Assembly: GCA_965217675.1 (NCBI GenBank)
Contig: OZ244559.1
Coordinates: forward strand, 2,756,355-2,820,354
Origin: Dehalococcoidia bacterium
GTDB taxonomy: Bacteria > Chloroflexota > Dehalococcoidia > Lucifugimonadales > UBA1127
Reading direction: 5' to 3'
DNA length: 64,000 nucleotides
In this document: piece after piece, positions 1 through 64,000 of the stretch
Layout: every line of letters starts with the position of its first letter
Position numbering within the stretch: position 1 is the first letter of the stretch
Position numbers and translations under genes: made by a program
Notes under the pieces: generated by a model
The model's database searches: none
Seen by the model: the letters and a program-made list of their open reading frames with translations, nothing else
Told to the model about the DNA's origin: nothing

Positions 1-1
1 C

Positions 2-1672
2 GTGGACGAGACGAACAAGCGGCTTGTGGCCTACGTTGTTCCCGCGCCGCAGGCCGCATGGAAGGTCGATGCCAGGAGCGGGACAAGCAAAGACCTGCGC
101 ACCATGTTGGAGCGATACCTGCCCCTCTACATGGTGCCCAGCCATTTCGTGCAACTGGAAGCCCTTCCGATAAATCAGCAGACAGGCAAGCTCGAAAGAA
201 AAGCCCTCCCTGCAACGAGGGCAGCGAGGCCCAAAGCCGCAGAGAGACCACCGCTCCCAATGCATGCCACCGCGGAAGAGCGCCGCCAGGCCCTGCGAGA
301 CCTTTGGGGCGAGGTCCTGAATGTTGACAGCGACTCGCTGCAGGACGATTGGGACTTCTTCGACGTTGGCGGCCATTCCCTGGCAGGCATGGAAATCACC
401 CTCGGCATTGAACGACTGTTTGCGGTTGAACTCAGTGGCGCTGAGGTCTACGAATACCCAACTATTGGCGAGTTGGTCGCATACCTGCAACATAGAGGGC
501 CCAATATGGAATCAAGAGCCTCGCTGGCCGAAGACTCGATACTACCCCCGGAGATCTCACCGAAGGGCGCCGTGAGGGCCACGCGCTTGAGCGAAGCGTC
601 TGCAGTCCTGGTCACGGGCGCAACAGGCTTCCTCGGCGCCTTCCTGCTTGACGAGCTGCTCCGCACCACCGGACCAGACACCCGCTATTACTGTCTCGTT
701 CGCGACCGCACTCCAGGCCGAGGAAGGCCCGGCAACCGAGTGTTGGAGACCTTGAAGTTCTATGGCCTGGCTGGTCAGTCTGAGGGTAACCGCATCATCC
801 CGGTTGCGGGAGACCTCACGCAACCCTGTCTGGGCCTGAAAGATGCCGCGTATCGGGAACTGGCGGACAAGATAGACCTCGTATTTCACTGCGCCGCCTC
901 CGTCAACTATGCCTATCCCTATTCCGCGGCCAGGTCCCACACCGTCGGAGGGACATTGGAGGTGCTCAGGTTCGCCTGCACCGCCACCCCAAAGTCGATT
1001 CAATACATTTCGTCCAACGGCATCTTCCCGGGTGGAGACGATGCCCCTTACTTGGAAAACAACCAGATTGACGGCTTTCTCGACAGAATGGAGGGCGGTT
1101 ACAACCAGGCCAAGTGGGTTGCCGAACGGCTCGTGTGGCAGGCCGCATCTCGAGGGCTGCCGGTCTGCCTCTACCGCCCCGGCAACATCGGCCACCACAG
1201 TGTCACGGGCGCAGTCAATCCGAACGACTTCCTGTCGTTGATCATCAAGGCCTGTGCCCGCCTGGGCTGTGCTCCCCTTGCGCCGGGCTGGTTCTTCGAA
1301 ATGACCCCTGTCGACTTCCTGGCCACCGCCATCGCGAAGATTGCCGGCGATGCCAGTCACTTCGGAAAGGTCTACAACGCCGTCCAACAGCGCCCCGTGC
1401 CCGCCGACCACGTTTTCGCCAACATGGAAAGCCACGGGTACGTGTCGGAACGGGTTCCCATAGAAGAGTGGAAAGCAAGACTGGAAGAAATGGCCGACCG
1501 CGAAGAGGACATGGAGTCGAAAGTCCTGGCCCGGTCCATGGAATCAGTCGAGCCGTACCTGGCCGATACCAGCGCCTACGACATCACCCAGTTCGCCAAC
1601 GCCCTCTCGCAGCTCGGTCTGACGATGCCCGCCGTCGACGTCGACTACGTGACCAGCTTCCTAAGAAAGTAA
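2..1672 (+). CDS. NRPS-like / carboxylic-acid-reductase-like protein (end of A domain, carrier domain, thioester reductase), 5'-partial
   Basis: A10-like TGKLERKALP; phosphopantetheine site FFDVGGHSL; reductase motifs VTGATGFLG and YNQAK (YxxxK). Confidence 0.9.
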   Translation: MDETNKRLVAYVVPAPQAAWKVDARSGTSKDLRTMLERYLPLYMVPSHFVQLEALPINQQTGKLERKALPATRAARPKAAERPPLPMHATAEERRQALRDLWGEVLNVDSDSLQDDWDFFDVGGHSLAGMEITLGIERLFAVELSGAEVYEYPTIGELVAYLQHRGPNMESRASLAEDSILPPEISPKGAVRATRLSEASAVLVTGATGFLGAFLLDELLRTTGPDTRYYCLVRDRTPGRGRPGNRVLETLKFYGLAGQSEGNRIIPVAGDLTQPCLGLKDAAYRELADKIDLVFHCAASVNYAYPYSAARSHTVGGTLEVLRFACTATPKSIQYISSNGIFPGGDDAPYLENNQIDGFLDRMEGGYNQAKWVAERLVWQAASRGLPVCLYRPGNIGHHSVTGAVNPNDFLSLIIKACARLGCAPLAPGWFFEMTPVDFLATAIAKIAGDASHFGKVYNAVQQRPVPADHVFANMESHGYVSERVPIEEWKARLEEMADREEDMESKVLARSMESVEPYLADTSAYDITQFANALSQLGLTMPAVDVDYVTSFLRK

Positions 1673-1834
1673 CCAAAAGGGGTTAAACGTTCACGCGCGG
1701 TGGTCTTGCCGTTATACCCTGCCTACACTTCCAACCGACGCCCCACGGACGCTCGAACCAGCCTGGGTGGAACCCGCTCCTCCTGGAGGCTACACTAGGC
1801 CAGTCCCAGTGAGTCTCGGAGGAGGTACGGGAGC

Positions 1835-3220
1835 ATGACCGATCCCATCGTCGAACGTCTCACGAGTTACGTGGCCGGCCTCGAATACGAGGACCTGCCC
1901 ACCGAGGTCGTCCACCAGGTCAAGCGCCTCGTCATCGACTCCATGGGTTGCGGGTTGGCGGCCAGCGATGCCGCTCCGGTGCGCGCGGCCCGAGACCTCG
2001 CCCTCGAGGTGCACGGTTCGCTGCCGGCCACGCTGCTGGGGACCTCCGACACCACCACGCCGGACATGGCCGCCTTCGTGAACGGCACGATGGTGCGCTA
2101 TCTGGACTTCAACGACTCCTACAACGGCAAGGACATCGCCCACCCCTCCGACAACATCGCCGCAGTGCTGGCTGCCGCGGAGGCGCATGGACGGTCGGGC
2201 CGAGACCTGATCGCGGCTGTCGCCCTCGCCTATGAGGTGCAGGCTGCTTGGGCGGATAGCTTCCACCTCGCCTCCGGTGGCGTCTGGGACCAGGCCGCCT
2301 ACGCCGCCGTCTCCATGCCGCTCGGGGCGGGCAAAGTGATCGGCCTCACGGTCGAGCAGCTCGCGGAAGCGCTGCGCATCTCCGTGGTCAGCAGCATGAC
2401 GCTTGGCGAGGCCCGGCGCGGGACCATCTCCCACTGGAAGGCGGCCGCTGTCCCCAACGCGGGCAGGAACGGCGTCATCGCAGCCATGCTCGCCCGGCGT
2501 GGGATGACGGGTCCACCCGAGGTGTTCACCGGCTCCCACGGCTACTTCGCGGGGGTGACGGGCGCCCCTGTCGAGCTTGAACCATTGGCGCGGGAAGCTG
2601 GCAACGACCGCGCGTTCCGGCTCATGGAGTCGCGCTTCAAGCGATTCCCGGCGGGCTTCGTCTCCCAGACAGCGATCGAAGGCGCGATGGAGGCACGGGA
2701 CGCGCTGGGCATCGCCAACGCCGGCGACATCGCCCACGTCCACATCCGGACATTCGAGAGCGGAAAGCGCATCATGGCGGGCGACCCCACGCGCTGGCGC
2801 CCTGAAACCCGAGAGACCGCCGACCACAGCATCCCCTATGTTGTCGCCTGCGCCCTGCAGTTCGGCACCGTCGAGCCCGCGCACTTCGAGGACGACGTCC
2901 TGCGCGACCCTGTGTTGCTGGACCTTATGCAGCGTATCGAGGTCGTGCAGGATCCGGAATGTGACGCCGCCTGGCCGGAGGCCATCCTCAACATCCTGAC
3001 CGTCCAGACCGCCGACGGCCGCCGGCACACGGCCACCGTCCCCTACTACACCGGCCACTTCAAGAAGCCCATGAGCGACACCAACATCGAGGACAAGTTC
3101 CGTCGACTCACAACCGGCCGCCTGGACGAGTCCCGTCAGCAATCAGCATTGCACCGCCTCTGGCGCCTAGACGAGCAGACCGACCTAGCTCAAGTCATGG
3201 CATCCCTGGCAATCACGTAG
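1835..3220 (+). CDS. MmgE/PrpD family protein (2-methylcitrate dehydratase-like)
   Basis: NGTMVRYLDFND, HPSD, SHWK and RETADHSIPY motifs; GGAGG upstream. Confidence 0.9.
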   Translation: MTDPIVERLTSYVAGLEYEDLPTEVVHQVKRLVIDSMGCGLAASDAAPVRAARDLALEVHGSLPATLLGTSDTTTPDMAAFVNGTMVRYLDFNDSYNGKDIAHPSDNIAAVLAAAEAHGRSGRDLIAAVALAYEVQAAWADSFHLASGGVWDQAAYAAVSMPLGAGKVIGLTVEQLAEALRISVVSSMTLGEARRGTISHWKAAAVPNAGRNGVIAAMLARRGMTGPPEVFTGSHGYFAGVTGAPVELEPLAREAGNDRAFRLMESRFKRFPAGFVSQTAIEGAMEARDALGIANAGDIAHVHIRTFESGKRIMAGDPTRWRPETRETADHSIPYVVACALQFGTVEPAHFEDDVLRDPVLLDLMQRIEVVQDPECDAAWPEAILNILTVQTADGRRHTATVPYYTGHFKKPMSDTNIEDKFRRLTTGRLDESRQQSALHRLWRLDEQTDLAQVMASLAIT

Positions 3221-3257
3221 CCACTCCAACCCCCCGTCGCAGGCGCCATTCGCGCCC

Positions 3258-3610
3258 CCGTTCGCCCTGAGCCTCTCGAAGGGGGCCGCCCCACCGCCAA
3301 CAGCGCTTGTCGCCCCCAACCCCCCCAACGCGTCATTCCTGCGAAGGCAGGAATCCAGAGGGGCGGGGCGTGCCCACCACCAACCCCCATCGCATCCCCG
3401 ACTCCACCGATGCAGGATTCGCAATTCCGTTCGCCCTGAGCCTGTCGAAGGGTCGCCCCCCACCAGCAGCGCTTGTCGTTCCCGAACTCCCTCACCGTCG
3501 CTCCCACGAAAGCGGGAACCCAAGGCAGGGGCGCTGCGCAGTGGCGTCTCCGTCTCTCGTAGTTCCCCCACTCCCCTCATCGTCGTACCGGCGAAAGCCG
3601 GTATCTAGGG
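3258..3610 (+). repeat. Mosaic of short palindromic repeats (modules B-D-A, twice)
   Basis: Module B CCGTTCGCCCTGAGCCT(C/G)TCGAAGGG at 3258-3283 and 3427-3452; module D CAGCGCTTGTCG after each; module A CGTCATTCCTGCGAAGGCAGGAATCCAG from 3331, with degenerate copies near 3496 and 3581. Confidence 0.9.
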
Positions 3611-3734
3611 GTGCGAGGCCGCCAATGGCATCATCGAGAGTCTCCGCCATAGCCTTAATCGGTCATTGCTGTGGGTGGATTAAGGCGCAGAAGTGCGGAA
3701 TGAGGGTCTTGGCGATACCGTAGAACAATCGACT

Positions 3735-5138
3735 CTAGCTTTGTGGGAGTATGCCCCTACTTTGAAGTTGAACCAATAGGTACTCTTGCACTCTGTCTCC
3801 CTTTATGCGGTTGCAGTGAGAGCACAGAATCTGCAAGTTTCCGATGTGATCCGAACCCCCTCGTGATTGTGGCACGATGTGGTCAACTTCAAAGAGGCGG
3901 TATGGAAACTCTCCCCTGCATCCTGCACAACGTCCTTCTTGGAGGCCAAAGAGGACGTGTTTGTTCTCCCTATAGTTTATGGGTGCGTCGATATCTGTTC
4001 GTCGTGGTATGTCATTTCTGACGGTCACGAGTCTATCGTGAAATAGACTGCCAATGCCTTGAGGAGCAGGTTGCCTAAGCCGCTCCCCGACCAATTCAAC
4101 GGCCTTCGGTGAAATGTCTATCCCGACCCATTGCCTATCCAGTTTTTCGGCGGCGACACAGGCAGTTGCGCACCCGCAGAATGGGTCAAGAACCATGTCT
4201 CCGGTGTTGCTACTTGCGGCAATAATTCGCTCCAAGAGAGCCAGGGGCTTCTGTGTTGGATAGCCTGTGCGCTCTGGCGATTGGGCTTGTATAGGTTTAA
4301 TGTCTGTCCAGATTGTGTCTATCGGATTCCCTTTCATTTCATCAAGATAACGTTTCAAGACCGGCACGGACCCCGGCCTTTGTTGTAGGACCAGCCCATT
4401 ATCATAGGCCTCCTTCATTCGCTCTCTTGTCCAGCGCCAGACCCTAGTCACGCCGAGAAACTCGTAGGTTAGGTTTGGTCTATTAGGATTTGGATTTGTC
4501 AGATCACCTAAGCGGTATCGACGGCCCGAACCGGGTTCGGTAAACCGGTAGAATTTGTCCACATAAGTCTGATCATGTGGCCCATAGGGACGCTGCCACG
4601 CAAAGCGGTCGCTCTTGCTGTAATAGAGCAATACGTCAGCATTGTTGGGGTAACCCTTAAACGCAAGTCCCTTGGCGTTGGTTCGCCGCCAAGTGATATC
4701 GCTCCGGAATTGCCCGGAGCCAAAGACCGCGTCCATCAGCAACTTGAGATAGTGGCTGGCATATGGGTCACAGTGAAGGTAGATGGAACCTGTGTCCTTT
4801 AATACGCGCCACATCTGAAGCAAACGCACTGCCATCATTGTCAGGTAGGACTGCATACCCTTGCCGTGAACTCTTCCTGCCGTGTCCAACAATTTCGCGA
4901 TTGAGGCGTGTTCTTCTGCAATTAGGCCCATCCAGGCGACGTCAAGATCCGAGAGAGTCCAAGTGTCCTTGAAGGAAGCGCCTGCTGCGCGACTTCCAAC
5001 CGGTGCCTCGTAATCCCGATTGCTATTAAAGGGTGGATCAAGATAAATGAGGTCCACGGTCTCAGAGTTCATTCCCCTGAGAATATCGAGGTTGTCGCCA
5101 GTCCAAATAGTCTTGTTCGAGTAGTTGGGGGTTGCCAT
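3735..5138 (-). CDS. Beta-class N6A/N4C DNA methyltransferase fused to C-terminal HNH endonuclease
   Basis: IYLDPPF precedes YPTQKP and VLDPFCGCAT; C-terminal CAGC...VDHIVP..GG..NLQILCSHCN; lower GC than flanks. Confidence 0.9.
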   Translation of the reverse strand: MATPNYSNKTIWTGDNLDILRGMNSETVDLIYLDPPFNSNRDYEAPVGSRAAGASFKDTWTLSDLDVAWMGLIAEEHASIAKLLDTAGRVHGKGMQSYLTMMAVRLLQMWRVLKDTGSIYLHCDPYASHYLKLLMDAVFGSGQFRSDITWRRTNAKGLAFKGYPNNADVLLYYSKSDRFAWQRPYGPHDQTYVDKFYRFTEPGSGRRYRLGDLTNPNPNRPNLTYEFLGVTRVWRWTRERMKEAYDNGLVLQQRPGSVPVLKRYLDEMKGNPIDTIWTDIKPIQAQSPERTGYPTQKPLALLERIIAASSNTGDMVLDPFCGCATACVAAEKLDRQWVGIDISPKAVELVGERLRQPAPQGIGSLFHDRLVTVRNDIPRRTDIDAPINYRENKHVLFGLQEGRCAGCRGEFPYRLFEVDHIVPQSRGGSDHIGNLQILCSHCNRIKGDRVQEYLLVQLQSRGILPQS

Positions 5139-5371
5139 CGAATCACCAGCCCTCTTATTGCATTCAGATATCTATCAGAAACTGGTCCGCACCCACCAAG
5201 GCTGCGCAAGTTTCGTTTCCCTGTGTCGCGACAGTGCCGTGACACGTTTCAATTGGGCGCTTGGTAGCCATCGCAGTCTTGCTGCGCCCAGTTATTGCCT
5301 GATTGCCGATTGTACACTACTCGGACTCGTCGCTAGCTAGGAAGGCTAAAGCTCAGAAAGGCCCCCCCACA

Positions 5372-5750
5372 CCCTGACACCACCCCCTTCCCCCCAAGCC
5401 CCGCCCCCCGCTACCCTCCCCCCATGGCACACGCACGCAACCTCCTCGAACAGCCCTTCGCCCCCACGGTTCACATCGATGAACGCGTCCGGTACGGCTC
5501 CCCAACAGCAGGCATTTGTTTCAACACCGCGGAGTGTTCTTGCCTTAGATTTGTAGCTGCAATGCGTCACCGCCAATACAAAGCGATTGCCAGGACAAGG
5601 TTTCCTCAGCTACGAATTGCCAGGACAACAAGGATTCCCCCAGCTACGACGCCCCGTGAAAACGATCGCTCAAAAACGCTCTCCCGCACCCTCGACGGCG
5701 GCGCAACGCCACCCTCTGCAGCGGGCCAGACGGGCATGACAGGAGAGGTG
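5372..5750 (+). repeat. Dispersed element copy 1 (promoter-like head, palindrome, 34-bp-spaced half-sites)
   Basis: CCCTGACACC 5372, TACCCT 5412-5417, ATG 5424, TTTGTAGCTG 5550, CCAATACAAA 5573, CAGCTACGAA 5607, CAGCTACGAC 5641; aligns by eye with copies at 27 kb and 36.6 kb. Confidence 0.85.
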
Positions 5751-5868
5751 GAACACAGTGTGGAGGGAGACCCGTGGCAACAGCGCGGAGACACTACCAG
5801 TGGAGGGAAACCCGTGCGCCCCGAGCCTGCCAAGAGCCCGACCCGCACTCGATGCCAGCGCGCAACCC

Positions 5869-6159
5869 CTACCGCCGTCCCCGCCCTCGACGCCGTCGGC
5901 GCGCAGGCGCGTCCGTCGCGTCCGGGGCTCCAGGGCCCTCTGCCGCCTCCGCAGTGCGGGCCATCACCCGCCCGCTCAGCCGGCGCGCCACCATGTGCAG
6001 CGGCAGCCCCACCACCACCATCAGGCCCAGGAAGATTGCCGCCTCCAGCGCGCCCTTGTACCCGAACCCGTCCCTGAAGAGGACGTACGCAGACGCCATC
6101 AGGCAGAAGAAGACCACCAGCCAGAAGAGCGTCCCGGTGAACAGCGCAAGGAAGGCCAT
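5869..6159 (-). CDS. Small two-TM membrane protein
   Basis: Two hydrophobic segments and a basic tail; directly downstream of the IMPase gene. Confidence 0.65.
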   Translation of the reverse strand: MAFLALFTGTLFWLVVFFCLMASAYVLFRDGFGYKGALEAAIFLGLMVVVGLPLHMVARRLSGRVMARTAEAAEGPGAPDATDAPARRRRRGRGRR

Positions 6160-6175
6160 CGGTCCTCCGGGTCGC

Positions 6176-7108
6176 CTAAGAGGTCGAGCCGCTGCGCTTG
6201 CGGCTCCGCAGCGCCTGCTTGGCGCCCCGCACCACGCGAGTGCTCAGGGGCAGTGGCAGCAGCCCCTCCTGCACAAACCGCACCATGTCGGCGTTGCCGC
6301 ACAGCACCGTCTGCCGCCAGTCCCGGAGCTGCTTGGTCGCGTCGCCGTTGGCAGAGTCGCTCAGGAAGGAGGTCAGCGGTCCCCAGCCCTCACGACTGCG
6401 ACTGACGACCGCCCCGCCGGCCTCTTGCACCAGCACGACGCCCGCCGCCACGTCCCACGAGTGCGGCGCGCCGTGCAGCGTGAATTGGTACGTCCCGTCG
6501 GCGGTCAGAGCCAGCTCGTACGCCGTGCTGCCCACGGAGCGCTGCTGTCCCGCGTTCTTCAGCAGCTCCTTGCTCGGCCTAAAGCGACCGGGGATGAAGC
6601 CCCCCCGAACGGTAACCCGCCCCGCGACAGGCTTCTCGCCCGGCGCCACCTGCAGGCGGACCTCCCCCTCCCAGGCCCCGCCGCCGCGACGAGCGTGGAA
6701 GACGCGTCCCCCGGGCGTGTCGGGCCACGGCAGGAAGATCGCCCCCACCACGGGTTCGCCGTGCTCCACCAGCGCGATCGAGCAGCAGAACGACGGCAGT
6801 CCGTTGGCGAAGTTCGTGGTGCCGTCCAGCGGGTCAACGACCCATGTCAGCCCACCTTCGCCGGCGGCCCGCCCCTCGCCCTCCTCCCCCACGAAGCCGT
6901 GCTCCGGGAAGCGCGCCGCCAGCTCGTTCGAGAGGAAGGTCTCGGCGGTGCGATCGGCCTCCGTGACCGGGTCGCGCCAGCCCTCCTTGTCCTTGTACTC
7001 CACGGCCATGGGGCGCTGGAACCGCTCCATCAAGAGGCCGCCCGCCTCCCGCACCAGCCGCACGGCGCAGTCCTCAGCTTCCTTGAGCCACGGGGGAGAT
7101 TCCGGCAT
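6176..7108 (-). CDS. suhB: Inositol monophosphatase family (SuhB-like)
   Basis: VTEAD, GEE, WVVDPLDGTTNF and WDVAAG motifs. Confidence 0.85.
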   Translation of the reverse strand: MPESPPWLKEAEDCAVRLVREAGGLLMERFQRPMAVEYKDKEGWRDPVTEADRTAETFLSNELAARFPEHGFVGEEGEGRAAGEGGLTWVVDPLDGTTNFANGLPSFCCSIALVEHGEPVVGAIFLPWPDTPGGRVFHARRGGGAWEGEVRLQVAPGEKPVAGRVTVRGGFIPGRFRPSKELLKNAGQQRSVGSTAYELALTADGTYQFTLHGAPHSWDVAAGVVLVQEAGGAVVSRSREGWGPLTSFLSDSANGDATKQLRDWRQTVLCGNADMVRFVQEGLLPLPLSTRVVRGAKQALRSRKRSGSTS

Positions 7109-7279
7109 TCGTCACCTTCTAGGGTCTACCCGGCCAAGGGGCCAAGTGTCGCTATGGTACACACACCAGAGCCCGCCTGCCACCGGCGAGGGACACGGGA
7201 GGGGTGTGCGCCCCTTGCCCGGACGGCTATAATGGAGTTATTGAATTCAGGGCGAATGGACGTCCAGGGGGGTGCTCCC

Positions 7280-7426
7280 ATGGCAGATCAGGAGGCCAAG
7301 GACAACGAGGGCCAGCCGGAGGCGCAGGATCACCGTAAGCCGGCCGACGGGGACATGCCCAAGACCCCACCCGAAGCCTGGAAGCCAAGGGTGCCCAATG
7401 AGGTTGTGTACATAAAGGGAGTTTAG
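7280..7426 (+). CDS. Small hypothetical protein (48 aa)
   Basis: ATG after a G-rich RBS-like stretch, TATAAT upstream; no recognisable motif. Confidence 0.4.
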   Translation: MADQEAKDNEGQPEAQDHRKPADGDMPKTPPEAWKPRVPNEVVYIKGV

Positions 7427-7440
7427 GTGCCCCGCGCGCT

Positions 7441-7902
7441 TTAGCGAATTTGAAGGACTCCCCAAATCACCAAAAGGGCGAGTTCTGCGGCCAAGACTCC
7501 GGCCATCACCAGTGCGCCCTTTATCTTTGCATTGACCAGCCCTAGGTTGTGGTCAAGATCCTTGTTCGCCCACCATATAGACGATCGCTTGAACTCTTCA
7601 ACATCCAGCTCCAGCCATCCGCTAGCAAGATCGTGGGGTCTTGCTAGCCGGAGTACCCCCATGGAAGCCGAGACTAAACCGATGACAATGTTCAGGACGG
7701 CAAGCGCAACGGCGGCGTAGAACCAGTACGACGCAAAGCTGATCCCGTTGGACGCGACCGCCGCCAGCGCTGGTCCGGTGAGCAGGAAGCTGCCGGAGAA
7801 AACCATGAGGGCCTGTATGCGGTTCTGAACGGCGTCGAGCCGCTGCACGACCAGCGCGTAGAACGCCGGAATCATCTCATACGTCAGGTCGAGGCTGGTC
7901 AT
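7441..7902 (-). CDS. Three-TM membrane protein, Pycsar-effector-like topology
   Basis: RLDAVQNRIQAL, two TM helices, soluble loop, N..VNAK, final TM; AGGAGG RBS. Confidence 0.6.
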   Translation of the reverse strand: MTSLDLTYEMIPAFYALVVQRLDAVQNRIQALMVFSGSFLLTGPALAAVASNGISFASYWFYAAVALAVLNIVIGLVSASMGVLRLARPHDLASGWLELDVEEFKRSSIWWANKDLDHNLGLVNAKIKGALVMAGVLAAELALLVIWGVLQIR

Positions 7903-7948
7903 CGGCTGGCGGTCCTCCTTCTCCGTGCGCCTCGTCCCCCATCATACG

Positions 7949-8881
7949 CTACGGCAGGCAGACCCGCATCGAGCCCCCCTCGCCGTGCACCGCGACGAGC
8001 CCGTCCCGAGCCAGCCCCTCCAGCAGCCCCAGCAGCCAAGGCGCGTCGGCGACCGAGTATCCGGGCCGCACGGCATCGCCCAGCTCGACCAGCCCGCACG
8101 ACTCCCCCTCGACAAGGCCGCGCAGGTGCGCCACAACCCGACCACGGAAGTACCGGCTCGACCCCTCGAACCGCTCCGTCTTGGCCCGGTACACCGCCCG
8201 CCCCTCCGCGACAGCGGCGGCAGCAGGCGCCTCGTCCTCGAAGGCCCCCGCGCCCCGGCACGCCGAGCGCACAGGGCACAGCAGGCAAGTCGGCCGCCGC
8301 GACGTGCAGACCGTCGCGCCCAGGTCCATCAGCGCCTGGTTCCACGCCCACGCCTTGCCCTCTGGCAGGACGCGATCAGCCGTCTCCGCCACCTCGCGGT
8401 CCGTCGGCGTCGACGGCCAGTGGAAGACCCGCCCCAGCACCCGCCGCACGTTGGTGTCGACGACCGCCACCTGCCGCCCCTGCGCGAAGCAGGCCAGCGC
8501 GTTCGCCGTGTACTCCCCCACGCCCGGCAGCGACCGCAGCGCCTTGGGGTCGGTGGGCAGCGCGCCGCCGTGCCGCTCGACAACCGCCTGCGCGGCCCGC
8601 TGCAGGTTCAGCGCCCGCCGGTTGTATCCCATGCCCGCCCACGCCCGGATGACCTCGCCGGCGGGCGCCTCCGCCAGGCTCTCGAAGTTGGGGAACCGGC
8701 GCAGGAAGGCGTGGTAAACGGGGATGACGCGGTCAACCTGCGTCTGCTGGAGCATGACCTCCGACACGAGGATGGCGTAGCCGTCGGTCGACCCCCGCCA
8801 CGGCAGCCGCCGCCCCGTCGCGTCAAACCACGACAGCAGCGCAACCTGCACCTCCGCGACGGCCTCCTCAGCGATGTCCAC
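7949..8881 (-). CDS. mutY: A/G-specific adenine glycosylase
   Basis: LPWR, VSEVMLQQTQV, LPGVGEYTA, VDTNVRRV, NQALMDLG, and 4Fe-4S motif CTSRRPTCLLCPVRSAC. Confidence 0.93.
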   Translation of the reverse strand: MDIAEEAVAEVQVALLSWFDATGRRLPWRGSTDGYAILVSEVMLQQTQVDRVIPVYHAFLRRFPNFESLAEAPAGEVIRAWAGMGYNRRALNLQRAAQAVVERHGGALPTDPKALRSLPGVGEYTANALACFAQGRQVAVVDTNVRRVLGRVFHWPSTPTDREVAETADRVLPEGKAWAWNQALMDLGATVCTSRRPTCLLCPVRSACRGAGAFEDEAPAAAAVAEGRAVYRAKTERFEGSSRYFRGRVVAHLRGLVEGESCGLVELGDAVRPGYSVADAPWLLGLLEGLARDGLVAVHGEGGSMRVCLP

Positions 8882-8963
8882 GTCCGGCGTCCCTCCCGCT
8901 CTCAGGGTTGCGCCCGAGTGTAGGGTCGCTGGCGACGCCGCACAACGGGGCGGACCGCCCTCC

Positions 8964-9036
8964 CCCGTTCGTCCTGAGCCTCCACCCCCGTGCGCCCTGA
9001 GCCCCCTCCCCCGTTCGTCCTGAGCCTGTCGAAGGA
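8964..9036 (+). repeat. Module B repeat, one full copy and two partial copies
   Basis: CCGTTCGTCCTGAGCCTGTCGAAGGA at 9011-9036, preceded by two CCGT.CG.CCTGAGCC partials. Confidence 0.8.
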
Positions 9037-9059
9037 CAGGGCGGCCATGACATCTCAGC

Positions 9060-9089
9060 TTGACACTCCCATAGCCGCGATGCTACATT
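9060..9089 (+). promoter_or_regulatory. Sigma70-type promoter of the tRNA pair
   Basis: TTGACA-N18-TACATT with extended -10 TG, about 30 nt upstream of tRNA-Lys. Confidence 0.7.
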
Positions 9090-9118
9090 CAGCTATGGAA
9101 CGCCCACCACATTTTCGT

Positions 9119-9192
9119 GGCCCGCTAGCTCAATTAGGCAGAGCAACTGACTCTTAATCAGTGGGTTCTCGGTTCAAGTCCGAGGCGGGTCA
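9119..9192 (+). tRNA. tRNA-Lys(CTT), CCA not encoded
   Basis: Acceptor GGCCCGC/GCGGGTC; anticodon arm ACTGA-CTCTTAA-TCAGT; T-loop GGTTCAAGTCC. Confidence 0.95.
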
Positions 9193-9233
9193 CTCCCCCA
9201 CAAATGCACCAGCATGCGTCCACCGATGCCGAT

Positions 9234-9318
9234 GGGGATGTGTCGGAACTGGCAGACGAGCATGACTTAGGATCATGTGCCCAACGGCGTCCGGGTTCGA
9301 GTCCCGGCATCCCCACCA
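9234..9318 (+). tRNA. tRNA-Leu(TAG)
   Basis: Acceptor GGGGATG/CATCCCC-ACCA; anticodon arm CATGA-CTTAGGA-TCATG; long variable arm; GGTTCGAGTCC. Confidence 0.95.
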
Positions 9319-9373
9319 AGGCGCACCTCAAGGCAAGGCGCTTCGACCGGCGCGACAGCCCTCTCCCCGTGCG

Positions 9374-10507
9374 CTAGCTGTCGCTGGTGAACCGCGGCAT
9401 CACCTTCGTCGCAAAGGTCTCCAGGTTCTTGAGGGTCTTCTGCAGCGGGATGCCCATGTGGGTGAACTCGACGAGCAGGTAGTCCAGGTGGCAGACCTCC
9501 TGCAACTCGTGGATCTTCTCCACCACGTTCTCAGGGGAGCCGACAAGCAGGTTGCGCGGCTCCAGGAAGTCCCAGTTCAGCTCTATGTTGTCGTCCAAGA
9601 CCTCGTCCGGGTTGGTGAAGACCTGCCTGCCCCGGAATGGGTCGTTGAAGATGAACGCGGACATGATGCCCGCTTCCGCGTCCCGCCGGGCCTCCTCCAT
9701 CGAGGACGCGACATACGTGGAGCGCATGACCGCCTGGTCTTCTCCCAGAGCGAAGGGGCGCCCCTCCCGCTCCGTCCTGACCTGCGCGTACAGTTCCATG
9801 CGCTGCTTGATCCTGAGGGCGGGCGGCTGCCAGTAGCACGCCTTCAGCCCCATTTCAGCCGCAGTCGACACCGAGCGGTCTGTGGAGACGGTCATCCACA
9901 GTGGCGGGTGCGGCTGCTGAAGGGGTTTCGGGGTCACCCGAAGCTTGGTGACACGGTCCCCTTCCTGCCAGGCGGGGTTCGGCGGATACAATGGATGGGA
10001 GAAGACGGTGCCGTCGGCGGGGAAGGTGAAGTTCTCCCCCTGGTGCGAAAAATACTCGTTGGTCCATATCTCCCGCACTATCTCTACCGTCTCCCGGAAC
10101 AGTTCCCGGTTCTCGGCGTCCTTGCGAGGGTCCGCGTTGGGGTGAAACTGTGGACCCTCATACGGCCAGATTCCCCTGCCGAAGCCGACATCCACGCGAC
10201 CGCCGGTCATGTTGTCCAGGATTGCCAGGTCCTCCGCCAGCCGGATCGGGTGCCAGTGCGGAGCGATGTTCGCCATCTGTCCGATGCGAATCCTCGACGT
10301 CCGCGCCGCCAGGTCCGCGCCGAGCAGGATCGGGTTCGGCAAGTCGCCGGCCCTGTAGGGCCCGAAGTGGTGTTCGCCTAACCAAATGGCCTCGAAGCCG
10401 AGCTCCTCGGCCAGGATGGTCTGCTGCCTGAGGTTGTCAATCATCTGCTCGGCGTTGACGGCTTCCCCAGAAGAAGCTGCCACCGTCGTGAAGGCCGCGA
10501 ATCTCAT
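9374..10507 (-). CDS. LLM-class (luciferase-like) flavin-dependent monooxygenase
   Basis: AEELGFEAIWLGEHH, HPIRLAED, GRVDVGFGRG, PKPLQQPHPPLW. Confidence 0.93.
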   Translation of the reverse strand: MRFAAFTTVAASSGEAVNAEQMIDNLRQQTILAEELGFEAIWLGEHHFGPYRAGDLPNPILLGADLAARTSRIRIGQMANIAPHWHPIRLAEDLAILDNMTGGRVDVGFGRGIWPYEGPQFHPNADPRKDAENRELFRETVEIVREIWTNEYFSHQGENFTFPADGTVFSHPLYPPNPAWQEGDRVTKLRVTPKPLQQPHPPLWMTVSTDRSVSTAAEMGLKACYWQPPALRIKQRMELYAQVRTEREGRPFALGEDQAVMRSTYVASSMEEARRDAEAGIMSAFIFNDPFRGRQVFTNPDEVLDDNIELNWDFLEPRNLLVGSPENVVEKIHELQEVCHLDYLLVEFTHMGIPLQKTLKNLETFATKVMPRFTSDS

Positions 10508-10616
10508 GAGTGGGACCTCCCCTTTCCTGGTTCGTCAGCAGTCCCAAGGTGACTGCCACCGTTCGGAATATAAACGACGGCCTGCCCCCATCATGAGACG
10601 TTGACAGGCGTCGATT

Positions 10617-10645
10617 TTGCACCCCCAAATGGGTGGTGCTACACT
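10617..10645 (+). promoter_or_regulatory. Sigma70-type promoter
   Basis: TTGCAC-N17-TACACT with extended TG, upstream of AAGGAG RBS and ATG 10677. Confidence 0.55.
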
Positions 10646-10676
10646 TTCGGGCCAGCATACTACAAGGAGTGGGCCC

Positions 10677-11729
10677 ATGCCATCGAGCGAACAGCGAGGT
10701 CTCGTCCAGACCGTGCTTGGCCCTGTGCCGCCATCGAATCTCGGCGCCACCACGACCCACGAGCACCTCTACATCGACTTCTCATTCATGTATCGCCCCG
10801 CCCAGGACTCGCCACGCGAGGAAATGGCCGATGCATGCATAGGCCTGGAGAACCTCGGATGGATACGGCGCAACTACTACAGCAACCGGTCCAACCTCAC
10901 GCTGATGGACCTCGACACGATCATTGGCGAAGTCAAAAAGTTCAATGAAGTTGGCGGAGGCGCGATGGTGGACGCGACCTCGATTGGCATCGGCCGCAAC
11001 CCGGTTGCGCTGTCCGAGATATCGCGGGGATCGGGCGTCCACATCATCATGGGCGCGGGTCACTACGTGGCGGCCGTCCATCCCGAAGACATGGGTGAAC
11101 GTACCGAGGAGCAGCTGGCGCGGGAGATTGTCGGCGACATTGTTGACGGCGTCGATGGCAGTGGCATAAAGGCGGGCATCATCGGGGAGATCGGCTGCAC
11201 ATGGCCGCTGGCCCCGAACGAGCGCAAGACTCTGACCGCGGGGGCGATCGCCCAGCAAGAGACGGGCGCGGCGATATTGATCCATCCCGGACGGAACCCG
11301 GACGCGCCGGCGGAGATCCTGGAGGTGCTGGCCAACGGCGGCGCGGACCTGTCCCGAGTGATCATGGGACACCTGGACCGCACCGTGTTTGAGTTCGACG
11401 CGCTGCTGAGCATTGCCGAGTCCGGCTGCTACCTTGAGTGGGACCTCTTCGGCAACGAGGGGTCGTACTATCCCCTTGCCGAGATCGACATGCCCAGCGA
11501 CGCCCAGAGGATGGGTTTCATCAAGCGCATCGCCGACGCCGGCTACGCCGACAAGATCGTCATTGGGCAGGACATCTGCACGAAGCACCGGCTGACCAAG
11601 TACGGTGGCCACGGCTACGGCCACATCCTCGAGAACATCGTCCCCAAGATGCGGCGCAAGGGGTTTTCAGAAGACCTCATCCACGCCATAACCGTGGGCA
11701 ACCCGGCCAGCATCCTCGCCTTCGTCTAA
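10677..11729 (+). CDS. Phosphotriesterase-family amidohydrolase
   Basis: QTVLGP, THEH, GIIGEIG, IHP, GHLD, QD metal ligands, NPA C-terminus. Confidence 0.92.
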   Translation: MPSSEQRGLVQTVLGPVPPSNLGATTTHEHLYIDFSFMYRPAQDSPREEMADACIGLENLGWIRRNYYSNRSNLTLMDLDTIIGEVKKFNEVGGGAMVDATSIGIGRNPVALSEISRGSGVHIIMGAGHYVAAVHPEDMGERTEEQLAREIVGDIVDGVDGSGIKAGIIGEIGCTWPLAPNERKTLTAGAIAQQETGAAILIHPGRNPDAPAEILEVLANGGADLSRVIMGHLDRTVFEFDALLSIAESGCYLEWDLFGNEGSYYPLAEIDMPSDAQRMGFIKRIADAGYADKIVIGQDICTKHRLTKYGGHGYGHILENIVPKMRRKGFSEDLIHAITVGNPASILAFV

Positions 11730-11793
11730 GACCAACCGTGCTGGCATTTGCGCGGAACGTGACTGCGTGGCGGCCTCGGCCAGCGCCGCTAAC

Positions 11794-12651
11794 CTACGCG
11801 CTCACCTCGGGCGACCAGTTGTAGACCTTCGCGAGCGTTCCACCCATAGGCGCGGACCGCTCTGAATCCGAGAGCTCATCGGTAACCTGGAATGCCTCAA
11901 CGCTCTGCTCGTAGGTCAAGAGCTTCCACGCCCGGGTCCAGTCGGTGCCCCAGATGCACCGTTCCATCCCGAACGCGTCAATGATCCGTCGCAGGGGCTC
12001 CCAGATGTCCGGGTATGGAAAGGGCTCATGGGACAGGGTGCAGGCCCCGGAGATCTTGATGGCCACGTTGTCGAAAGCTGCCAGCGAAAGCACGTCGGGG
12101 AGTTCGGCAAACGGCTCCGGCGGCACGGGCGGCGCATAGGGCTGGATCAGCCCGACGTGGTCAACCACCAGCCGGGTGTTTGGATGTTGCCGAGCCAGCT
12201 CGCGAAAGAGTGGGACCAGGCCCCAACACAGAACGTTCACCGGAAGGCCGGTTTGGGTCCCGGCGGCGAGCACGCGATGCAGCCCCGGGTCGTCCGCTTC
12301 AAATGGCTCCCGCGTAAGCATGAGGCGCGCCCCGACCACGCCTGGAGTCCCTGCCCACTCAGCCATCTCGTCAGCGACCGTCTCCGAGTGGGGATCAAAG
12401 GGCTTGATCAGGCCGAACCTGCCCGGATGCTTCGCGTACACCTCGAGTGCGTAGCTGGCATCGTAGCGATACATGGAGAACGGCGAGACCAGCAAGGTCC
12501 CGTCAACCCCAACCGCGTCCATCGCCGCCACGATATCGTCGCCGGTGACCTCTGCGGGACCCTCCAATGTCCCCATCCAGGGACGCTCAGGACGGTCGCG
12601 CTCATAGGCATGCACCTGTGAGTCAATAACGGGAGTCCGAGTTGCCATCAT
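11794..12651 (-). CDS. Amidohydrolase_2 family (lactonase-like)
   Basis: IDSQVH, VVDHVG, IKISG, WGTDW. Confidence 0.88.
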   Translation of the reverse strand: MMATRTPVIDSQVHAYERDRPERPWMGTLEGPAEVTGDDIVAAMDAVGVDGTLLVSPFSMYRYDASYALEVYAKHPGRFGLIKPFDPHSETVADEMAEWAGTPGVVGARLMLTREPFEADDPGLHRVLAAGTQTGLPVNVLCWGLVPLFRELARQHPNTRLVVDHVGLIQPYAPPVPPEPFAELPDVLSLAAFDNVAIKISGACTLSHEPFPYPDIWEPLRRIIDAFGMERCIWGTDWTRAWKLLTYEQSVEAFQVTDELSDSERSAPMGGTLAKVYNWSPEVSA

Positions 12652-12920
12652 TCTTCTCCTGGTCACATGCAGACGTTGGTTTGGCGCGGGATGCCCTGCA
12701 CCAGCGCTCCCCAAGAATGTCGACTAAACCATGCCAGTCTACACCCGCCCCAACACGCGGGGGCGGTGTCGGCCTGCCGTCGTCGCCGTGACAACTTGTG
12801 GTACGATGCCGCCAATGGGCCTCGGAATCGCTGAACGTGAATGCCCTCTCCACCGAATCTGAGCGGCTATTGCATTCCCGCGATTCAGACACCCGTATCG
12901 CAGGCTCGGGAAAGAAGCGT

Positions 12921-13631
12921 ATGGAGGCGTTGAAAGACAGGGTCGCCCTGATTACGGGCGGCGGGCGCGGCATCGGCAGGGCGATCGCAATGACGTTCGC
13001 CCGGGAAGGCGCCCGGACAGCCGTAACCGGACGCAGCATGGATCGTCTGACGCAGGTCGTCGATGAGATTCGCGCCGAGGGAGGCGTCGCGCAGGCCTTC
13101 GAGTTAGACGTGACGCGTGAGGACGACGCCGTCCGGGTCGCGGAACAGCTCGTCGAGGCTTGGGGACAGATAGACATCCTTGTCAACAACGCCGGAATCA
13201 TCTTCTATGACACACCCGTGTGGGCCACCACGGTGGAACAGTGGGACCAGTTGATGAACACCAATCTGCGAGGCATGTTCCTCGCGTGCCGTGCGGTTGT
13301 GCCCCACATGATGCGAAGGGAGCAGGGGCGCATCATCAACATTGGCTCGTCGTCGGGCAGGGTGCCCGAGGGCGACTACGGGGCCTACGTCGCGTCAAAG
13401 TTTGGCGTTGTGGGCTACACGGCCTCGCTGGCCCACTCGCTTCGCCCCTACGGCATCACCGTCAACGGCCTCAACCCGGACTGGGTGGACACCGACATGG
13501 CCAGAGCCGCCAACCCCGAGGGAGACCCGGAGTGGATAACCCCGGACGAGATGGCACAGGCGGCGCTGTACCTGGCGGCGCATGCCCCCAAGCTCATGAC
13601 CGGACAGTTCATTGACATGTTCGGTGCATGA
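12921..13631 (+). CDS. Short-chain dehydrogenase/reductase
   Basis: TGGGRGIG, NNAG, YVASK. Confidence 0.93.
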   Translation: MEALKDRVALITGGGRGIGRAIAMTFAREGARTAVTGRSMDRLTQVVDEIRAEGGVAQAFELDVTREDDAVRVAEQLVEAWGQIDILVNNAGIIFYDTPVWATTVEQWDQLMNTNLRGMFLACRAVVPHMMRREQGRIINIGSSSGRVPEGDYGAYVASKFGVVGYTASLAHSLRPYGITVNGLNPDWVDTDMARAANPEGDPEWITPDEMAQAALYLAAHAPKLMTGQFIDMFGA

Positions 13632-13661
13632 CCGTAGATAACGGACGAAAGGAGTCTTTGC

Positions 13662-14393
13662 ATGGGTAGTAGCGACGACTATTCCGAGTCCTTCTACAAG
13701 CGACACGCGCAACGCTACGCCGAGGTCAGCCACAACTACATTCAGTCCGTCTACAGCAACGTCTCCCATCCGGCCCTTACCGGAGACGCGGACGTCATGG
13801 ACCGCCTCACGGAGCTTGTTCCCCCCAGCTCCCGAGGGCTCGACGCCGGCTGCGGCGCCGGCGCCCGCGATGTCTTTCTTCTATGGCAGAATGGTTACGA
13901 TGTCTATGGGATTGACGCCGTGGAGGAGAACATCCTGGAGGCGCGCAGGATGCACCCCGAGATCACACGGAGGGTGTCGGTCGCTGACCTCCGGGAGCCC
14001 CTCGCCTATCCCGACGCGTCCTTTGACTTCCTCTTGTGCAACGGGGTCATCCAACACATCGAACCGGACATCGTGCTGGGGCGTACCCTCGGGGAGTTCG
14101 CGAGGTTGCTGAAGCCGGGAGGCGTGCTCCAGCTCGTATTCAAGGTCGGAACGGGAGTCGTGTCCGTCTACGACAAGGACTATGCCTCTGACAGGGCATT
14201 CCACCTGTACGGCGCGGATGAGGTGCTGGAGCGGTTGACGGACCTAGGGTTGCGGGTGATTCCGGAGGAGGGGGGAAAGCTGGGAGGCGTCATGTATTTC
14301 ACAGACCCCAAGCCGATGGACCATTGCCTCCTGTTCGCGTACAAGACCGACGAAGGCAGCGGCTCTCCGTCGGAGGCTGCGGAACAGCGATGA
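13662..14393 (+). CDS. Class I SAM-dependent methyltransferase
   Basis: LDAGCGAG, LKPGG. Confidence 0.88.
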   Translation: MGSSDDYSESFYKRHAQRYAEVSHNYIQSVYSNVSHPALTGDADVMDRLTELVPPSSRGLDAGCGAGARDVFLLWQNGYDVYGIDAVEENILEARRMHPEITRRVSVADLREPLAYPDASFDFLLCNGVIQHIEPDIVLGRTLGEFARLLKPGGVLQLVFKVGTGVVSVYDKDYASDRAFHLYGADEVLERLTDLGLRVIPEEGGKLGGVMYFTDPKPMDHCLLFAYKTDEGSGSPSEAAEQR

Positions 14394-15481
14394 CCGGACT
14401 GCCCGTTCCCAGCCGCCTACAGGAGGTCACCCCCTCCTGGTTGACCGAAGCCCTCCGCGGGTCCGGGCTATCGGGCAGCGCCTCTGTCACCGCCTGTTCG
14501 TCCGAGTCCATTTCCGAAGGCAAGGGGTTCATGAGCCAGCTCTTTCGCCTGTGGCTCGACTATGACACCGACCCGGCGGACCTGCCGCGCTCCGTAATCG
14601 TCAAGCTGCCCTCTGCCGACCCACCCATGCGGCAGTTCTTCGACCGGCTGGGACAGAACCAGTGCGAGGTCAGGTTCTACCAGAGCGTGGCGACCCATGG
14701 GCACCTGCAAACCCCTCGAAGCTACCACAGCGGCATTGACTCCGAGACCGGAAACACCGTTCTCCTGCTGGAGGACATGAGCCATGCCCGCCAAGGCGAT
14801 AGCGTGGCTGGTTGCACAATGGAAGAGGCCCGCCAAGCCATCGGCCAACTGGCGAAATTCCATGCCGCATGGTGGAACAGCCCCCGTCTGGACGGTCTGG
14901 ACTGGATGCCTTGTAAGGATACCCATACCGACGTCTATGAGGAGTTGTACGCGGATGCGTGGGAGTCCTTCACTGGGAAGGCCAGCGACGGCTTGCCTCC
15001 TCGCCTGCGGTTGGTCGGAGACAAGCTGAGAGACGGGGTCAGGACCATCAAGGCCAGGCTCGCAAGCCCCCCGCGGACGCTCGCCCATGGAGACTATCGG
15101 CTGGACAACTGCTTCTTCTCTACGGCCGACGATTCCCAGTCGCTTGTGGTCTTCGATTGGGAGTTCTGCGCGCGAGGCCGCGGCACATATGACGTCGCAA
15201 CCTTCATAAGCGAGGCGTTCCCCACCCAGCAGCGACGGGAAGAGGAGATGGGCCTCCTCCGCGTGTATCATGCCACCCTTCTGGAGCAAGGCGTCGGCGG
15301 CTATGGGTTTGACGAGTGCCTGGTAGACTACCGGCTCTCGATGCTGGAGATCCTCGTATTCTGGATAGTCACCGGAGGCTACTGCGACTACGACGGTGAA
15401 CGCGCCACCGCGTACCTGCACAACTCGCTGGCCCGCTTCGACGCCGCAATAGCCGACCTCGCCTGCATGGAGTTGCTCTAG
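14390..15481 (+). CDS. APH/choline-kinase-like phosphotransferase
   Basis: VIVK, EVRFY, HGDYRLDN, FDWE; ATGA overlap with the upstream gene. Confidence 0.88.
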   Translation: MTGLPVPSRLQEVTPSWLTEALRGSGLSGSASVTACSSESISEGKGFMSQLFRLWLDYDTDPADLPRSVIVKLPSADPPMRQFFDRLGQNQCEVRFYQSVATHGHLQTPRSYHSGIDSETGNTVLLLEDMSHARQGDSVAGCTMEEARQAIGQLAKFHAAWWNSPRLDGLDWMPCKDTHTDVYEELYADAWESFTGKASDGLPPRLRLVGDKLRDGVRTIKARLASPPRTLAHGDYRLDNCFFSTADDSQSLVVFDWEFCARGRGTYDVATFISEAFPTQQRREEEMGLLRVYHATLLEQGVGGYGFDECLVDYRLSMLEILVFWIVTGGYCDYDGERATAYLHNSLARFDAAIADLACMELL

Positions 15482-15598
15482 GAGGGACGGAGAACCGCAC
15501 TTGCAGACACAGTTCCTTGGGGATGTGAAGGCTCTGAGAATGTAGCTAGCGGAACGTACTGAGGTAACTGGCGGCTTTGTGCTCGGGAGTGTTATTGG

Positions 15599-16348
15599 AT
15601 GGATAGGCCAAATATTCAAGAGATCAAGAAGAACCGGGAAGTTGCTCATGCATTGGAGTTAATTCGCCGGCTTGGCATTGTTCCTGTGCCTAGGGTGGAG
15701 TCAGGTGAAAGGCCTGACATACGGATGGAGGTTGGCGAGTCCATCGTAGGCGTTGAAGTGACTCAGTTTTTCTTTCCCTTTGGTGACCCTGCAGTCAATA
15801 ACCATTTGCCATCGCTCCAGAATCAGGCCGTCCACTATGCTTGGCAGCGATTTCGACAGTGTGGAGGCATACCGCTCTACGCGATGTTCGAGTTCTCTGA
15901 AGACAAAGAGCGCTGTGGACCACTGGATACTAAGAAGATGAGGGACTTGGCTGGGAGGTTGTGCGAACTGGTGAGGTCAATAGGAGCACCAGCTGATCTG
16001 GAATATGGGGTGGATAGCGAATTGTCATCGGTACCTGAACTCGACCGATGTTGGGTTGATCCAAGCTTGGATGGTGTCAGTGAATTATGGGGAGCTCCCC
16101 GTGCCACAATGGGAACCAACGTCTCCTCAAGGCAAGTGCAAGAATGCTTGAATTCCAAGCGAGACAGATACGAAGCCTATGCCTGCAACGTCTCAACGGT
16201 GTGGCTGTTGATCGTCAACGACTGGCCAATGCAAGCCGCAGCTTCGAGGATTGGCGAAGAAGCACGCACGGCAATCTATTCCTTCCCATACGAGAGGGTG
16301 TTCTGGTTGGATCTTGACGGCGATTTGGTCGAACTTCAAAGGCAGTAG
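15599..16348 (+). CDS. Hypothetical protein, PD-(D/E)xK-like nuclease fold
   Basis: ESGERPDI...VGVEVT pattern; lower GC than flanks. Confidence 0.6.
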   Translation: MDRPNIQEIKKNREVAHALELIRRLGIVPVPRVESGERPDIRMEVGESIVGVEVTQFFFPFGDPAVNNHLPSLQNQAVHYAWQRFRQCGGIPLYAMFEFSEDKERCGPLDTKKMRDLAGRLCELVRSIGAPADLEYGVDSELSSVPELDRCWVDPSLDGVSELWGAPRATMGTNVSSRQVQECLNSKRDRYEAYACNVSTVWLLIVNDWPMQAAASRIGEEARTAIYSFPYERVFWLDLDGDLVELQRQ

Positions 16349-16465
16349 TGCCTATTTTGCACCCACCCCAACACCCGCGTTCTGCGGTAGAATGCGCCGT
16401 GTCACAGGCGAGCGGCCCGTCGGTTAGGGCCTTCGCGCCGCCGCTCTGCCGTAAGAAGGATAGCC

Positions 16466-17617
16466 ATGCCCGATTCTCTGCCAACCGACGTTCAGCGCGG
16501 CGCATCTCGCGTGGGTGACCCCGCGTTTGACGGCATCGTCTTGCGCATCGCAGAGGCGTCGGACGAGATTGAGCGCGAGCGCCGGATCCCCGTGGACATC
16601 GCCCGCGACATGATTGACGAGGGCCTCTTCCGCCTGCTGGTGCCCCGCTCCCTGGGCGGCGGCGAGGTCGACTACCTGGACTATTTAACGATGGTCCGGG
16701 CCATCGCGACGGCGGACGGCAGCACCGGCTGGTGCTTCAACCAGAACAACATCCTCGGCACCATGGCGTCCATCATGCCGAGGCGCCTGGCGGAGGAGGT
16801 CTGGAGCGACCCTCGCGCCGTCCTCTGCAATGGTCCGCCGCAGTTCGCGCAGGTCTCGGAGGTGGAGGGCGGCTACTCGCTCACGGGCCGGTGGAACTTC
16901 AGCAGCGGCTCACCGCAGGCCAATTGGGCGGTGGCCATCAGCCGCGTCGCCGACGCCAATACGATAACGTTCGTCATCCCCAAGGACCAGGTCACCTTCT
17001 TCGACTCGTGGCAGGTGAACGGGCTCCGAGGCACTGGCAGCTTCAGCTTCGAGACCAAGGACCTCTTCGTGCCGGCGAGCCACAGCTACGTCGAGGCCCG
17101 CACGCCAAACGAGAGCGGCCCGCTGTACCTGATCCCCCGCGGCCTGTTCTTCGGCTCCGGGTTCGGGTCGGTCGCGCTGGGCGTTGCCCGCTCCAGCCTC
17201 GACCTCGCGAAGGAGGCCGCGCTGCGCAAGACGCCGCAGGAGCAGTCACTGCTGCGGGACCAGCCCGCAGTCCAGGGCGACATCGGCCGTGCCGAGGCGC
17301 TTTGGGGCGCCGCCTCCGCCTACCTGTGGGAGAAGGCCACGAATCTCTGGCGCTGCGCCGTCGACCGCGGTTTCATCACCATGGAAGAGCGCGCTAACCT
17401 GCGGTTGGCCAGCACACACGCCATCCGCCAGGCGGTCGAGGTAGTCGACATCGCCTACGGCGTTTTCGGCGCGACGGCCATCTTTGAGACCAGCCCCATC
17501 CAGCGCAAGTTCCAGGACGCCCACGCCATCACCCAGCAGATCCAGGGCCGCCTGGAGCACTACCAGACGGTGGGCCAGTACTTCCTGGGCATGGAGCCCC
17601 GGGCCAGACTGCTCTAG
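16466..17617 (+). CDS. Acyl-CoA-dehydrogenase-fold flavin-dependent hydroxylase (HsaA/C2-like)
   Basis: LVPRSLGG, GRWNFSSG, WQVNGLRGTGS, IQRKFQD. Confidence 0.85.
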   Translation: MPDSLPTDVQRGASRVGDPAFDGIVLRIAEASDEIERERRIPVDIARDMIDEGLFRLLVPRSLGGGEVDYLDYLTMVRAIATADGSTGWCFNQNNILGTMASIMPRRLAEEVWSDPRAVLCNGPPQFAQVSEVEGGYSLTGRWNFSSGSPQANWAVAISRVADANTITFVIPKDQVTFFDSWQVNGLRGTGSFSFETKDLFVPASHSYVEARTPNESGPLYLIPRGLFFGSGFGSVALGVARSSLDLAKEAALRKTPQEQSLLRDQPAVQGDIGRAEALWGAASAYLWEKATNLWRCAVDRGFITMEERANLRLASTHAIRQAVEVVDIAYGVFGATAIFETSPIQRKFQDAHAITQQIQGRLEHYQTVGQYFLGMEPRARLL

Positions 17618-17795
17618 CCGCCAAAGGCGCCGCCCGTGCGCGCCTCGCTTACCCTTCCCGGATTTCCGCAAGATTGGGACTCTGCAATGCGCCGCGAGAG
17701 GCCACAGGGTTTACGAATTCCTTAGAATTGGTACGATTGTACTTGGGCACGCCACCGTTCCGCGTCAGCCGTCAGACCAAGAAAGGGTCCAATTT

Positions 17796-19715
17796 GTGAA
17801 GGCAGCCCTCAGGCCACAAGGCCTCATTGACGTAGTGTTTGTAGCCCTCACCTTTGCGGTGGGGGTGCAGTTGCTCCGTCTCTTCATCACGGGCATGGTC
17901 TTTTACCTCCGAGAGGTCCGGGAGTTCAGCACGGTGTCCATCGGGGGGATTGCCTTTCTCGTGTTTGGCACGGCCTTCCTGGCGCCCATCGCCGTGCGGT
18001 GGCTGGGACCCCGCCGGACGCTGCTCGCCGCTGTTGCCGTCATGGGGCTCGCGCGGCTGGCCGAGCAGAGCGTGACGTCGCCGCAGATTGACCTTGTGCT
18101 GGCGGGCGTTGGCGTCGTCGCATTCCTCCCCGTCATCCCCCTGTCGATGGCGATGCTCGATACCAAGTCGACGACGGGCGCCGGCCACTGGCGCTACGGC
18201 CTGCTGCTGGGGCTCGCGCTCGATACGGCGGTCAAGGGCGGCCTCGGCACGCTGGACGCCTCCTGGCAGGCCGGGGCATGGATTGGCCTCGTGGGCTTGG
18301 GGCTGCCGCTGGTGCTGTTGGCGCTCGTGCAGCGAGAGGCATCGAGGACTGGCTGGGAGTCGCCTGCCACCCCGGACGTTCGCTCGGCTCTGCCGTTGCT
18401 GGCGATTGGCCCATTCCTGTTTCTGGAGATGCTCCTCTTCCAGAACGTGGCGCAACAGACAGCGCTCATCGATTGGCCGCAGCCCGCCGTGCTTGCGTGG
18501 ATTGCGGTGGCCAACAGTGCGGGAGTCCTTGCGGTCTGGGGGGTCATGGGCAAGCGCATCCCTTGGCCCGTCATTGTGCTGGCGGCCGTGCTCCTGGCGG
18601 CTGCGGTGAATTGGGAACGCAGTGGCTGGCAGGCAGCCGTTGTGGTGCTTGTCGGCCACATGGCGGCGGTGACCCTCATGGCCAAGTCCATTTCCGGCGA
18701 CCCCATGCCCCGCGACTCCTGGGGCCTCAGCGCCGTCTGGACCGGCGCCATTGGCGCCGTGCTCTTTCTGGCTCTCGCCTTTGTCTACTACGCCGGGTAC
18801 GACATCGACGTGGGTGTTACGCAGCAGGCCGTGCTTCTTGCCGCGGTGGCGCTCCTGATGCTGCCCGTGCTCGTCCCACAACGGCGGACGGGACCTATGC
18901 CGGAGCGAAACGCATTGGCTGTGATGGCGCCGTTCCTGCTCCTAGTGGCCCCTTTGGCCCTCACCTTGAGCTGGAGCATTCAGAACCCCGGCCCCCCGCA
19001 AAGCCTGCCCATTCGCGTCATGAGCTACAACATCCACCAGGGGTTCGGCACCGCCGGCGACTTGAACTTGGAGGCGTTGGCCCTCGCCATAGAGGCCGAG
19101 CGTCCGGACGTAGTCGCCCTGCAGGAGGTGTCCCGAGGGTGGTTGGTGAATGGCTCTGTCGACACGATGGAGTGGCTCTCCCAGCGGCTGGGCATGCCCT
19201 ACGTCTGGGGCCCGGCCGCCGACTCCGTCTGGGGCAACGCCGTCCTCAGCCGCCTGCCGGTGACCGGAGTCGAGCACCACGGCATGCCCAACAACAGCGA
19301 ACTTCTCGTGGAGCGCGGCTTCCTCTGGGTGGAGCTCGACACGGGTCAGGGCACGCGGCTGCAGGTCATCGCGACGCACTTCCACTCCGGTGATGGCGAC
19401 AGCCACCTGCGGGTGCCCCAGTCCCTCGCCGTCCTGAAGCGCTGGAACAACAAGGAGCGGACCATCCTGCTGGGCGACTTCAACGGCAGGCCGGAGTCGC
19501 GGGAAGTCCATGCCATTGTCAACGCGGGCTTCAGCGACGCCTTTGTGGAGACGGGAGCGGCTGGGCCCGGATTCACCTTCGCCTCCGACGACCTTGTCGA
19601 GCGCATCGACTACATCTTCGTGACGCCGGACCTTGCGGTGCGGGACTACTCGGCGAGGGTGACGCAGGCCTCGGACCACCTGCCCATCGCCGTCACGGTG
19701 GACGACGCGCCGTAG
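17796..19715 (+). CDS. Multi-TM protein with C-terminal endonuclease/exonuclease/phosphatase (EEP) domain
   Basis: Many TM helices, then MSYNIH, ALQE, GDFN, RIDYIF, SDHLP; start approximate. Confidence 0.85.
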   Translation: MKAALRPQGLIDVVFVALTFAVGVQLLRLFITGMVFYLREVREFSTVSIGGIAFLVFGTAFLAPIAVRWLGPRRTLLAAVAVMGLARLAEQSVTSPQIDLVLAGVGVVAFLPVIPLSMAMLDTKSTTGAGHWRYGLLLGLALDTAVKGGLGTLDASWQAGAWIGLVGLGLPLVLLALVQREASRTGWESPATPDVRSALPLLAIGPFLFLEMLLFQNVAQQTALIDWPQPAVLAWIAVANSAGVLAVWGVMGKRIPWPVIVLAAVLLAAAVNWERSGWQAAVVVLVGHMAAVTLMAKSISGDPMPRDSWGLSAVWTGAIGAVLFLALAFVYYAGYDIDVGVTQQAVLLAAVALLMLPVLVPQRRTGPMPERNALAVMAPFLLLVAPLALTLSWSIQNPGPPQSLPIRVMSYNIHQGFGTAGDLNLEALALAIEAERPDVVALQEVSRGWLVNGSVDTMEWLSQRLGMPYVWGPAADSVWGNAVLSRLPVTGVEHHGMPNNSELLVERGFLWVELDTGQGTRLQVIATHFHSGDGDSHLRVPQSLAVLKRWNNKERTILLGDFNGRPESREVHAIVNAGFSDAFVETGAAGPGFTFASDDLVERIDYIFVTPDLAVRDYSARVTQASDHLPIAVTVDDAP

Positions 19716-19725
19716 CCCAAGTGCC

Positions 19726-20151
19726 CTAGTAGAACGACGTACACGTGCCGTTTGTCGTCTGGATGACGGCCCCCTGGTTGAAGAGATCCTTGTACCCGAT
19801 GGCAATCTCAGCAAGTCGCTCCCCGGCGTTGTCGAACCGTGGCGCCAGGATGATGAGGACCTTGGAGCGTTCTCGCTCAATCTCACCCGGAGCGACCTGC
19901 CACTGCCCCTGCCCGTCCAGCACAGTAAGGCCGTTTGGGAACTTTGGGGTGACGATGTCTCTGAGAAAGACCTCCCACGCCTGGTCGGTGACGACTTCCT
20001 CGCCCCCGCTGTTTCGCCCCATGAAGAGCCGGTACTCCACGTTCAGCTCGCTGCCCTCCGGGCACTGCGCCACCTCCTCAGCGCCGCCGCATGCCGCCCC
20101 GGCAAGCAACGCGACAAGGACAGCGGCGAGGAGCAAGGCGACACGGGGCAT
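19726..20151 (-). CDS. DUF3574-like lipoprotein
   Basis: Lipobox GAAC; LFMGRN, VTPKFPNGLTVLDGQGQW, ERSKVL. Confidence 0.75.
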   Translation of the reverse strand: MPRVALLLAAVLVALLAGAACGGAEEVAQCPEGSELNVEYRLFMGRNSGGEEVVTDQAWEVFLRDIVTPKFPNGLTVLDGQGQWQVAPGEIERERSKVLIILAPRFDNAGERLAEIAIGYKDLFNQGAVIQTTNGTCTSFY

Positions 20152-20344
20152 GGTGTGACCTCCGTTGACCGGCGTTTGTGACGTTCAGCCTGCCTACTAT
20201 ACACCTGCGGATGCTCGGTTCCCGAAGCTTGCACCCTCCTGCCGTGTCCCCCCGGCATTCCTTCCCCCCACATGGCCGCCCTGCTATGCTGTGCGCATTC
20301 GCACTCCCGGCGGAGCTGCCGCCGGCATGGGAGGGCATGGGGGC

Positions 20345-21781
20345 ATGGACAGTCTGGTCCGGGAGCTGCAGCGGGCGATCGGCAGACGCTACGTGCTGTC
20401 GCGGCCGCAGGAGCTGCTGGTGTACGAGTACGACGGCGCCGTGGAGCGCGCACTTCCGGGCGTCGTCGCGGTGCCGGACAGCGCCGCGCAGGCCGCGCAG
20501 ATCGTGAGCATCGCCCGCCGCCACGGTGTTCCCGTCGTGCCACGCGGCGCGGGCACCGGCCTCAGCGGCGGCGCCATCCCCATCCACGGTGGCGTGCTCA
20601 TGCCGATGACCCGCCTCAACCGAGTCCTGGAGGTAGACCCGGCTGAGCGCATGGCAATCGTGGAGCCCGGCGTCGTCAACATTGACATCTCCAAGGCGGC
20701 GGCGCCCTATGGCCTGCGCTACGCCCCGGACCCCTCCAGCCAGAAGGCGTGCACCATCGGCGGCAACGTGGCGGAGAACGCCGGCGGCCCCCACTGTCTG
20801 GCCTACGGCGTCACCACCAACCACGTCATGGGCATGGAGATCGTGCTCGCCGACGGCTCCCTTGCGTGGGTCGGCGGACGCCGGCACGAGCTCCCTGGCT
20901 ACGACCTTCGCGGCGTGCTCATCGGGTCCGAGGGAACGCTGGCCGTGACGACCAAGGTCGCCGTGCGGCTACAGCCCATACCCGAAGCGGTCACCACAAT
21001 GCTTGCGATCTTCCAGGACGAGGACGACGCCAGCGCCGCCGTCTCGGCCATCGTCGGGGCGGGCATCGTGCCCGCGGCCATCGAGATGATGGACCGGCTC
21101 ACCATCCAGGCCGTCGAGCCCGCCATCCACGCCGGTTACCCCGAAAACGCAGGCGCCGTCCTCCTCGTCGAGGTGGAGGGCCTGAGCGAGCCCGTCGCGG
21201 AGGAGTCCGAGGAGGTGCAGCAGGTCTGCTACCAGAACAACGCCACCCAGGTGCGCGTGGCTGAGGACCCCACGCTGCGCGAGCGGCTGTGGGCCGGACG
21301 CAAGACGGCCCTGGGCGCGCTGGGCCGCCTCGCCCCCAACTACTACCTGCTGGACGGCGTTGTCCCGCGCACCAAGATACTGGAGGCCCTGCGCCGCATC
21401 CGTGAGATCTCCGGCGAGTACGCCCTTCCCATCGCCAACGTCTTCCACGCCGGCGACGGCAACCTGCACCCGTGCATCCTCTTCGACGAGCGCGTGGGCG
21501 ACCAGCTGCGCCGCTCCAAGGAGGCGGGAGCGGCCGTCCTCCGCACCTGCGTCGACCTGGGAGGCGCGCTGTCCGGCGAGCACGGCGTTGGGCTGGAGAA
21601 GCAGGAGTACATGGACCTTTGCTTCACCGCCGCCGACCTGGACGCCATGGCGCGGCTGAACCCAGCCTTTGGCGCGGGCGACACCTTCAACCCCGGCAAG
21701 GTCTTCCCCACGGGCGCTTCCTGCGTGGAGCTCCTGCAGCACCCGGCCATCGCCCGGTTGGGACCCGACGCCTTTGTCTAG
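20345..21781 (+). CDS. glcD: Glycolate oxidase-type FAD subunit
   Basis: PRGAGTGLSGG, PDPSS, GGNVAENAGGPHC, HAGDGNLHP, SGEHGVG. Confidence 0.9.
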   Translation: MDSLVRELQRAIGRRYVLSRPQELLVYEYDGAVERALPGVVAVPDSAAQAAQIVSIARRHGVPVVPRGAGTGLSGGAIPIHGGVLMPMTRLNRVLEVDPAERMAIVEPGVVNIDISKAAAPYGLRYAPDPSSQKACTIGGNVAENAGGPHCLAYGVTTNHVMGMEIVLADGSLAWVGGRRHELPGYDLRGVLIGSEGTLAVTTKVAVRLQPIPEAVTTMLAIFQDEDDASAAVSAIVGAGIVPAAIEMMDRLTIQAVEPAIHAGYPENAGAVLLVEVEGLSEPVAEESEEVQQVCYQNNATQVRVAEDPTLRERLWAGRKTALGALGRLAPNYYLLDGVVPRTKILEALRRIREISGEYALPIANVFHAGDGNLHPCILFDERVGDQLRRSKEAGAAVLRTCVDLGGALSGEHGVGLEKQEYMDLCFTAADLDAMARLNPAFGAGDTFNPGKVFPTGASCVELLQHPAIARLGPDAFV

Positions 21782-23165
21782 CCAATCCGTTCACCCTGAG
21801 GGAACTCGAAGGGCGGCTGACCTCCACCGCGGCCTTGTGGACGCCGGCGTCGGCGTTGGCGCAGATACGGCCCCCTACGCCTTGGCGGGCCGCGAACCGC
21901 TTGCCGTGGCGCTGCCCACCACCGTCGATGAAGTGAGCGCAGCCCTCGTGGTGGCCGCGCGGCTCGGGGCGGCTGTCGTCCCCTGGGGCGGCGGCACGCG
22001 GCAGGGGCTGGGCACCACGCCCTCGAGCTACGACCTGGCGCTGGACCTGCGGGGCCTGAATCGCGTGGTGGCCCATGAGCCCGCCGACCTCACGGTCACG
22101 GTGCAGGCCGGGTGCACCGTGGGCGCGCTGCAGGAAGCGTTGGCGCGCGAGGGGCAGTGGCTTCCGCTGGACCCGCCCCTTCCGGCCCGAGCGACGGTCG
22201 GAGGGACGCTGGCGGCAGGCAACGCCGGGCCGCTGGGCACGGGTTTCGGCCTCCCGAGAGAGATGGTCATCGGCATGCGCGCCGTCCTGGCCGACGGGAC
22301 CGTGGTCAAGAGCGGGGGCAACGTGGTCAAGAACGTCACGGGCTTTGCGATGGACCGGTTGCACGTCGGTGGGCTCGGGACGCTGGGCGTCATCGCGGAG
22401 GTCACCTTCAAGATCGTGCCCATCCCGCGGAAGGAGGCCACCGTGGTTGCGGCGTTCGCCTCCGCGCAAGCAGCCGCCGATGCGAGCGCGGGCGTGACAT
22501 CCATTGGCCTGCCGATGCTCTCCATAGAGCTGTTAAATGACGCCGCCTGGGCCAAAGCTATCGATGGACTGTCCTTACGGCCTGAGCCGATTATGGCAAC
22601 CGCAGTCCAGCCCGTTCATACTGAGCCCGCCAATGGGTTGAGCGAAACGGGCGCGTGGCACCTCGTCGCCCGCGTTGCGGGGCGGCCCGTGGCGGTGTCG
22701 CGCTCCGTCGATGCCTGGGCCGCCGCCTGTGAGAGCCACGGCGCGGCGGTGGCGTGGCTGGAGGACGCAGGGAGCGGGGCGCTGGCCAGCAGAGTCGCGG
22801 ACCTTGGTTGGGCGGACGGCCCACCGGCCTTCGCCGTGCGCATCGCCGCCCCGTCATCACAGGGGGCGGCAGCCTTGGACGTCCTCGGCGACGCGCCACC
22901 CGCCGCGCTCAGCGTCACGCGGGGCGTGGTCCGTGCGGCGTGGCCCGCGGACGCGATGCCAGATGATGCCTCGGCGTACGTCGGCACTCTGCGGGAGCGG
23001 GTCGCCGACCTGGGCGGGACGGTGTTGGTCGAGTCGAGCGCGCCCATTGAGGGCGTTGACCCGTGGGGCCCGCCCGGCGACGGGTTCGCGGTTATGCATG
23101 GGCTCAAGCGGGAGTACGACCCGCAGGGCCTCCTCAATCCCGGCCGGTTCCTGGGAGGACTGTAG
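21774..23165 (+). CDS. glcE: Glycolate oxidase-type FAD-binding subunit
   Basis: PADLTVTVQAG, GGNVVKNVTG, DPQGLLNPGR; lies between glcD and glcF; TTG start uncertain. Confidence 0.85.
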   Translation: MSSQSVHPEGTRRAADLHRGLVDAGVGVGADTAPYALAGREPLAVALPTTVDEVSAALVVAARLGAAVVPWGGGTRQGLGTTPSSYDLALDLRGLNRVVAHEPADLTVTVQAGCTVGALQEALAREGQWLPLDPPLPARATVGGTLAAGNAGPLGTGFGLPREMVIGMRAVLADGTVVKSGGNVVKNVTGFAMDRLHVGGLGTLGVIAEVTFKIVPIPRKEATVVAAFASAQAAADASAGVTSIGLPMLSIELLNDAAWAKAIDGLSLRPEPIMATAVQPVHTEPANGLSETGAWHLVARVAGRPVAVSRSVDAWAAACESHGAAVAWLEDAGSGALASRVADLGWADGPPAFAVRIAAPSSQGAAALDVLGDAPPAALSVTRGVVRAAWPADAMPDDASAYVGTLRERVADLGGTVLVESSAPIEGVDPWGPPGDGFAVMHGLKREYDPQGLLNPGRFLGGL

Positions 23166-24493
23166 TGACGAGCGGCGTGCGGGGCAAGGTCCTGGTGGCA
23201 GGGTTCATCGGCCCGGATGCGCCGCGGGAGGAAGACCTCTACAAGTGCGTCCACTGCGGCCTCTGCCTCAACGCGTGCCCCACCTACGTCGAGACGGGGC
23301 TTGAGACGGAGTCGCCGCGGGGCCGCATCGCGCTGATGAAGGCCGTGTTCGAGGGGCGCGCTGGCATCGAGCCCGGCGTCGTCGAGCACTGGGACCTTTG
23401 CATCCAGTGCCGCGCCTGCGAGGCGGCATGTCCCTCGGGGGTGCCCTACGGCCGCCTGATTGAGCAGGCACAGGCGCAGATGCGCCCCCTAAGGCGCGGG
23501 GTGCTAGGCCGCTTTGCGGCGTGGCTGGCGTATGCGCAAGTGCTGCCGAGCCCGGGCAGGATGCGCGCAATCGGCGGTGTGCTGCGGCTCTACCAGCGCT
23601 CGGGGCTGCGCGCCCTTGTGCGGGCCAGCCGCGTCTTGCGCCTTGTGCGGCCAATCGCCGAGGCCGAGGCGGCACTGCCGGACCTCTCGGGAAACTCCTT
23701 CCGCGCCGCGGGGCAGGTGTACCCGGCACGGGGTGTGGCGCGCTATCGCGTCGGGCTGCTCTCCGGCTGCGTCATGCCCATTTTCCACAGCACCACCATG
23801 GAGGCGGCTGTCCGCGTGCTGACCCGTAACGGCTGCGAGGTGCATGTACCGGCCTCGCAGGGGTGCTGCGGCTCGCTGAACCTTCACGGCGGCGACCTCG
23901 ACGGGGGGCGGGCGATGGCTCGTCGCAACATCGACGCCTTCCTTGACGCGGGCGTTGACGTCATCGTGACGGCCTCCGCCGGGTGCGGCGCGTCGATGAA
24001 GGACTCCGCGGACCTCTTCTGCGATGACCCGGCCTACCTGGCGAAGGCGGAGCGGTTCGGGGCGATGACGCAGGACATCACGGAGTTCCTGGCATCGCTG
24101 CCGCTGGACCCGCCGCGGGCCGAGACGCCGACGCGGGTCACCTACCAGGACTCCTGTCACCTGGTCCACGCCCAACGGCTGTCCGCGCCGCCGAGGGCGC
24201 TGTTGGCCGCCATTCCCGGGCTGGAGCTGGTGGAGATGCCCCACTCCGACCGGTGCTGCGGCGCGGGCGGCAGCTACCAGATCACCCAGCGCGAGATGTC
24301 CGGCCAGCTCCGGACGCACAAACTGGAGGAGGCCGTGGCCACCGGCGCAGGGACCATCGCCACGGTGAACCCGGGCTGTATGGTGCAGCTCGCGCTGGGG
24401 GCCCGGGAGGTCGGGCTGCCGCTGCGCGTCTGCCACGTCGTCGACCTGCTGGACGAGGCGTACCGGCGCGAGGGCGGCGATACCTCAGGCTAG
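23165..24493 (+). CDS. glcF: Glycolate oxidase Fe-S subunit
   Basis: CVHCGLCLNACPTY, CIQCRACEAACP, two CCG domains. Confidence 0.9.
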   Translation: MTSGVRGKVLVAGFIGPDAPREEDLYKCVHCGLCLNACPTYVETGLETESPRGRIALMKAVFEGRAGIEPGVVEHWDLCIQCRACEAACPSGVPYGRLIEQAQAQMRPLRRGVLGRFAAWLAYAQVLPSPGRMRAIGGVLRLYQRSGLRALVRASRVLRLVRPIAEAEAALPDLSGNSFRAAGQVYPARGVARYRVGLLSGCVMPIFHSTTMEAAVRVLTRNGCEVHVPASQGCCGSLNLHGGDLDGGRAMARRNIDAFLDAGVDVIVTASAGCGASMKDSADLFCDDPAYLAKAERFGAMTQDITEFLASLPLDPPRAETPTRVTYQDSCHLVHAQRLSAPPRALLAAIPGLELVEMPHSDRCCGAGGSYQITQREMSGQLRTHKLEEAVATGAGTIATVNPGCMVQLALGAREVGLPLRVCHVVDLLDEAYRREGGDTSG

Positions 24494-24614
24494 GGCGGCC
24501 GGCGCCTACCACTTTGCGGAGCTCGCTCGTTACATACATTGAAGGGGCTACACCCCCGTGGTATACGGGGACGCCGTGTATCCGGCTATAATGAAAAAAA
24601 GGACAGGAGACGTA

Positions 24615-25880
24615 ATGCCGCATTCAGGAAAGGCCCTCCCCAAGTTCTTGCGCCGCCCCCTGGGTGTGGCCGTGGCCCTGGCGGCCATCGCGGCGCTGCT
24701 GACGGCCTCGTGCGGTGGAGACGCCGCCACCCAACCCCTGCGAGCGACGCCGACGCCGGTGCCGGACGCAACAATCGACCTGCCGACCCTTCCAACGCCG
24801 GCGCCTGATGGAGGTCCAGGCGAGTTTGGGCCCTTCCCGGGAGAGGTCGGCTCCCCGGCCGACGACATCCAGGTGCAGGACCCCGCCTACTTCGTCAACA
24901 CCGAAGTCTTCAGCCTCGAGGAGCTGCGCGGCGAGGTGGTGCTCATCGACTTCTGGACCTATACCTGCGTCAACTGCATCCGGACGCTGCCCTATCTGCG
25001 GGACTGGCACGAGAAGTACGGCGACATCGGGCTTACCATCGTCGGGGTGCACACGCCGGAGTTCGAGTTCGAGAAGCTGCGCGAAAACGTGGTGGACGCC
25101 ATCGCAGAGTTCGACATCGGCTGGCCGGTTGTGCAGGACAACGACTTCTTGACCTGGCAAGCCTTCAACAACCGGTTCTGGCCCGCCAAGTACCTCATCG
25201 ACAAGGACGGCATCATCCGCTACACGCACTTTGGCGAGGGCGAGTACGTGGAGACGGAGGCGCAGATACGCGACCTGCTGCTCGACGCCGGGGTGAACCT
25301 CGCGGGGATCGCCGCCAACACGCAGGAGGGCCCTGAGTTTGACGAGCGCGCCTTCACCGGCGGCCTGAGCGATGGCCAGACCCGCGAGCTCTACGCCGGA
25401 CTCAACCCCCAGTTCTTCTCCCAGCAGCCCTACATCCTGCAGCCGGAGCTCTACCAAAACCCGGCGGACCAGCCAGTCACGTTCATGGACCCCGGCGAAC
25501 ACAACAACAACTTCCTCTACTTCCACGGCCTGTGGACGCCCACCCTGGAGAACATGCGCCACTCCCGAAACACGGAGGACCTGGAGGACTACCTGGTGCT
25601 GCGCTACAACGGCACCAGCGCCAACGTGGTGCTGGAGGTGGATGAAGAGCCCTACCGCGTCTACATCACGCAGGACGACGCGCCGGTGCCCGAGGCCGAT
25701 TGGGGCCAGGACATCCAGCAGGACGAGGACGGCGGCACCTACATCATGGTCGACAAGGACCGGATGTACCGGATCATAGAGTCGCCGGAGTACAGCGGGC
25801 ATAGCCTGAAACTCGCCTCCAACTCTGACCAATTCACGGTCTTTGCGTTCACATTTGGCAGCTACCCCACCGGGCCGTAG
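24615..25880 (+). CDS. Redoxin lipoprotein (DipZ C-terminal-like)
   Basis: Lipobox TASC; DFWTYTCVNC, GVHTPEF, WPAKYLID, FAFTFG. Confidence 0.85.
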   Translation: MPHSGKALPKFLRRPLGVAVALAAIAALLTASCGGDAATQPLRATPTPVPDATIDLPTLPTPAPDGGPGEFGPFPGEVGSPADDIQVQDPAYFVNTEVFSLEELRGEVVLIDFWTYTCVNCIRTLPYLRDWHEKYGDIGLTIVGVHTPEFEFEKLRENVVDAIAEFDIGWPVVQDNDFLTWQAFNNRFWPAKYLIDKDGIIRYTHFGEGEYVETEAQIRDLLLDAGVNLAGIAANTQEGPEFDERAFTGGLSDGQTRELYAGLNPQFFSQQPYILQPELYQNPADQPVTFMDPGEHNNNFLYFHGLWTPTLENMRHSRNTEDLEDYLVLRYNGTSANVVLEVDEEPYRVYITQDDAPVPEADWGQDIQQDEDGGTYIMVDKDRMYRIIESPEYSGHSLKLASNSDQFTVFAFTFGSYPTGP

Positions 25881-25911
25881 TCCGGAGGGACACATCTTCA
25901 GGAGGAAGAGC

Positions 25912-26859
25912 TTGGTCAACGCCACGCGTGTTCTGCTCATTGCCATGGCGCTAGCCGCACTGCTGGCCGCCTGCCTCGACGCCGGCCTCGCCGAATCGGA
26001 AGGTGAGGGTTCGAGGGGGGTGGGCGTACCCGCTCCAACCGAGGAGCCCGCCTCCACTGAGCCGTCGCCGGAGCTGAGCGGTATCCTCGCGACCAAGGAC
26101 CTGGGCGTTGGGGCGAACCGCATCTCCTTCCTGCTGGTCAGCCCCAAGGCGCTGGTGAAAGTGCCCTCGGCGACGGTCAAATCGGTGAACCTGAGCGCGC
26201 CTGACGCCGTCGTCGAGACGTCGACGGCGGAGTTCTTCCTGTGGCCCTTCGGGTCGCGGGGCAACTACGCGACGGAGCTGACCTTCGACCAGCCGGGGGA
26301 GTGGCGGCTCGACGTCGAGGTCACGGAGGAGGATGGGTCGATCGGCATGGCGCAGATCCCGCTGACGATAGGCGAGCGCAGCGACACGCCCTCGTTCGGC
26401 GACGTGCCGCCCAGCGAGGACAACAAGACCGTTCGGGACGTGGGCACGCTGGCGGAGCTGACGACCAGCTCGACGCCGGACCCGGACCTGTACCAGCAGA
26501 CCGTTGCGGAGGCGCTTGGCGAGGGGAAGCCGCTGCTGGTGGTGTTCGCCAGCCCGGCGCTGTGCACCAGCCCGACGTGCGGCCCGCAGGTGGAGACGGT
26601 GGAGGAGCTGAAGGAGCAGTACAAGGGCCGCGCCGGCTTCATCCACGTTGAGGTGTACGACAACCCGTCGGAGATCCAGGGCGACCTTGACCGGGCCCAG
26701 TACGCGCCCATGGTGGACGAGTGGGGCCTCTTGGCGCAGACCGGCTACCTGAACGAGTCCTGGGTCTTCATCTTCGGCGCGGACGGCACGGTGACGTCGA
26801 AGTACCAGGGCTACGCGAGCATCGAGGAGCTGACCAAGGGGCTCGACGCGGTGCTGTAG
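25912..26859 (+). CDS. Lipoprotein with thioredoxin-like fold (Cx4C)
   Basis: Lipobox LAAC; VVFASPALCTSPTCGP, FIHVEVY. Confidence 0.75.
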   Translation: MVNATRVLLIAMALAALLAACLDAGLAESEGEGSRGVGVPAPTEEPASTEPSPELSGILATKDLGVGANRISFLLVSPKALVKVPSATVKSVNLSAPDAVVETSTAEFFLWPFGSRGNYATELTFDQPGEWRLDVEVTEEDGSIGMAQIPLTIGERSDTPSFGDVPPSEDNKTVRDVGTLAELTTSSTPDPDLYQQTVAEALGEGKPLLVVFASPALCTSPTCGPQVETVEELKEQYKGRAGFIHVEVYDNPSEIQGDLDRAQYAPMVDEWGLLAQTGYLNESWVFIFGADGTVTSKYQGYASIEELTKGLDAVL

Positions 26860-26944
26860 CCGGGGCGGCGTTCGCTCGCTCGTCGAGGGTGTTTCATGCT
26901 CCGAGCCTCCATGCGGACGACCTCCGCTCATCTTGCTTTTCTCT

Positions 26945-27567
26945 TCATTCTGTCTCCATTTGACCTACCTTGTTGCGGCGGTCGGGATGCGGCCGGTGGT
27001 GGCGCCGCGCCGCCGACGCGGCCGCGCCCCGACGCGGGTGCAGGACAGGGTTTTGGGCAGTTGTATTCACGGGCCGTCGTCGCTGGGGAAACCCTTGTTA
27101 TGCCGGCGCGTCGTAGCTGAATGAACGCTGTTTTTGCAATCACTTTGTAGCTGATGTGACGCATTGCAGCTACAAACCTAAAATCCGATCACACCGCATT
27201 TTGAAACAAATCCTGGATCTCGCGGGCCGAGCGTGCCTGAATCTCGATGCTGAGCATGCGGGATAGCATCTTGGCGGCGCGCAAGAGGATGGCGGGGTCC
27301 GCGTGGGGGTCGGCCAAGAGGCCGACGAGCTTGATGCGCATGCGGTCGGTGAGCGGGTTGAGGTTGCCGTCGCGGCGGGCAGCCGTGCGGGCGTACCGCT
27401 GCTGCGGGGACAGGGGGATGTCGAAGACACCGCGCTTGCGGGATTTCTGGTTGCCGGGCTGGCTGCCGCGACGCCGTCGTGGCAGGGTTGTGGGGGTCCT
27501 GGTTGCGTTGCTCATGGGGAGAGGGTAGCGGGGGGTTGGGCGTGGGGGCTAGGGGGTGGTGTCAGGG
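26945..27567 (-). repeat. Dispersed element copy 2 (longest; contains a 108-aa ORF)
   Basis: Reverse complement of CCCTGACACC at 27558-27567; ATG 27515; palindrome 27144-27176; half-sites 27110-27119 and 27076-27085. Confidence 0.85.
27189..27515 (-). CDS. Small basic hypothetical protein with G-x-QPGN-x3-R-K-x-G motif
   Basis: RRGSQPGNQKSRKRG followed by predicted helices; TACCCT 6 nt before the ATG (leaderless type). Confidence 0.6.
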   Translation of the reverse strand: MSNATRTPTTLPRRRRGSQPGNQKSRKRGVFDIPLSPQQRYARTAARRDGNLNPLTDRMRIKLVGLLADPHADPAILLRAAKMLSRMLSIEIQARSAREIQDLFQNAV

Positions 27568-27582
27568 TGGGGGGCTGTCGGC

Positions 27583-27697
27583 GGGACGGGCGATTCGCGA
27601 ATCGCCCCTACGGTGTGTTTGGTAGTTGGGTAAATCGTGATTGGGTGGTGGTGGAGATGCCCTGTCCCTCTGGATTCCTGCCTTCGCAGGAATGACG
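27583..27697 (-). repeat. REP mosaic (modules C and A)
   Basis: GGGCGATTCGCGAATCGCCCCTAC 27588-27611 (reverse complement of a GTAG-type REP); CTGGATTCCTGCCTTCGCAGGAATGACG ending at 27697. Confidence 0.9.
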
Positions 27698-27796
27698 AGG
27701 GTGGGGGGTGCGAGACGGCATAGGGAAAACTAACGCATGCGCAGAAGTGAGACCGTTCTTGCTCACTGAACACTATAGCTGAGGTGACCTCCCAAA

Positions 27797-28534
27797 CTAT
27801 CCGCCGGACTTAAACAACTCGTTCAATATTCGTAGTCTATGCGCTGCATTGGGCATGGGCAGCTCTAAAACGTCGTCTTCAACGCTTCGCAAGTAACTGG
27901 ATACTGAGAATACCCACAATTTGGCAAACTGTGGTGAAGTCGGCCACGATTCCGACCTTCCGGGGAAACTGTGATTTGGGTTGGATACGCTGAATAAGTG
28001 CTCCCTTGGGCTTTCCTTGGGGCCCATGGCTTCCCAGAAGATGAGCAATGGTTGGATTATTTTCTGGTCAACGCCCTTTGGAGGTTTCATTGGAACCAGC
28101 ACCTTACCTGTGTATGCCGCACGCAAAGTGTGATTCTCTTTGTTCCAATGGCGGTCCCAACGCCGTTGCTTGTATTCAACTATTTGCGATGAAGAGGCGG
28201 GTAGGGGTAGACGCTCGCCCCCAAAAGCATGTGCGGAATAGTTCTTGATCTCTGTCTGAAAGACGGTCCTTGACTGGTCTGACCAAAGCACATCTATCCA
28301 ACGGTCTAGCCTGGGGCCCTTCCGCCCTCCAGTGCCCACAGTACTCTCGAGAACCCTAGACGTTGCTCCTTTAGCTTCAAGGTAGTGCGCAAAGCATGCC
28401 GCATTCAAGTCTTCGCCAACGATGGCGACGATGCTGGTTGCGTGAGTTATGGACCATTCTGGTTTTTCGTCAAAGAAGCTGAGAAGTTCCTTCCGCTGAA
28501 TCGTTATCATCTCCTGGGATGGAGAATTTGCCAT
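27797..28534 (-). CDS. Hypothetical protein, PD-(D/E)xK restriction-endonuclease-like
   Basis: RLDRW...FQTEIKN (D...ExK); lower GC; GAGGAGG RBS. Confidence 0.6.
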   Translation of the reverse strand: MANSPSQEMITIQRKELLSFFDEKPEWSITHATSIVAIVGEDLNAACFAHYLEAKGATSRVLESTVGTGGRKGPRLDRWIDVLWSDQSRTVFQTEIKNYSAHAFGGERLPLPASSSQIVEYKQRRWDRHWNKENHTLRAAYTGKVLVPMKPPKGVDQKIIQPLLIFWEAMGPKESPREHLFSVSNPNHSFPGRSESWPTSPQFAKLWVFSVSSYLRSVEDDVLELPMPNAAHRLRILNELFKSGG

Positions 28535-28707
28535 TTGCTCAGCCTCCTCTTTTAGCGCTTGGGCTGCGACCCGCGAAATCATTTCTTAAATTGAGGTGCG
28601 CAGGGGCGCTCTAAAATAGCATAGTTGACTGTCGTTGTGCGGCCTCGCCAGCTACTCCCACAGGAGGGAGCGGAGGGCAGCCAGTCTTTCGAGGGGAAGA
28701 GTAGGAA

Positions 28708-29475
28708 TTGCCGACCAACAACCGCGATACGCTCATCAAAGCATGGCTGTACGAGGAGCGTCAGCCCTTTACGGGCTGGGACTTCTCGTACTTGCATGGT
28801 CGGATGACGGAGGGACGGGAACATTGGTCGTATCTGGACCGCGCTGCTGAGCTCATGCGGCGCTCGTCGTCCGTGATCGACATGGCCACCGGCGGTGGTG
28901 AGAAGCTGCTGAGCCTGCGGGAATACTGGCCAGCAAAGGTCATCGCCACTGAGGACTACCTCCAGAGCTTCGAGCTTGCGACCAGACGACTCTCGCCCCT
29001 GGGCGTCAGGGTCGTCAGAGCTCCGGTTTCCGCTACTGGCCCGATGCCCTTCGGAGACGGTGAGTTTGACCTGGTCCTCAATCGGCAAGCTGCCCTTAAC
29101 CCTAGCGAGGTCGCCCGCGTGCTCGCCGAGGGCGGCACATTTCTTACGCAACAGGTCCATGGGTTGTGGGCATGGGACCTGCAGGACACCTTCGATGCGA
29201 AGCCTCAGATGCCGGACGTTTCGGCGGCAATGTACGTGCCAATGCTGGAAGCGGCTGGTCTGACCATGGTGAACGTCGAGGAGTGGGAGGGCCGCTTGGC
29301 GTTCAGCGACGTGGGTGCCATCGTCTACTACCTGAAGGCCGTCCCGTGGCTCGTACCTGGATTCACTGTGGGGACCCACGTGCGATACCTATATGCGCTT
29401 CAGGAGAGGCTGGAGGCTGGCGAGAAACTGGAGTTTTATGCGGCCAAGTTTCTCATTGAGGCGAGCAGGTTGTGA
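28708..29475 (+). CDS. Class I SAM-dependent methyltransferase
   Basis: GWDFSYL, IDMATGGGE, FDLVLNR, GGTFLTQQV. Confidence 0.85.
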   Translation: MPTNNRDTLIKAWLYEERQPFTGWDFSYLHGRMTEGREHWSYLDRAAELMRRSSSVIDMATGGGEKLLSLREYWPAKVIATEDYLQSFELATRRLSPLGVRVVRAPVSATGPMPFGDGEFDLVLNRQAALNPSEVARVLAEGGTFLTQQVHGLWAWDLQDTFDAKPQMPDVSAAMYVPMLEAAGLTMVNVEEWEGRLAFSDVGAIVYYLKAVPWLVPGFTVGTHVRYLYALQERLEAGEKLEFYAAKFLIEASRL

Positions 29476-29557
29476 CCAGCTGTGCCATGTGGGGTTCGAG
29501 TGTTGTAGAGTCCGGGAGTAAGTTGATTCAGTCCGGCACCTTCGATCCGAGGTTGCG

Positions 29558-30151
29558 ATGGATATTCCTGACGGTTACAGCGACATCCCCAGCGGCAAGA
29601 CTGTCTCGGTCGTGACGCATCTTCAGATGTTCCAACGGCCGCCAGAGCGGGCCGAGCGATCCGAGGCGTCGTGGGCGCTTCGCAAGGTCGACGCGCCTGA
29701 TCCCGGCCGGTACCTTGACCTGTTTCGTCGCATCGGCGAGGACTGGCTGTGGTTTTCGCGGCTGCAGTTGGGCGTCGAGGAGCTCCAAGGCGTCCTCAGC
29801 AGTCCGCTGCACGAGACTTATGTGTTCGAGGCGCAGGGGCAGGGGGAAGGCCTGGTGGAGCTCGACTTCGGCGTTGACGGCGAGTGCGATATCAGCTTCT
29901 TCGGGCTGACGCCGCCGATGGTCGGCTGCGGCGCTGGCCGGTGGATGATGAACCGAGCGCTGGAGTTGGCATGGTCCCGCTCCATTCGCAGGCTGTGGTT
30001 GCATACGTGCTCCCTCGATCATCCCGGTGCGCTGGACTTCTACATCCGGTCTGGGTTCGCGCCTTTTCGCAGGCAGGTCGAGGTTGCTGATGACCCAAGG
30101 GTGATTGGCCTGCTGCCGATGTCGGCGGCGCCTCAGGTGCCGCTGCTGTGA
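29558..30151 (+). CDS. GNAT family acetyltransferase
   Basis: FFGLTP..VGCGAGRW, WLHTCSLDHPGALDFYIRSGF. Confidence 0.88.
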   Translation: MDIPDGYSDIPSGKTVSVVTHLQMFQRPPERAERSEASWALRKVDAPDPGRYLDLFRRIGEDWLWFSRLQLGVEELQGVLSSPLHETYVFEAQGQGEGLVELDFGVDGECDISFFGLTPPMVGCGAGRWMMNRALELAWSRSIRRLWLHTCSLDHPGALDFYIRSGFAPFRRQVEVADDPRVIGLLPMSAAPQVPLL

Positions 30152-30170
30152 GGCTTCCCTCCCGCTGCCG

Positions 30171-30368
30171 CGGGACGGGCGATTCGCGAATCGCCCCTAC
30201 GACTCGGTTTGGGGGAGTCGGGTAAGGCGTCCTTGGTTGATGGTGGAGATGCCCCCCAGGCACTGCCCCTCTGGATTCCTGCCTTCGCAGGAATGACGGT
30301 GGTGGGGCGTGCGGGTCAGCGAGCGCTGCTGGTGGTGAAGGGCCCTTCGACAGGCTCAGGGCGAACGG
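30171..30368 (-). repeat. REP mosaic (C, A, D, B in + order)
   Basis: Module C 30177-30200, module A 30266-30298, module D about 30320-30335, module B CCCTTCGACAGGCTCAGGGCGAACGG 30343-30368. Confidence 0.9.
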
Positions 30369-30444
30369 GGCCGCTGCGCTTCTGGGTTCCTGACTCTGTG
30401 GAAATGACGAGAGTGGGGAAGGGCGTGCTCGTGCCTGCCGTCCT

Positions 30445-32685
30445 CTACTCCCAGAGGAGGGTGCGGAGGGCTTGGAGCCAGGCTTGCGACGCGTCGGCTA
30501 GGGGGACGTTGACTAGGCGGGCTATGCGGACGTGGGCGTCGGCGGTGACGCGGCCCAGGCGGAGGACGGGGACGTTGTGGCGCGTGGCGAGGCGTCGGAG
30601 GGCGCCCGTCTTGGTTGGGTCGAGGGAGACGAGGATGCGGGACGGGGCTTCGCCGAAGAGGGCGGCGTCCCAGCGGCCCTTGGGGCGGGCGGTGATCGTC
30701 GCGCCGATGCCGCCCAGAATGCAGGACTCGGCGAGGGCGACGGCCAGGCCGCCATCGCTGCAATCGTGGGCGGAGGCGAGGAGGCCGCGGCGGACGGCGT
30801 CGCGGCAGAGGCGCTGCACGAGCGCCTCGAGGTCGATGTCGAGGGCGGGCTGACCGGCGACGACGCCGTGCAGGGTCTCGAGGGCCTCGCTGCCAGCGAG
30901 CGTCGAGGCGTCGCCGTCCAACTTTGTAGCGCCGAGCAGCATGACGACGTCGCCCTCGTTGCGGAAGCCCGCGCCGCAGTGCCGCGACACGTCTTCCAGC
31001 AGGCCGAGCGCACCCACGACGGGCGTGGGGTAGATTGCCTGGGAGCCGCCCTCGTTGTAGAGGCTCACGTTGCCGCTGACCACGGGGACGCCGAGGGCGC
31101 GACAGGCGTCGGCCATGCCCTTGATGCACTCCTCGAGCTGGTAGTAGACCTCTGGGCGCTCCGGGTTGCCGAAGTTCAGGCAGTCGGTCAGCGCGATGGG
31201 CTCCGCGCCGACGCACGACACGTTGCGGCAGGCCTCGGCGACGGCGAGCTGGCCGCCCACGAAGGGGTCCAGCCACGTCATGCGGCTGTTGCCGTCGGTG
31301 GCGGCGGCGATGCCGCGCCGTGTGGCCGGGCCGCCGTAGCTCTCGCGCAGGAGGAGTACGGCGGCGTCGCCGGCGCCCGGCCCCACGACGGTGTTCGCCA
31401 GCACCTGCTGGTCGTACTGGCGGTAGACGCCGGAGCGGCTGGCGATGTTCGCGGAGCCGAGCAGCCGCAGGAGGGCCTCGCCGGGGGTCATGTCGGGCAT
31501 TGGCAGCGCCGACAGGTCAACACGCTGCGCCGCGGCGGTCTCGGCGGAAAGCGAGCCCGTGAGCCGGTAGCGGGGCGCGTCGACGAGGTGCTCGACGGGG
31601 ACGTGGGCCACGGGCTCGCCGGCGTCGTGGATGCGGACGGTGGCGTCGTCGGTCACGGAGCCGATGACGCTGGAGGTGAGGTCCCACTTATCGAAGACGG
31701 CGCGCACGGAGTCCTCGAAGCCGGGGCGCACCAGCAGCAGCATCCGCTCTTGGGACTCGGACAGCATGACCTCGTACGGGTTCATGCCGGACTCGCGCCG
31801 GGGCACCTGGGAGACGTCGAGGAGCAGGCCGCGACCGCCCTTGCTCACGCACTCGACGGCGGCGCTGGTGAGGCCGGCCGCGCCGAGGTCCTGCATGCCC
31901 GCGATGCCTTCCGGGCACGTCTGGAGCGCCTCCAGGCAGGCCTCGATGAGCACCTTCTCCAGGAAGGGGTTGCCGACCTGCACGGTGGTGCGCAGCTCCT
32001 GCGTGTCCTCCAGGGTCTGGGAGGCGAGGCCGGACGCGCCGTGGATGCCGTCGCGGCCGGTGTCGGCGCCCACGAGCAGCAGCAGGTCGCCGCCGCCGGA
32101 GGGCTGTGCGCGCACGAGGTCGTTGGTGCGGACGATGCCTATGCACATGGCGTTCACGAGGGGGTTGTCGTCGTAGCAGGGCGCGAAGGTTATCTCGCCG
32201 CCGACGTCGGGCACGCCGATGCAGTTGCCGTACCAGGAGATGCCCTCGACGACGCCGTGGAAGAGCCGCCGGGTGCGCTTGGAGTCGGCGGGGCCGAAGC
32301 GCAGGGAGTTCAGCAGGGCGATGGGGCGCGCGCCCATCGCGAGGATGTCGCGGACGATGCCGCCGACGCCGGTCGCGGCGCCCTGGAAGGGCTCGACCGC
32401 CGAGGGGTGGTTGTGGGACTCGATCTTGAAGACGACGGAGAGGCCACCGCCGACGTCGACGACGCCGGCGTTCTCGGCGCCGGGGGCCACGAGCACGCGG
32501 GGGGAGTCGCTCGGGAACAGGCCAAGCAGCGGCCGGGAGTGCTTGTAGGCGCAGTGCTCGCTCCACAGCGCGCCGAAGAGGCCGAGCTCGAGGCCGTTCG
32601 GCTCCCGGTCGAGCCGGTCGACGATGCCCTGGTACTCTTGGGGGCTGAGGGCAATCTCCCTGAGGGTCTCCGGGTCGACGGGCAC
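30445..32685 (-). CDS. purL: Phosphoribosylformylglycinamidine synthase subunit PurL
   Basis: WSEHCAYK, KIESHNHPS, GAATGVGGIVRD, DLGAAG, SESQERM, VSGNVSLYN; GTG start with GGAGG. Confidence 0.95.
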   Translation of the reverse strand: MPVDPETLREIALSPQEYQGIVDRLDREPNGLELGLFGALWSEHCAYKHSRPLLGLFPSDSPRVLVAPGAENAGVVDVGGGLSVVFKIESHNHPSAVEPFQGAATGVGGIVRDILAMGARPIALLNSLRFGPADSKRTRRLFHGVVEGISWYGNCIGVPDVGGEITFAPCYDDNPLVNAMCIGIVRTNDLVRAQPSGGGDLLLLVGADTGRDGIHGASGLASQTLEDTQELRTTVQVGNPFLEKVLIEACLEALQTCPEGIAGMQDLGAAGLTSAAVECVSKGGRGLLLDVSQVPRRESGMNPYEVMLSESQERMLLLVRPGFEDSVRAVFDKWDLTSSVIGSVTDDATVRIHDAGEPVAHVPVEHLVDAPRYRLTGSLSAETAAAQRVDLSALPMPDMTPGEALLRLLGSANIASRSGVYRQYDQQVLANTVVGPGAGDAAVLLLRESYGGPATRRGIAAATDGNSRMTWLDPFVGGQLAVAEACRNVSCVGAEPIALTDCLNFGNPERPEVYYQLEECIKGMADACRALGVPVVSGNVSLYNEGGSQAIYPTPVVGALGLLEDVSRHCGAGFRNEGDVVMLLGATKLDGDASTLAGSEALETLHGVVAGQPALDIDLEALVQRLCRDAVRRGLLASAHDCSDGGLAVALAESCILGGIGATITARPKGRWDAALFGEAPSRILVSLDPTKTGALRRLATRHNVPVLRLGRVTADAHVRIARLVNVPLADASQAWLQALRTLLWE

Positions 32686-32967
32686 GTGTGACCTCCGGTG
32701 TTGGTGGGACCGTTGGGTTGCGGGTGTCGAGGGTGCAGAATGAAGGTAGCAACCGCATTCAAGGCAGTCAAGCAACCGTGCGCTTGCCTTCCGGATGAGG
32801 CCAATGTATCGTAAAGCCCGCAAATGGGGTAGCGCATGAGGGTTGACGCTTCTATGTTTTTGCGCTATTCTTCGCTGCGGTTGTGTGGTGAAGTGAACCA
32901 CACACAGTTGTAGATTCTCTAAGACAGTCCCAGTTCTCATCTTGGAAAATCGTCAAGGAGGCTTGCG

Positions 32968-33666
32968 GTGCGCACACCTAGCTTGTCCCGGCAGAGTATT
33001 GCCCCTCGGTTGCTTCTGAGCTTAACTCTGGCGTTGTCCCTTCTGTTCGCCACCGCGAGCAGCGTTTTGGCAGACGGACACGAGGGCACCTTGCCCTCCT
33101 CCGGCGGCACAGTAGAATTCGCCAGCGGCGTTACCGTGAAGACGCCCGACGGCGCCAGCAAGAGTGACGTCACTGTCACCTACACCGCCCTAGAGGAAGA
33201 CGCTATTCCCGGCGCAGCCCCGGAGGGCATGATGCTGGGGTCGCTGGTCTTCACCCTCGACACCGGCGGCGCCGTATTCAGCCAGCTGGCTGAAGTGACC
33301 ATTCCCTTCTCCGCCGATGACCAGTCCGCGGCCAAAGAGGGAAGGCCCGAGAACGTGACCATCCTATATTGGGACCCCGTCAGCGGCACCTGGATCAACA
33401 CATTCCCCTTGCTGGACATCATTAACAACACGCTGACCGTCACCCATAAGGCCCTGGGCACGTACGCGGTGGTCATCACCCTGCCGGACGAGCCGGTTGA
33501 GACGCCGACGCCGACGCCGACGCCGACGGCACCGCCCACGGAGGAGCCGGAGATGATGGAGACCGGTGGAGTCGGCGTCAGCAACAACATGATGATGGGC
33601 TTGGCCCTGCTGGGCATGCTCTTCCTCATGGGCGGCGGCTACGTCCTGGTCCGGAACCGTCGCTAG
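32968..33666 (+). CDS. Secreted surface protein with PT linker and sortase-like C-terminal signal
   Basis: Signal peptide (VLA/D), PT repeats, METGG, TM helix, RNRR tail. Confidence 0.75.
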   Translation: MRTPSLSRQSIAPRLLLSLTLALSLLFATASSVLADGHEGTLPSSGGTVEFASGVTVKTPDGASKSDVTVTYTALEEDAIPGAAPEGMMLGSLVFTLDTGGAVFSQLAEVTIPFSADDQSAAKEGRPENVTILYWDPVSGTWINTFPLLDIINNTLTVTHKALGTYAVVITLPDEPVETPTPTPTPTAPPTEEPEMMETGGVGVSNNMMMGLALLGMLFLMGGGYVLVRNRR

Positions 33667-33687
33667 TCCCGCTTAGCTCGAAACTGC

Positions 33688-33722
33688 AAGAGCCCCGCCG
33701 TACGCGGCGGGGCTCTTCTTTT
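33688..33722 (+). terminator. Rho-independent terminator
   Basis: Perfect 13-bp stem AAGAGCCCCGCCG-TACG-CGGCGGGGCTCTT followed by CTTTT. Confidence 0.9.
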
Positions 33723-33752
33723 GTCCGGACGGCCTTCTTGCAGAACGGCGCG

Positions 33753-33927
33753 CCCTTCGTGTGCCCTCAGGACAGGCCCTTCGACAGGCTCAGGGCGAAC
33801 GGGTGCGCGAAGGGCCCCTACGGAGAGTGTGGGGGGCAGAACGCGGAGGGCAACCAGAAGGGTCGCCCCTCGGTTGGGGCGCGGCGGCTAGGTGCGGGCC
33901 GAGGGCAACCACGAGGGTTGCCCCTAC
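33753..33927 (-). repeat. REP mosaic (module B and GTAG-type REPs)
   Basis: Module B 33777-33802; GGGCAACCACGAGGGTTGCCCCTAC 33903-33927; degenerate copy near 33848. Confidence 0.85.
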
Positions 33928-33943
33928 GGTTGGGGCGCTGTGG

Positions 33944-35353
33944 TTAGGTGCGGTAGCGGAACTTGCCCTCGAGGCGGTCGCGGTTGAGCTTGCGGTTGAG
34001 GTGCAGGCCGTCGAGGACGAACTCCGCGCCGGAGGCAAACAGCGCCTCCTGCTTCTTCGCGTCTATGCCGAACTGCTCAACCATCGGCTTCAGGCCAAGC
34101 TCGCCGCCGAGCCGCTCCGCGTAGGCGAAGGAGGGCACCTCGCTGCCGGCCTCGACCTCCAACCCCTCCTCGAAACGCAGCACCAGCTCGGTGAAGTCGG
34201 CGGCGTCGAAGTGGCGGTTGAAGACGTTCAGCACGGCCTTCTTGGTCAGCTCGTCGACGACGCGGGCCTCGCGGCCGTCCTCGACGGTCTCCAGCTCCAG
34301 CTTGCCCAGCGTGGACGCGATGATGAACGGCAGGTCGGACACGCGCGGCACCGCCTGCAACTCGTTGTAGCGGATGGCGCGGCGCAGAGCGCAGGCGGCC
34401 AGGGTCTCGTAGTTGGCGATGGACACGCGCACGGAAACGCCGGAGCGCTGGTTGATGTCGGCGCTGCGGCGGGCGAGGGCGGTGAACTCGCCGACGATCT
34501 CCGCCATGAAGTCGGGCACGACCACCGCCTCCTCCGTGTCGGCGAAGCGGGAGCGCTCCTGGTCCACGATGGAGACTTCCTCCTCGATCGTCTTGGGGTA
34601 GTGGGTGCGGATGAGGGCGCCGTAGCGGTCCTTCAGCGGGGTGATGATGCGGCCACGGTTGGTGTAGTCCTCGGGGTTGGCGCTGGCGACGACGTAGACG
34701 TCGAGGGGCAGCCGCACCCGGTGGCCGCGGATCTGGATGTCGCGCTCCTCCATCAGGTTAAAGAGGCCCACCTGGATGCGCTCGGCGAGGTCCGGGAGCT
34801 CGTTGATGCAGAAGATGCCGCGGTTGGCGCGGGGGATGAGGCCGAAGTGGATGGTCAGCTCGTCGGAGAGGTAGCGGCCCTCGGCGACCTTGATGGGGTC
34901 GATCTCGCCGATGAGGTCGGCTACGGAGATGTCCGGGGTGGCCAGCTTCTCCGAGTACCGCTGGTCGCGGGGCAGCCAGTCGACCTCGAGATCGTCGCCC
35001 TGCTCGGCGAGGCGCGTTCGGCAGGCGAGGCAAATCGGGTTGAAGGGGTTGTCGTTGATCTCGCAGCCGCGCACGACGGGGGTCTCCTCGTCGAGGAAGT
35101 CCACCAGGCTTCGGATGATTCGAGACTTGGCCTGCCCGCGCTCGCCGAGGAAGATGATGTCCTGGCCGGCGAGGACGGCGTTTTCCACCTGGGGGATGAC
35201 CGTGTCCTCGTAGCCCATGACGCCGGGGAAGAGCGGTGTGCCCTGCCGCATGCGGGCCATCAGGTTCTGGCGGATCTCCTCACGCACGGGCAGCACGCGG
35301 TGTCCGGACTTGCGTAGCTCGCCGAGCGTGGTCGCCTTCTGGGCGTCAGCCAT
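33944..35353 (-). CDS. AAA+ ATPase (Mg-chelatase ChlI/MoxR-like)
   Basis: GERGQAKS Walker A variant, ANRGIFCINELPDL, ASANPEDYTNRGRIITPLKDR. Confidence 0.88.
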   Translation of the reverse strand: MADAQKATTLGELRKSGHRVLPVREEIRQNLMARMRQGTPLFPGVMGYEDTVIPQVENAVLAGQDIIFLGERGQAKSRIIRSLVDFLDEETPVVRGCEINDNPFNPICLACRTRLAEQGDDLEVDWLPRDQRYSEKLATPDISVADLIGEIDPIKVAEGRYLSDELTIHFGLIPRANRGIFCINELPDLAERIQVGLFNLMEERDIQIRGHRVRLPLDVYVVASANPEDYTNRGRIITPLKDRYGALIRTHYPKTIEEEVSIVDQERSRFADTEEAVVVPDFMAEIVGEFTALARRSADINQRSGVSVRVSIANYETLAACALRRAIRYNELQAVPRVSDLPFIIASTLGKLELETVEDGREARVVDELTKKAVLNVFNRHFDAADFTELVLRFEEGLEVEAGSEVPSFAYAERLGGELGLKPMVEQFGIDAKKQEALFASGAEFVLDGLHLNRKLNRDRLEGKFRYRT

Positions 35354-35656
35354 GGGACCCTCCTGGAGATATGCGTAGTGTAGGTGCCTTTGAAGGTGGT
35401 TCAGTCTTGCACCCGTTCGGGAGCGTGTCAACCGAGGGGGGCTGTTCACAAGACCCGGTAGGGCGCTCGACCGGCTCACGATTTCAGGGCCGCCGGGCGA
35501 CTGGTTTTCAGCATGTTTGGACCTGCCGGTTAGGGCTGCCGGTGGGCCGATGGGCGCCACCGCAAGCTAACTCCCGGCGCCATTTCCCGTTCTTCCTTTG
35601 TGGTATGGTCAGTCACGGCGCTCGATGCAGCCGCGGACTATGAGCATGGAGAGACG

Positions 35657-36409
35657 ATGAACGCTGCCAGATCCCTCGCCTTCATGACGCTGCTTACCCT
35701 AAGCATGGCCGTCGTGGGCTGCGGCGCCGAGGACTCCGCCGGCGGGGGCGATCAGGCCACGGCAGGTGGGCTCGCAGCTTCTGACACGCAGGAGCCCTCG
35801 GCCGGCGCGTCTGCGGTTGTCGAGGTTGCCCAGGCCGACTGCGACATCACCCCACAAATGACGGAGGGGCCATACTATTTCGATACCGGACAGGTCCGCC
35901 GCGACATTACTGAGGGCAGGCCGGGCACGCCTCTTCTCGTCGCAATCCAGTTGGTGGAGGCGGGTTCTTGCGCGCCGATCCCCGACGCTGTCGTGGACAT
36001 CTGGCACCCGGATGCGGTGGGCCAGTATTCCGGCTTCAGTGGGCAGGGAGACAACAACTCGGACACCTCGGGCGAGAGCTTCTTGCGCGGGATGCAGACC
36101 ACCGACGCCAACGGACTCGTGGAGTTCGAAACCATCTACCCCGGCTGGTATCCCGGCAGGACCGTCCACATCCACTTCAAGGCCTACACGGACGAACGGA
36201 CCTTCGTGACGTCACAGATGTACTTTCCCGACGACGTCTCCGACGCCGTATACCTCGCGGAGCCCTACGCCGCACGCGGTCCTCGCGGCACGACGAATGC
36301 CAACGATTGGCTCTTGAACGGCGTCCCAGCAAATGAAGCCTTCATGGGAGCGGTGACGCAGAACGGCGATGGGTACGTAGTCGCCCTGAGCATAGGCGTC
36401 GAGCGCTGA
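35657..36409 (+). CDS. Intradiol ring-cleavage dioxygenase-like lipoprotein
   Basis: Lipobox VVGC; TEGPYY, VDIWH, YS, LRG.QTTD, YPGWYPGRTVHIH. Confidence 0.88.
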   Translation: MNAARSLAFMTLLTLSMAVVGCGAEDSAGGGDQATAGGLAASDTQEPSAGASAVVEVAQADCDITPQMTEGPYYFDTGQVRRDITEGRPGTPLLVAIQLVEAGSCAPIPDAVVDIWHPDAVGQYSGFSGQGDNNSDTSGESFLRGMQTTDANGLVEFETIYPGWYPGRTVHIHFKAYTDERTFVTSQMYFPDDVSDAVYLAEPYAARGPRGTTNANDWLLNGVPANEAFMGAVTQNGDGYVVALSIGVER

Positions 36410-36469
36410 ACAGGCGCTGCGGGGCCGCAGGGCTAAAGGCGTTTGGAGTCGCGAACGGTGAGGGTTGGG

Positions 36470-36740
36470 GCGGCGTCGAGGGACATACGTTGCGCGGGCC
36501 GTCGTAGCTGAGTGAAGACCCAAATGGCATTCGTATTTGTAGCTGGTGTGTCGCATTGCAGCTACAAAGCCAATATTTTCTATTTTATGCCGGGGAGAAG
36601 CCAATCCTCCTTCAACGACTGCGCAGGCGCGCACGACGCTATGGGGATTGGCGATGTTCCGGTTGCGGTGGATGCGTGCGATTGCCATGCGGGTACGGTA
36701 GCGTGGGGCGGAGCGTCGAGGCAAGGAGGCGGTGTCAGGG
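36470..36740 (-). repeat. Dispersed element copy 3
   Basis: GGTGTCAGGG 36731-36740; ATG 36688; palindrome 36536-36568; half-site 36501-36510. Confidence 0.85.
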
Positions 36741-36741
36741 G

Positions 36742-37003
36742 CGGGCGATTCGCGAACCGCCGCTTCGGACAGAGGTGGCGTTCGGGGTGCTGCGACAGTT
36801 GGTGGTAGTGAGGTTGCCCCGCCTTCGCCCTACCCCTCTGGATTCCTGCCTTCGCAGGAATGACGAGTGTGGGTGCTCGGGCCGACAAGCGCTGCTAGTG
36901 GCTGAGGGGTGAGGTTACCGCTGCTGCGGGACGGCCCCCTTCGAGTGCCCTCAGGACAGGCTTCGAGAGCCTCAGGGTGATCGGAATCGCGAATCGCCCC
37001 TAC
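36742..37003 (-). repeat. REP mosaic (C', A, D, B', C)
   Basis: Degenerate module C from 36742; module A 36833-36865; CGACAAGCGCTGCTAGTGG near 36883; B-like 36938-36978; module C ending 37003. Confidence 0.85.
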
Positions 37004-37099
37004 GACGGCGTGTGGGGAGTTGGGTATGCGTGGGGGGTTGGTAGTGGGGGCGCTCCCTCGGTTGTTGCTGGGCCGGTAGGCGTCACTGACAGACTTCGC

Positions 37100-37240
37100 C
37101 GGACCTGGACGGGATTCCTTTCAGCCACCCTTGGAAGGCTTCGAGTGCGGGAGGGGCTGAGGCAGAGTCCCCGCGGTGAAACACGGACGTACGCGGGGAT
37201 TGCGGAGGCCATCGGGCGGCCTGGCGCGCTCGCACGGCGG
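37100..37240 (+). pseudogene. Fragment of methylated-DNA-protein-cysteine methyltransferase (Ogt/MGMT)
   Basis: RVREGLRQSPRGETRTYAGIAEAIGRPGA resembles the MGMT DNA-binding segment; no PCHR motif follows. Confidence 0.6.
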
Positions 37241-37250
37241 CGTGGGCGGC

Positions 37251-37853
37251 TCACGGGCAGAACGGGAGACCATGGAAATTCCAGTTGTCCGACAGACTGC
37301 TTGGAAAGCACCCACTCAACTGGTTGTTGCGGAGGCCCAAACTTCTCAGGTAGGCGAGGTTACCCAACTCCGGCGAAATCTCCCCGCTCAGCTGGTTGTC
37401 GCTGAGGATCAGCGCTTGCAGATTGATGAGGTTGGCCAACTCCTGTGGAATCTCCCCGCTCAACTGGTTGCGGCTGAGGCTCAGCGATTGCAGGTTGGCG
37501 AGGTTAGCCAACTCCGGTGGTATCTCTCCGTCGGCGAGGCCTGGTGGCACCTCCCCGTCGGCGAGGCCGTACCTCGACACTAACAACTCGTAGCTTGGCG
37601 GGAGGGTCAGTTCGGTGACGCGGCCGCTGGGGTCAGTGGTAACGCCATGCCAGTCGTCAATCGGCATGTCGCTCAGCCAGTTATCGCGGCTATGCCAATT
37701 CGGGCCGTCGGTGGCGTTGTAGAGGGCGACGAGCGCTTCCCGGTCCGTGGATGGCCCATCCTTCGACTCAGTGGTGGCGTCGCAGGCCAGCAGCAACAAC
37801 GGGAGCACAAGCGCAAGGGCGAGGACTCCGAGGAGAGGGTGTGGCGGTCTCAT
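37251..37853 (-). CDS. Leucine-rich-repeat lipoprotein (plant-type 24-aa LRR)
   Basis: Lipobox LLAC; DREALVALYNATDGPNW cap; three LxxLxLxxNQLSG repeats; internal 27-bp duplication (GLADGE.PP twice). Confidence 0.88.
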   Translation of the reverse strand: MRPPHPLLGVLALALVLPLLLLACDATTESKDGPSTDREALVALYNATDGPNWHSRDNWLSDMPIDDWHGVTTDPSGRVTELTLPPSYELLVSRYGLADGEVPPGLADGEIPPELANLANLQSLSLSRNQLSGEIPQELANLINLQALILSDNQLSGEISPELGNLAYLRSLGLRNNQLSGCFPSSLSDNWNFHGLPFCP

Positions 37854-37983
37854 CTGGATGCACTTCCTGCGTTTGTTGGGCTGCGGTGGGACGGCGGGGC
37901 GCGTCCGAAGCATAGCACACGGCTGGTTGTGGGGTGGGCGCGTGAGTCGTGTGTGGGCGGTGTGAGGGGATGCGCGGCCCGGG

Positions 37984-38009
37984 CCCTTCGACAGGCTCAG
38001 GGCGAACGG
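37984..38009 (-). repeat. Module B repeat
   Basis: Exact CCCTTCGACAGGCTCAGGGCGAACGG. Confidence 0.9.
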
Positions 38010-38176
38010 TTTCATGAGGCGCGCCTGCGATGCGGTGGGGGGTCAAGGGGGGACGGGGGAGCGCTTGCAGGGAGGGGCGCAATGCATCACGCGCCGCCTT
38101 TCGTGTGGGGGGGCGCTATGCTACCATTCCCGTATTCCTCCGCCCTGGCCGGCGGAGGCGAGATCGGAGCGTTTCT

Positions 38177-38698
38177 GTGCCGCCCCTTGCATCCCACATC
38201 ACCGTCCTGGTGTTTCCGTCTTTCAAGCGCCGTGTCACGCAGAAGCGGCTTCGGCGCGTGGTGGAGGCGGCCCTCGACGCGGCGGCGGCATCGGAGCGGG
38301 GCGAGGTCAGCCTAGTCATCGCGGACGACGAGGCGTTGCTGGAGCTGAACGCTCGACATCGGGGGGAGGCTTCGGTGACGGACGTGCTCTCGTTCTCGCC
38401 GCACCACGCGGGGCCGTACATGGGCGACGTTGACGCACCGGACGACAGCGGATTCCCGGACTTTCCCACTCCCGACGGCCAGCCGGAGGAGCTCGGCGAG
38501 GTCGTCATCTCGTACCCGCAGGCCAAGCGGCAGGCTCGGCAGGCTCTGCGGCCCGTCGCGGTGGAGGTGGAGACGCTCGTCGTACACGGCGTGCTGCACC
38601 TGCTGGGGTACGACCACGCGGAGCCGGACGAGGAGCGCGAGATGTTCGCGCTGCAGGACGCGGCCCTGGCACTGGCCGGGGCGGAAACGGCGAGGTAA
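38177..38698 (+). CDS. ybeY: rRNA maturation endoribonuclease
   Basis: TDVLSF, LGEVVIS, HGVLHLLGYDH; start approximate. Confidence 0.92.
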   Translation: MPPLASHITVLVFPSFKRRVTQKRLRRVVEAALDAAAASERGEVSLVIADDEALLELNARHRGEASVTDVLSFSPHHAGPYMGDVDAPDDSGFPDFPTPDGQPEELGEVVISYPQAKRQARQALRPVAVEVETLVVHGVLHLLGYDHAEPDEEREMFALQDAALALAGAETAR

Positions 38699-38705
38699 GC
38701 CAACC

Positions 38706-40421
38706 GTGGCGGAGCAGGTCCTCTACAGGAAGTGGCGCCCCCAGCGCTTTGCGGACATCCACGGGCAGGACTCCGTGGTGCAGACGCTGCGGCAGGCCGT
38801 CAGCCAAGGGCGCATCGCGCACGCGTACCTCTTCTGCGGCCCTCGGGGCACCGGCAAGACGACCGCCGCGCGGATACTGGCCAAGGCGCTCAACTGCGAG
38901 GGGCTCGACCCCGCGCTTGGGCCCAACGACGGCGACCCGGACAACACCTGCTCATTCTGCATCGACGTGAACGACGGCCGCGCCCTCGACCTCATCGAGA
39001 TGGACGCGGCCAGCCACCGGGGCATCGACGACGTGCGCAGCCTGCAGGAGCGCGTGTTTGGCGCGGGGCCCTCGCGGGGGCGCGCCAAGGTGTACATCAT
39101 CGACGAGGTCCACATGCTCACGGACTTCGCCTTCAATGCGCTGCTCAAGACGTTGGAGGAGCCGGCGCCGTGGGCCTACTTCGTCCTTTGCACAACGGAG
39201 CCGCACAAAGTGCTCGCGACCATCATCTCGCGCTGCCAGCGCTTCGACTTCCGGCGGATCGCCCCGCGCGACGTGCAGGCGCGGCTGCAGACGGTGTGTG
39301 AGGGGGAGGGCTACACCTGTGAGCCAGAGGCCCTCGCGGCCATCGCACGCGCCACCGGCGGGAGCGCGCGCGACGCCCTGAACATCCTGGAGCAGACCGC
39401 CCTCTCCTACGGGAACACCGTCACCCTATCCGGCGTCGAGGAGTTGCTGGGCCTGAGCCACGACCCGCGCGCGCTGGAGCTGGTGCGGCACGTGCTTGCC
39501 GGCGACCTGAAGGAGTCGCTCCGGCTGACCAACGACGCGGCCTCCGGCGGGCTCGAGCCCGGCCCCTTCCACCGGGAGGTCGTCGAGCGGCTGCGCGCCG
39601 TGCTGCTGCAGAAGTCGGGCGTCGGCGTCGTCGAGGAGTCGGCTGACGACCAGGACATCGTGAAGGAGATCGCCGCGGCGGCGGACTGGAACGCGCTGCT
39701 GCGAGCCCTGCGGCTGGTGGGCCGCGCCAACGTGCGCTCGGGCGAGGGGCCCGCGTGGCTGCCGCTCGAGCTGGCGGTGATCGAGGCGGCATCGCCCGTG
39801 GAGGAGCTGGCCCCGACGGCACCCGCCGCCGTGGCGCCGCAACCGCAGCCCCAACCGCAGCCACAGCCGCGACCGCAGCCGAGGCAGCAGCAGCCCGCTC
39901 GCGGCGGCGAGCCCGCGCGACAGCCCGCGCCGGCAGGGCGGTCGCCGTGGGACCAGGCGCCGCGCCGCGACTACGCCCCCGCGCCGGAGGAGGGCGTCCG
40001 CGTGCCGGAGGAGGGCGTCCGCGTGCCGGACCCAAGCCTCCCCATGCCGGAGGGCGCTCGCGCCGTGCAGGAGTCGGAGTGGAACGCTCTGCTTGAACCC
40101 CTCCGTCGGTTCAAGGGAATGAGCTACAATCTGAGGGCTCTCCTTAACGGAGACTGCAAGCAGCGCTACGTCGACGGGGACTCTTTGGTGCTGGTGTTCA
40201 AGAGCGCCGCCAACCGGGGACGGTTCGAACAGGAGTTGGACCACCCGCCCAGCAAGCAGGCCTTTGCGGCGGCCATAACCGGCGCGCTGGGCGGCGAGTT
40301 CAGGCTGCGCCTCGAGACGGGCAATGCCGCTGACCTGCCCAACAATGCCCACGGACACCTCGTTCGGAGCGCCGTGTCGCTGGGCGCCAAGATCATCGAG
40401 GACCAGGAGGAGACGGAATGA
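38706..40421 (+). CDS. dnaX: DNA polymerase III subunit gamma/tau
   Basis: LYRKWRPQRF, GPRGTGKTT, IIDEVHML, FNALLKTLEEP, SRC; P/Q-rich linker. Confidence 0.95.
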   Translation: MAEQVLYRKWRPQRFADIHGQDSVVQTLRQAVSQGRIAHAYLFCGPRGTGKTTAARILAKALNCEGLDPALGPNDGDPDNTCSFCIDVNDGRALDLIEMDAASHRGIDDVRSLQERVFGAGPSRGRAKVYIIDEVHMLTDFAFNALLKTLEEPAPWAYFVLCTTEPHKVLATIISRCQRFDFRRIAPRDVQARLQTVCEGEGYTCEPEALAAIARATGGSARDALNILEQTALSYGNTVTLSGVEELLGLSHDPRALELVRHVLAGDLKESLRLTNDAASGGLEPGPFHREVVERLRAVLLQKSGVGVVEESADDQDIVKEIAAAADWNALLRALRLVGRANVRSGEGPAWLPLELAVIEAASPVEELAPTAPAAVAPQPQPQPQPQPRPQPRQQQPARGGEPARQPAPAGRSPWDQAPRRDYAPAPEEGVRVPEEGVRVPDPSLPMPEGARAVQESEWNALLEPLRRFKGMSYNLRALLNGDCKQRYVDGDSLVLVFKSAANRGRFEQELDHPPSKQAFAAAITGALGGEFRLRLETGNAADLPNNAHGHLVRSAVSLGAKIIEDQEETE

Positions 40422-40723
40422 ACAGGAACATGATGCGCCAGGCGCAGCAATTGCAGCAGCGCTTGGCCAAGATCCAGGAGGAGTTGGAGACGGCGACGGT
40501 TGAGGCGACCGCCGGGGGCGGGATGGTCAAGGCCGTCGTCACCGGCAAGCAGACCGTCGCCTCCATCACCATCGACCCCGAGGCCGTGGACCCGGACGAC
40601 GTGGAGGTGCTTGAGGAGATGGTGATGGCGGCCGTCAACGAGGCGCTGCTGAAATCGCAGGAGCTGGCGTCACAGAAGATGGCTGCCATCACCGGCGGGC
40701 TGAATATCCCCGGGCTTGGGTAG
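40418..40723 (+). CDS. ybaB: Nucleoid-associated protein YbaB/EbfC
   Basis: MMRQAQQLQ, AGGGMVK, DPDDVEVLEEMVMAAVNEA; follows dnaX. Confidence 0.93.
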   Translation: MNRNMMRQAQQLQQRLAKIQEELETATVEATAGGGMVKAVVTGKQTVASITIDPEAVDPDDVEVLEEMVMAAVNEALLKSQELASQKMAAITGGLNIPGLG

Positions 40724-40816
40724 GGCCTTTCTGATTGCGGGTCGTAGCCGGACGGCGGCGGGTGTATGCTATTCCCAACACTCACGATCCGGCGAAGTGC
40801 AGAGGTTGGTTGAGCA

Positions 40817-41194
40817 ATGGAAGAACATAAGGAACGGCTTACATTGGACGTTGACGCTGAGACAAAGCGTCGCGTGAAGGCGGCGGCCTTCGCGAAGGGG
40901 GTGAGCGTCAGTGTGTACTGCCGGGCGGCGATCGACAAGGAGCTTGCTCTCGAGGAGGGGGAGGCCGACGCGGGTCAACGGACGCCGGGCTCCGCCGCTG
41001 CCATGTTTGAGGAGATCCGTGAGAAATACCGGGGCACCCCGGCCGAGCCCGCTCTTGAGATGCTGAGGAAGTACCACAAAAGGCACCCCACCCGCCCGGG
41101 CTCGACCATGACTGCGGTTGACTACATCCGGGAGGGCCGGGAGATTCGAGAGAGGGAGATGGACGGGTGGCTCAAGCCCAAGAATCCCTCATAG
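40817..41194 (+). CDS. Putative antitoxin (ribbon-helix-helix-like N-terminus)
   Basis: RLTLDV...KRRVKAAAF.KGVSVS; C-terminal YIREGRE; overlaps the PIN gene. Confidence 0.7.
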   Translation: MEEHKERLTLDVDAETKRRVKAAAFAKGVSVSVYCRAAIDKELALEEGEADAGQRTPGSAAAMFEEIREKYRGTPAEPALEMLRKYHKRHPTRPGSTMTAVDYIREGREIREREMDGWLKPKNPS

Positions 41195-41628
41195 TTGTAG
41201 ACGCCAGCATCGTGTTCAAGTGGTTTGTAGCGGAAGAGGACTCTGACAAGGCTGTCGCAATGCTCGGAACCTGGCTCAGCCAAAGGGTGAGGCTCGTGGC
41301 GCCGTATTTCATGGTTGCTGAAGTTTCCAACGCTCTTCATCGCCGAGTCATGCGGGGGGAGTTGAGCGCAGCAGCGGCGGAGGACAGCATCGAAGGTCTG
41401 CAATCGGTAGATCTGGCAATCGAGCTGCACGCTGATCCCTACCTCCATCGGCGGGCACTCCAAATTGCCAGAAATCTGCGCCAGTCCGCAGTCTACGACT
41501 GTATCTACCTTGCCCTTGCGGAGGGCTTGAATGGCGAACTGTGGACCGCCGACGAGCGGTTCTATCGCGCGGCAAGCCTCCAATTCAGCAATGTTCGCTG
41601 GCTCCGCGAAGCCGACGTTCCCAGTTAA
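41167..41628 (+). CDS. vapC: PIN-domain VapC toxin
   Basis: VVDASIVFKW, EVSN, YDCIYLALA, LWTAD acidic tetrad; start uncertain. Confidence 0.88.
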   Translation: MAQAQESLIVVDASIVFKWFVAEEDSDKAVAMLGTWLSQRVRLVAPYFMVAEVSNALHRRVMRGELSAAAAEDSIEGLQSVDLAIELHADPYLHRRALQIARNLRQSAVYDCIYLALAEGLNGELWTADERFYRAASLQFSNVRWLREADVPS

Positions 41629-41662
41629 CTGAGGCGCCAAAAACACACATGCAGGACATCCC

Positions 41663-42304
41663 ATGACCAGCAGCGGCAACAACAACGGTCTTCCGGCGGC
41701 GGCGCCCGTGGTGCGGCTGGTGGATGAGCTGCACAAGCTCCCCGGCATCGGGGCGAAGAACGCACAGCGGCTCACCTACCACCTCGTGCGGATGCCTGCG
41801 CGGGAGGCCCGGGCGCTCGCCGAGGCCATCCTGGCGGTTAAAGAGCTTGTGAGCCTCTGCGTCTCCTGCCAGAACATCACGGACCAGAACCCGTGCCCCC
41901 TCTGCGCCAACCCCAATCGCGACCGCACCATCATCTGCGTGGTGGAGGAGCCCCTGGACGTGTTGGCCGTCGAGCGGTCAAACGCCTACCGCGGGCTGTA
42001 CCATGTGCTCCACGGCGCCGTCTCGCCGATGAGTGGCATCGGGCCGGACGAGCTCAAGATGGCGGAGCTGATCGACCGGCTCAAGGCGAGCGCCAACTCG
42101 AGCGAGCCGATTCGCGAGGTCATCCTCGCCACCAACTCCAACATGGCGGGAGAGGCGACTTCGATGTACCTGTTCCGGCTGCTGGACCCCCTGGGCGTTC
42201 GCGTCACCCGCCTCGCGCGGGGGCTGCCCACAGGCGCCGAGCTGGAGTATGCTGACGAGACCACCATCAGCCGGGCCTTTGAGGGCCGGCAGGACTTCTT
42301 CTAG
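41663..42304 (+). CDS. recR: Recombination mediator RecR
   Basis: LPGIGAKNAQRL, C4 zinc finger, ICVVEE, YHVLHG, LEYADE. Confidence 0.95.
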   Translation: MTSSGNNNGLPAAAPVVRLVDELHKLPGIGAKNAQRLTYHLVRMPAREARALAEAILAVKELVSLCVSCQNITDQNPCPLCANPNRDRTIICVVEEPLDVLAVERSNAYRGLYHVLHGAVSPMSGIGPDELKMAELIDRLKASANSSEPIREVILATNSNMAGEATSMYLFRLLDPLGVRVTRLARGLPTGAELEYADETTISRAFEGRQDFF

Positions 42305-42424
42305 CGGCGAGGCAGATGGAGTCCGTCATCGAGGATGCGCGAAACCCGATAGTCCGCACTTCGCCAACCATGGGACGCACAATGGTCTCCTTTCCCAATG
42401 CAGAGTTTTGGCCAGGAGGCGGCC

Positions 42425-43201
42425 ATGAGATTCGACGGTAAAGTGGCCATCATCACCGGGGCCGGCGGCGGCATCGGCGTTGCGACCGCTCGCATCATGG
42501 TCGGGGAGGGTGCACGGCTCGCCGCGGTCGACATCGACGGGGCGCTGCTGGAGTCGCTCATGGGCGAGCTGTCCGGCATGGCCGGCGAGGTCGTCCCCTA
42601 CGTCAGCGACGCCCTCGACCCCGAGCAGGTGAGCGCCACCGTGGAGGACGTCGTCAGCCGCTGGGGCCGTGTCGACATCCTGGTGAACACCGTCGGCGGC
42701 ACCGCGGGCGCGCCCAACTCCAGGGCCCGCGTTGAGGACGTGACGGTGGATGAATGGCAGAAGGTGCTGGACTTCAATCTTCGCGGCACCTTCCTCTACT
42801 GCCAGGCGGTGCTACCGCACATGAAGCAAAAGCAGTCCGGCAAAATCGTGAATCTCTCCTCTCAGGTGCGCTACGGCAAGGCCGAAATCGTCGCGTCGTA
42901 CGTGGCGTCGAAGGCGGGCGTTGTCGGCCTGACGAACCGCATCGCGCACGAGGCGGGGTTCTACGGCGTCAACGCCAACACCGTCGCGCCGGGGCTGACG
43001 CTGACGCCGCGCGTGGCCGCCGCCCGCTGGGACACACTCACGCAGGAGGAGCGCGCGCAGTACTCGGAGCGCATCCCGCTGCGCCGCGTCGCCATGCCCG
43101 AGGACCAGGCGAGAGCCATCGCGTTCCTCGCGTCCTCGGACGCCGACTACATCACAGCACAGGTGCTGGAGGTGGGCGGCGGCGAGTTCTCGACGCTGTA
43201 G
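42425..43201 (+). CDS. Short-chain dehydrogenase/reductase
   Basis: TGAGGGIG, YVASK, VAPG. Confidence 0.9.
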   Translation: MRFDGKVAIITGAGGGIGVATARIMVGEGARLAAVDIDGALLESLMGELSGMAGEVVPYVSDALDPEQVSATVEDVVSRWGRVDILVNTVGGTAGAPNSRARVEDVTVDEWQKVLDFNLRGTFLYCQAVLPHMKQKQSGKIVNLSSQVRYGKAEIVASYVASKAGVVGLTNRIAHEAGFYGVNANTVAPGLTLTPRVAAARWDTLTQEERAQYSERIPLRRVAMPEDQARAIAFLASSDADYITAQVLEVGGGEFSTL

Positions 43202-43216
43202 GGCGGCGTTGCAACC

Positions 43217-44029
43217 GTGACCTCTTCATACGAGAAGCCCCGCAGCTTCAAGACCGAGGGCATCGTCCTGCGCCAGACCTCCTCGGGCGAGGCCGACCGG
43301 ATGCTCACCGTCTACACCCGCGACTTCGGGACGCTGCGGCTGGTCGCGCGGGGGCTGCGCCGCCCAAACAGCCGACTCGCGGGGCACCTAGAGCCGCTGG
43401 TGCACGCCTCGCTGCAGCTCGCGCGGGGGCGCGGGCCGGACATCGTCACCGGCGCCGACACCCTCCACGGCCACACGGCGCTCCGCAACAGCCTCGAGGG
43501 CATCGCGCGGGGGCTCGTGTGCGCCGAGCTCGTGGAGGCGTTCGCGCCGGAGGAGCAGGCTAACTCGGAGCTCTTCCACCTGCTGCTCCACGCCATCGCC
43601 ATGCTCAACGAGGGCGAAGAAGACCGGCTGCTGTGGCACTTTGCCTTTCACGTGCTGCGGCTCACGGGCTACATGCCGGAGCTGCAACAGTGCGTCGTCT
43701 GCGGCGCGCAGGTGCAGCCGGAACAGCACCTCTTCACGCCGGGCCTCGGCGGCGTCGTGTGCCTCAAGTGCGCTCGCGGCGGCGACCCCGGCGGTCCGCA
43801 GGAACGCGCGGGGTCGCCGCTGCTCCCGCTCTCGGTGAACGCGCTCAAGGTGCTGCGCTTCTTCCGCGACCACCCGTACGAGGACGTGCGCGGCCTTCGC
43901 ATCGACGGCGCGCTGATGCGGGAGCTGGAGCGCGTCGAGGGTGGCTACATCCGCTACCTGCTGGAGCGCGAGGTGCACAGCGCGGAGTTCCTCAACCGGC
44001 TGAGCCGCTTGCTGCCCGCGCGGGGCTAG
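43217..44029 (+). CDS. recO: DNA repair protein RecO
   Basis: TEGIVLR..GEADR, ARGLRRPNSRL, CxxC...CxxC zinc finger. Confidence 0.92.
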   Translation: MTSSYEKPRSFKTEGIVLRQTSSGEADRMLTVYTRDFGTLRLVARGLRRPNSRLAGHLEPLVHASLQLARGRGPDIVTGADTLHGHTALRNSLEGIARGLVCAELVEAFAPEEQANSELFHLLLHAIAMLNEGEEDRLLWHFAFHVLRLTGYMPELQQCVVCGAQVQPEQHLFTPGLGGVVCLKCARGGDPGGPQERAGSPLLPLSVNALKVLRFFRDHPYEDVRGLRIDGALMRELERVEGGYIRYLLEREVHSAEFLNRLSRLLPARG

Positions 44030-44568
44030 CGCTGACCTTGAAATCGGCCGCTGTATCGGTCCTGGGCTGGTAGGCCAAGGTGTTCCACAATGAGTTGGGC
44101 AATCCTCATCCCCGCCTGTAGTTGTATGGGAAACGGTCCGATGTTGTTCATCTCCAGAACCAAACGCCCGCTAAATCCCGCCAACACTGTTGGCGCCGTG
44201 ACGTGCACGGAGAGCCCAAGACGCGCAAGTGAGCTCTTTCCCTCAATGCGGGCGGCAAGGTGGTCGGGCAGCGTGATGAATTCCAGCGTTTGCCCGATGA
44301 TCAACCGGCCCTGCGGCATCTCGTAGGCGCCATCGCTGCTGAGGAAGTGAAAATATCCGCGGGGCTGCAGGAACGCCATAACGTCCCGGCCATGGAGCGC
44401 GAAGTCAAACACCTGACCCTCTGGTGAATCGGGCAGAACCAGGAGACGATCATCAAGCAGAAGATCAACCGACGAACTGTCAAAGCGGTTCTCGTCATCA
44501 ATGGGGGGATCGAATACGAGGCGATCGGCGCGAATCTCCGCAAGGATTTCTACATTTGAGAGGACCAC
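44026..44568 (-). CDS. dcd: dCTP deaminase (trimeric dUTPase fold)
   Basis: LSN.EI, SSVDL, TLE, EGKSSLARLGL, GFSG.LVLE, RIAQL, YSGRFQGQ. Confidence 0.85.
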   Translation of the reverse strand: MVLSNVEILAEIRADRLVFDPPIDDENRFDSSSVDLLLDDRLLVLPDSPEGQVFDFALHGRDVMAFLQPRGYFHFLSSDGAYEMPQGRLIIGQTLEFITLPDHLAARIEGKSSLARLGLSVHVTAPTVLAGFSGRLVLEMNNIGPFPIQLQAGMRIAQLIVEHLGLPAQDRYSGRFQGQR

Positions 44569-44571
44569 GCG

Positions 44572-44922
44572 CTACTTACCCGCGTAGAACGAGGACTCAG
44601 TGATCCGGGCCAAGTCCTCATAAGCAGCCTTGAAGCTGGACGTGTCGAAGTTGGTGGGGGGAAACCGCACCAGGATCTTGTCCCCCTGCTCCCCCACCAA
44701 AGCGGCCGCCACGGTGCGGGTCCCCTCGTCCACGACATGGTAGGGCACAACGAAGTCTTCCGTCTTTTCACCCACGCAGAGGGACACCGTAACCTCAGAG
44801 AAGAAGTCGGACTTCCTCAGTCCTTCATACCGCAGTCTGGCGACCACCGGCCGCTTGTAGCGGCGAAACGGTTCCGGCTCCTGGTACAATTCTCCGCGGA
44901 GCAGCGTCGAGGATTCCGTCAT
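44572..44922 (-). CDS. Hypothetical protein co-transcribed with dcd
   Basis: 116 aa, 3-nt gap to dcd, no motif recognised. Confidence 0.65.
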   Translation of the reverse strand: MTESSTLLRGELYQEPEPFRRYKRPVVARLRYEGLRKSDFFSEVTVSLCVGEKTEDFVVPYHVVDEGTRTVAAALVGEQGDKILVRFPPTNFDTSSFKAAYEDLARITESSFYAGK

Positions 44923-45061
44923 GGCGTTCCCTTTTCAGCAATTTTAGGGGAATTGCGGGGTGTGTTACATATGAAGCGATTGTATCACAAGACAATCAAT
45001 GTGCCACTTCCCGCTCCGCGGCGGTGTACAATACCGCCGCCAACCCCATCGGAGGGCGCGT

Positions 45062-46222
45062 ATGGACTTTCAGACCCCTGAGCATTGGGACAGCATCCGC
45101 GCGGGCGTCCGCGCTGTGTGCGAGCGCTATGGCGGCGACTACTGGCGCGGGCTCGACCGGGAGCGGGCCTTTCCGGAGGAGTTCGTCCGGGAGCTCAGCG
45201 GCGCGGGGTGGCTCGCCACGATGATTCCCACCGAGTACGGCGGCGGCGGCATGGGCCTCGCGGAGACGAGCATCGTGCTGGAGGAGGTCAACCGCAGCGG
45301 CGCCAACGCGGGGACCGCCCACGCGCAGGTCTACATGATGGGCGTCCTGCTCCGACATGCGAGCGACGCCCTCAAGCGCGAGTACCTGCCCCGCGTCGCG
45401 GCGGGCGAGCTGCGGCTGCAGTCCTTCGCGGTGACGGAACCGGAGGCCGGCTCGGACACGACGCGCATCCGGACCACCGCCGAGCGGCGCGGCGACACCT
45501 ACGTCATCAACGGGGAAAAGATCTTCATCTCCCGCGTATTGCAGTCGGACCTCATGCTGGTGCTCGCTCGCACCACGCCGCTGGAGGAGCTCGAGGACCG
45601 TACGCGCGGGCTCTCGCTCTTCCTCGTCGACCTGCGCACGATGGGGGACAGCGTCGACGTGCGCCCGCTGCGCGTGATGATGAACAACCACACCAACGCC
45701 GTCACGTTCCGCAACCTGGAGGTGCCCGCGGACCACATGGTGGGCGAGGAGGGCAACGGCTTCCGCTGCGTCATCGACTCCTGGAACGCCGAGCGCATCC
45801 TCATCGCCGCCGAGTGCATCGGCGACGGACGCTGGTTCATCGAACGGGCGGTGGCCCGCGCCAAGGAGCGGGTCGTGTTTGACCGGCCCATCGGCGCGAA
45901 CCAGGGGGTGCAGCTGCCCATCGCCGCCGCCTACGCGCACGTCGAGGCCGCCGACCTGGTGCGCCACAAGGCCGCCGCCAAGTTCGACGCGGGGGAGCCC
46001 TGCGGCCCGGAGGCCAACATGGCGAAGCTGCTGGCGTCGCAGGCGTCGTGGGAGGCGGCCAACGTCTGCGTGGACACACACGGCGGCTACGGCTTCCTCG
46101 ACGAGTACGACGTCGAGCGGAAGTTCCGGGAGACGCGGCTGTACACCGTCGCGCCCATCAACAACAACCTTGTGCTCGCGTACTTGGGGCAGCGTGTGCT
46201 GGGGCTGCCGCGGTCGTACTAG
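45062..46222 (+). CDS. Acyl-CoA dehydrogenase family protein
   Basis: IPTEYGGGG, VTEPEAGSD, INGEKIFI, NAER, FDRPIG, THGGYG. Confidence 0.93.
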   Translation: MDFQTPEHWDSIRAGVRAVCERYGGDYWRGLDRERAFPEEFVRELSGAGWLATMIPTEYGGGGMGLAETSIVLEEVNRSGANAGTAHAQVYMMGVLLRHASDALKREYLPRVAAGELRLQSFAVTEPEAGSDTTRIRTTAERRGDTYVINGEKIFISRVLQSDLMLVLARTTPLEELEDRTRGLSLFLVDLRTMGDSVDVRPLRVMMNNHTNAVTFRNLEVPADHMVGEEGNGFRCVIDSWNAERILIAAECIGDGRWFIERAVARAKERVVFDRPIGANQGVQLPIAAAYAHVEAADLVRHKAAAKFDAGEPCGPEANMAKLLASQASWEAANVCVDTHGGYGFLDEYDVERKFRETRLYTVAPINNNLVLAYLGQRVLGLPRSY

Positions 46223-46328
46223 GGGACCGGCGTCGGGTGCATTGGATATCTCAGTATGGTATAAAGTCTGGGATTGCGACGTACGGTAGCGCGATCAATT
46301 GGCCTAGAAACAAAAGAAGGTGATTGAC

Positions 46329-46517
46329 ATGACCACTGGATCCTCAGAACCTCGCGCAAGGCGCATGCTGGTTATCCGAAGTGATGGCCAAGAGTTTGAA
46401 GCGGTAAACGAGGGCGAAACTCACGAGTCATTGATGGAAAAGTTTTCTTCGGACAAGTTCGAGTCCGGGATAGTCTCGTCACCGGACGGTGACTACTGGC
46501 TCGTGAAGGAGCGGTAA
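46329..46517 (+). CDS. Small hypothetical protein
   Basis: Open frame in a lower-GC patch with AGAAGG RBS. Confidence 0.5.
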   Translation: MTTGSSEPRARRMLVIRSDGQEFEAVNEGETHESLMEKFSSDKFESGIVSSPDGDYWLVKER

Positions 46518-46613
46518 GACTCCATAGGCGAAGTCCTTGCTCAGCGCCGTCTTCCGTTGCCATTGAGCAGCTGAAGACGGCGGGCGTGACGTGTGCGAAG
46601 TCAGCCGATTTCC

Positions 46614-48209
46614 CTACCGCGCCAGTGCCGTGAGGAACCGGATGACCACGAGCGCCTCGATGCCGGCGAGGAGGGTCAGCGCTAGGACGTAGGGGACTAC
46701 GAGGCGGAAGATGCCTCGCACCTCGCCGCCTAGGCCCGCGACTGTCGCGCCTACTACCACCTTGGCGGGGGACATCGAGCTGCCCACGGAGCCGCCGATG
46801 GACTGCATGCTCGCTATCGTCACCGAGCCGATGCCCAGCGCCCGCGCCGTCTCGACCTGCAGCAGCCCGAACATGACGTTGGAGTTGGTGTTGCTGCCGC
46901 TCATGAACGCGCCCAGCAGTCCGATGAAGGGGGACGTCAGCGGGAAGAGCGGGCCGGCCACCCTCGCGATGCCCTGTGCCAGCAGCACCGTCATCCCCGT
47001 GTCGGCCATCACGACGGCCATCGCAACCATGGCGAGGACGCTCAGCGTCGTGGCGCCGCACTGGCTGTAGGTGAATTTCACCGCGCCCGAAACGAGGCCC
47101 GCGCGCCATCGCTTGGTGAGCACGTACACCGCCGCGCTCACCGCCGTCGCGATGAGGATGAGCGGCGCGGGGTGTGCCAGCAGTCGTATGGCGGCGTAGT
47201 CGTTGGCCGGGGCGACGGTGAACCCCTGTCCCGTCGTGAAGCCGGGGAAGTCGAGGGCGAGCCGCAGGCCGCTGACGGCCTCCTTCACGGGCCCCACCTG
47301 CGCGCCAAAGCTGAGGGCAATCAGCACGAAGTAGGGCATGAAGGCCAGCGCCGGGGGCATCGTCGCCCTGTCGCCGGGTGCGGCGTCGGGTAGCGTCGGC
47401 GTGTCGGACCTGCGCGCGCCCACGAGCAGCGGCGTACGCGTCAGGACCACGAGCGCGGCGGTCCCGAGCATGCCCGCGCCCAGCGACGCGACCTGTGGCG
47501 CGCCAACCAGCGCGAGCCCATACATCGCGCCGCCCATGATGCCCCCAGCGACGATGACCAGCGGCAGGCTGCGCAACACCGCTCGCAGGCCGCCCTGGAT
47601 GTGCGCGACGAGCGCCCCGCTGGCGATGGTCACTGGCAGGAAGAGCAGCGCCATGTGCGGCGCGATCACCGCCTCGTCGATGCCCGTCACAAGCTGGAGG
47701 GTGTAGTAGGAGGACCCCAGCGACCCGAAGGTGACGGCCCAGCCGTGGCCCACCAGCGACATCGCGGCGGCGCGGATTGGCGGGACGCCCAGCATGACGA
47801 GCAGCGGCGCGGAGACCGCCACCGGCACCCCGAAGCCGGTCACGCCCTGTATCGTGCTGGAGAACCCCCACCCGATGATAAGCGCCTGCGCCAGTTGGTC
47901 GTTGGAGAGCGCGGCCATGTGGCGGCCGATGGCGTCGATGGCGCCGAGGCGGTCGAGGATGTTGTAGAGGAAGACGGCGGCCCAGACGATGGAGAGCACG
48001 AAGACGGTGAGGTTCGCGCCCTTGGCGGCCGCGATGCCGACGTGCCCCCACTCGGCGCCGAAGGCCAACAGCGCGAGGGCGACGGCGAGGGCGCACGCGG
48101 CGGCGGCCTGCTCGGCGGGGCGGTTCAGCCACAGCATCGCCCCCGCGAGCACGACAAGCGGCGACGCGGCTAAGAGCCAGTTAATGAGGGTGAGGTCAGG
48201 GCCCGTCAT
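46614..48209 (-). CDS. L-lactate/glycolate permease (LctP family)
   Basis: GVTGFGVPVA, VTFGSLG, GAFMSGSNTNSNVMFG.LQ; many TM helices. Confidence 0.88.
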   Translation of the reverse strand: MTGPDLTLINWLLAASPLVVLAGAMLWLNRPAEQAAAACALAVALALLAFGAEWGHVGIAAAKGANLTVFVLSIVWAAVFLYNILDRLGAIDAIGRHMAALSNDQLAQALIIGWGFSSTIQGVTGFGVPVAVSAPLLVMLGVPPIRAAAMSLVGHGWAVTFGSLGSSYYTLQLVTGIDEAVIAPHMALLFLPVTIASGALVAHIQGGLRAVLRSLPLVIVAGGIMGGAMYGLALVGAPQVASLGAGMLGTAALVVLTRTPLLVGARRSDTPTLPDAAPGDRATMPPALAFMPYFVLIALSFGAQVGPVKEAVSGLRLALDFPGFTTGQGFTVAPANDYAAIRLLAHPAPLILIATAVSAAVYVLTKRWRAGLVSGAVKFTYSQCGATTLSVLAMVAMAVVMADTGMTVLLAQGIARVAGPLFPLTSPFIGLLGAFMSGSNTNSNVMFGLLQVETARALGIGSVTIASMQSIGGSVGSSMSPAKVVVGATVAGLGGEVRGIFRLVVPYVLALTLLAGIEALVVIRFLTALAR

Positions 48210-48215
48210 GGGGTG

Positions 48216-48704
48216 TTAGTGTAGGACGTTTGGGTGGACGATGTACTCGGTAGTTGGAGGAATCGCCTTTACACGCGGTTGGAGAAGGGTCGGGAAGAGG
48301 TTGGCTTGTTCCACCGCATCCATGGGAATCCACTGGAACACCGTTCCCGGCTCGCTCCCTTCAAAGGAGCCGTCCCGGTCGAGGACCGGTGAGCCGGGGG
48401 CGAACTCGATCAGGAAGTAGAGTGCAAGCTCCTGGTACCGGATTCCATCGAGCTCAAACATGTTGTCTGTGACGAGAAGGAGACGGCCTATCGTCGCCTC
48501 CTCGCCAAGCTCCTCGCGGACCTCCCTCGCCAGCGCCTGCATGGCGTTCTCGCCGAATTCCACTCGACCGCCGGGGACGAAACAGAAGCGGTGCTCGGAG
48601 TCGTGCTCGACGAGCAGGCGCTCGTTGTGCACGGCGATGGCGCCGACACGGTACATGAACGTGAGGGCGCCGTTTGAGGTCATAATCATTTCGTGCGTTG
48701 TCAT
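48216..48704 (-). CDS. NUDIX hydrolase
   Basis: PGGRVEFGENAMQALAREVREELG Nudix box. Confidence 0.92.
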   Translation of the reverse strand: MTTHEMIMTSNGALTFMYRVGAIAVHNERLLVEHDSEHRFCFVPGGRVEFGENAMQALAREVREELGEEATIGRLLLVTDNMFELDGIRYQELALYFLIEFAPGSPVLDRDGSFEGSEPGTVFQWIPMDAVEQANLFPTLLQPRVKAIPPTTEYIVHPNVLH

Positions 48705-48847
48705 GGTTGTGTGCTCGCGCTCCTTTGGCGAATACGTTCACCCTTGCCTGTGTGACAGAATCCAGGTGAGCGACAGGACCGAGGCCCGTCATGGGATCCT
48801 AGCATAGGGCTGTGTCCTGGTTATGCCGCTTTCACGAGTAGGTTCTC

Positions 48848-49342
48848 CTAGACACCTTCAGGTGGCCAAACATAGGCATAGCCCCCAGGTCGGCTGCGGT
48901 TGGTGGACAGGGGCCTGCCGTCACTTTTCTTTATCAGCTTGTCTACGCTGAACGGTTCAGCAAGTTTTTCAAATTCGAGGATGCTAATGAGATTGACGCT
49001 GACACCTCCATCGCTTGCCTTGTTGACCAATCCCCCTTCGTCGGGCTGGTAACGATCCAGAGCGTCGGTGAGCTCTTTTCGGCGCACTTCGCCAAGATGC
49101 CTCTTGTCCTCCCAACCCACAATTTCGGCCTTGTAGCTCACTGACTTGAGGTCGTCCGACGTGGACATATAGAGCGGCACACGCAGACTCTCGGACGGCG
49201 GGTCCTTCTGGAGTCCCCCAATGGGAGAACCGCTGTGCGGCTGAAGGTAGTAGATACGATCGGGTTCCCTGGCCAGCGCCTCAAGAATCTCTTCCAAGAC
49301 ATTGCGGAAGACGCCGTTGATGAATAGCGCATATGCGCACAT
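48848..49342 (-). CDS. Hypothetical protein
   Basis: 164 aa, lower GC, downstream of the cyclodeaminase gene; YMSTSDDL..VSYKAEIVGW. Confidence 0.65.
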   Translation of the reverse strand: MCAYALFINGVFRNVLEEILEALAREPDRIYYLQPHSGSPIGGLQKDPPSESLRVPLYMSTSDDLKSVSYKAEIVGWEDKRHLGEVRRKELTDALDRYQPDEGGLVNKASDGGVSVNLISILEFEKLAEPFSVDKLIKKSDGRPLSTNRSRPGGYAYVWPPEGV

Positions 49343-49414
49343 GGGCTTTCCCCTATACGTGAATTGGAGCGCCGCTGGAGTTCGGCGGATACCCTGGAAC
49401 CCAGATGGCACGCT

Positions 49415-50383
49415 CTACATCGCGAGCTCGTTGCCCATGCCGCGCTCGATGGCCTTGCGGTAGACGATGGCTGCCGCGGCGAGGTCCTCCGTGCCGACGC
49501 CCAGGGCGTTGAACTGCGTGATGGCTTCCGCGGAGGGTCGTCCGGAGGCCTTGCCCGTTACGACGTCAGCCAGCCCGACGGCGCGGGACCAGTCGAAGGC
49601 ATCCTCGGCCGCTGCGGCGATGAGCTCGCCGCTGTCATTCTTCGACTGCTCGAGGTTCTCGACGACGACCAGGTCGGAGCGGCGGACGGCCTCGACGTCA
49701 AGCTCGCGGCGGCTGGTGCCCGTCGCGCCGATGCCGTTGACGTGCATGCCGGCGGAGAGCCATTCGCCCTGCATGACCGGCTCGTTGGCGCCGGTGATGG
49801 TGACCAGGATGTCGACGTCCCGCACGGCCTCCTCGGCGGAATCGACGGGGTCGACGTCCAGTCCGTGCTTTTCGCGCATCTCGGCGCTGAATGCCTCGCG
49901 GTTCTCGGCGGAGCGGCTGTAGGCCTTCACGTGGCTGATGTTGCGCACGACGTTCATGGCGGCGATCTGCGACCGCGCCTCCCAGCCGGAGCCGATGATG
50001 CCCAGCGTTGTCGCGTCCTCGCGGGCCATGTACCTGGTGGCGAGGCCGCTGACGGCGCCCGTGCGGATCTGCCCGAGGTCCCGCGCCTCAACGATGGCGT
50101 CGAGCCCGCCGGTCTCCAGGCTGTAGAGCAGCACCAGGTAGCGGGTGCGATTGGGCGCGTTGGGCCGGCGGTCGCTGCCGTAGGTCTTCATGCCGTAGAC
50201 GCCGAAGCCGTGGGCGATGCCCTGCACCGTGCGGTGCATGCCGACGGGCAGGGGCAGGTGCTGTCGGGGCAGGTTGACGGCCTTGCCGTCGGCCTCGTCG
50301 TGGAAGACCTGCTCCATGAGGGCGATGCACTCGTCCATGGGCAGCAGGGTGCGAACGTCGTCGTTGCTCAGGTAGATGGTCAT
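49415..50383 (-). CDS. Ornithine cyclodeaminase/mu-crystallin family
   Basis: IRTGAVSG, GIIGSGWEA, HVNGIG, RRELD, GVGTEDLAAA. Confidence 0.9.
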   Translation of the reverse strand: MTIYLSNDDVRTLLPMDECIALMEQVFHDEADGKAVNLPRQHLPLPVGMHRTVQGIAHGFGVYGMKTYGSDRRPNAPNRTRYLVLLYSLETGGLDAIVEARDLGQIRTGAVSGLATRYMAREDATTLGIIGSGWEARSQIAAMNVVRNISHVKAYSRSAENREAFSAEMREKHGLDVDPVDSAEEAVRDVDILVTITGANEPVMQGEWLSAGMHVNGIGATGTSRRELDVEAVRRSDLVVVENLEQSKNDSGELIAAAAEDAFDWSRAVGLADVVTGKASGRPSAEAITQFNALGVGTEDLAAAAIVYRKAIERGMGNELAM

Positions 50384-50612
50384 GGTGCGCTCCAAAGCGA
50401 GAGTTCAGCGTCTTGTGGGCGATGCCCAGTATAGGGTTCGGCAGGGAGCGCCGCAATTGACGGCGATTGCGGGAGCGGCTCAGTCGGGGGGACGCGAGGA
50501 ATGCGGTCGAAGGGTCGAACTCACCATGCGTATGGCCTCTTGCAGCCGCGACGAAGCGTCGAGCGGGGGCCGCGACGAACCGGCGTCCGGTTGCGGGGGA
50601 GCGACGCCGGGG

Positions 50613-50899
50613 CTACAGGCCCTCGACGACTACCATGCTGATGCTCGAGGACGCCTCACGGATCTCGTTGAGGGCGGTGTACTCGGGGGAGTCGAGCCAG
50701 GCGCGGGCCTGCTCGACGCTGACGAATTCCACTAGGGCGATGCGCTTGGGCCCCCAGTCTCCCAGAATGACGTCAACAGTGCCCCACGCGCGACAAATCT
50801 GCCGCCGTGGCCCTCAACCGTAGGGGTCACCTGGTCCACGAACGCCCCGTACACTTCCATGTTGGTTATCACAATCTCGGCTATAGCGTACGCTGCCAT
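50613..50899 (-). pseudogene. DUF1330-family gene with a 1-nt frameshift (absent from the ORF track)
   Basis: MAAYAIAEI...GHGGRFVARG then TVDVILGDWGPKRIALVEF...AWLDSPEY...VVVEGL; 287 nt; shift at the C4 run 50782-50785. Confidence 0.8.
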
Positions 50900-51186
50900 T
50901 GTCCCTGCCTTCCGCCTTCAGAGTCTCCCTGCGCCTTCGTGGCGAACGTCCCCGACGAGCACGTGCTGCCCTGGCGGAGACGTTCGCCGCAGTATACGAA
51001 GCGGATTCCGCCCACGTCAACGCGAGCGGTCCAAGGGGCTGCGAACGGTCGGCCCCGACGAGCGGGCGCGGCCCCCGCCGCCATCTCCCGGACCGCCGGC
51101 GGGCGTGGAGAGGCCCAAGCTATCCAGGTGTGGTATAGTTGGATGGCCGTTTTCCGCATGTTCATTGCAGTTGGGAGGGTACCAAG

Positions 51187-52455
51187 GTGCTGACTCCGGA
51201 AGAAAACAAACTCGTAACGGAAATTGGGCAGGAGACCCCCATGGGGGACCTGTTCCGGCGGTTCTGGGTCCCCGCCTTCCTCTCTCGGGAGTTGGCTGAG
51301 CCCGACGGCACGCCGGCGCGCACGCGGCTGCTGGACGAGCACATCGTCGGCTTCCGCGACACCAGCGGCCGGCTCGGCATCCTGGAGGCCGCATGCCCGC
51401 ACCGCGGCGTCGACCTCTCCTTCGGCATCAACGAAGAGAACGGCCTGCGCTGCTCCCGTTGCGGCTGGAAGTTCGACGTGGAGGGCAACATCACGGACAT
51501 GCCCTTCGAGCCGGACGAAGAAGCGACGGAGATGATGAAGACCATCAGGGCCGTGGCCTACGGTGTGCAGGAATGGGGCGGCATCGTCTGGACGTACATG
51601 GGGCCCAAGGACGAGTCCGCGGATATGCCCCAGTTCGAGTGGGGGCAGCTGCCGCAGGGCCATCGCTTCATCTCCAAGTTCGTGCAGGAGTGCAACTACC
51701 TGCAGGGGCTCGAGGGCGGCATCGACAACTCCCGCGTCACCTTCCTCTTCGACATGCTCTTCGGCGACCTGCCCTCGTTGGAATCGACCGCGGACCGGCT
51801 CATGGAGGGGCTGCAGGAAGACCCGCCGGTGCGCGAGCAGCCCATCCAGACGGTCGCGGTCAAGACGACGGACTACGGCCTGTTGGTGGGCGCCTCCACG
51901 GAGCAGGGCCAGGACCAGAGCGCCTGGCAGCTTAACCAGTGGCTCATGCCCTTCTACACCACGCCCATGCCGGCGGGCGATGGCCTGCTGGGCTGCCTCG
52001 CCTGGGTGCCCGTCGACGACCGCAACACCATGGTCTACGCCATCACCTACCACCCGGACCGTCCGCTGAGCGAGGATGAGATAGCCCAGCGCCGCGCCGG
52101 TTTCGGCAACCACCCCACGCTGGAAGAGGGCACCTACAAGCGGGCCCGCAACAAGGAAAACGACTACCTGATAGAGCGCAAGACCTCAGGCGCCAACCCG
52201 CTGGCCTCCATCTCCAACCAGTTCGAGCTGTCGCTGGTGCTGGAAGAGAGCATGGGCGCCATCGTCGACCGCACCAAGGAGCAGCTGGACGAAAACGACA
52301 TCGCCGTCATGGCGGCCCGCAGGCTGCTGATGAAGGCGGCCATAGACCTGCGAGAGGGCACCGAGCCCGCGGCGGCCCACATGGGGGCGATCTACAACGT
52401 CCGCGCGGCCTCCACCGTCCTCGGCAAGGGCGAAACACTGGAGGACGTGGGGTAG
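51187..52455 (+). CDS. Rieske oxygenase alpha subunit homolog (phthalate 4,5-dioxygenase/LigX-like) with degenerate metal sites
   Basis: TPMGDLFRRFW, FRDTSG, CPHRG...CSRCGWKFD, CNYLQGLEGGID, WVPVDD, ESMGAIVDRTKE. Confidence 0.88.
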   Translation: MLTPEENKLVTEIGQETPMGDLFRRFWVPAFLSRELAEPDGTPARTRLLDEHIVGFRDTSGRLGILEAACPHRGVDLSFGINEENGLRCSRCGWKFDVEGNITDMPFEPDEEATEMMKTIRAVAYGVQEWGGIVWTYMGPKDESADMPQFEWGQLPQGHRFISKFVQECNYLQGLEGGIDNSRVTFLFDMLFGDLPSLESTADRLMEGLQEDPPVREQPIQTVAVKTTDYGLLVGASTEQGQDQSAWQLNQWLMPFYTTPMPAGDGLLGCLAWVPVDDRNTMVYAITYHPDRPLSEDEIAQRRAGFGNHPTLEEGTYKRARNKENDYLIERKTSGANPLASISNQFELSLVLEESMGAIVDRTKEQLDENDIAVMAARRLLMKAAIDLREGTEPAAAHMGAIYNVRAASTVLGKGETLEDVG

Positions 52456-52486
52456 CCTGGGGCGACTGATTGAGTGGTGAGCGCTA

Positions 52487-52696
52487 GTGCACAAACACAG
52501 GGTAGTTATCCACTGGAGCGATGAAGATGACCTCTTCGTCGCTGAGGCGCCGGAATTGCCGTATTGCCTCGCTCACGGAGACACTCCCCAGGCGGCTTTG
52601 GCAGAACTTGCCGTGGCGATGGATCTGTATATCGAGACCCTCCGTGAAACCGGCGAACCGATTCCGGAGCCGAAGACGCGCGTCCCCCTCGAGTAG
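52487..52696 (+). CDS. hicB: HicB-like antitoxin (short form)
   Basis: WSDED..FVAEAPELPYC.AHGDT..AL...GEPIPEP. Confidence 0.85.
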   Translation: MHKHRVVIHWSDEDDLFVAEAPELPYCLAHGDTPQAALAELAVAMDLYIETLRETGEPIPEPKTRVPLE

Positions 52697-52704
52697 CGCT
52701 CCCC

Positions 52705-53850
52705 TCACCCCTCGAGGCGCAGTGCGCCCGCCTCCACCGTGTACGTCGCGACGGCCTCGTGCAGGCCGGGCGGCTCCTCGCCCTCGACCACCGTCACCAG
52801 CGCCTGCTCCGCGCGGCATGCCGCCTCCAGCACGTGCTGTCGACGCTGTCCGTCCAGCTCCGAGAGGACGTCGTCCAGCAGCAGTAGCGGTTCCTCGCCC
52901 AGCACGGACCGCAGGTGGCCCGCCTCCGCCAGCCGAAGCGACAGCGCCGCCGTCCTCACCTGCCCGCGCGACCCAAACTGCCCCACGTCCAGCCCGCCGA
53001 CGGTCAGCCGCAGGTCGTCGCGGTGCGGCCCCACCAGGCTCTGGGCCATCTGCACCTCCCGCTGGCGCCGCTCGGCCAGCAGGCCGATGGCGTGTACCGC
53101 GGCCTCCTCCACCGTCCCGGCGTGGTCGATGCTCGGCGCGTACGCCGCCTCGAAGGGGCCGTCGTCCGCGGCCATGGCGGCATAGGCGTCTGCGCTCCCC
53201 GGCGCGAGCCCGGCGACGGCGTCCCGCCGCCACCCCGTGATCTGCGCCCCCAGCCGGCAAAGCTCGCCGTCCCAGTAGTCCAGCTCCGGCGTGCGGGCCA
53301 GCCCGTCGCGGATGCGCCGCAGGAGTTGGTTCCGTTGCGTGATCACCCGCTGGTACTGCTGGAGCGCGCGCAGGTAGCGGCGATTGGCCTGGGAGAGCAG
53401 CACGTCCAGGTAGCGTCGGCGGTTGGCCGGCGAGCCCGTGACGATGTTGAGGTCGTCCGCCGAGAACAGCACGGCGGCGATGGCCCCCACTGCCTGTCCT
53501 GCGGGCTTGGGAACGCCGTCGACGCGCACGCGCTTCTGGAAGACGAGCGCGCCTCGCTCGCCCGGCGCCAGCGCCATGTCGACCTGCACCTCCACCGGCG
53601 GCCCGGTCCGGCGTGCCGCAGTGCCGGAGACCCGCGTGTACGGTGTCTCCTCCAGCGACGCTAAGCGAATGACGTCGCGCTCCTGCTCCGCGCGGGTGGA
53701 CTTCGTCAGGGCGAGCATCGCCACCGCCTCCAGCAGGTTGCTCTTGCCCTGCGCGTTCCCTCCGCGAAACACCGTCAGCCCCGGTCCGAGGGTCAGCTCC
53801 GTGCCGGGGTAGTTGCGGAAGTTCTTGAGCGCCAGGTGCGTCAGGTGCAT
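52705..53850 (-). CDS. recF: DNA replication/repair protein RecF
   Basis: NFRNY, GGNAQGKSNLLEA, GPHRDDL, SRGQ, LLLDDVLSELD. Confidence 0.95.
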   Translation of the reverse strand: MHLTHLALKNFRNYPGTELTLGPGLTVFRGGNAQGKSNLLEAVAMLALTKSTRAEQERDVIRLASLEETPYTRVSGTAARRTGPPVEVQVDMALAPGERGALVFQKRVRVDGVPKPAGQAVGAIAAVLFSADDLNIVTGSPANRRRYLDVLLSQANRRYLRALQQYQRVITQRNQLLRRIRDGLARTPELDYWDGELCRLGAQITGWRRDAVAGLAPGSADAYAAMAADDGPFEAAYAPSIDHAGTVEEAAVHAIGLLAERRQREVQMAQSLVGPHRDDLRLTVGGLDVGQFGSRGQVRTAALSLRLAEAGHLRSVLGEEPLLLLDDVLSELDGQRRQHVLEAACRAEQALVTVVEGEEPPGLHEAVATYTVEAGALRLEG

Positions 53851-54148
53851 GGCGGATGTACCTGCCTTCAGGCGGCGCGCGCCTGTGTCGTGTGATTGCG
53901 GGTATTCTAGCAGGCGCTTCGCCCACGCTGGGCAAAGCCACGCCACGCTTTTGCGTCGAAATTCGTATTTTCTAGCTGGACTGGGCCCAAAAGGGTGTGC
54001 TATACTGCACCAACCAGTCTTGCGAACGGGCATACTGCGCCCCTTTGGCGTGCTTTGGCCCGCGCAAAATGCCGCTGATGTAACCTTTTCGTAACACACG
54101 TGCGCTAATCCGGTGGACAATGGCAAAAATCGGGATTGGGTGGCGAGA

Positions 54149-56887
54149 ATGACCCTGCGTGATATCGTAAAACAGACCCAGTGGGTGTACTCCTTCGAGC
54201 AGGCGGACGGTAGCCGCCGCGAACTCCTGGGCGGCAAGGGCGCCGGTCTCGCAGACATGACCGCGGCCTCGCTGCCGGTCCCGCCGGGTTTCATCATCAC
54301 GACGGAGGCATGCCGCTCCTACTACGACTCCGGCAAGGTGATGCCGGCCGAGATGTGGGCGCAGGCCCTTGAGTCCCTCGTGGCGCTTGAGCGGGCGACG
54401 GGCCGCTACTTTGGCGCCCCCGCCGACCCGTTGCTCGTCTCCGTGCGCTCCGGCGCACCCGTCTCAATGCCGGGCATGATGGACACCGTCCTCAACCTGG
54501 GGCTCAACCAGGCCGTCGCCAACGGCATCGCACGGCGGACCGGCAACCGCCGTTTTGCGCTCGACCTCTACCGCCGCTTCATCCAGATGTACGGCAACGT
54601 GGTGCTTGGCATTGAGAGCAAGCACTTCGACGCCGTCCTCGACGTGTACCAACAGCAGACCGGCGTCAAGCTCGCCTCTGAGCTGACCCCCGACGTCCTG
54701 CAACAGGTGATCAACGAATTCAAGGAAGTCGTGGTCCGGGTGACGGCAGAGCCCTTCCCGGACACGCCCAAGTACCAGCTCGAGCGCGCCATCCTCGCCG
54801 TTTTCGACAGCTGGGAGACCCGCCGCGCCATCGACTACCGCAACTACAACAAGATCCCCCACGACCTCTACACCGCCGTGTCCGTCGTCACCATGGTCTT
54901 CGGCAACGTGGACGATCGCAGCGGCACCGGCGTGCTCTTCACCCGCGACCCCTCCACCGGCGAGCGCACCCTCTACGGAGAGTACCTCGTCAATGCGCAG
55001 GGCGAGGACGTGGTGGCCGGCATCGCGACGCCGCAGAATATCGCCCAGCTCCAGCACCGGATGCCGGACGTCTACCAGCAACTCGACACCATGGCGAACC
55101 AGTTGGAGCGGCACTACCGGGACTCCCAGGACGTGGAGTTCACCGTCGAGCAGGGCAAGCTCTACCTGTTGCAGACCCGCTCCGCCAAGCGCAGCGCCAA
55201 GGGCGCCATCAAGATGGCCGTCGACATGTACAACGAGGGGCTCATCAGCAAGGACGAAGCCCTGATGCGCGTGGAGCCGGACCAGATTTACCAATTGCTG
55301 CTCCCCCGGCTGGACCAGGGCGCCAAGGAGGCAGCCGCGGAGGCAGGGCAGCTCATCACCGTCGCCATCGGGGCCTCCCCTGGCGGCGCCACCGGCCGCG
55401 TCGTCTTCACCGCCGACGATGCCGCGGAGCAGGGACGCAAGGGCGTGAGCGTCGTGCTGGTGCGCCCGGAGACCAGCCCCGACGACGTCCACGGCCTCAT
55501 CGCGTCCAAGGGTGTGCTCACGTCCCGCGGCGGCGCGACGAGCCACGCAGCCGTCGTGGCCCGCGGCCTTGGCAAGTCATGCGTCGCCGGCGCCGAGCAG
55601 CTTGACGTGCGCCCGGAGGAGGGCGTGATGATCTGCGGCGACATCGTCATCCATGGCGGCGAGGAGATCAGCATCGACGGGGCGACCGGCGAGGTGTTCG
55701 TCGGGCGCATCGCCACCATCGCGCCCTCCATGAGGGACGACGAGGACCTGACGACGCTGCTGGAGTGGGCCGACGAGACCAAGCGCCTCGGCGTTTGGGC
55801 CAACGCCGACTACCCCCGCGACGCCGAGCTCGCCATGACCTTCGGCGCTGAGGGCATCGGCCTCTGCCGCACGGAGCACATGTTCTTCGAGACGGACCGA
55901 CTGGCCCTGGTGCGCGAGTGCATGCTCGCCGCGCACGCCGCCATCATCATCCAGGAGGGAGAGGCCGCCTGGGAGCGTTACCGCAAGTCGCTCACGGAGC
56001 TGGAGGCCCTCCAGATTGCGGACTTCGTGGGCATCCTCCGCGTCATGGCCGGCAAGCCCGTCGTCATTCGCCTCCTGGACCCGCCCATGCACGAGTTCCT
56101 CCCGCCCCGCGACGATCTCTTCGCTGAGGTCATCGAGCTACGCGTAACGGGCGGCGATCCGGACGAGTTGCAGGAGAAGCAGAACCTCCTCTACGCCCTT
56201 GACGAGATGCGGGAGTCCAACCCCATGATCGGCATGCGCGGCTGCCGGCTTGGCCTCATCTTCCCAGAGATCTACATCATGCAGGTGCGCGCCCTCATCC
56301 GGGCCGCCGCACAGGTCGAGGCCGAGGGCATCGCGGTCGCGCCCGAGATCATGATTCCCCTGGTCGCGCACACCAACGAATTCATCCAGTTGCGCGAGAC
56401 CCTGGAGGCGACCATCCGCGAGTTCCAGGAAGCGACGGGCAACACGCGGTCCTACGAAATCGGCACGATGATCGAGATCCCGCGGGCGGCGCTGATCGCC
56501 GACCAGATCGCCGAGTCCGCCGAGTTCTTCAGCTTCGGCACCAACGACCTCACGCAGAACACTTTCGGCTTCAGCCGCGACGACGTCGAGGTCAAGTTCC
56601 TGAAGCGCTACGAGGAGGCGGGCATCCTGGAGGAGAACCCCTTCCAGGTTGTGGACCGTGACGGCGTGGGACAGCTCATCAGCATGGCCTGCAAGCTCGG
56701 CCGCCAGGCGCGTCCCGGCATCTCCATGGGCATCTGCGGCGAGCACGGCGGCGACCCCAAGAGCATCGAATTCTTCCACACGCTGCCGCTGGACTACGTG
56801 AGCTGCTCGCCGTACCGCGTGCCCGTCGCGAGGCTGGCCGCGGCGCGCGCCGCCCTCATCGCGAACGGCGTCGGCAGCGAGGAGTAG
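54149..56887 (+). CDS. ppdK: Pyruvate, phosphate dikinase
   Basis: LLGGKG, VSVRSGA, GEDVV, TSHAAVVARG, GIGLCRTEHM, SFGTNDL, GICGEHGG. Confidence 0.97.
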   Translation: MTLRDIVKQTQWVYSFEQADGSRRELLGGKGAGLADMTAASLPVPPGFIITTEACRSYYDSGKVMPAEMWAQALESLVALERATGRYFGAPADPLLVSVRSGAPVSMPGMMDTVLNLGLNQAVANGIARRTGNRRFALDLYRRFIQMYGNVVLGIESKHFDAVLDVYQQQTGVKLASELTPDVLQQVINEFKEVVVRVTAEPFPDTPKYQLERAILAVFDSWETRRAIDYRNYNKIPHDLYTAVSVVTMVFGNVDDRSGTGVLFTRDPSTGERTLYGEYLVNAQGEDVVAGIATPQNIAQLQHRMPDVYQQLDTMANQLERHYRDSQDVEFTVEQGKLYLLQTRSAKRSAKGAIKMAVDMYNEGLISKDEALMRVEPDQIYQLLLPRLDQGAKEAAAEAGQLITVAIGASPGGATGRVVFTADDAAEQGRKGVSVVLVRPETSPDDVHGLIASKGVLTSRGGATSHAAVVARGLGKSCVAGAEQLDVRPEEGVMICGDIVIHGGEEISIDGATGEVFVGRIATIAPSMRDDEDLTTLLEWADETKRLGVWANADYPRDAELAMTFGAEGIGLCRTEHMFFETDRLALVRECMLAAHAAIIIQEGEAAWERYRKSLTELEALQIADFVGILRVMAGKPVVIRLLDPPMHEFLPPRDDLFAEVIELRVTGGDPDELQEKQNLLYALDEMRESNPMIGMRGCRLGLIFPEIYIMQVRALIRAAAQVEAEGIAVAPEIMIPLVAHTNEFIQLRETLEATIREFQEATGNTRSYEIGTMIEIPRAALIADQIAESAEFFSFGTNDLTQNTFGFSRDDVEVKFLKRYEEAGILEENPFQVVDRDGVGQLISMACKLGRQARPGISMGICGEHGGDPKSIEFFHTLPLDYVSCSPYRVPVARLAAARAALIANGVGSEE

Positions 56888-57037
56888 GGCCCGCGGCCTG
56901 TCGGCTCATCCCCCCACGCAAGCGCGCTGGGATCGATGAGAGCGCAAGGGTTACCTATCGCATTTGAGGCAGCGCCCCGCCGTTCCTCCGTACCGTGCGA
57001 GACGGCTTGGGACTCGACTCAGTCGCGCATGCCCCGC

Positions 57038-60000
57038 CTACGGCCGCGCTAGGCTGAATCTGAGTACGAGCAGGATCAGGACACCCCCTCCAACCACGAG
57101 GGCGATGATGATTACATTCGAGAAGCCGCCCGCTTGCGCCACTTCGACGCGCACAATGGCGGTGTCGCTGGCGGCGCCGTCGCTGACCGTGTAGGCAAAG
57201 ATCCCCTCAGTCGTGTCCGAGCCGTCGTGCTCAAAGACTACTGTCGTGCCCATCAACTGGACCGTGCCGTTAACGGCGTCGCCAACCGCCACGATCTGCA
57301 GCGCGGCGCTGTCAGCGTCGGCGTCATTCGATAGCAATGTCGACGCCTCAATGGAAAGGGCAGTTCCAGCGTCGACTTCGACCGTGTCCGGGGCGGCCAC
57401 CGGTGGGTCGTTGACCGGCGCCACAACGATGTGCGCGACGCCGGCGCCACTGGCGGCCCCGTCACTTACGGTGTAGGAAAATCGCCCCTCCGTGGTCTCT
57501 GAGCCGTCGTGCGCAAAGACTATCGCCGTACCGTCGAGCGAGACCGTGCCGTTGACCGCGCCCTCTACCGTCGCGACGTACAGCCCGTCGCTATCCGCGT
57601 CGCTGTCGTTCAGCAGCATCACTGCCGGCTCTATTGTGACCCTGCCTCCCTCGTCCACCTTGAACGTGTCATCGACAGCTACGGGCGGGTCGTTGACCGG
57701 CGTTACGGCAATGGTCACGACTTGGCTCACGGTGTCGGTCCCGTCGCTGACGGCATACTCGAAGCGGGCCTCGTTCGACTCTGAGCCGTCGTGCTCAAAG
57801 GTCACCGTCGCGCCGTCCTGCGAGACCACGCCGTTGACGGCGCCGCCCACCGAGGTCACGCTCAGGACGTCGTTCTCCGCGTCTACGTCATTCTGGAGCA
57901 GCGTTGCGGTCTCCATCGTGACCGCGCCCCCCTCTGCAACCGCGGCTGTGTCCGGGGCCGTCACCGGCGGCCTGTTCAGCGCGGACACGGCAACGCGTAC
58001 GATCGCCGTGTCGTGGGTGGCGCCGTCGCTGACCGAGTACGTAAAGCTCCCCTCAGCCGTCTCCGACCCGTCGTGCGTGTAGGTTATGGTGGCGCCATCC
58101 AATGTGACAGTGCCGTTGACCGCATCGCTGACCGCTTCGATGCGTAGCGAATCGCTGTCTGGGTCGGTGTCATTTCGGAGCAATGCCTCCGCCTCCAACA
58201 GGACGGAGTCCCCCTCATAGACCAGCGCCCTGTCAGGGATGGCCGTGGGCGGGTCGTTGACCGGTGCGACGGTGACGCGCACGACGCCGGCGCCGTCGAG
58301 GCGGCCGTCGCTTACGACGTACGTAAAGCTTCCCTCAGCCGTCTCAGAGCCGTCGTGCGTGTAGACAATCGTGAGGCCGTCCAGCGCGACCGCTCCATTG
58401 ACCGCGCCGCCGACCTCAGTTACGCGAAGCCTATCGTCCTCTTCGTCGATGTCATTGAGCAACAGCAATGACGACTCGATCGACGCCGATGCCCCCTCGT
58501 CGACCACGACGGTGTCCGGGGCGGCCACGGGAGCGTCATTGACCGGCGTGACGGCGACACGCACGATGGCCGAGTCACTGGCCACGCCGTCGCTAACGGT
58601 GTACGAGAAGCGCCCAGCAATGGTCTCCGAACCGTCGTGCACGTAGGTTATGGTGGCGCCGACCAGCGAGACGCTGCCGTTCGTGGCATCGCCGACCCAC
58701 GTGACCTGGAGCTCGCTGTTGTCGAAGTCGATGTCGTTGAGCAGGAGCGCTGACGCATCCACCGAAACCTCTTCACCCTCATCAACCTCGGCCGTGTCTG
58801 CGGCGGCGATCGGCGGGTCGTTGACCGGCGTCACGTCGATGGGCACGACCCTGGTGATGGAAACGGTCCCACTCTGTGCGGTGTACGTGAAGCTGGCCGT
58901 GAACGTTTCCGACCCGTCATGCTTGAAGGCTATCCTTTTTCCCTCCAGCCAGACCCTGCCGTTGACTGCAACCGCAACCTCAATGTGGCTGGGCGTCGTG
59001 TACGCAAGCTCCGTGTCTTCAAGCAGGTCCGACACCTCAATGAAGATCGTTGCTCCCTCCCTCACTACCGGCGGTGGGCGAGCGCACTCGGGCAAGCTGT
59101 CGTGGGTGAGTTCCAGGTCAAGATTGCGCGACAGATACCAAGGCATACACCCTGTCAGGAAGTTGTTGCTGAGGTCCAGTTCCTCCAGTTTCGCGAGGTC
59201 GGCAAACTCGGCAGGCACGCCGCCGATGAGAAAGTTGTCGTTGAGGCGCAAGAACTGCAGGTCAGTGAGCCCCGCCAACGCCGGCGGAATGATGCCGTTC
59301 AGTGCATTCCTGCCCAGGTCCAGTCCCCTGAGGCTCGGGAGCATGCCGAGACTGGAGGGAATGACCCCGGAAAGCTGATTGCCTTTGAGGCTCATCCATT
59401 CCAAAGCGGGGAGACCCGCAAACGCCGGGGGTATTTCACCCGTCAGGCTGTTGTCATCAAGAACGAGAGTCTGCAGATTCGGCAACTGGCCCAAAGCTTC
59501 AGGAAGGGAGCCGCTGAACCGATTGCCCTCCAGATGCAGATCTCCCAACTGGGTAAGGTTGCCCAGCTCTGCGGGAATAGTTCCGGAGAGGTCATTGTTG
59601 AAGAGGTACAACGTTCTCAGAATCGGGAGACTCCCAAGAGCAGGCGGGATGGCGCCGGTAAGTTGATTGTCGCCCAAGTCCAAGGTTTGCAGTCGGGTTA
59701 GCCCCGAGATCCAGGTGGGGATTTCGCCGGTTAGCTGATTGTCTCTAAGGTGAAGGCCATTCAGCCCGGAGAGTCTTTCCAGTGTGTCCGGGATGCCGCC
59801 GGTCAGCTCGTTGAATTGGAGACTCAGCGTAAAGAGGTCCCGTAGATTGCCCAACTGCGGCGGAATGTTCCCCGTCAGCTCGTTGAAGCCAAGGGCAAGG
59901 CTCTCCAGGTTGCGGAGGTCCTCCAGTTCCGGAGGGATCTCGCCGGTCAAGCTGTTTTGGGAAAGGATCAGAACCGTGAGGCTCTCCATGTAGCCAATCT

Positions 60001-60601
60001 GTCGGGGGATGGCGCCTGAGAGTTCGTTGCTGCCCAGCTCCAAACGCGTGAGACTGGTCAGCTCTCCCAGTTCCCAGGGAATGACGCCTTCGAGGTCGTT
60101 TCCGTTGAGGTCCAGGGTTTCCAGCTTGGAGAGGCGTCCAATCTCCGGCGGAATGTCACCGCTCAATTGGTTCCCATGGAGGTTCAACGTTTGCAACTCT
60201 GTAAGAGAGGTCAATTCGACCGGAATCTCACCGGTAAGACTGTTGACGCGAAGACTCAACACGTGGAGCCCCGTCAGGGCACCCAATTCCGGCGGAATCC
60301 GGCCTGAGAGCAATCGGTTCTCCAGCCGAATCTCGACGACACGGAGCGGCGACCCTTCTACGAGGACCCCTTCCCATTGCTCGATGGGGAGGTTTGCCGC
60401 CCAGTTCAGTTGCACGTCGCCAGCCAGAGTGTCGCGGTATGTAAAGAGCGCCGAGCAGTCCTGGACCAGCAACGGGTTGTCTCCGGGGTTGGCTACGGCG
60501 CCGCTGTTGGCGCAGGAAAAGGACTGTGCTCCCAAATCGGTGGAGGAGATGCCACTGGCCAGGAGCGCCAGCAGGGCCAGCGCGGCAAGAGCCAGCTTCA
60601 C
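57038..60601 (-). CDS. Membrane-anchored LRR plus cadherin-like repeat surface protein
   Basis: Signal peptide; about 17 plant-type LRRs (G.IP); 7 repeats containing HDGS, most preceded by PVND.P; C-terminal TM; start approximate. Confidence 0.9.
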   Translation of the reverse strand: MKLALAALALLALLASGISSTDLGAQSFSCANSGAVANPGDNPLLVQDCSALFTYRDTLAGDVQLNWAANLPIEQWEGVLVEGSPLRVVEIRLENRLLSGRIPPELGALTGLHVLSLRVNSLTGEIPVELTSLTELQTLNLHGNQLSGDIPPEIGRLSKLETLDLNGNDLEGVIPWELGELTSLTRLELGSNELSGAIPRQIGYMESLTVLILSQNSLTGEIPPELEDLRNLESLALGFNELTGNIPPQLGNLRDLFTLSLQFNELTGGIPDTLERLSGLNGLHLRDNQLTGEIPTWISGLTRLQTLDLGDNQLTGAIPPALGSLPILRTLYLFNNDLSGTIPAELGNLTQLGDLHLEGNRFSGSLPEALGQLPNLQTLVLDDNSLTGEIPPAFAGLPALEWMSLKGNQLSGVIPSSLGMLPSLRGLDLGRNALNGIIPPALAGLTDLQFLRLNDNFLIGGVPAEFADLAKLEELDLSNNFLTGCMPWYLSRNLDLELTHDSLPECARPPPVVREGATIFIEVSDLLEDTELAYTTPSHIEVAVAVNGRVWLEGKRIAFKHDGSETFTASFTYTAQSGTVSITRVVPIDVTPVNDPPIAAADTAEVDEGEEVSVDASALLLNDIDFDNSELQVTWVGDATNGSVSLVGATITYVHDGSETIAGRFSYTVSDGVASDSAIVRVAVTPVNDAPVAAPDTVVVDEGASASIESSLLLLNDIDEEDDRLRVTEVGGAVNGAVALDGLTIVYTHDGSETAEGSFTYVVSDGRLDGAGVVRVTVAPVNDPPTAIPDRALVYEGDSVLLEAEALLRNDTDPDSDSLRIEAVSDAVNGTVTLDGATITYTHDGSETAEGSFTYSVSDGATHDTAIVRVAVSALNRPPVTAPDTAAVAEGGAVTMETATLLQNDVDAENDVLSVTSVGGAVNGVVSQDGATVTFEHDGSESNEARFEYAVSDGTDTVSQVVTIAVTPVNDPPVAVDDTFKVDEGGRVTIEPAVMLLNDSDADSDGLYVATVEGAVNGTVSLDGTAIVFAHDGSETTEGRFSYTVSDGAASGAGVAHIVVAPVNDPPVAAPDTVEVDAGTALSIEASTLLSNDADADSAALQIVAVGDAVNGTVQLMGTTVVFEHDGSDTTEGIFAYTVSDGAASDTAIVRVEVAQAGGFSNVIIIALVVGGGVLILLVLRFSLARP

Positions 60602-60740
60602 GGCCAGCGTGCCTGCTCTATGTCCAGGATGAAGACTATGCAAATGCAAATACCCCAGGGACAATTGTATACGGAAACTTAGGGACGGAATGCGTCGTCA
60701 TCACAGGATTGCAGGAACTTTGCTGCGCAGTGTCTCGAAA

Positions 60741-60849
60741 ACACGCTGCAGCTCGACTACGTGAGCTGCTCGCCCTACCGCGTGCCCGTCGGAGGCTAGC
60801 GACGGCCCCCGCGGCGCTCATTGCCGACGGGGCCGCCAGCGAGGGGTAA
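60741..60849 (+). repeat. Diverged duplicate of the ppdK 3' end (56778-56887)
   Basis: ACACGCTGC.GCT.GACTACGTGAGCTGCTCGCC.TACCGCGTGCCCGTCG...AGCGAGG.GTA(A/G); one 1-nt deletion. Confidence 0.9.
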
Positions 60850-60952
60850 CTCACGCGCCTGACACCCTCGAACGTCTCCGCTATACCGGCGCCGTTCAAT
60901 CGCGGAGGCGCCGCACGACGGAAGAGCCCAACCTCGTCCTCATCTTCACCGT

Positions 60953-60982
60953 TCGTAGGTTCGAGTCCTGCCCGGGGAGCCA
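60953..60982 (+). other. Isolated tRNA 3' fragment (Asn-like), att-site-like
   Basis: GTAGGTTCGAGTCCTGC (T-arm) plus CCGGGGAGCCA (acceptor strand and CCA); no 5' half upstream. Confidence 0.75.
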
Positions 60983-61008
60983 CCCCGTTTCAAGAGTAAC
61001 CGTCCTGC

Positions 61009-61068
61009 GATTTGTGTCTTTGCTATTCCGTGGCAGTGATTTGTGTCTTTGCTATTCCGTGGCAGTGA
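61009..61068. repeat. Exact 29-bp tandem duplication
   Basis: GATTTGTGTCTTTGCTATTCCGTGGCAGT twice. Confidence 0.9.
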
Positions 61069-61108
61069 GAAGCAAGTAGAATTGGCTCGGATGATGAGTG
61101 AGACTGTG

Positions 61109-61862
61109 ATGAGAGCGGCATGGTTAGCGCTGGCGTGCATGGCGGCGTTGCTCGCAGGCGTCTCTTGCAACGTCGGGAATGGGCCCGCTCAGGGGATATG
61201 ACGGGCAGGGCGCGCCGCTGCATTGGGCTGCGTTGTCCACGGAGTACGCTGCCTGCGCGGAGGGCAAGTAGCAGTCCCCCATCGACGTTGCGGGATACCT
61301 CAACAGCAGCGGCGCCGCGCCCATTTCGTTCGCATACAACACCGACGCCAAGGCTATCCGCAACGATGGCAGGTTTGTGCATGTTGACTATGCCGCGGGC
61401 AACACCCTGAGCGTGGGGCGAGCGCACGTACGAATTGAAGTCTGCCCACCTTCATTCACCCTCGGAGCATCTGATCGACGGTGAGAGCTTTGCGGCGGAA
61501 CTGCACCTGTCCATTCGGATGCTGACGGCAACCTGGCAGTGATTGGGATGGTGTTCAAGCAGGGCCCGCCAAGCCCAATAGTGCAGGAGATTCTGCACGC
61601 CGTACCGGATGCCGGTGAAGTCAGCGTCGACGGCTTCACGCTCAACGCCAAGGGCTACGCGCCGGACGATACCGGCCACTACCGATACGACGGCTCAAAG
61701 ACGACACCACCGTGCGATGAACCGGTTGATTGGTACGTGATGCACCGTCCCGAGACCATTGCCGCAGAGCAGGTTGCCTGCCTGTTGGCCCTGAGCGGCG
61801 GCGCCAACAATCGTCCTGTGCAGCCCTTGGGGAATCGCACGATAACAACCGTTCAGCGCTAG
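61109..61862 (+). pseudogene. Alpha-carbonic anhydrase pseudogene
   Basis: Signal peptide; GY.G..P.HW; K*QSPID with in-frame TAG; HLHSPSEH, ELHL, YDGS.TTPPC.E.V.W and NNRPVQP spread over several frames. Confidence 0.85.
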
Positions 61863-62055
61863 GATGCCCACATTTCCGCGTGCCCGGCTCTGGCTGTGCC
61901 GTTCCACCGTTCAGCCAACTCTTGAAACCGAGCGCATCCATTCCGCGGGGAAGCCGACGCGGAGCGGGACCTGCATGCGCCGCTGGCGAGCCGCCCGCAC
62001 TACGCCAGCGGAAGCCCTACTCCAAGTGCATGGCGAAGAGGCTGGCGGCCTGTCC

Positions 62056-62526
62056 CTAGCGCAGCACGAGGTCTCGCGCCTGGACGATGGCGCGGAGCTT
62101 GGCCTCCGCGGTGCGGGCTGAGGATACCGGGTTGTCGGCGAATGTGGCGAAGCCGCAGTCCGGCGTGAGGAGGACGCGCTCCTCGCCGAAGAGGTCCACC
62201 GCATGGGCGATGCTGCGGCCCACCTGTTCCACCGGCTCCACGGCGTCAAGCTTCTGGTTCACGACGCCCACCGCGATGCGCTTGTCGTCCGGGAGCGCCT
62301 TGAGGACGGCGGCCTCGCCGGCGCGGGGCGTCGAGAGCTCCAGAAACAGCACGCCCACGTCCGCCCGCGAGAGCGTGTCCACCAGCGGGGCGTAGTCGCC
62401 GGAGAGGGCGGCGGACTCGTCGGGCGTCCAGTTGCCGCGGCAGACGTGCAGGCCGAGGCGGCCCTTGGGCAGCCCGCGCACCACCATCCTCGCGGCGGGC
62501 ATCCGGGTCTTCGGCTGGTTCGTCAT
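62056..62526 (-). pseudogene. C-terminal fragment of cobalamin-independent methionine synthase II family
   Basis: LHVCRGN, LFLE, GVVNQK, PDCGF, EAKL; N-terminal half absent. Confidence 0.75.
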
Positions 62527-62616
62527 CGGCCTCTCAACGGGCTGGTCCGTCGAGGGCGAGCGGACGGACAGCGTCGCGGTGGGGGAGGTGGTGTAGGGGG
62601 AGCGGGCGTGGGACGG

Positions 62617-63297
62617 CTACAAGCCGAGCACAACCGCCAAGTCGAGGACGCTCTCCACGACATAGTCCGGCGGCCGCAGGTCCGCCGGAAACTGCCGCCC
62701 GCGCGAGACCCACGCCGTCCGCATGCCGAAGGCCCGTGCCCCGTCGATGTCGGTCACAGGGTTGTCGCCGACGAACATGACGTCGTCCGGCGACGCCAGC
62801 CCCAGCGCGGACATCGCGTCCTGGTAGATGCGAGGGTCCGGTTTCGCGTAGCCCTGCTCCTCCGAGACGATGATGAAGGACGTCAGCCCCTCCAGTCCCG
62901 TCGTCCTGCACTTGCTACGCTGGTTGCGGCCGTTGCCGTTGGTGACGATGCCCCACGGCATGCCGGTGCGGTTGAGCCGCGCGAGGAAGTCGTTGACCGC
63001 CGCGTCCGGCAAAGAGTGCCGAGCCATCACCTGCCGGTACCAGCCGTTGAACGCATCCAAGTTGAGGCCGGCTTCGGGCCACTCGGCCAGCCAGCGCTCC
63101 CGCATCTCCTGGCGGTCGGAGTACCCGTCGTCGTCCCACGTGACCATGAGGGCCACCGCCTCGTCGCGGCCCAGCGGCATCGAGGACGCAAGGAACTCCG
63201 CGTGAAAGTCCTCAGCAACACCCCGGAAGGCAGCCTCCCGGTCAAACAGCGTGTTGTCGAGGTCAAAGAGGATGGCTGTGGGTGTGGTTGTCATCAT
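62617..63297 (-). CDS. HAD-superfamily hydrolase
   Basis: FDLDNTL, VTNG, KPDPRIY, VGDN...DI.GA. Confidence 0.92.
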   Translation of the reverse strand: MMTTTPTAILFDLDNTLFDREAAFRGVAEDFHAEFLASSMPLGRDEAVALMVTWDDDGYSDRQEMRERWLAEWPEAGLNLDAFNGWYRQVMARHSLPDAAVNDFLARLNRTGMPWGIVTNGNGRNQRSKCRTTGLEGLTSFIIVSEEQGYAKPDPRIYQDAMSALGLASPDDVMFVGDNPVTDIDGARAFGMRTAWVSRGRQFPADLRPPDYVVESVLDLAVVLGL

Positions 63298-64000
63298 CTA
63301 ATGGGTTAGTATGCCTCTCAGTAGTTCGATGGACAACCAGGGGCTATGCCTGTGAATCATGCGATGACAGTTGGAGCATACTAAGGCAAGATCCGACAGT
63401 CTAGTTGTTGTCCCAGTGGGCGAGAGTTCAGACAAGGGTCTTGTGTGGTGGCATTCGATAAAGCCTTCGCCTCTCTCACCATAGGCCTCCGCGAAGTCAA
63501 ACTCGCATACTTCGCAGGTAAGCTTGCCAGTTGCTTTGCGCACTTCTTGCTTCTTACGATCAACTAGCTTTGAGTTTCGCTCCCTTTGATGGTGCAACCT
63601 AGTGAGAACCCTGCCTTCTTGCCCTTCTTCCGAATCACTCATCAGGTCACCCGAATCAGGAAGTGACTCTTGTGAGAAAACCGTCTCACGAATCGACTTC
63701 GCTAGACTGCGTAGTGACTCTAAGTTGGTCGAGAACTTCTTAAACACAAATTCATCAAGTCTGCTGTAGCTGCCTAATCCCTGTCCCGGGTGTTCGGGGT
63801 CAATCGAACGGAAATTCATTAGTTTCATGTAAATGCCATTGGGGTTCCGGAACGTTGGCAGCTTTTCGCCACCGAGCCGTTCCCACATTGAATTCAGTAG
63901 TTGGCTTAGCTCGAGAATCTCGTGGGATCCCTTGGAAGGAAAGGGTTGAGAGATAGGCCGAGCGTTTGAGAGGTAGAAGTCCAGGGTAACGAGGAGTTCA
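63298..64000 (-). CDS. HNH endonuclease (McrA-like), 5'-partial
   Basis: RNPNGIYMKLMNF; EG...H..RERN; CEVC; IECHH; LVCSNCHRMIH; lower GC; frame open to the window edge. Confidence 0.88.
   Translation of the reverse strand, partial: ELLVTLDFYLSNARPISQPFPSKGSHEILELSQLLNSMWERLGGEKLPTFRNPNGIYMKLMNFRSIDPEHPGQGLGSYSRLDEFVFKKFSTNLESLRSLAKSIRETVFSQESLPDSGDLMSDSEEGQEGRVLTRLHHQRERNSKLVDRKKQEVRKATGKLTCEVCEFDFAEAYGERGEGFIECHHTRPLSELSPTGTTTRLSDLALVCSNCHRMIHRHSPWLSIELLRGILTH

What the first reader, a model, noticed from the sequence alone, without database searches (positions are those of the whole stretch)
27076..27176. Three-copy element: 33-bp palindrome followed by half-sites at a fixed 34-bp period
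Seen: TTTGTAGCTG-N13-CAGCTACAAA occurs at 27144-27176 and 36536-36568, and at 5550-5582 with a degenerate right arm; the spacer is also conserved (CAATGCG.CAC). Further half-sites (CAGCTACGAC-like) follow on one side only. Their starts are 5573/5607/5641 (34, 34), 27144/27110/27076 (34, 34) and 36536/36501 (35), while the intervening bases diverge. Copies 1 and 2 stay alignable for about 100 nt more. A 34-nt period is not a codon multiple, so the constraint acts on DNA or RNA. Inference: a phased protein-binding array (recombinase core plus accessory sites, transposon-end-like, or packaging/iteron-like) or a structured RNA. I do not recognise it as a described element.
Basis: partly seen in the sequence, partly recalled or inferred. 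Interest (0 to 1): 0.88.

Follow-up and report, generated by a model that had tools for sequence, protein, structure and literature searches.

The report
Dispersed small-terminase-like gene and binding-site module
The three palindromes belong to a family of about forty scattered copies, each the non-coding tail of a small module built around a phage small-terminase-like gene, and most likely act as arrays of protein-binding sites left by, or still serving, a domesticated phage packaging system.

Summary
The 10-13-10 palindrome and its one-sided half-sites lie at the stated coordinates. "Three copies" is a large undercount: the 2.86-Mb genome holds 42 oriented copies. Successive CAGCTAC half-sites are 33-35 nt apart in 83 of 90 gaps.

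The palindrome is not a free-standing element. It is the tail of a 0.4-0.65 kb module with this order:
- a C-rich leader;
- a ~110-aa gene, intact at window 27189-27515(-) and internally deleted at copies 1 and 3;
- a left inverted repeat (..TTGTTTC);
- the palindrome;
- zero to two further 34-nt units;
- a right inverted repeat (GAAACAA..).

The protein is homologous to the gene just upstream of a large-terminase gene in this genome (hhalign 99.1%). The module is therefore built on a small-terminase (TerS) paralogue.

An RNA reading is poorly supported. Rfam gives no match, arm mismatches show no G-T bias, and fold z-scores are weak. No RAYT gene or IS carrying these ends was found.

My best reading is a DNA array bound by the TerS-like proteins, resembling a pac site. 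Binding itself is inferred, not shown. Single, conserved portal, capsid and TerL genes occur in the same genomes. This leaves open a bolder reading: scattered packaging sites for a GTA-like system.

The parts
5371..5423 (+). Copy 1: C-rich leader (ACCCTGACACC ... GCTACCCT, then 6 nt, then ATG)
   Evidence: The motif ACCCTG[AC]CAC occurs 52 times in the genome against 12 in the backwards control. Nearly all of the 32 that could be followed into an ORF lead into this gene family.
5424..5501 (+). Copy 1: internally deleted relic of the TerS-like gene (MAHARNLLEQPFAPTVHIDERVRYGS; no stop at the family's usual position)
   Evidence: The start and the C-terminal ..RIxxRxRYGS coding part are kept; the middle is missing.
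5511..5522 (+). Copy 1: left inverted repeat IR-L (GGCATTTGTTTC)
   Evidence: 20 of 20 genome matches to GG[GC]A[AT]TTGTTTC lie in these elements, against about 0.5 expected.
5550..5582 (+). Copy 1: 10-13-10 palindrome with a degenerate right arm
5607..5647 (+). Copy 1: two further CAGCTAC half-sites (5607-5613 and 5641-5647), 34 nt apart
   Evidence: direct repeat D1, spacing 34.
5658..5671 (+). Copy 1: right inverted repeat IR-R (GAAAACGATCGCTC). The conserved tail runs on to about 5750.
27516..27568 (-). Copy 2: C-rich leader
27189..27515 (-). Copy 2: intact 108-aa TerS-like gene. It is a divergent family member (motif reads GNQKSRKRGVF).
   Evidence: 8 further paralogues by tblastn at E <= 1e-3; family alignment; the family is homologous to the gene upstream of terL.
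27203..27213 (-). Copy 2: IR-L (GGATTTGTTTC), here inside the last codons of the gene
27144..27176 (-). Copy 2: perfect palindrome with the conserved asymmetric centre CAATGCGTCACAT (read on the minus strand)
27076..27119 (-). Copy 2: two further half-sites. 27110-27119 is CAGCTACGAC on the minus strand; 27076-27085 is degenerate (CAGCGACGAC).
27055..27068 (-). Copy 2: IR-R (GAATACAACTGCCC on the minus strand)
36689..36741 (-). Copy 3: leader (CCCTGACACC .. TTGCCT .. GCTACCGT .. ATG)
36569..36688 (-). Copy 3: truncated gene relic, then IR-L-like GGATTGGCTTC (36597-36607), then an A/T-rich spacer
36536..36568 (-). Copy 3: perfect palindrome
36501..36510 (-). Copy 3: one further half-site (CAGCTACGAC on the minus strand), 35 nt from the right arm

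Best explanation
Each site is the non-coding tail of a dispersed module. The module consists of a leader, a small gene for a small-terminase (TerS)-derived protein, and then an array of DNA recognition motifs.

The array is a large imperfect inverted repeat: ATTGTTTC, about 28 nt, GTAGCTG, a 13-nt conserved asymmetric centre, CAGCTAC, about 12 nt, GAAACAAT. Its right-hand 34-nt unit (CAGCTAC plus an ACAA-type motif) is reiterated one to three times. That reiteration gives the 34-nt period.

I propose that the array works as double-stranded DNA. It would be bound cooperatively by oligomers of the TerS-like paralogues, much as phage small terminases bind the repeated elements of pac or cos sites. 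Copies that have lost the gene would be bound in trans by proteins from the roughly 11 intact copies.

Shown here: the anatomy, the copy number, the gene-to-array link, the homology to the terS-position gene, and conservation of the motifs above the spacers.

Inferred, not shown: binding by this protein, and what the resulting complex does. The family spread by duplication long ago and decays by internal deletion.
For: 1. Linkage. In intact copies the array begins 5-10 nt after the stop codon of the small gene. The same gene-then-inverted-repeat layout recurs in other genomes of the genus and in other genera, with different motif variants.

2. Identity of the protein.
- The 113-aa paralogue hits small-terminase families: phrog_1889 at 7.6e-8, phrog_509 at 9.8e-7, and NF040601 at 1.6e-7. 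The NF040601 score is 31 bits, below its 120-bit cut-off.
- The family profile matches the gene lying upstream of a large-terminase homologue in this genome, with hhalign probability 99.1% and E 6e-19.
- In more distant relatives the homologue is followed directly by that terL-like gene, confirmed by tblastn for 4 of 4 loci tested.

3. The motifs are conserved as sequences, not as pairs. Of 420 arm positions in the 42 copies, 343 are Watson-Crick, 17 G-T, 16 A-C and 44 other.

4. Spacing. 83 of 90 gaps between successive right half-sites in 84 copies (this genome plus one sister species) are 33-35 nt. The breakdown is 34 x59, 35 x20 and 33 x4. A 34-35-nt spacing also appears, on my reading of the printed sequences, in relatives whose spacer sequence is unrelated (L004, L005, L018, L019).

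5. Selection. In 14 stringent orthologous pairs with the sister species, identity is 0.97 (left arm), 0.97 (centre), 0.96 (right arm) and 0.96 (IR-L). The spacers between half-sites are 0.87-0.89.

6. The paired end motifs change together across lineages: AATTGTTTC/GAAACAATT, ACTCGTTT/AAACGAGT, ATTCGTTT/AAACGAAT and AGTCGTTT/AAACGACT.

7. Established knowledge, recalled and not tested here: small terminases are ring oligomers that recognise repeated elements at pac/cos sites near their own gene.
Against: - No binding test was possible.
- The family lacks the N-terminal helix-turn-helix domain of classical small terminases. The match covers only a basic GNQNARKHGFYS motif plus helices.
- The window's own gene gave 0 PHROG and 0 Pfam families, and its motif is degenerate.
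- A strongly conserved, asymmetric 13-nt centre is not what a simple symmetric dimer site predicts. It could be the target of another factor.
- Copies without a gene outnumber intact genes about 3 to 1.
- The end-motif covariation fits a transposon end or an RNA helix equally well.
- The gene and the array are physically linked, so their shared variation across lineages is not independent evidence of recognition.
- The arrays show no orientation preference towards neighbouring genes (23 same, 19 opposite). This fits a DNA site but gives no clue to function.
Confidence: 0.5

Rival explanations
1. It is a selfish, non-autonomous mobile repeat of MITE, REP/BIME or BOX type. The inverted repeats IR-L and IR-R are transposon ends. 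The palindrome and half-sites are binding sites for an unidentified transposase or recombinase. The small gene is a passenger, or itself a mobility factor.
For: - Many dispersed intergenic copies: 41 of 42 lie outside crude gene calls.
- Internally deleted derivatives keep both ends.
- The design is modular, with a variable number of internal units: 0, 1, 2 or 3 right half-sites in 1, 16, 44 and 23 of 84 copies.
- Copy number differs between species: 35, 42, 10, 8, 6 and 4 by the strict pattern.
- Presence and absence differ between species.
- The sister species has a 14-kb insertion flanked by 405-bp direct copies of the element.
Against: - No transposase candidate was found. PF01797 is absent. 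No conserved neighbour lies beside the 11 intact loci. The end motif never flanks anything else.
- No target-site duplication or clean empty site was found. The 'empty' sites examined keep a leader relic, so they are deletions.
- The closest paralogues are only 88-93% identical. Most copies are shared in synteny with the sister species. There is therefore no recent movement.
- The conserved unit extends beyond the inverted repeats on both sides.
Confidence: 0.2
2. It is a structured RNA: either the 3' UTR of the small gene or, in gene-less copies, a small non-coding RNA. An outer helix (IR-L with IR-R) would enclose a hairpin with a conserved 13-nt loop. The protein might bind this RNA.
For: - Nested inverted repeats change together on both sides across lineages.
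- The loop is asymmetric and conserved, which is typical of a recognised hairpin loop.
- Every copy keeps the leader and start codon, so it may still be a transcription unit. That the leader is a promoter is my inference; the consensus scan found none there.
Against: - No Rfam family matched, either at the gathering threshold or at E <= 5.
- Arm mismatches show no wobble bias: G-T 17, A-C 16, other 44.
- Fold z-scores are weak on both strands: mean -1.0 on the gene strand and -1.4 on the opposite strand. The lower free energy of the opposite strand in 21 of 21 copies mostly reflects base composition.
- The right arm is destroyed in one sub-family, including window copy 1, while the downstream half-sites are kept.
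Confidence: 0.12
3. It is a site-specific recombination site: inverted binding arms around an asymmetric crossover region, with accessory sites. One of the genome's tyrosine or large serine recombinases would use it.
For: - Its form (inverted arms, a conserved asymmetric centre that is identical between copies, and one-sided accessory sites) resembles lox/FRT/dif or res sites. This resemblance is recalled, not tested.
- The genome has 6 tyrosine and 7 large serine recombinases.
- 2 of 11 intact modules lie within 5 kb of a large serine recombinase.
- The sister species has a 14-kb insertion flanked by direct copies.
Against: - A 13-nt centre is longer than the overlap regions of known tyrosine recombinases (6-8 nt) or serine recombinases (2 nt). 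These lengths are recalled.
- There is no consistent recombinase neighbour.
- About 42 copies in both orientations would scramble the chromosome, yet most loci are collinear with the sister species.
- The rearrangement junctions I examined lie at tRNA 3' ends, not in the element.
Confidence: 0.08

Closest known systems
Phage pac/cos recognition sites with their small terminase (for example the lambda cosB R sites, SPP1 pacL/pacR boxes and P1 pac hexamer arrays; recalled, not tested here)
   Same: Both are repeated short motifs at fixed spacing, next to a terS-type gene, with an A/T-rich stretch between motif groups. The protein here is homologous to the gene in the terS position beside terL.
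   Different: Here there are dozens of copies scattered over a cellular chromosome rather than one per phage genome. No terL lies beside them. The protein lacks both a classical N-terminal DNA-binding domain and the C-terminal tail present in the terL-linked relatives. The real terS-terL locus of this genome shows none of these motifs on my reading.
REP/BIME elements, in particular GTAG-tagged REPs mobilised by RAYT transposases (Di Nocera et al. 2013, PMC3733652; I read passages found by term search)
   Same: Both are short palindromes in many intergenic copies that contain GTAG/CTAC, often lie behind genes, and form clusters and tandem copies.
   Different: In GTAG REPs the tag is described as not taking part in base pairing. 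Here GTAG is inside the stem on both arms. No RAYT (PF01797) was found in this genome. This element also has a linked protein gene, an outer inverted repeat and phased extra half-sites.
BOX elements of Streptococcus pneumoniae and Correia/MITE-type repeats (recalled)
   Same: Both have a modular left end, a variable number of internal units, and a right end, with ends that can pair.
   Different: Those elements carry no gene. Here intact copies encode a conserved protein, and gene-less copies are visibly deletion derivatives.
Packaging-redirection modules of phage satellites (PICI TerS or Rpp with their own pac/cos site; recalled) and the GTA small terminase of Rhodobacter capsulatus (PMC6854486; I saw only the search listing and the start of the abstract)
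   Same: Both involve a small-terminase-derived protein separated from the classical gene set and tied to a particular DNA target, or to the loss of one.
   Different: Satellites carry one module inside a 10-15 kb island with integrase and replication genes. Nothing of that kind surrounds these modules.

Membership tests
GTAG-type REP / REPIN with RAYT | Short palindrome in many intergenic copies | tested here: met
   The genome has 42 copies. 41 of 42 lie outside crude gene calls.
GTAG-type REP / REPIN with RAYT | GTAG tetranucleotide at one end, outside the paired stem (as described in PMC3733652) | tested here: not met
   GTAG and CTAC lie inside both arms and pair with each other.
GTAG-type REP / REPIN with RAYT | A RAYT (Y1 transposase, PF01797) gene in the genome | tested here: not met
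   There are 0 matches in the genome's single 2.86-Mb contig. The same search hit 6 of 14 control genomes.
MITE (non-autonomous IS derivative) | Terminal inverted repeats | tested here: inconclusive
   IR-L and IR-R of 8-13 nt exist and change together across lineages. However, the conserved unit extends beyond them on both sides.
MITE (non-autonomous IS derivative) | Target-site duplication and clean empty sites | tested here: not met
   Five comparisons of filled against unfilled sites were aligned. None gave a clean junction, and the G000 sites keep leader relics.
MITE (non-autonomous IS derivative) | A parent IS with a transposase bounded by the same ends | tested here: not met
   All 20 matches to the IR-L motif lie in these small elements. 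No conserved neighbour gene was found.
Phage pac/cos site with TerS | Lies in or beside a terS gene | tested here: met
   This holds for the intact copies. The protein family is homologous to the gene in the terS position.
Phage pac/cos site with TerS | Part of a phage genome with terL and structural genes adjacent; one site per genome | tested here: not met
   No conserved neighbours, and 42 copies. The genome's terL, portal and capsid genes are single and lie elsewhere.
Phage pac/cos site with TerS | Terminase binds and cuts there; packaging starts there | not testable with these tools
   This needs footprinting and sequencing of DNA from particles.
Rfam RNA family | Match to a curated covariance model | tested here: not met
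   The whole window at the gathering threshold gave only 2 tRNAs. Window 26700-27900 at E <= 5 gave 0 matches.
Integron attC | R''/R' core sites (RYYYAAC ... GTTRRRY, recalled), cassette arrays and an IntI integrase | tested here: not met
   The outer repeats read ..TTGTTTC ... GAAACAA... Copies are dispersed, not arranged in cassette arrays. IntI itself was not searched for.

The most novel reading that the evidence does not exclude
The modules may be scattered packaging-recognition (pac-like) sites of a domesticated, GTA-like phage system in this Dehalococcoidia lineage.

The genome keeps single, intact and widely separated genes for a large terminase, a portal and a major capsid protein. 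These are conserved at 60-98% identity across genera.

The terS-position gene beside terL has the C-terminal tail but has lost the GNQNARKHG motif. The scattered paralogues keep the motif but lack the tail (my reading). Mixed rings could therefore join site recognition to terminase recruitment, so that host DNA is packaged from about 40 defined chromosomal entry points.

The capsid and portal genes carry the same upstream ACCCTG[AC]CAC motif as the modules. 15 of the 16 genomes with scattered paralogues also have the portal. Related genomes are not independent, so this count is only suggestive.
Probability: 0.15. Interest if true: 0.9.

Novelty: new variant of a known kind. Interest (0 to 1): 0.68.

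Why it matters
Dispersed palindromic repeats are common, but it is rarely known which protein reads them. Here the repeat carries its own candidate reader, a small-terminase paralogue, so the pairing can be tested directly with one purified protein and one 200-bp DNA.

If the protein binds, this would be a case of a phage DNA-recognition module multiplied across a cellular chromosome. If the arrays also mark packaging starts for the conserved terminase, portal and capsid genes, it would be the first gene-transfer-agent-like system with defined chromosomal entry sites, and the first candidate of this kind in Dehalococcoidia. That group is mostly uncultured, and its routes of gene exchange are poorly known.

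If the protein does not bind, the family is still a well-delimited new repeat class. It is useful for annotation because its relics generate spurious ORFs (for example window 5424-6077).

Tried and rejected
Searches that found nothing
- Rfam, at the gathering threshold and at relaxed E: nothing apart from 2 tRNAs.
- Pfam on the small protein and on neighbouring ORFs: nothing useful for the small protein.
- Foldseek of the AF2 model (pLDDT 75, all helices) against the PDB: no match at E <= 0.001.
- Profile search of PDB sequences: the best hit was a Cas4-family nuclease, ACE1 (9iab), at E 9e-4 over 57 residues. I read passages of PMC12094033, found no described domain that would explain the match, and treat it as chance.
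- tblastn of the protein against the phage collection: no match.
- blastn of the array against the plasmid and phage collections: no match.
- ISfinder is not available here.
- The ESM Atlas gave only unnamed Chloroflexota clusters. The nearest named clusters were small terminases at 0.76-0.79, which is a lead only.

Tests that gave no usable answer
- Complex prediction with four copies of the protein: no verdict.
- The look-up of sequencing runs: no RNA holder was listed.
- Read laying on four metagenome contig sets: contigs break at the repeats, and no informative joints were seen.
- Tandem Repeats Finder did not call the 34-nt units.

Ideas tested and dropped
- The leader as a general promoter for leaderless genes. 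The stricter pattern matched only 14 places, mostly these elements, and the consensus promoter scan found none at the leaders.
- Group II intron domain V, type III toxin-antitoxin repeats and an intrinsic terminator. I considered these from the sequence and dropped them on inspection: no AGC triad or GNRA loop, the wrong gene order, and no T-run.
- A downstream gene family. The downstream ORFs are unrelated housekeeping genes.
- A link to tRNA genes. Only 6 of 42 copies lie within 1.2 kb of a tRNA gene, and the island junctions seen lie at tRNA ends, not in the element.
- Pfam terminase models PF03237 and PF03354 found no terL. tblastn with relatives' ORFs then did find one, so those negatives were misleading.

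Literature
- Five searches found no description of such a module: Chloroflexi/REP/MITE; terminase small subunit/multicopy/intergenic repeat/domesticated; small terminase/pac site/repeats/DNA wrapping; Dehalococcoidia/terminase/GTA; small terminase/paralogs/pac sites/lateral transduction.
Full report
The observation

The sequence is as described. TTTGTAGCTG-N13-CAGCTACAAA is a perfect 10-nt inverted repeat with 13 nt between the arms at 27144-27176 and 36536-36568. At 5550-5582 the right arm is degenerate. Further right-type half-sites follow on one side only. In copy 1 they are at 5607 and 5641. In copy 2 they are at 27110 and 27076; the 27076 site is degenerate (CAGCGAC). In copy 3 there is one at 36501. 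The decamer with up to one mismatch occurs 9 times in the window, against 1.38 on average and at most 5 in 100 shuffles.

The window is part of a single 2.86-Mb contig with 64% G+C. Across that genome, the left arm plus centre, read in one orientation, occurs 42 times at up to 4 substitutions. At up to 3 mismatches it occurs 35 times, with no hit to the reversed control. Other sub-families share the GTAGCTG-N13-CAGCTAC frame but have different centres. "Three-copy element" is therefore a view limited by the window.

Anatomy

I oriented all copies by their asymmetric centre (CAATGCG(T/A)CAC) and aligned them. This shows that the palindrome is the middle of a longer unit. The parts, in order:
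- A C-rich leader: ACCCTG(A/C)CACC ... TTGCCC ... GCTACCCT, then about 6 nt, then ATG.
- An open reading frame or its remains.
- A left inverted repeat, IR-L (GGGAATTGTTTC), a few bases after the stop codon.
- About 28 nt that are A/T-rich or carry a small hairpin.
- The palindrome.
- Zero to two further 34-nt units, each starting with CAGCTAC and holding an (A/G)ACAA motif.
- A right inverted repeat, IR-R (GAAA(A)CAAT..CCC), with about 45 more conserved bases in one sub-family.

The reiterated units are homologous to each other. In window copy 1, ATTGCCAGGACAA and ACAAGG(T/A)TTCC each recur once. The period therefore comes from tandem reiteration of the right-end unit.

In 84 copies from this genome and a sister species, 83 of 90 gaps between successive right half-sites are 33-35 nt. 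The breakdown is 34 x59, 35 x20 and 33 x4; the remaining gaps are 24-25 (x5) and 44 (x2). These copies are related to each other, so the figure alone does not prove constraint. However, relatives whose spacers are unrelated in sequence keep 34-35 nt as well (L004, L005, L018, L019; my counts on the sequences printed).

The gene

At copy 2 the frame is intact (27189-27515, minus strand, 108 aa). tblastn finds 8 further paralogues in the genome at E <= 1e-3. A search with a better-conserved 113-aa paralogue gives 15 matches, some of them relics.

Copies 1 and 3 keep the leader, the ATG, a few N-terminal codons and the C-terminal ..RIDDRxRFGS coding part, but lack the middle. They are internal-deletion derivatives. 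This is why the stretch upstream of the palindrome looked conserved.

The family alignment has 62 sequences and an invariant basic motif, G..GNQNARKHGFY, followed by helices. AF2 gives three helices at a mean pLDDT of 75. The 113-aa paralogue hits small-terminase families: phrog_1889 at 7.6e-8, phrog_509 at 9.8e-7, and NF040601 at 1.6e-7 (well below its curated cut-off). The window's own, more divergent gene hits nothing.

The stronger argument is positional:
- Among 65 related loci found in Dehalococcoidia assemblies, one group has the homologue followed directly by a conserved ORF.
- That ORF has a 52-54% identical homologue in this genome at 2479913-2481499, for 4 of 4 query ORFs tested. 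This homologue hits large-terminase PHROGs (phrog_38 at 4.4e-8).
- The gene lying about 0.8 kb upstream of it matches the family profile with hhalign probability 99.1% and E 6e-19.

The scattered genes are therefore paralogues of a terS-position gene.

DNA or RNA

Rfam finds nothing. Among the 420 arm positions of the 42 copies, 343 are Watson-Crick. The rest are 17 G-T, 16 A-C and 44 other. The sister species gives 12, 23 and 32. A selected RNA or single-strand hairpin should favour G-T on one strand; this one does not.

The strand opposite to the gene folds to a lower energy in 21 of the 21 copies for which both end motifs could be located, out of 42. Against dinucleotide shuffles, however, the z-scores are only -1.0 (gene strand) and -1.4 (opposite strand). 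The difference is therefore mostly compositional.

In one sub-family, which includes window copy 1, the right arm is destroyed while the downstream half-sites stay intact. The motifs thus behave as individually conserved words, as expected of protein-binding sites on duplex DNA.

The paired end motifs do change together across lineages: AATTGTTTC/GAAACAATT, ACTCGTTT/AAACGAGT, ATTCGTTT/AAACGAAT and AGTCGTTT/AAACGACT. That pattern fits two inverted binding sites, a transposon end, or a helix equally well.

Mobile or resident

All but one palindrome lie outside crude gene calls. The neighbouring genes are unrelated housekeeping genes, with no orientation preference: the downstream gene is on the same strand in 23 cases and on the opposite strand in 19.

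Most of the sister species' 42 copies lie in synteny with copies here. Some positions are shared even with more distant species of the genus. The closest paralogues within the genome are only 88-93% identical. The spread is therefore old.

Differences between species do exist, but the 'empty' sites I could align keep a relic of the leader, so they are deletions.

I found no transposase. PF01797 is absent, no gene recurs beside the 11 intact loci, and the IR-L motif occurs only in these elements (20 of 20).

In 14 stringent orthologous pairs, the arms, the centre and IR-L are 0.96-0.97 identical, against 0.87-0.89 for the spacers. This small sample points to continuing selection on the motifs, including in copies without a gene.

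What it most likely is

The best-supported reading is an array of DNA sites read by the TerS-like paralogues, that is, a pac-site-like nucleoprotein module that was multiplied across the chromosome. The gene-to-array linkage, the homology and the motif conservation are shown. Binding is inferred from adjacency and from what small terminases are known to do (recalled). The purpose of the complex is open. I put this reading at 0.5, a selfish MITE/REP-like repeat with an unknown enzyme at 0.2, a structured RNA at 0.12, and a recombination site at 0.08.

A wider context

Looking for packaging genes, I found three single, intact, widely separated phage-type genes among housekeeping genes:
- the large terminase at 2.48 Mb;
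- a portal at 2738646-2739956 (phrog_64 at 3e-21);
- a major capsid protein at 2841613-2842503 (phrog_212 at 3.5e-67).

Each is single-copy and conserved across relatives. The portal is found in 19 of 41 genomes at 60-98% identity, the capsid in 19 of 41, and TerL in 15 of 41. In other genera terL and the portal are adjacent (coordinates). 15 of the 16 genomes with scattered TerS-like genes also have the portal; these genomes are related and not independent.

The leader motif of the modules also stands upstream of the capsid and portal genes. The terS-position protein reads ..GGPAFY.. where the scattered paralogues have GNQNARKHGFY. It keeps a C-terminal tail that they lack.

This pattern suggests a domesticated, GTA-like system in which recognition and terminase recruitment might be split between paralogues. 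I give this 0.15. It is the most novel reading that the data do not exclude.

Comparison and novelty

The element fails defining features of several known kinds:
- GTAG REPs: the tag is paired, and there is no RAYT.
- MITEs: there is no parent IS and no target duplication.
- attC sites and Rfam families.
- A phage pac site in the strict sense: there are many copies, and no adjacent terL.

It works most like a pac/cos recognition array and looks most like a modular BOX/BIME-type repeat. Five literature searches found no description of a scattered small-terminase-paralogue-plus-site module. Supplements could not be read. I rate it a new variant of a known kind, with interest 0.68.

Noticed in passing
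G000 contig coordinates 2479913-2482649 (terS-position gene and terL), 2738646-2739956 (portal) and 2841613-2842503 (capsid). All lie outside the window (window = 2756355-2820354).: Single, intact phage-type genes for a large terminase, a portal and a major capsid protein are scattered among housekeeping genes. Each is conserved in 15-19 of 41 related genomes at 60-98% identity. Together they are a candidate domesticated, GTA-like gene set in Dehalococcoidia.
   Followed up: partly
Relatives G001, G002, G006, G012, G016, G018, G020 and G028: The terL homologue matches in two pieces that break at about the same place (residues ~310-345 of 528) in many relatives. It is continuous in this genome. 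The break could be a frameshift, an insertion or an intervening element at a fixed site.
   Followed up: no
G000 2483150-2483190 (locus L165 about 17150-17190, minus strand) and upstream of terS in about 20 distant loci: A conserved ..GCGACAAAAC .. TAGAACATATGTGCTATTAT.. sequence stands upstream of the small ORF-terS-terL operon in many Dehalococcoidales assemblies. A related GACATATGTTCTATTTTTG stands at the same place here. From recall, it looks like an operator or SOS-box-type site.
   Followed up: no
Window 27580-27612, 27663-27700, 36833-36872, 36990-37010 and many other places in the genome: Two other hairpin repeat families are present: GTAGGGGCGATTCGCGAATCGCCC and CGTCATTCCTGCGAAGGCAGGAATCCAGAGGG. 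Elsewhere they form tandem arrays with periods of about 94-212 nt. The first is a classical GTAG-tagged REP form, yet no RAYT gene was found.
   Followed up: partly
Window 3735-5138 (-): This ORF fuses a DNA methylase (N6_N4_Mtase, 1.9e-41) with an HNH endonuclease domain. It lies just upstream of copy 1. Synteny with the sister species breaks at the 5' edge of the element (about window 5364).
   Followed up: no
Sister species G006, contig 1, 741500-759500 (locus L077): A 13.9-kb insertion relative to this genome carries a 3576-aa ORF. It is flanked by 405-bp direct copies (93.6% identical) of the element next to tRNA-Lys. Paralogues of the giant gene lie at G000 2087477-2099027 and about 131-139 kb.
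   Followed up: partly
G000 1907084-1976470: A roughly 70-kb segment, absent at this place in the sister species, is inserted at the 3' end of a tRNA gene and bounded by a repeat of the tRNA end (GGCCCACCA). A large serine recombinase lies at its start (1908194-1908634). It is a classical tRNA-targeted island, unrelated to the element apart from adjacency.
   Followed up: partly
Window 5424-6077 (+), and similar frames at other copies: Long spurious ORFs read through the repeat. Their translations contain ..FVAAMRHRQYK.. from the palindrome. Such frames may be annotated as hypothetical proteins in public records.
   Followed up: no
Window 9119-9192 and 9234-9315 (+): Two tRNA genes, found by Rfam.
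   Followed up: no

Follow-up and report, generated by a model that had tools for sequence, protein, structure and literature searches.

Results

Genes and repeats at the three loci

The window analysed here is a 64-kb stretch of the chromosome of an uncultured member of the Chloroflexota (G000, 94% complete), which was compared with its closest relative (G006) and with further genomes of the order, up to 41 in all. Locus 2 (26945-30431), in the gap between a redoxin-like gene and purL, holds a palindrome element, an inner composite repeat, a low-GC gene for a 261-aa protein, a short copy of the purL 3' end, genes for a methyltransferase and a GNAT acetyltransferase, and an outer repeat mosaic. 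Loci 1 (3258-5700) and 3 (36440-38009) carry related repeats beside other genes (Table 1; gene calls were home-made). Motif matches confirmed the modules at all three loci where the initial annotation had placed them, and modules and palindrome element share one polarity inside each locus.

Table 1. Features of the three loci (positions counted from the first base of the window; L1 and L2, motifs of the palindrome element)
Feature	Position	Strand	Parts or evidence
Locus 1 REP mosaic	3258-3610	+	B 3258-3285, D-like spacer, A 3331-3360, B 3427-3454, two degenerate CGTC hairpins
Locus 1 cargo: fused N6/N4 DNA methyltransferase and HNH endonuclease (MTase-HNH), 467 aa	3735-5138	-	Pfam, PADLOC
Locus 1 palindrome element, decayed ORF	5372-5700	+	L1 5372-5386, L2 with ATG 5410-5426, palindrome 5551-5582, two CAGCTACG repeats, tail
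Locus 2 palindrome element	26945-27567	-	tail 26945-27143 ("head" in the initial annotation), palindrome 27144-27175, ORF 27189-27515 (108 aa), L2 27513-27529, L1 27553-27567
Inner C-spacer-A composite unit	27570-27725	-	C 27588-27612, A 27668-27697
261-aa protein ("nuclease-like"), low GC	27797-28582	-	no known family
purL 3'-end copy (scar)	28652-28678	+	27 nt, 25/27 against 30445-30471; beside 5' side of 261-aa gene
Class I SAM-dependent methyltransferase, 255 aa	28708-29475	+	Methyltransf_11 1.4e-5
GNAT acetyltransferase, 197 aa	29558-30151	+	Acetyltransf_1 5.8e-6
Outer mosaic	30158-30431	-	C 30177-30201, A 30269-30298, D 30299-30340, B 30341-30368, degenerate A-like unit 30371-30431
Locus 3 palindrome element, decayed ORF	36440-36740	-	tail, palindrome 36536-36567 (30/32), L2 36686-36702, L1 36726-36740
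Locus 3 mosaic	36743-37004	-	C' 36743-36767 (22/25), A 36836-36865, B' ~36957-36984, C 36980-37004
ogt fragment (O6-methylguanine-DNA methyltransferase), relic	37142-37231	+	PF01035
LRR lipoprotein, 200 aa, locus 3 cargo	37251-37853	-	LRR_1 1.1e-11
Single B module, upstream of ybeY	37982-38009	-	motif match

At locus 2, the palindrome element was kept in place in G006 (91% over the block), with homology stopping at 27570. Every one of the seven congeners with redoxin-like/purL synteny retains the GNAT gene at this position (79-86% nucleotide identity), and three of these congeners lack any module at the site. GNAT is a core gene and not cargo, so the earlier view of a direct repeat enclosing three accessory genes is incorrect. 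Around this gene the redoxin-like/purL gap ranged from 717 to 4226 nt across genomes; both spacers flanking GNAT varied, and both held alternative cargo among the eight genomes compared. Congeners G001, G004 and G007 also differed in their cargo with no module at the locus. The methyltransferase matched G006 only in a remnant of about 90 nt from the gene start.

The 261-aa protein showed no match in Pfam, PHROG or PADLOC; HinfI-type endonucleases came up in the Atlas as a weak lead (22% of cluster members, score 0.89). Its homologue in G006 (67% nucleotide identity) lies on the opposite side of GNAT, again beside a C module, in the order C, 261-aa homologue, purL. The purL scar next to the G000 gene is the sole other match of at least 20 nt genome-wide (E 3e-4); it accounts for the relocation of the gene, and transposition is not required. 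The imperfect direct repeat reported at 27583-27697 and 30171-30298 is real and corresponds to the C-spacer-A composite (27570-27725 and 30158-30330), which occurs in three copies including one at locus 3, with 81% mean column identity. At locus 2 this repeat looks better explained by local duplication or rearrangement that left the purL scar.

At locus 1, homology between the two genomes stopped at 3283, within the first B, and near-perfect identity resumed a few bases before L1. The MTase-HNH gene (Pfam N6_N4_Mtase 1.9e-41, HNH 2e-13; PADLOC MTase_II 8.2e-58, type II) lies in a low-GC segment (55% over 3284-5364). It is missing from the slot in G006, which holds instead an AbiJ_NTD4/PDC-S32 gene (2.8e-80) flanked by two co-oriented A modules. 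The two degenerate CGTC hairpins, near 3495-3610, were spotted by eye, and the palindrome matched at 27/32. Among four MTase-HNH homologues elsewhere in congeners, one had no module in the 6.5 kb fetched and another had just a weak B-like match 2.3 kb off.

At locus 3, homology at the palindrome element stopped at 36747, and the orthologous element is abutted by different modules, C in G000 and B in G006. The LRR lipoprotein was unmatched in place in G006 and G002, where other genes occupy the slot. The ogt fragment matched PF01035 as annotated (E 8.5e-5; 30 residues against profile positions 5-34 of 81), but weakly, its 22.8 bits lying below the 27-bit cut-off.

The sister-genome comparison therefore found the proposed cargo swaps at all three loci: the segment between the repeats differed between G000 and G006 each time, with both flanks 90-95% identical, and no other site in G000 carried a copy of the G006 cargo. 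Gene turnover does take place at the three loci, and the cargo includes defence genes. That every bracketed gene is accessory was not borne out, given the conserved GNAT. Cargo orientation was mixed, with genes on both strands, and the other boundary of the swapped segments often lay away from any module (for example 29395 and 38091).

REP modules and their polarity

Modules A and C are REP hairpins with a CGTC and a GTAG tag, respectively, and B and D are companion modules. Module A is laid out as CGTC / ATTCCTGC / GAAG / GCAGGAAT / CCA and folds at -7.7 kcal/mol (z -4.5). Its resemblance to dRS3, pointed out before, holds: the CGTC tag, 8-bp stem (beginning AT, the first two pairs being A-T), 4-nt loop and CCA tail satisfy the CGTC-1 (dRS3-type) definition (PMC3733652, cited throughout from the available part of its text). 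Module C (CGTAG / GGGCGATT / CGCG / AATCGCCC) carries its GTAG tag at the base of a GC-rich hairpin with an 8-bp stem (-8.7 kcal/mol, z -2.4). Module B is a non-hairpin module and a regular array member, and D is a weak family with 3-16 blastn-short hits. Each module was assigned to the strand reading the tagged form (5'-CGTC.., 5'-CGTAG.. or 5'-CCGTTCGCC..).

With a threshold of at least 75% match to the consensus motif, the genome contained 223 copies of A, 285 of B, 74 of C and 41 of the palindrome. The consensus motifs of A, B and C were taken from locus 2, so the 100% module matches there arise by construction; the genome holds 61 exact copies of A, 63 of B and 10 of C, and the locus 2 motifs are therefore the family consensus. 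The 26-nt core of module A gave 126 matches with up to 3 mismatches versus 0 for the reversed control, a pattern that had no match in any of 41 genomes, and stem variants of A in other genera kept their base pairing.

The modules, palindromes included, grouped into 296 clusters, 117 of them with at least two modules, and 113 of these 117 were head-to-tail with uniform polarity. Three to four rounds of B-A-C were among the cluster patterns, and 19 modules made up a single cluster. Arrays favoured convergent spacers (61/247 vs 253/1798 among all spacers) and avoided divergent ones (30/247 vs 334/1798). They turn over quickly: 31 of 84 modules lay in G000/G006 aligned blocks, though 85% of the range aligns.

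Cluster polarity equalled the sign of the local GC skew in 215 of 265 clusters. When repeats were masked, 220, 218, 201 and 180 of the 265 agreed (intervals of +/-5, 10, 20 and 50 kb, respectively). Adjacent clusters shared polarity in 218 of 266 cases, compared with a mean of 137 and at most 164 after shuffling. Within the window, GC skew was negative at locus 1 and positive at loci 2 and 3, as polarity predicts. A single polarity per cluster is the rule throughout the genome, follows local GC skew and is not special to the three loci. The shared orientation of the modules had been taken as a sign of a gene-capture platform, a reading that is not supported, since the modules of one locus would be co-oriented because the local GC-skew domain sets their polarity.

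The palindrome element

The element described as new in the initial annotation is a decayed gene for 115 aa with a terminase-small-subunit-like motif, followed by a palindrome. Among its 41 genome copies, 26 had a REP module within 600 nt on the 5' side, co-oriented in 26/26, and only 4 had one downstream. The locus 2 palindrome hairpin folds at -10.1 kcal/mol (z -4.0). Likeness of the ORF to the terminase small subunit (TerS) was confined to a stretch of about 55 residues (PHROG TerS families, 7.2e-8 and 9.9e-7); Pfam gave no match under E 0.01, Atlas TerS clusters scored just 0.76-0.79, and the 108-aa copy in the window matched neither TerS families nor Pfam. A full-length match to a TerS family was absent; the ORF shares a motif with TerS, and membership in the phage terminase small subunits is not supported.

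DNA methyltransferase genes adjoin palindrome elements three times: at locus 1 of the window; at 2.49 Mb, where an MmeI-like gene lies beside the intact copy; and in G007, where the MTase-HNH homologue has a palindrome-like match (24/32) about 400 nt downstream.

At all three window loci, G000/G006 identity was near-perfect from L1 inward and random directly outside it. In an independent region, 2 of 5 aligned elements showed homology breaks 209 and 211 nt upstream of the palindrome, approximately at the L1 position. The sharp junction at the 5' end of the element in the three window loci would also fit a site-specific event.

Recombinase and transposase searches

Eight families were searched (Y1_Tnp, TnpB-type, two IS110 models, rve, DDE_Tnp_1, Phage_integrase and Resolvase), and none matched inside the window, in line with the initial annotation. 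RAYT (Y1_Tnp, PF01797) had no match in G000 or in any of the 41 genomes of the order, while the control matched in 6 of 14 named genomes; TnpB-type genes were likewise not found. Elsewhere in the genome there were matches to 1 IS110-family, 7 large serine and 6 tyrosine recombinases. No recombinase gene lay beside any repeat examined, the single IS110 gene had no module in the 5.5 kb examined around it, and all 6 tyrosine-recombinase matches were far outside the window. The suggested search for these enzymes yielded no link to the repeats examined.

Gene turnover and repeats across the genome

In the window, about 5 of 6 module-bearing core spacers were variable, more than chance by a hand tally in a window picked for its loci, and 4 of 11 gene-sized variable sites carried modules and 7 had no repeats. 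In an independent 680 kb, 38 of 50 gene-sized variable sites lay more than 300 nt from any module. Spacers there were variable in 14 of 44 module-bearing cases versus 96 of 514 (odds ratio 2.0, p = 0.047 unadjusted), but the module effect was gone once spacer length was controlled (p = 0.18 for spacers of at least 100 nt; 8/19 with modules vs 35/78 for spacers of at least 300 nt). Low-GC islands, an imperfect proxy for foreign DNA, were not enriched near modules (37/228 vs 54.6 ± 6.3 in controls) or upstream of palindrome elements (11/41 vs 11.3 expected). The genome-wide module catalogue bore out the uniform head-to-tail polarity and gave no enrichment of low-GC islands, and gene-sized variation does not appear to be concentrated at the repeats.

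Discussion

We consider the three loci to be, with a probability of about 60%, ordinary sites of intergenic turnover in a repeat-rich chromosome, seen through two dispersed repeat families. The repeats have the look of bystanders, or of passive anchors for recombination, and not of a dedicated gene-capture device. The A and C hairpins with B and D form NIME-like head-to-tail mosaics genome-wide, their polarity probably set by the local GC-skew domain, and the palindrome element is a decaying small gene for a putative DNA-binding protein, usually directly 3' of a REP array and co-oriented with it. Gene-sized pieces, often defence genes, would come, go or be replaced in the permissive spacers that also hold the arrays, which change fast between sister species. 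The probable route is homologous recombination on conserved flanks, with dispersed repeats (the B edge, the 5' end of the palindrome element) sometimes acting as portable homology and illegitimate or template-switch events at hairpin-rich DNA adding to turnover. A dedicated capture enzyme would not be required, and the C-A direct repeat around locus 2 would be a by-product of local segmental duplication or rearrangement. Of the proposal that the loci are insertion hotspots or cargo carriers, the turnover and the defence genes stand; genome-wide enrichment and a RAYT do not. Weighing against this ordinary reading are the sharp 5' junctions of the palindrome element, the hand tally of variable spacers in the window and the three DNA methyltransferase genes beside palindrome elements.

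Pure coincidence, with repeats and foreign genes each piling up on their own in long and permissive spacers, mostly convergent ones, and with no part for the repeats in turnover, is unlikely. The loss of the association at matched spacer length, low-GC islands that are if anything depleted near modules, and the cargo differences of the three module-free congeners at locus 2 all agree with it. However, the fit of breakpoints to module edges (the B end at 3283 and, at three loci, the L1 edge) is closer than would be expected under independence.

The same breakpoints bear on an active platform, in which a site-specific recombinase acting at the dRS3-like A hairpin or at L1 inserts or exchanges gene cassettes. 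Breaks recurring within a few bases of L1 at three of three window loci and near it in two of five elements elsewhere, the different modules abutting one orthologous element at locus 3, the swap of defence genes in one slot, and the candidate enzymes elsewhere in the genome are consistent with it, and the same idea was published for dRS3 in Neisseria NIME arrays (PMC1797815, cited throughout from the available part). We nevertheless consider such a platform distinctly improbable, as recombinase genes are absent from the window and from the surroundings of all repeats examined, low-GC islands show no enrichment at modules or upstream of palindrome elements, most events in the independent region are remote from modules, cargo orientation is mixed, and the other segment boundary is often not at a module.

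In a bolder reading, which we hold to be very improbable, the palindrome element would be no passive neighbour and L1 would be a defined recombination junction, served by the element's own putative DNA-binding protein, with its terminase-small-subunit-like motif, or by a host recombinase; REP modules and small defence cassettes would be inserted or swapped there with a fixed polarity. If L1 did act in this way, the chromosome would have about 40 leader-like exchange points or, alternatively, pac-like sites from which the DNA to one side is packaged and transferred in a single direction, and Chloroflexota would possess a novel type of cassette-exchange system. The small-gene/palindrome family, with its sharp conserved 5' junction, merits its own study.

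Non-autonomous cargo units with their own REPs, moved in trans by a single-strand transposase of the HUH (RAYT-like) or another type, would suit the C module beside the 261-aa gene on opposite sides of GNAT in the two genomes, the AbiJ-like gene between co-oriented A modules, and a polarity/GC-skew bias as described for elements targeting the lagging-strand template (PMC6006769, available part), but are highly unlikely given the absence of Y1_Tnp matches in 41 genomes of the order, the lack of TnpB-type matches, a purL scar that accounts for the move without transposition, MTase-HNH cargo elsewhere without modules (1/4) or with only a weak, distant B-like match (1/4), and CGTC REPs that, in the available part of PMC3733652, appear without a dedicated transposase.

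If the ordinary reading holds, the value of these observations is descriptive: CGTC-1/dRS3-type REPs and NIME-like mosaics are extended to RAYT-less, uncultured Chloroflexota, where the units are arranged head-to-tail with unusual strictness and their polarity tracks GC skew. REP polarity might then serve as a marker of replication-strand history in genomes known only from metagenome assemblies. There is also a caution, since repeat-bracketed low-GC genes can resemble a capture device in one window and genome-wide controls remove the signal.

Comparison with known systems

In BIMEs and REPINs, the orientation of the units alternates and a RAYT gene co-occurs. The arrays described here resemble E. 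coli BIMEs and REPIN-RAYT systems in that palindromic units are mosaicked with other motifs behind genes, but their units all point one way, and the search of 41 genomes gave no RAYT. Module C has the tag and hairpin of GTAG REPs without the RAYT gene. Integrons share a polar structure with variable genes beside a fixed end; in contrast, our loci have no intI beside them and no attC-type sites, their cargo lacks a common orientation, and the repeats are scattered over the whole chromosome.

CGTC repeats are reported in five phyla, Chloroflexi not being among those named in the available part of Di Nocera et al. (2013, PMC3733652), where head-to-head dimers are the rule and head-to-tail ones negligible. 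Our modules are similarly high-copy and intergenic, favouring unidirectional and convergent spacers as CGTC-1 and GTAG REPs do (PMC3733652), but head-to-tail mixed arrays are the rule here.

In the minimal mobile elements of Neisseria (Saunders and Snyder, 2002, as summarised in PMC1797815), natural transformation and homologous replacement are established, whereas we infer the exchange route. Both systems have conserved flanks around alternative, unrelated small cargo, often restriction-modification genes in Neisseria (PMC1797815). We found this pattern at locus 1 (G000 and G006), in both spacers of locus 2 (8 genomes) and at locus 3 (G000, G006 and G002).

The closest parallel in array structure is with NIMEs, Neisseria arrays of dRS3 and RS repeats hypothesised to promote exchange of adjacent or enclosed genes (PMC1797815). 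The present arrays differ in occurring in Chloroflexota, in their strictly head-to-tail units with polarity following GC skew, in having a GTAG-type REP and the non-hairpin B as regular members and a small-gene/palindrome element on many arrays, and in showing no link to a dRS3-integrating phage or Piv-type recombinase. Both interleave a short CGTC-1/dRS3-type inverted repeat with other families, and in both the arrays vary in unit number and length between close strains and adjoin variable genes (PMC1797815).

Repeat modules at the three loci

The window corresponds to G000:C1:2756355-2820354. The whole source genome (G000; 2.86 Mb in a single contig, 64% G+C, estimated 94% complete) was scanned for the repeat modules, with the locus 2 modules as queries and mismatches allowed down to a match of 75%. 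All modules described in the initial annotation were found in their places at loci 1, 2 and 3. The imperfect direct repeat that it reported at locus 2 was borne out as a composite C-spacer-A unit (27570-27725 and 30158-30330), with a third copy at locus 3 and a mean column identity of 81%.

Loci, module copies in G000 (match of at least 75%) and intact open reading frames of the palindrome element
Feature	Copies	Position	Strand
Locus 1		window ~3258-5700	
Locus 2		window ~26945-30431	
Locus 3		window ~36440-38009	
Module A	223		
Module B	285		
Module C	74		
Palindrome of the new element	41		
Intact 115-aa ORF		G000:C1:2491879-2492226 (L015:5408-5755)	+
Intact 115-aa ORF, second copy		L014:2579-2926	-

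The fold of module A (CGTC, an 8-bp stem starting with AT, a 4-nt loop and a CCA tail) fits the published definition of CGTC-1 REPs, a family to which Neisseria dRS3 also belongs according to the main text of PMC3733652. Module C is an 8-bp hairpin with a GTAG tag, module B gave no stable hairpin on folding (z -0.6), and module D is a weak family of C-rich spacers. A-type copies were present in 21 of the 41 related genomes of the order-level set, with stem variants that retain pairing. The stems in other genera of the order (G019, G020, G024, G031 and G040) were ATTCCCGC/GCGGGAAT, ATTCCGGC/GCCGGAAT and GTTCCTGC/GCAGGAAC, different yet complementary, and these differences are hairpin-preserving covariation. 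The main text of PMC3733652 places CGTC repeats in five phyla, Chloroflexi not among them. Rfam at gathering thresholds returned only two tRNAs for the whole window, which places neither the modules nor the palindrome element in a known RNA family. Just upstream of tRNA genes at 9119-9192 and 9234-9315, three tandem 23-nt units (8953-9048) are similar to the first half of module B, and the closest relative (G006) has a 633-nt insertion immediately after its counterpart of this tRNA pair.

Polarity and placement of the modules

The modules form 296 clusters in G000, and 113 of the 117 clusters with at least two modules have one polarity. Adjacent clusters agreed in polarity in 218 of 266 cases (shuffle mean 137, maximum 164), and in 215 of 265 clusters the polarity had the same sign as the local GC skew. 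With the repeats masked, agreement was 220, 218, 201 and 180 of 265 for skew windows of ±5, 10, 20 and 50 kb, respectively; gene strand was only weakly linked to GC skew. Within the 64-kb window, skew has a negative sign at locus 1 and a positive one at loci 2 and 3, matching their opposite REP polarities. The claim that all modules share one orientation is thus true at the loci, although this is not special there, uniform polarity within clusters being a rule across the genome. Between about 12000 and 22000 the skew flips sign, from about -0.09 before 10 kb to +0.1 over 26-38 kb, and REP polarity flips along with it. Along the whole contig the cumulative skew runs irregularly, lowest near 60 kb and highest near 2.43 Mb. 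Arrays in G000 favoured convergent spacers (61/247 vs 253/1798) and avoided divergent ones, with spacer classes resting on home-made gene calls that miss low-GC genes.

The palindrome element

In its own reading direction the element consists of a C-rich leader (motifs L1 and L2, the latter ending in ATG), a small ORF, a palindrome with a 10-bp stem, one or two CAGCTACG direct repeats and a tail. The ORF was intact at 115 aa in two copies and is represented by a 108-aa version in the window. An ORF scan of the remaining copies gave only short or unrelated frames, which we read as probable decay. The copy at G000:C1:2491879-2492226 is situated immediately downstream of a 952-aa N6 DNA methylase/MmeI-like gene (Pfam 7.9e-6 and 2.5e-5). 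Most of the 153 small homologues of the 115-aa protein are unnamed; the few with names come from Chloroflexota or Dehalococcoidales, and some are labelled YjcR. A stretch of about 55 residues matched PHROG terminase-small-subunit families (7e-8), no Pfam family was found for the protein, and the protein Atlas gave only weak leads for it and for the 261-aa protein of locus 2.

The palindrome occurred in 6 of 41 genomes, all of this genus, with 36, 38, 17, 11, 2 and 1 matches. The L1 motif gave 65 matches at up to two mismatches vs 23 for a reversed control, so counts from this C-rich motif alone are noisy. A REP module lay within 600 nt upstream of 26 of the 41 palindrome elements, co-oriented in 26/26, and downstream of 4/41. 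In the congener G007, an IS1595-family transposase gene, an MTase-HNH homologue (full-length, 50% amino acid identity), a 91-aa basic ORF and a palindrome-like match (24/32) stand in a row (L065, G007:C6:50000-57500, at 2475-5420), in a locus unrelated to locus 1.

Comparison with relatives

Comparison of the orthologous loci showed that the three loci are turnover sites and that part of their cargo consists of defence genes. Locus 1 carries a type II MTase-HNH fusion in G000 vs an AbiJ/PDC-S32 gene in G006; the PrpD-suhB adjacency is found in these two genomes only. The congener G002 has an AriA/PtuA-like ATPase near locus 3 and a glutamate dehydrogenase beside the GNAT gene. Across the whole window, G000 and G006 differed at 11 gene-sized sites, with modules at four (locus 1, both sides of GNAT and locus 3) and none at seven. 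Two G000-specific segments absent from G006, 7192-7946 (755 nt) and 15478-16362 (885 nt, 52% GC, no called gene), have no module nearby. A dCTP deaminase-like gene and its neighbour (44026-44922, minus strand) lie in a 745-nt segment unaligned with G006, where the length is similar (745 vs 750 nt). A 1187-aa ORF (57038-60601, minus strand), probably a large surface protein, contains a tandem array of six 282-nt repeats (57140-58849) as well as LRR-like repeats of 72 nt (59286-60161); alignments with G006 and G002 also pair these repeats out of register.

Eight congeners share the redoxin-like/purL synteny of locus 2; the gap between the two genes ranges from 717 to 4226 nt, is shortest in G001 and there holds little besides GNAT. 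Each of the seven relatives has kept the GNAT gene, with identities of 79-86%, including G001, G004 and G007, whose gaps contain no module. GNAT is therefore a core gene and not one of the bracketed accessory genes; the spacers on both of its sides are variable. The order in G006 is GNAT, C, 261-aa gene and purL, and in G000 it is C, A, 261-aa gene, a copy of the purL 3' end, methyltransferase, GNAT, C, A, D, B and purL. The purL scar (27 nt, 25/27 identical) is the sole other match of at least 20 nt to that purL stretch in the G000 genome, and the 261-aa genes are 67% identical vs 86-93% for their neighbours. The simplest reading is that a local segmental duplication or rearrangement was followed by loss of redundant copies, by which the C-A direct repeat could arise without a capture step.

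Breaks between G000 and G006 were mapped at base level for the three window loci and five further elements. At all three loci identity was near-perfect inward from L1 and random just outside; in 2/5 aligned elements of an independent region (800 kb of G006 aligned to G000 1.165-1.846 Mb), homology stopped upstream of the palindrome at distances of 209 and 211 nt, at about the L1 position. Extra DNA in G006 includes about 39.8 kb against G000 1469843-1470113, at a palindrome element (1469911), and about 64 kb against 1759805-1759825.

Genome-wide tests of gene capture

The proposal that the repeat composites are insertion hotspots or non-autonomous cargo carriers was examined across the genome. 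Low-GC islands, taken as a proxy for foreign genes, were not enriched at modules (37/228 with a module within 500 nt vs 54.6 ± 6.3 for random gene blocks) or within 3 kb upstream of palindrome elements (11/41, 11.3 expected; 5 downstream), contrary to the predicted enrichment. Cargo shuffling among palindrome-element loci within the genome was rejected: apart from repeat modules, the 261-aa homologue, LRR paralogues and a single 239-nt piece at 70.7 kb, the G006 cargo had no match in G000.

A module lay within 300 nt of 12 of the 50 events of at least 500 nt in the independent region. Spacers there were variable in 14/44 module-bearing cases vs 96/514 of the others (odds ratio 2.0, p = 0.047), in 14/39 vs 61/238 for spacers of at least 100 nt (p = 0.18) and in 8/19 vs 35/78 for those of at least 300 nt. 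The REP arrays themselves turn over fast between G000 and G006: only 31 of 84 modules lay inside aligned blocks, although 85% of the range aligns. Apparent joints from 27176-27707 to about 30341 in short Logan contigs all had sides below 30 nt linking repeat modules, so they most likely stem from other repeat copies or other organisms. Locus 2 cargo was uncovered in one run and shallow in a second, with the flanks covered, a pattern that in contigs speaks neither for nor against excision.

The enzyme search likewise spoke against the proposal. Y1/HUH (RAYT) transposases were not found in any of the 41 genomes in a search whose control worked, in agreement with a remark in the main text of PMC3733652 on CGTC REPs without a dedicated transposase. 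IS110 was rejected as the enzyme that mobilises the cargo: G000 has one intact gene of this family (at 157 kb), and the 5.5 kb examined around it contains no module. The genome also gave 7 large serine recombinase, 6 tyrosine recombinase, 5 rve and 1 DDE_Tnp_1 matches; all of these and the IS110 gene lie outside the window, which thus has no match to the transposase and recombinase families searched.

Interpretation

A real site-specific mechanism at the palindrome-element loci keeps a small probability, owing to the sharp 5' junction of the element and its three methyltransferase neighbours. Overall, the evidence favours REP mosaics and a decaying small-gene element as dispersed, fast-evolving residents of turnover sites, at most lending homology for recombination, over a platform for gene capture. 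For Neisseria, the part of PMC1797815 that deals with NIME arrays and minimal mobile elements has already drawn a picture like the one favoured here.
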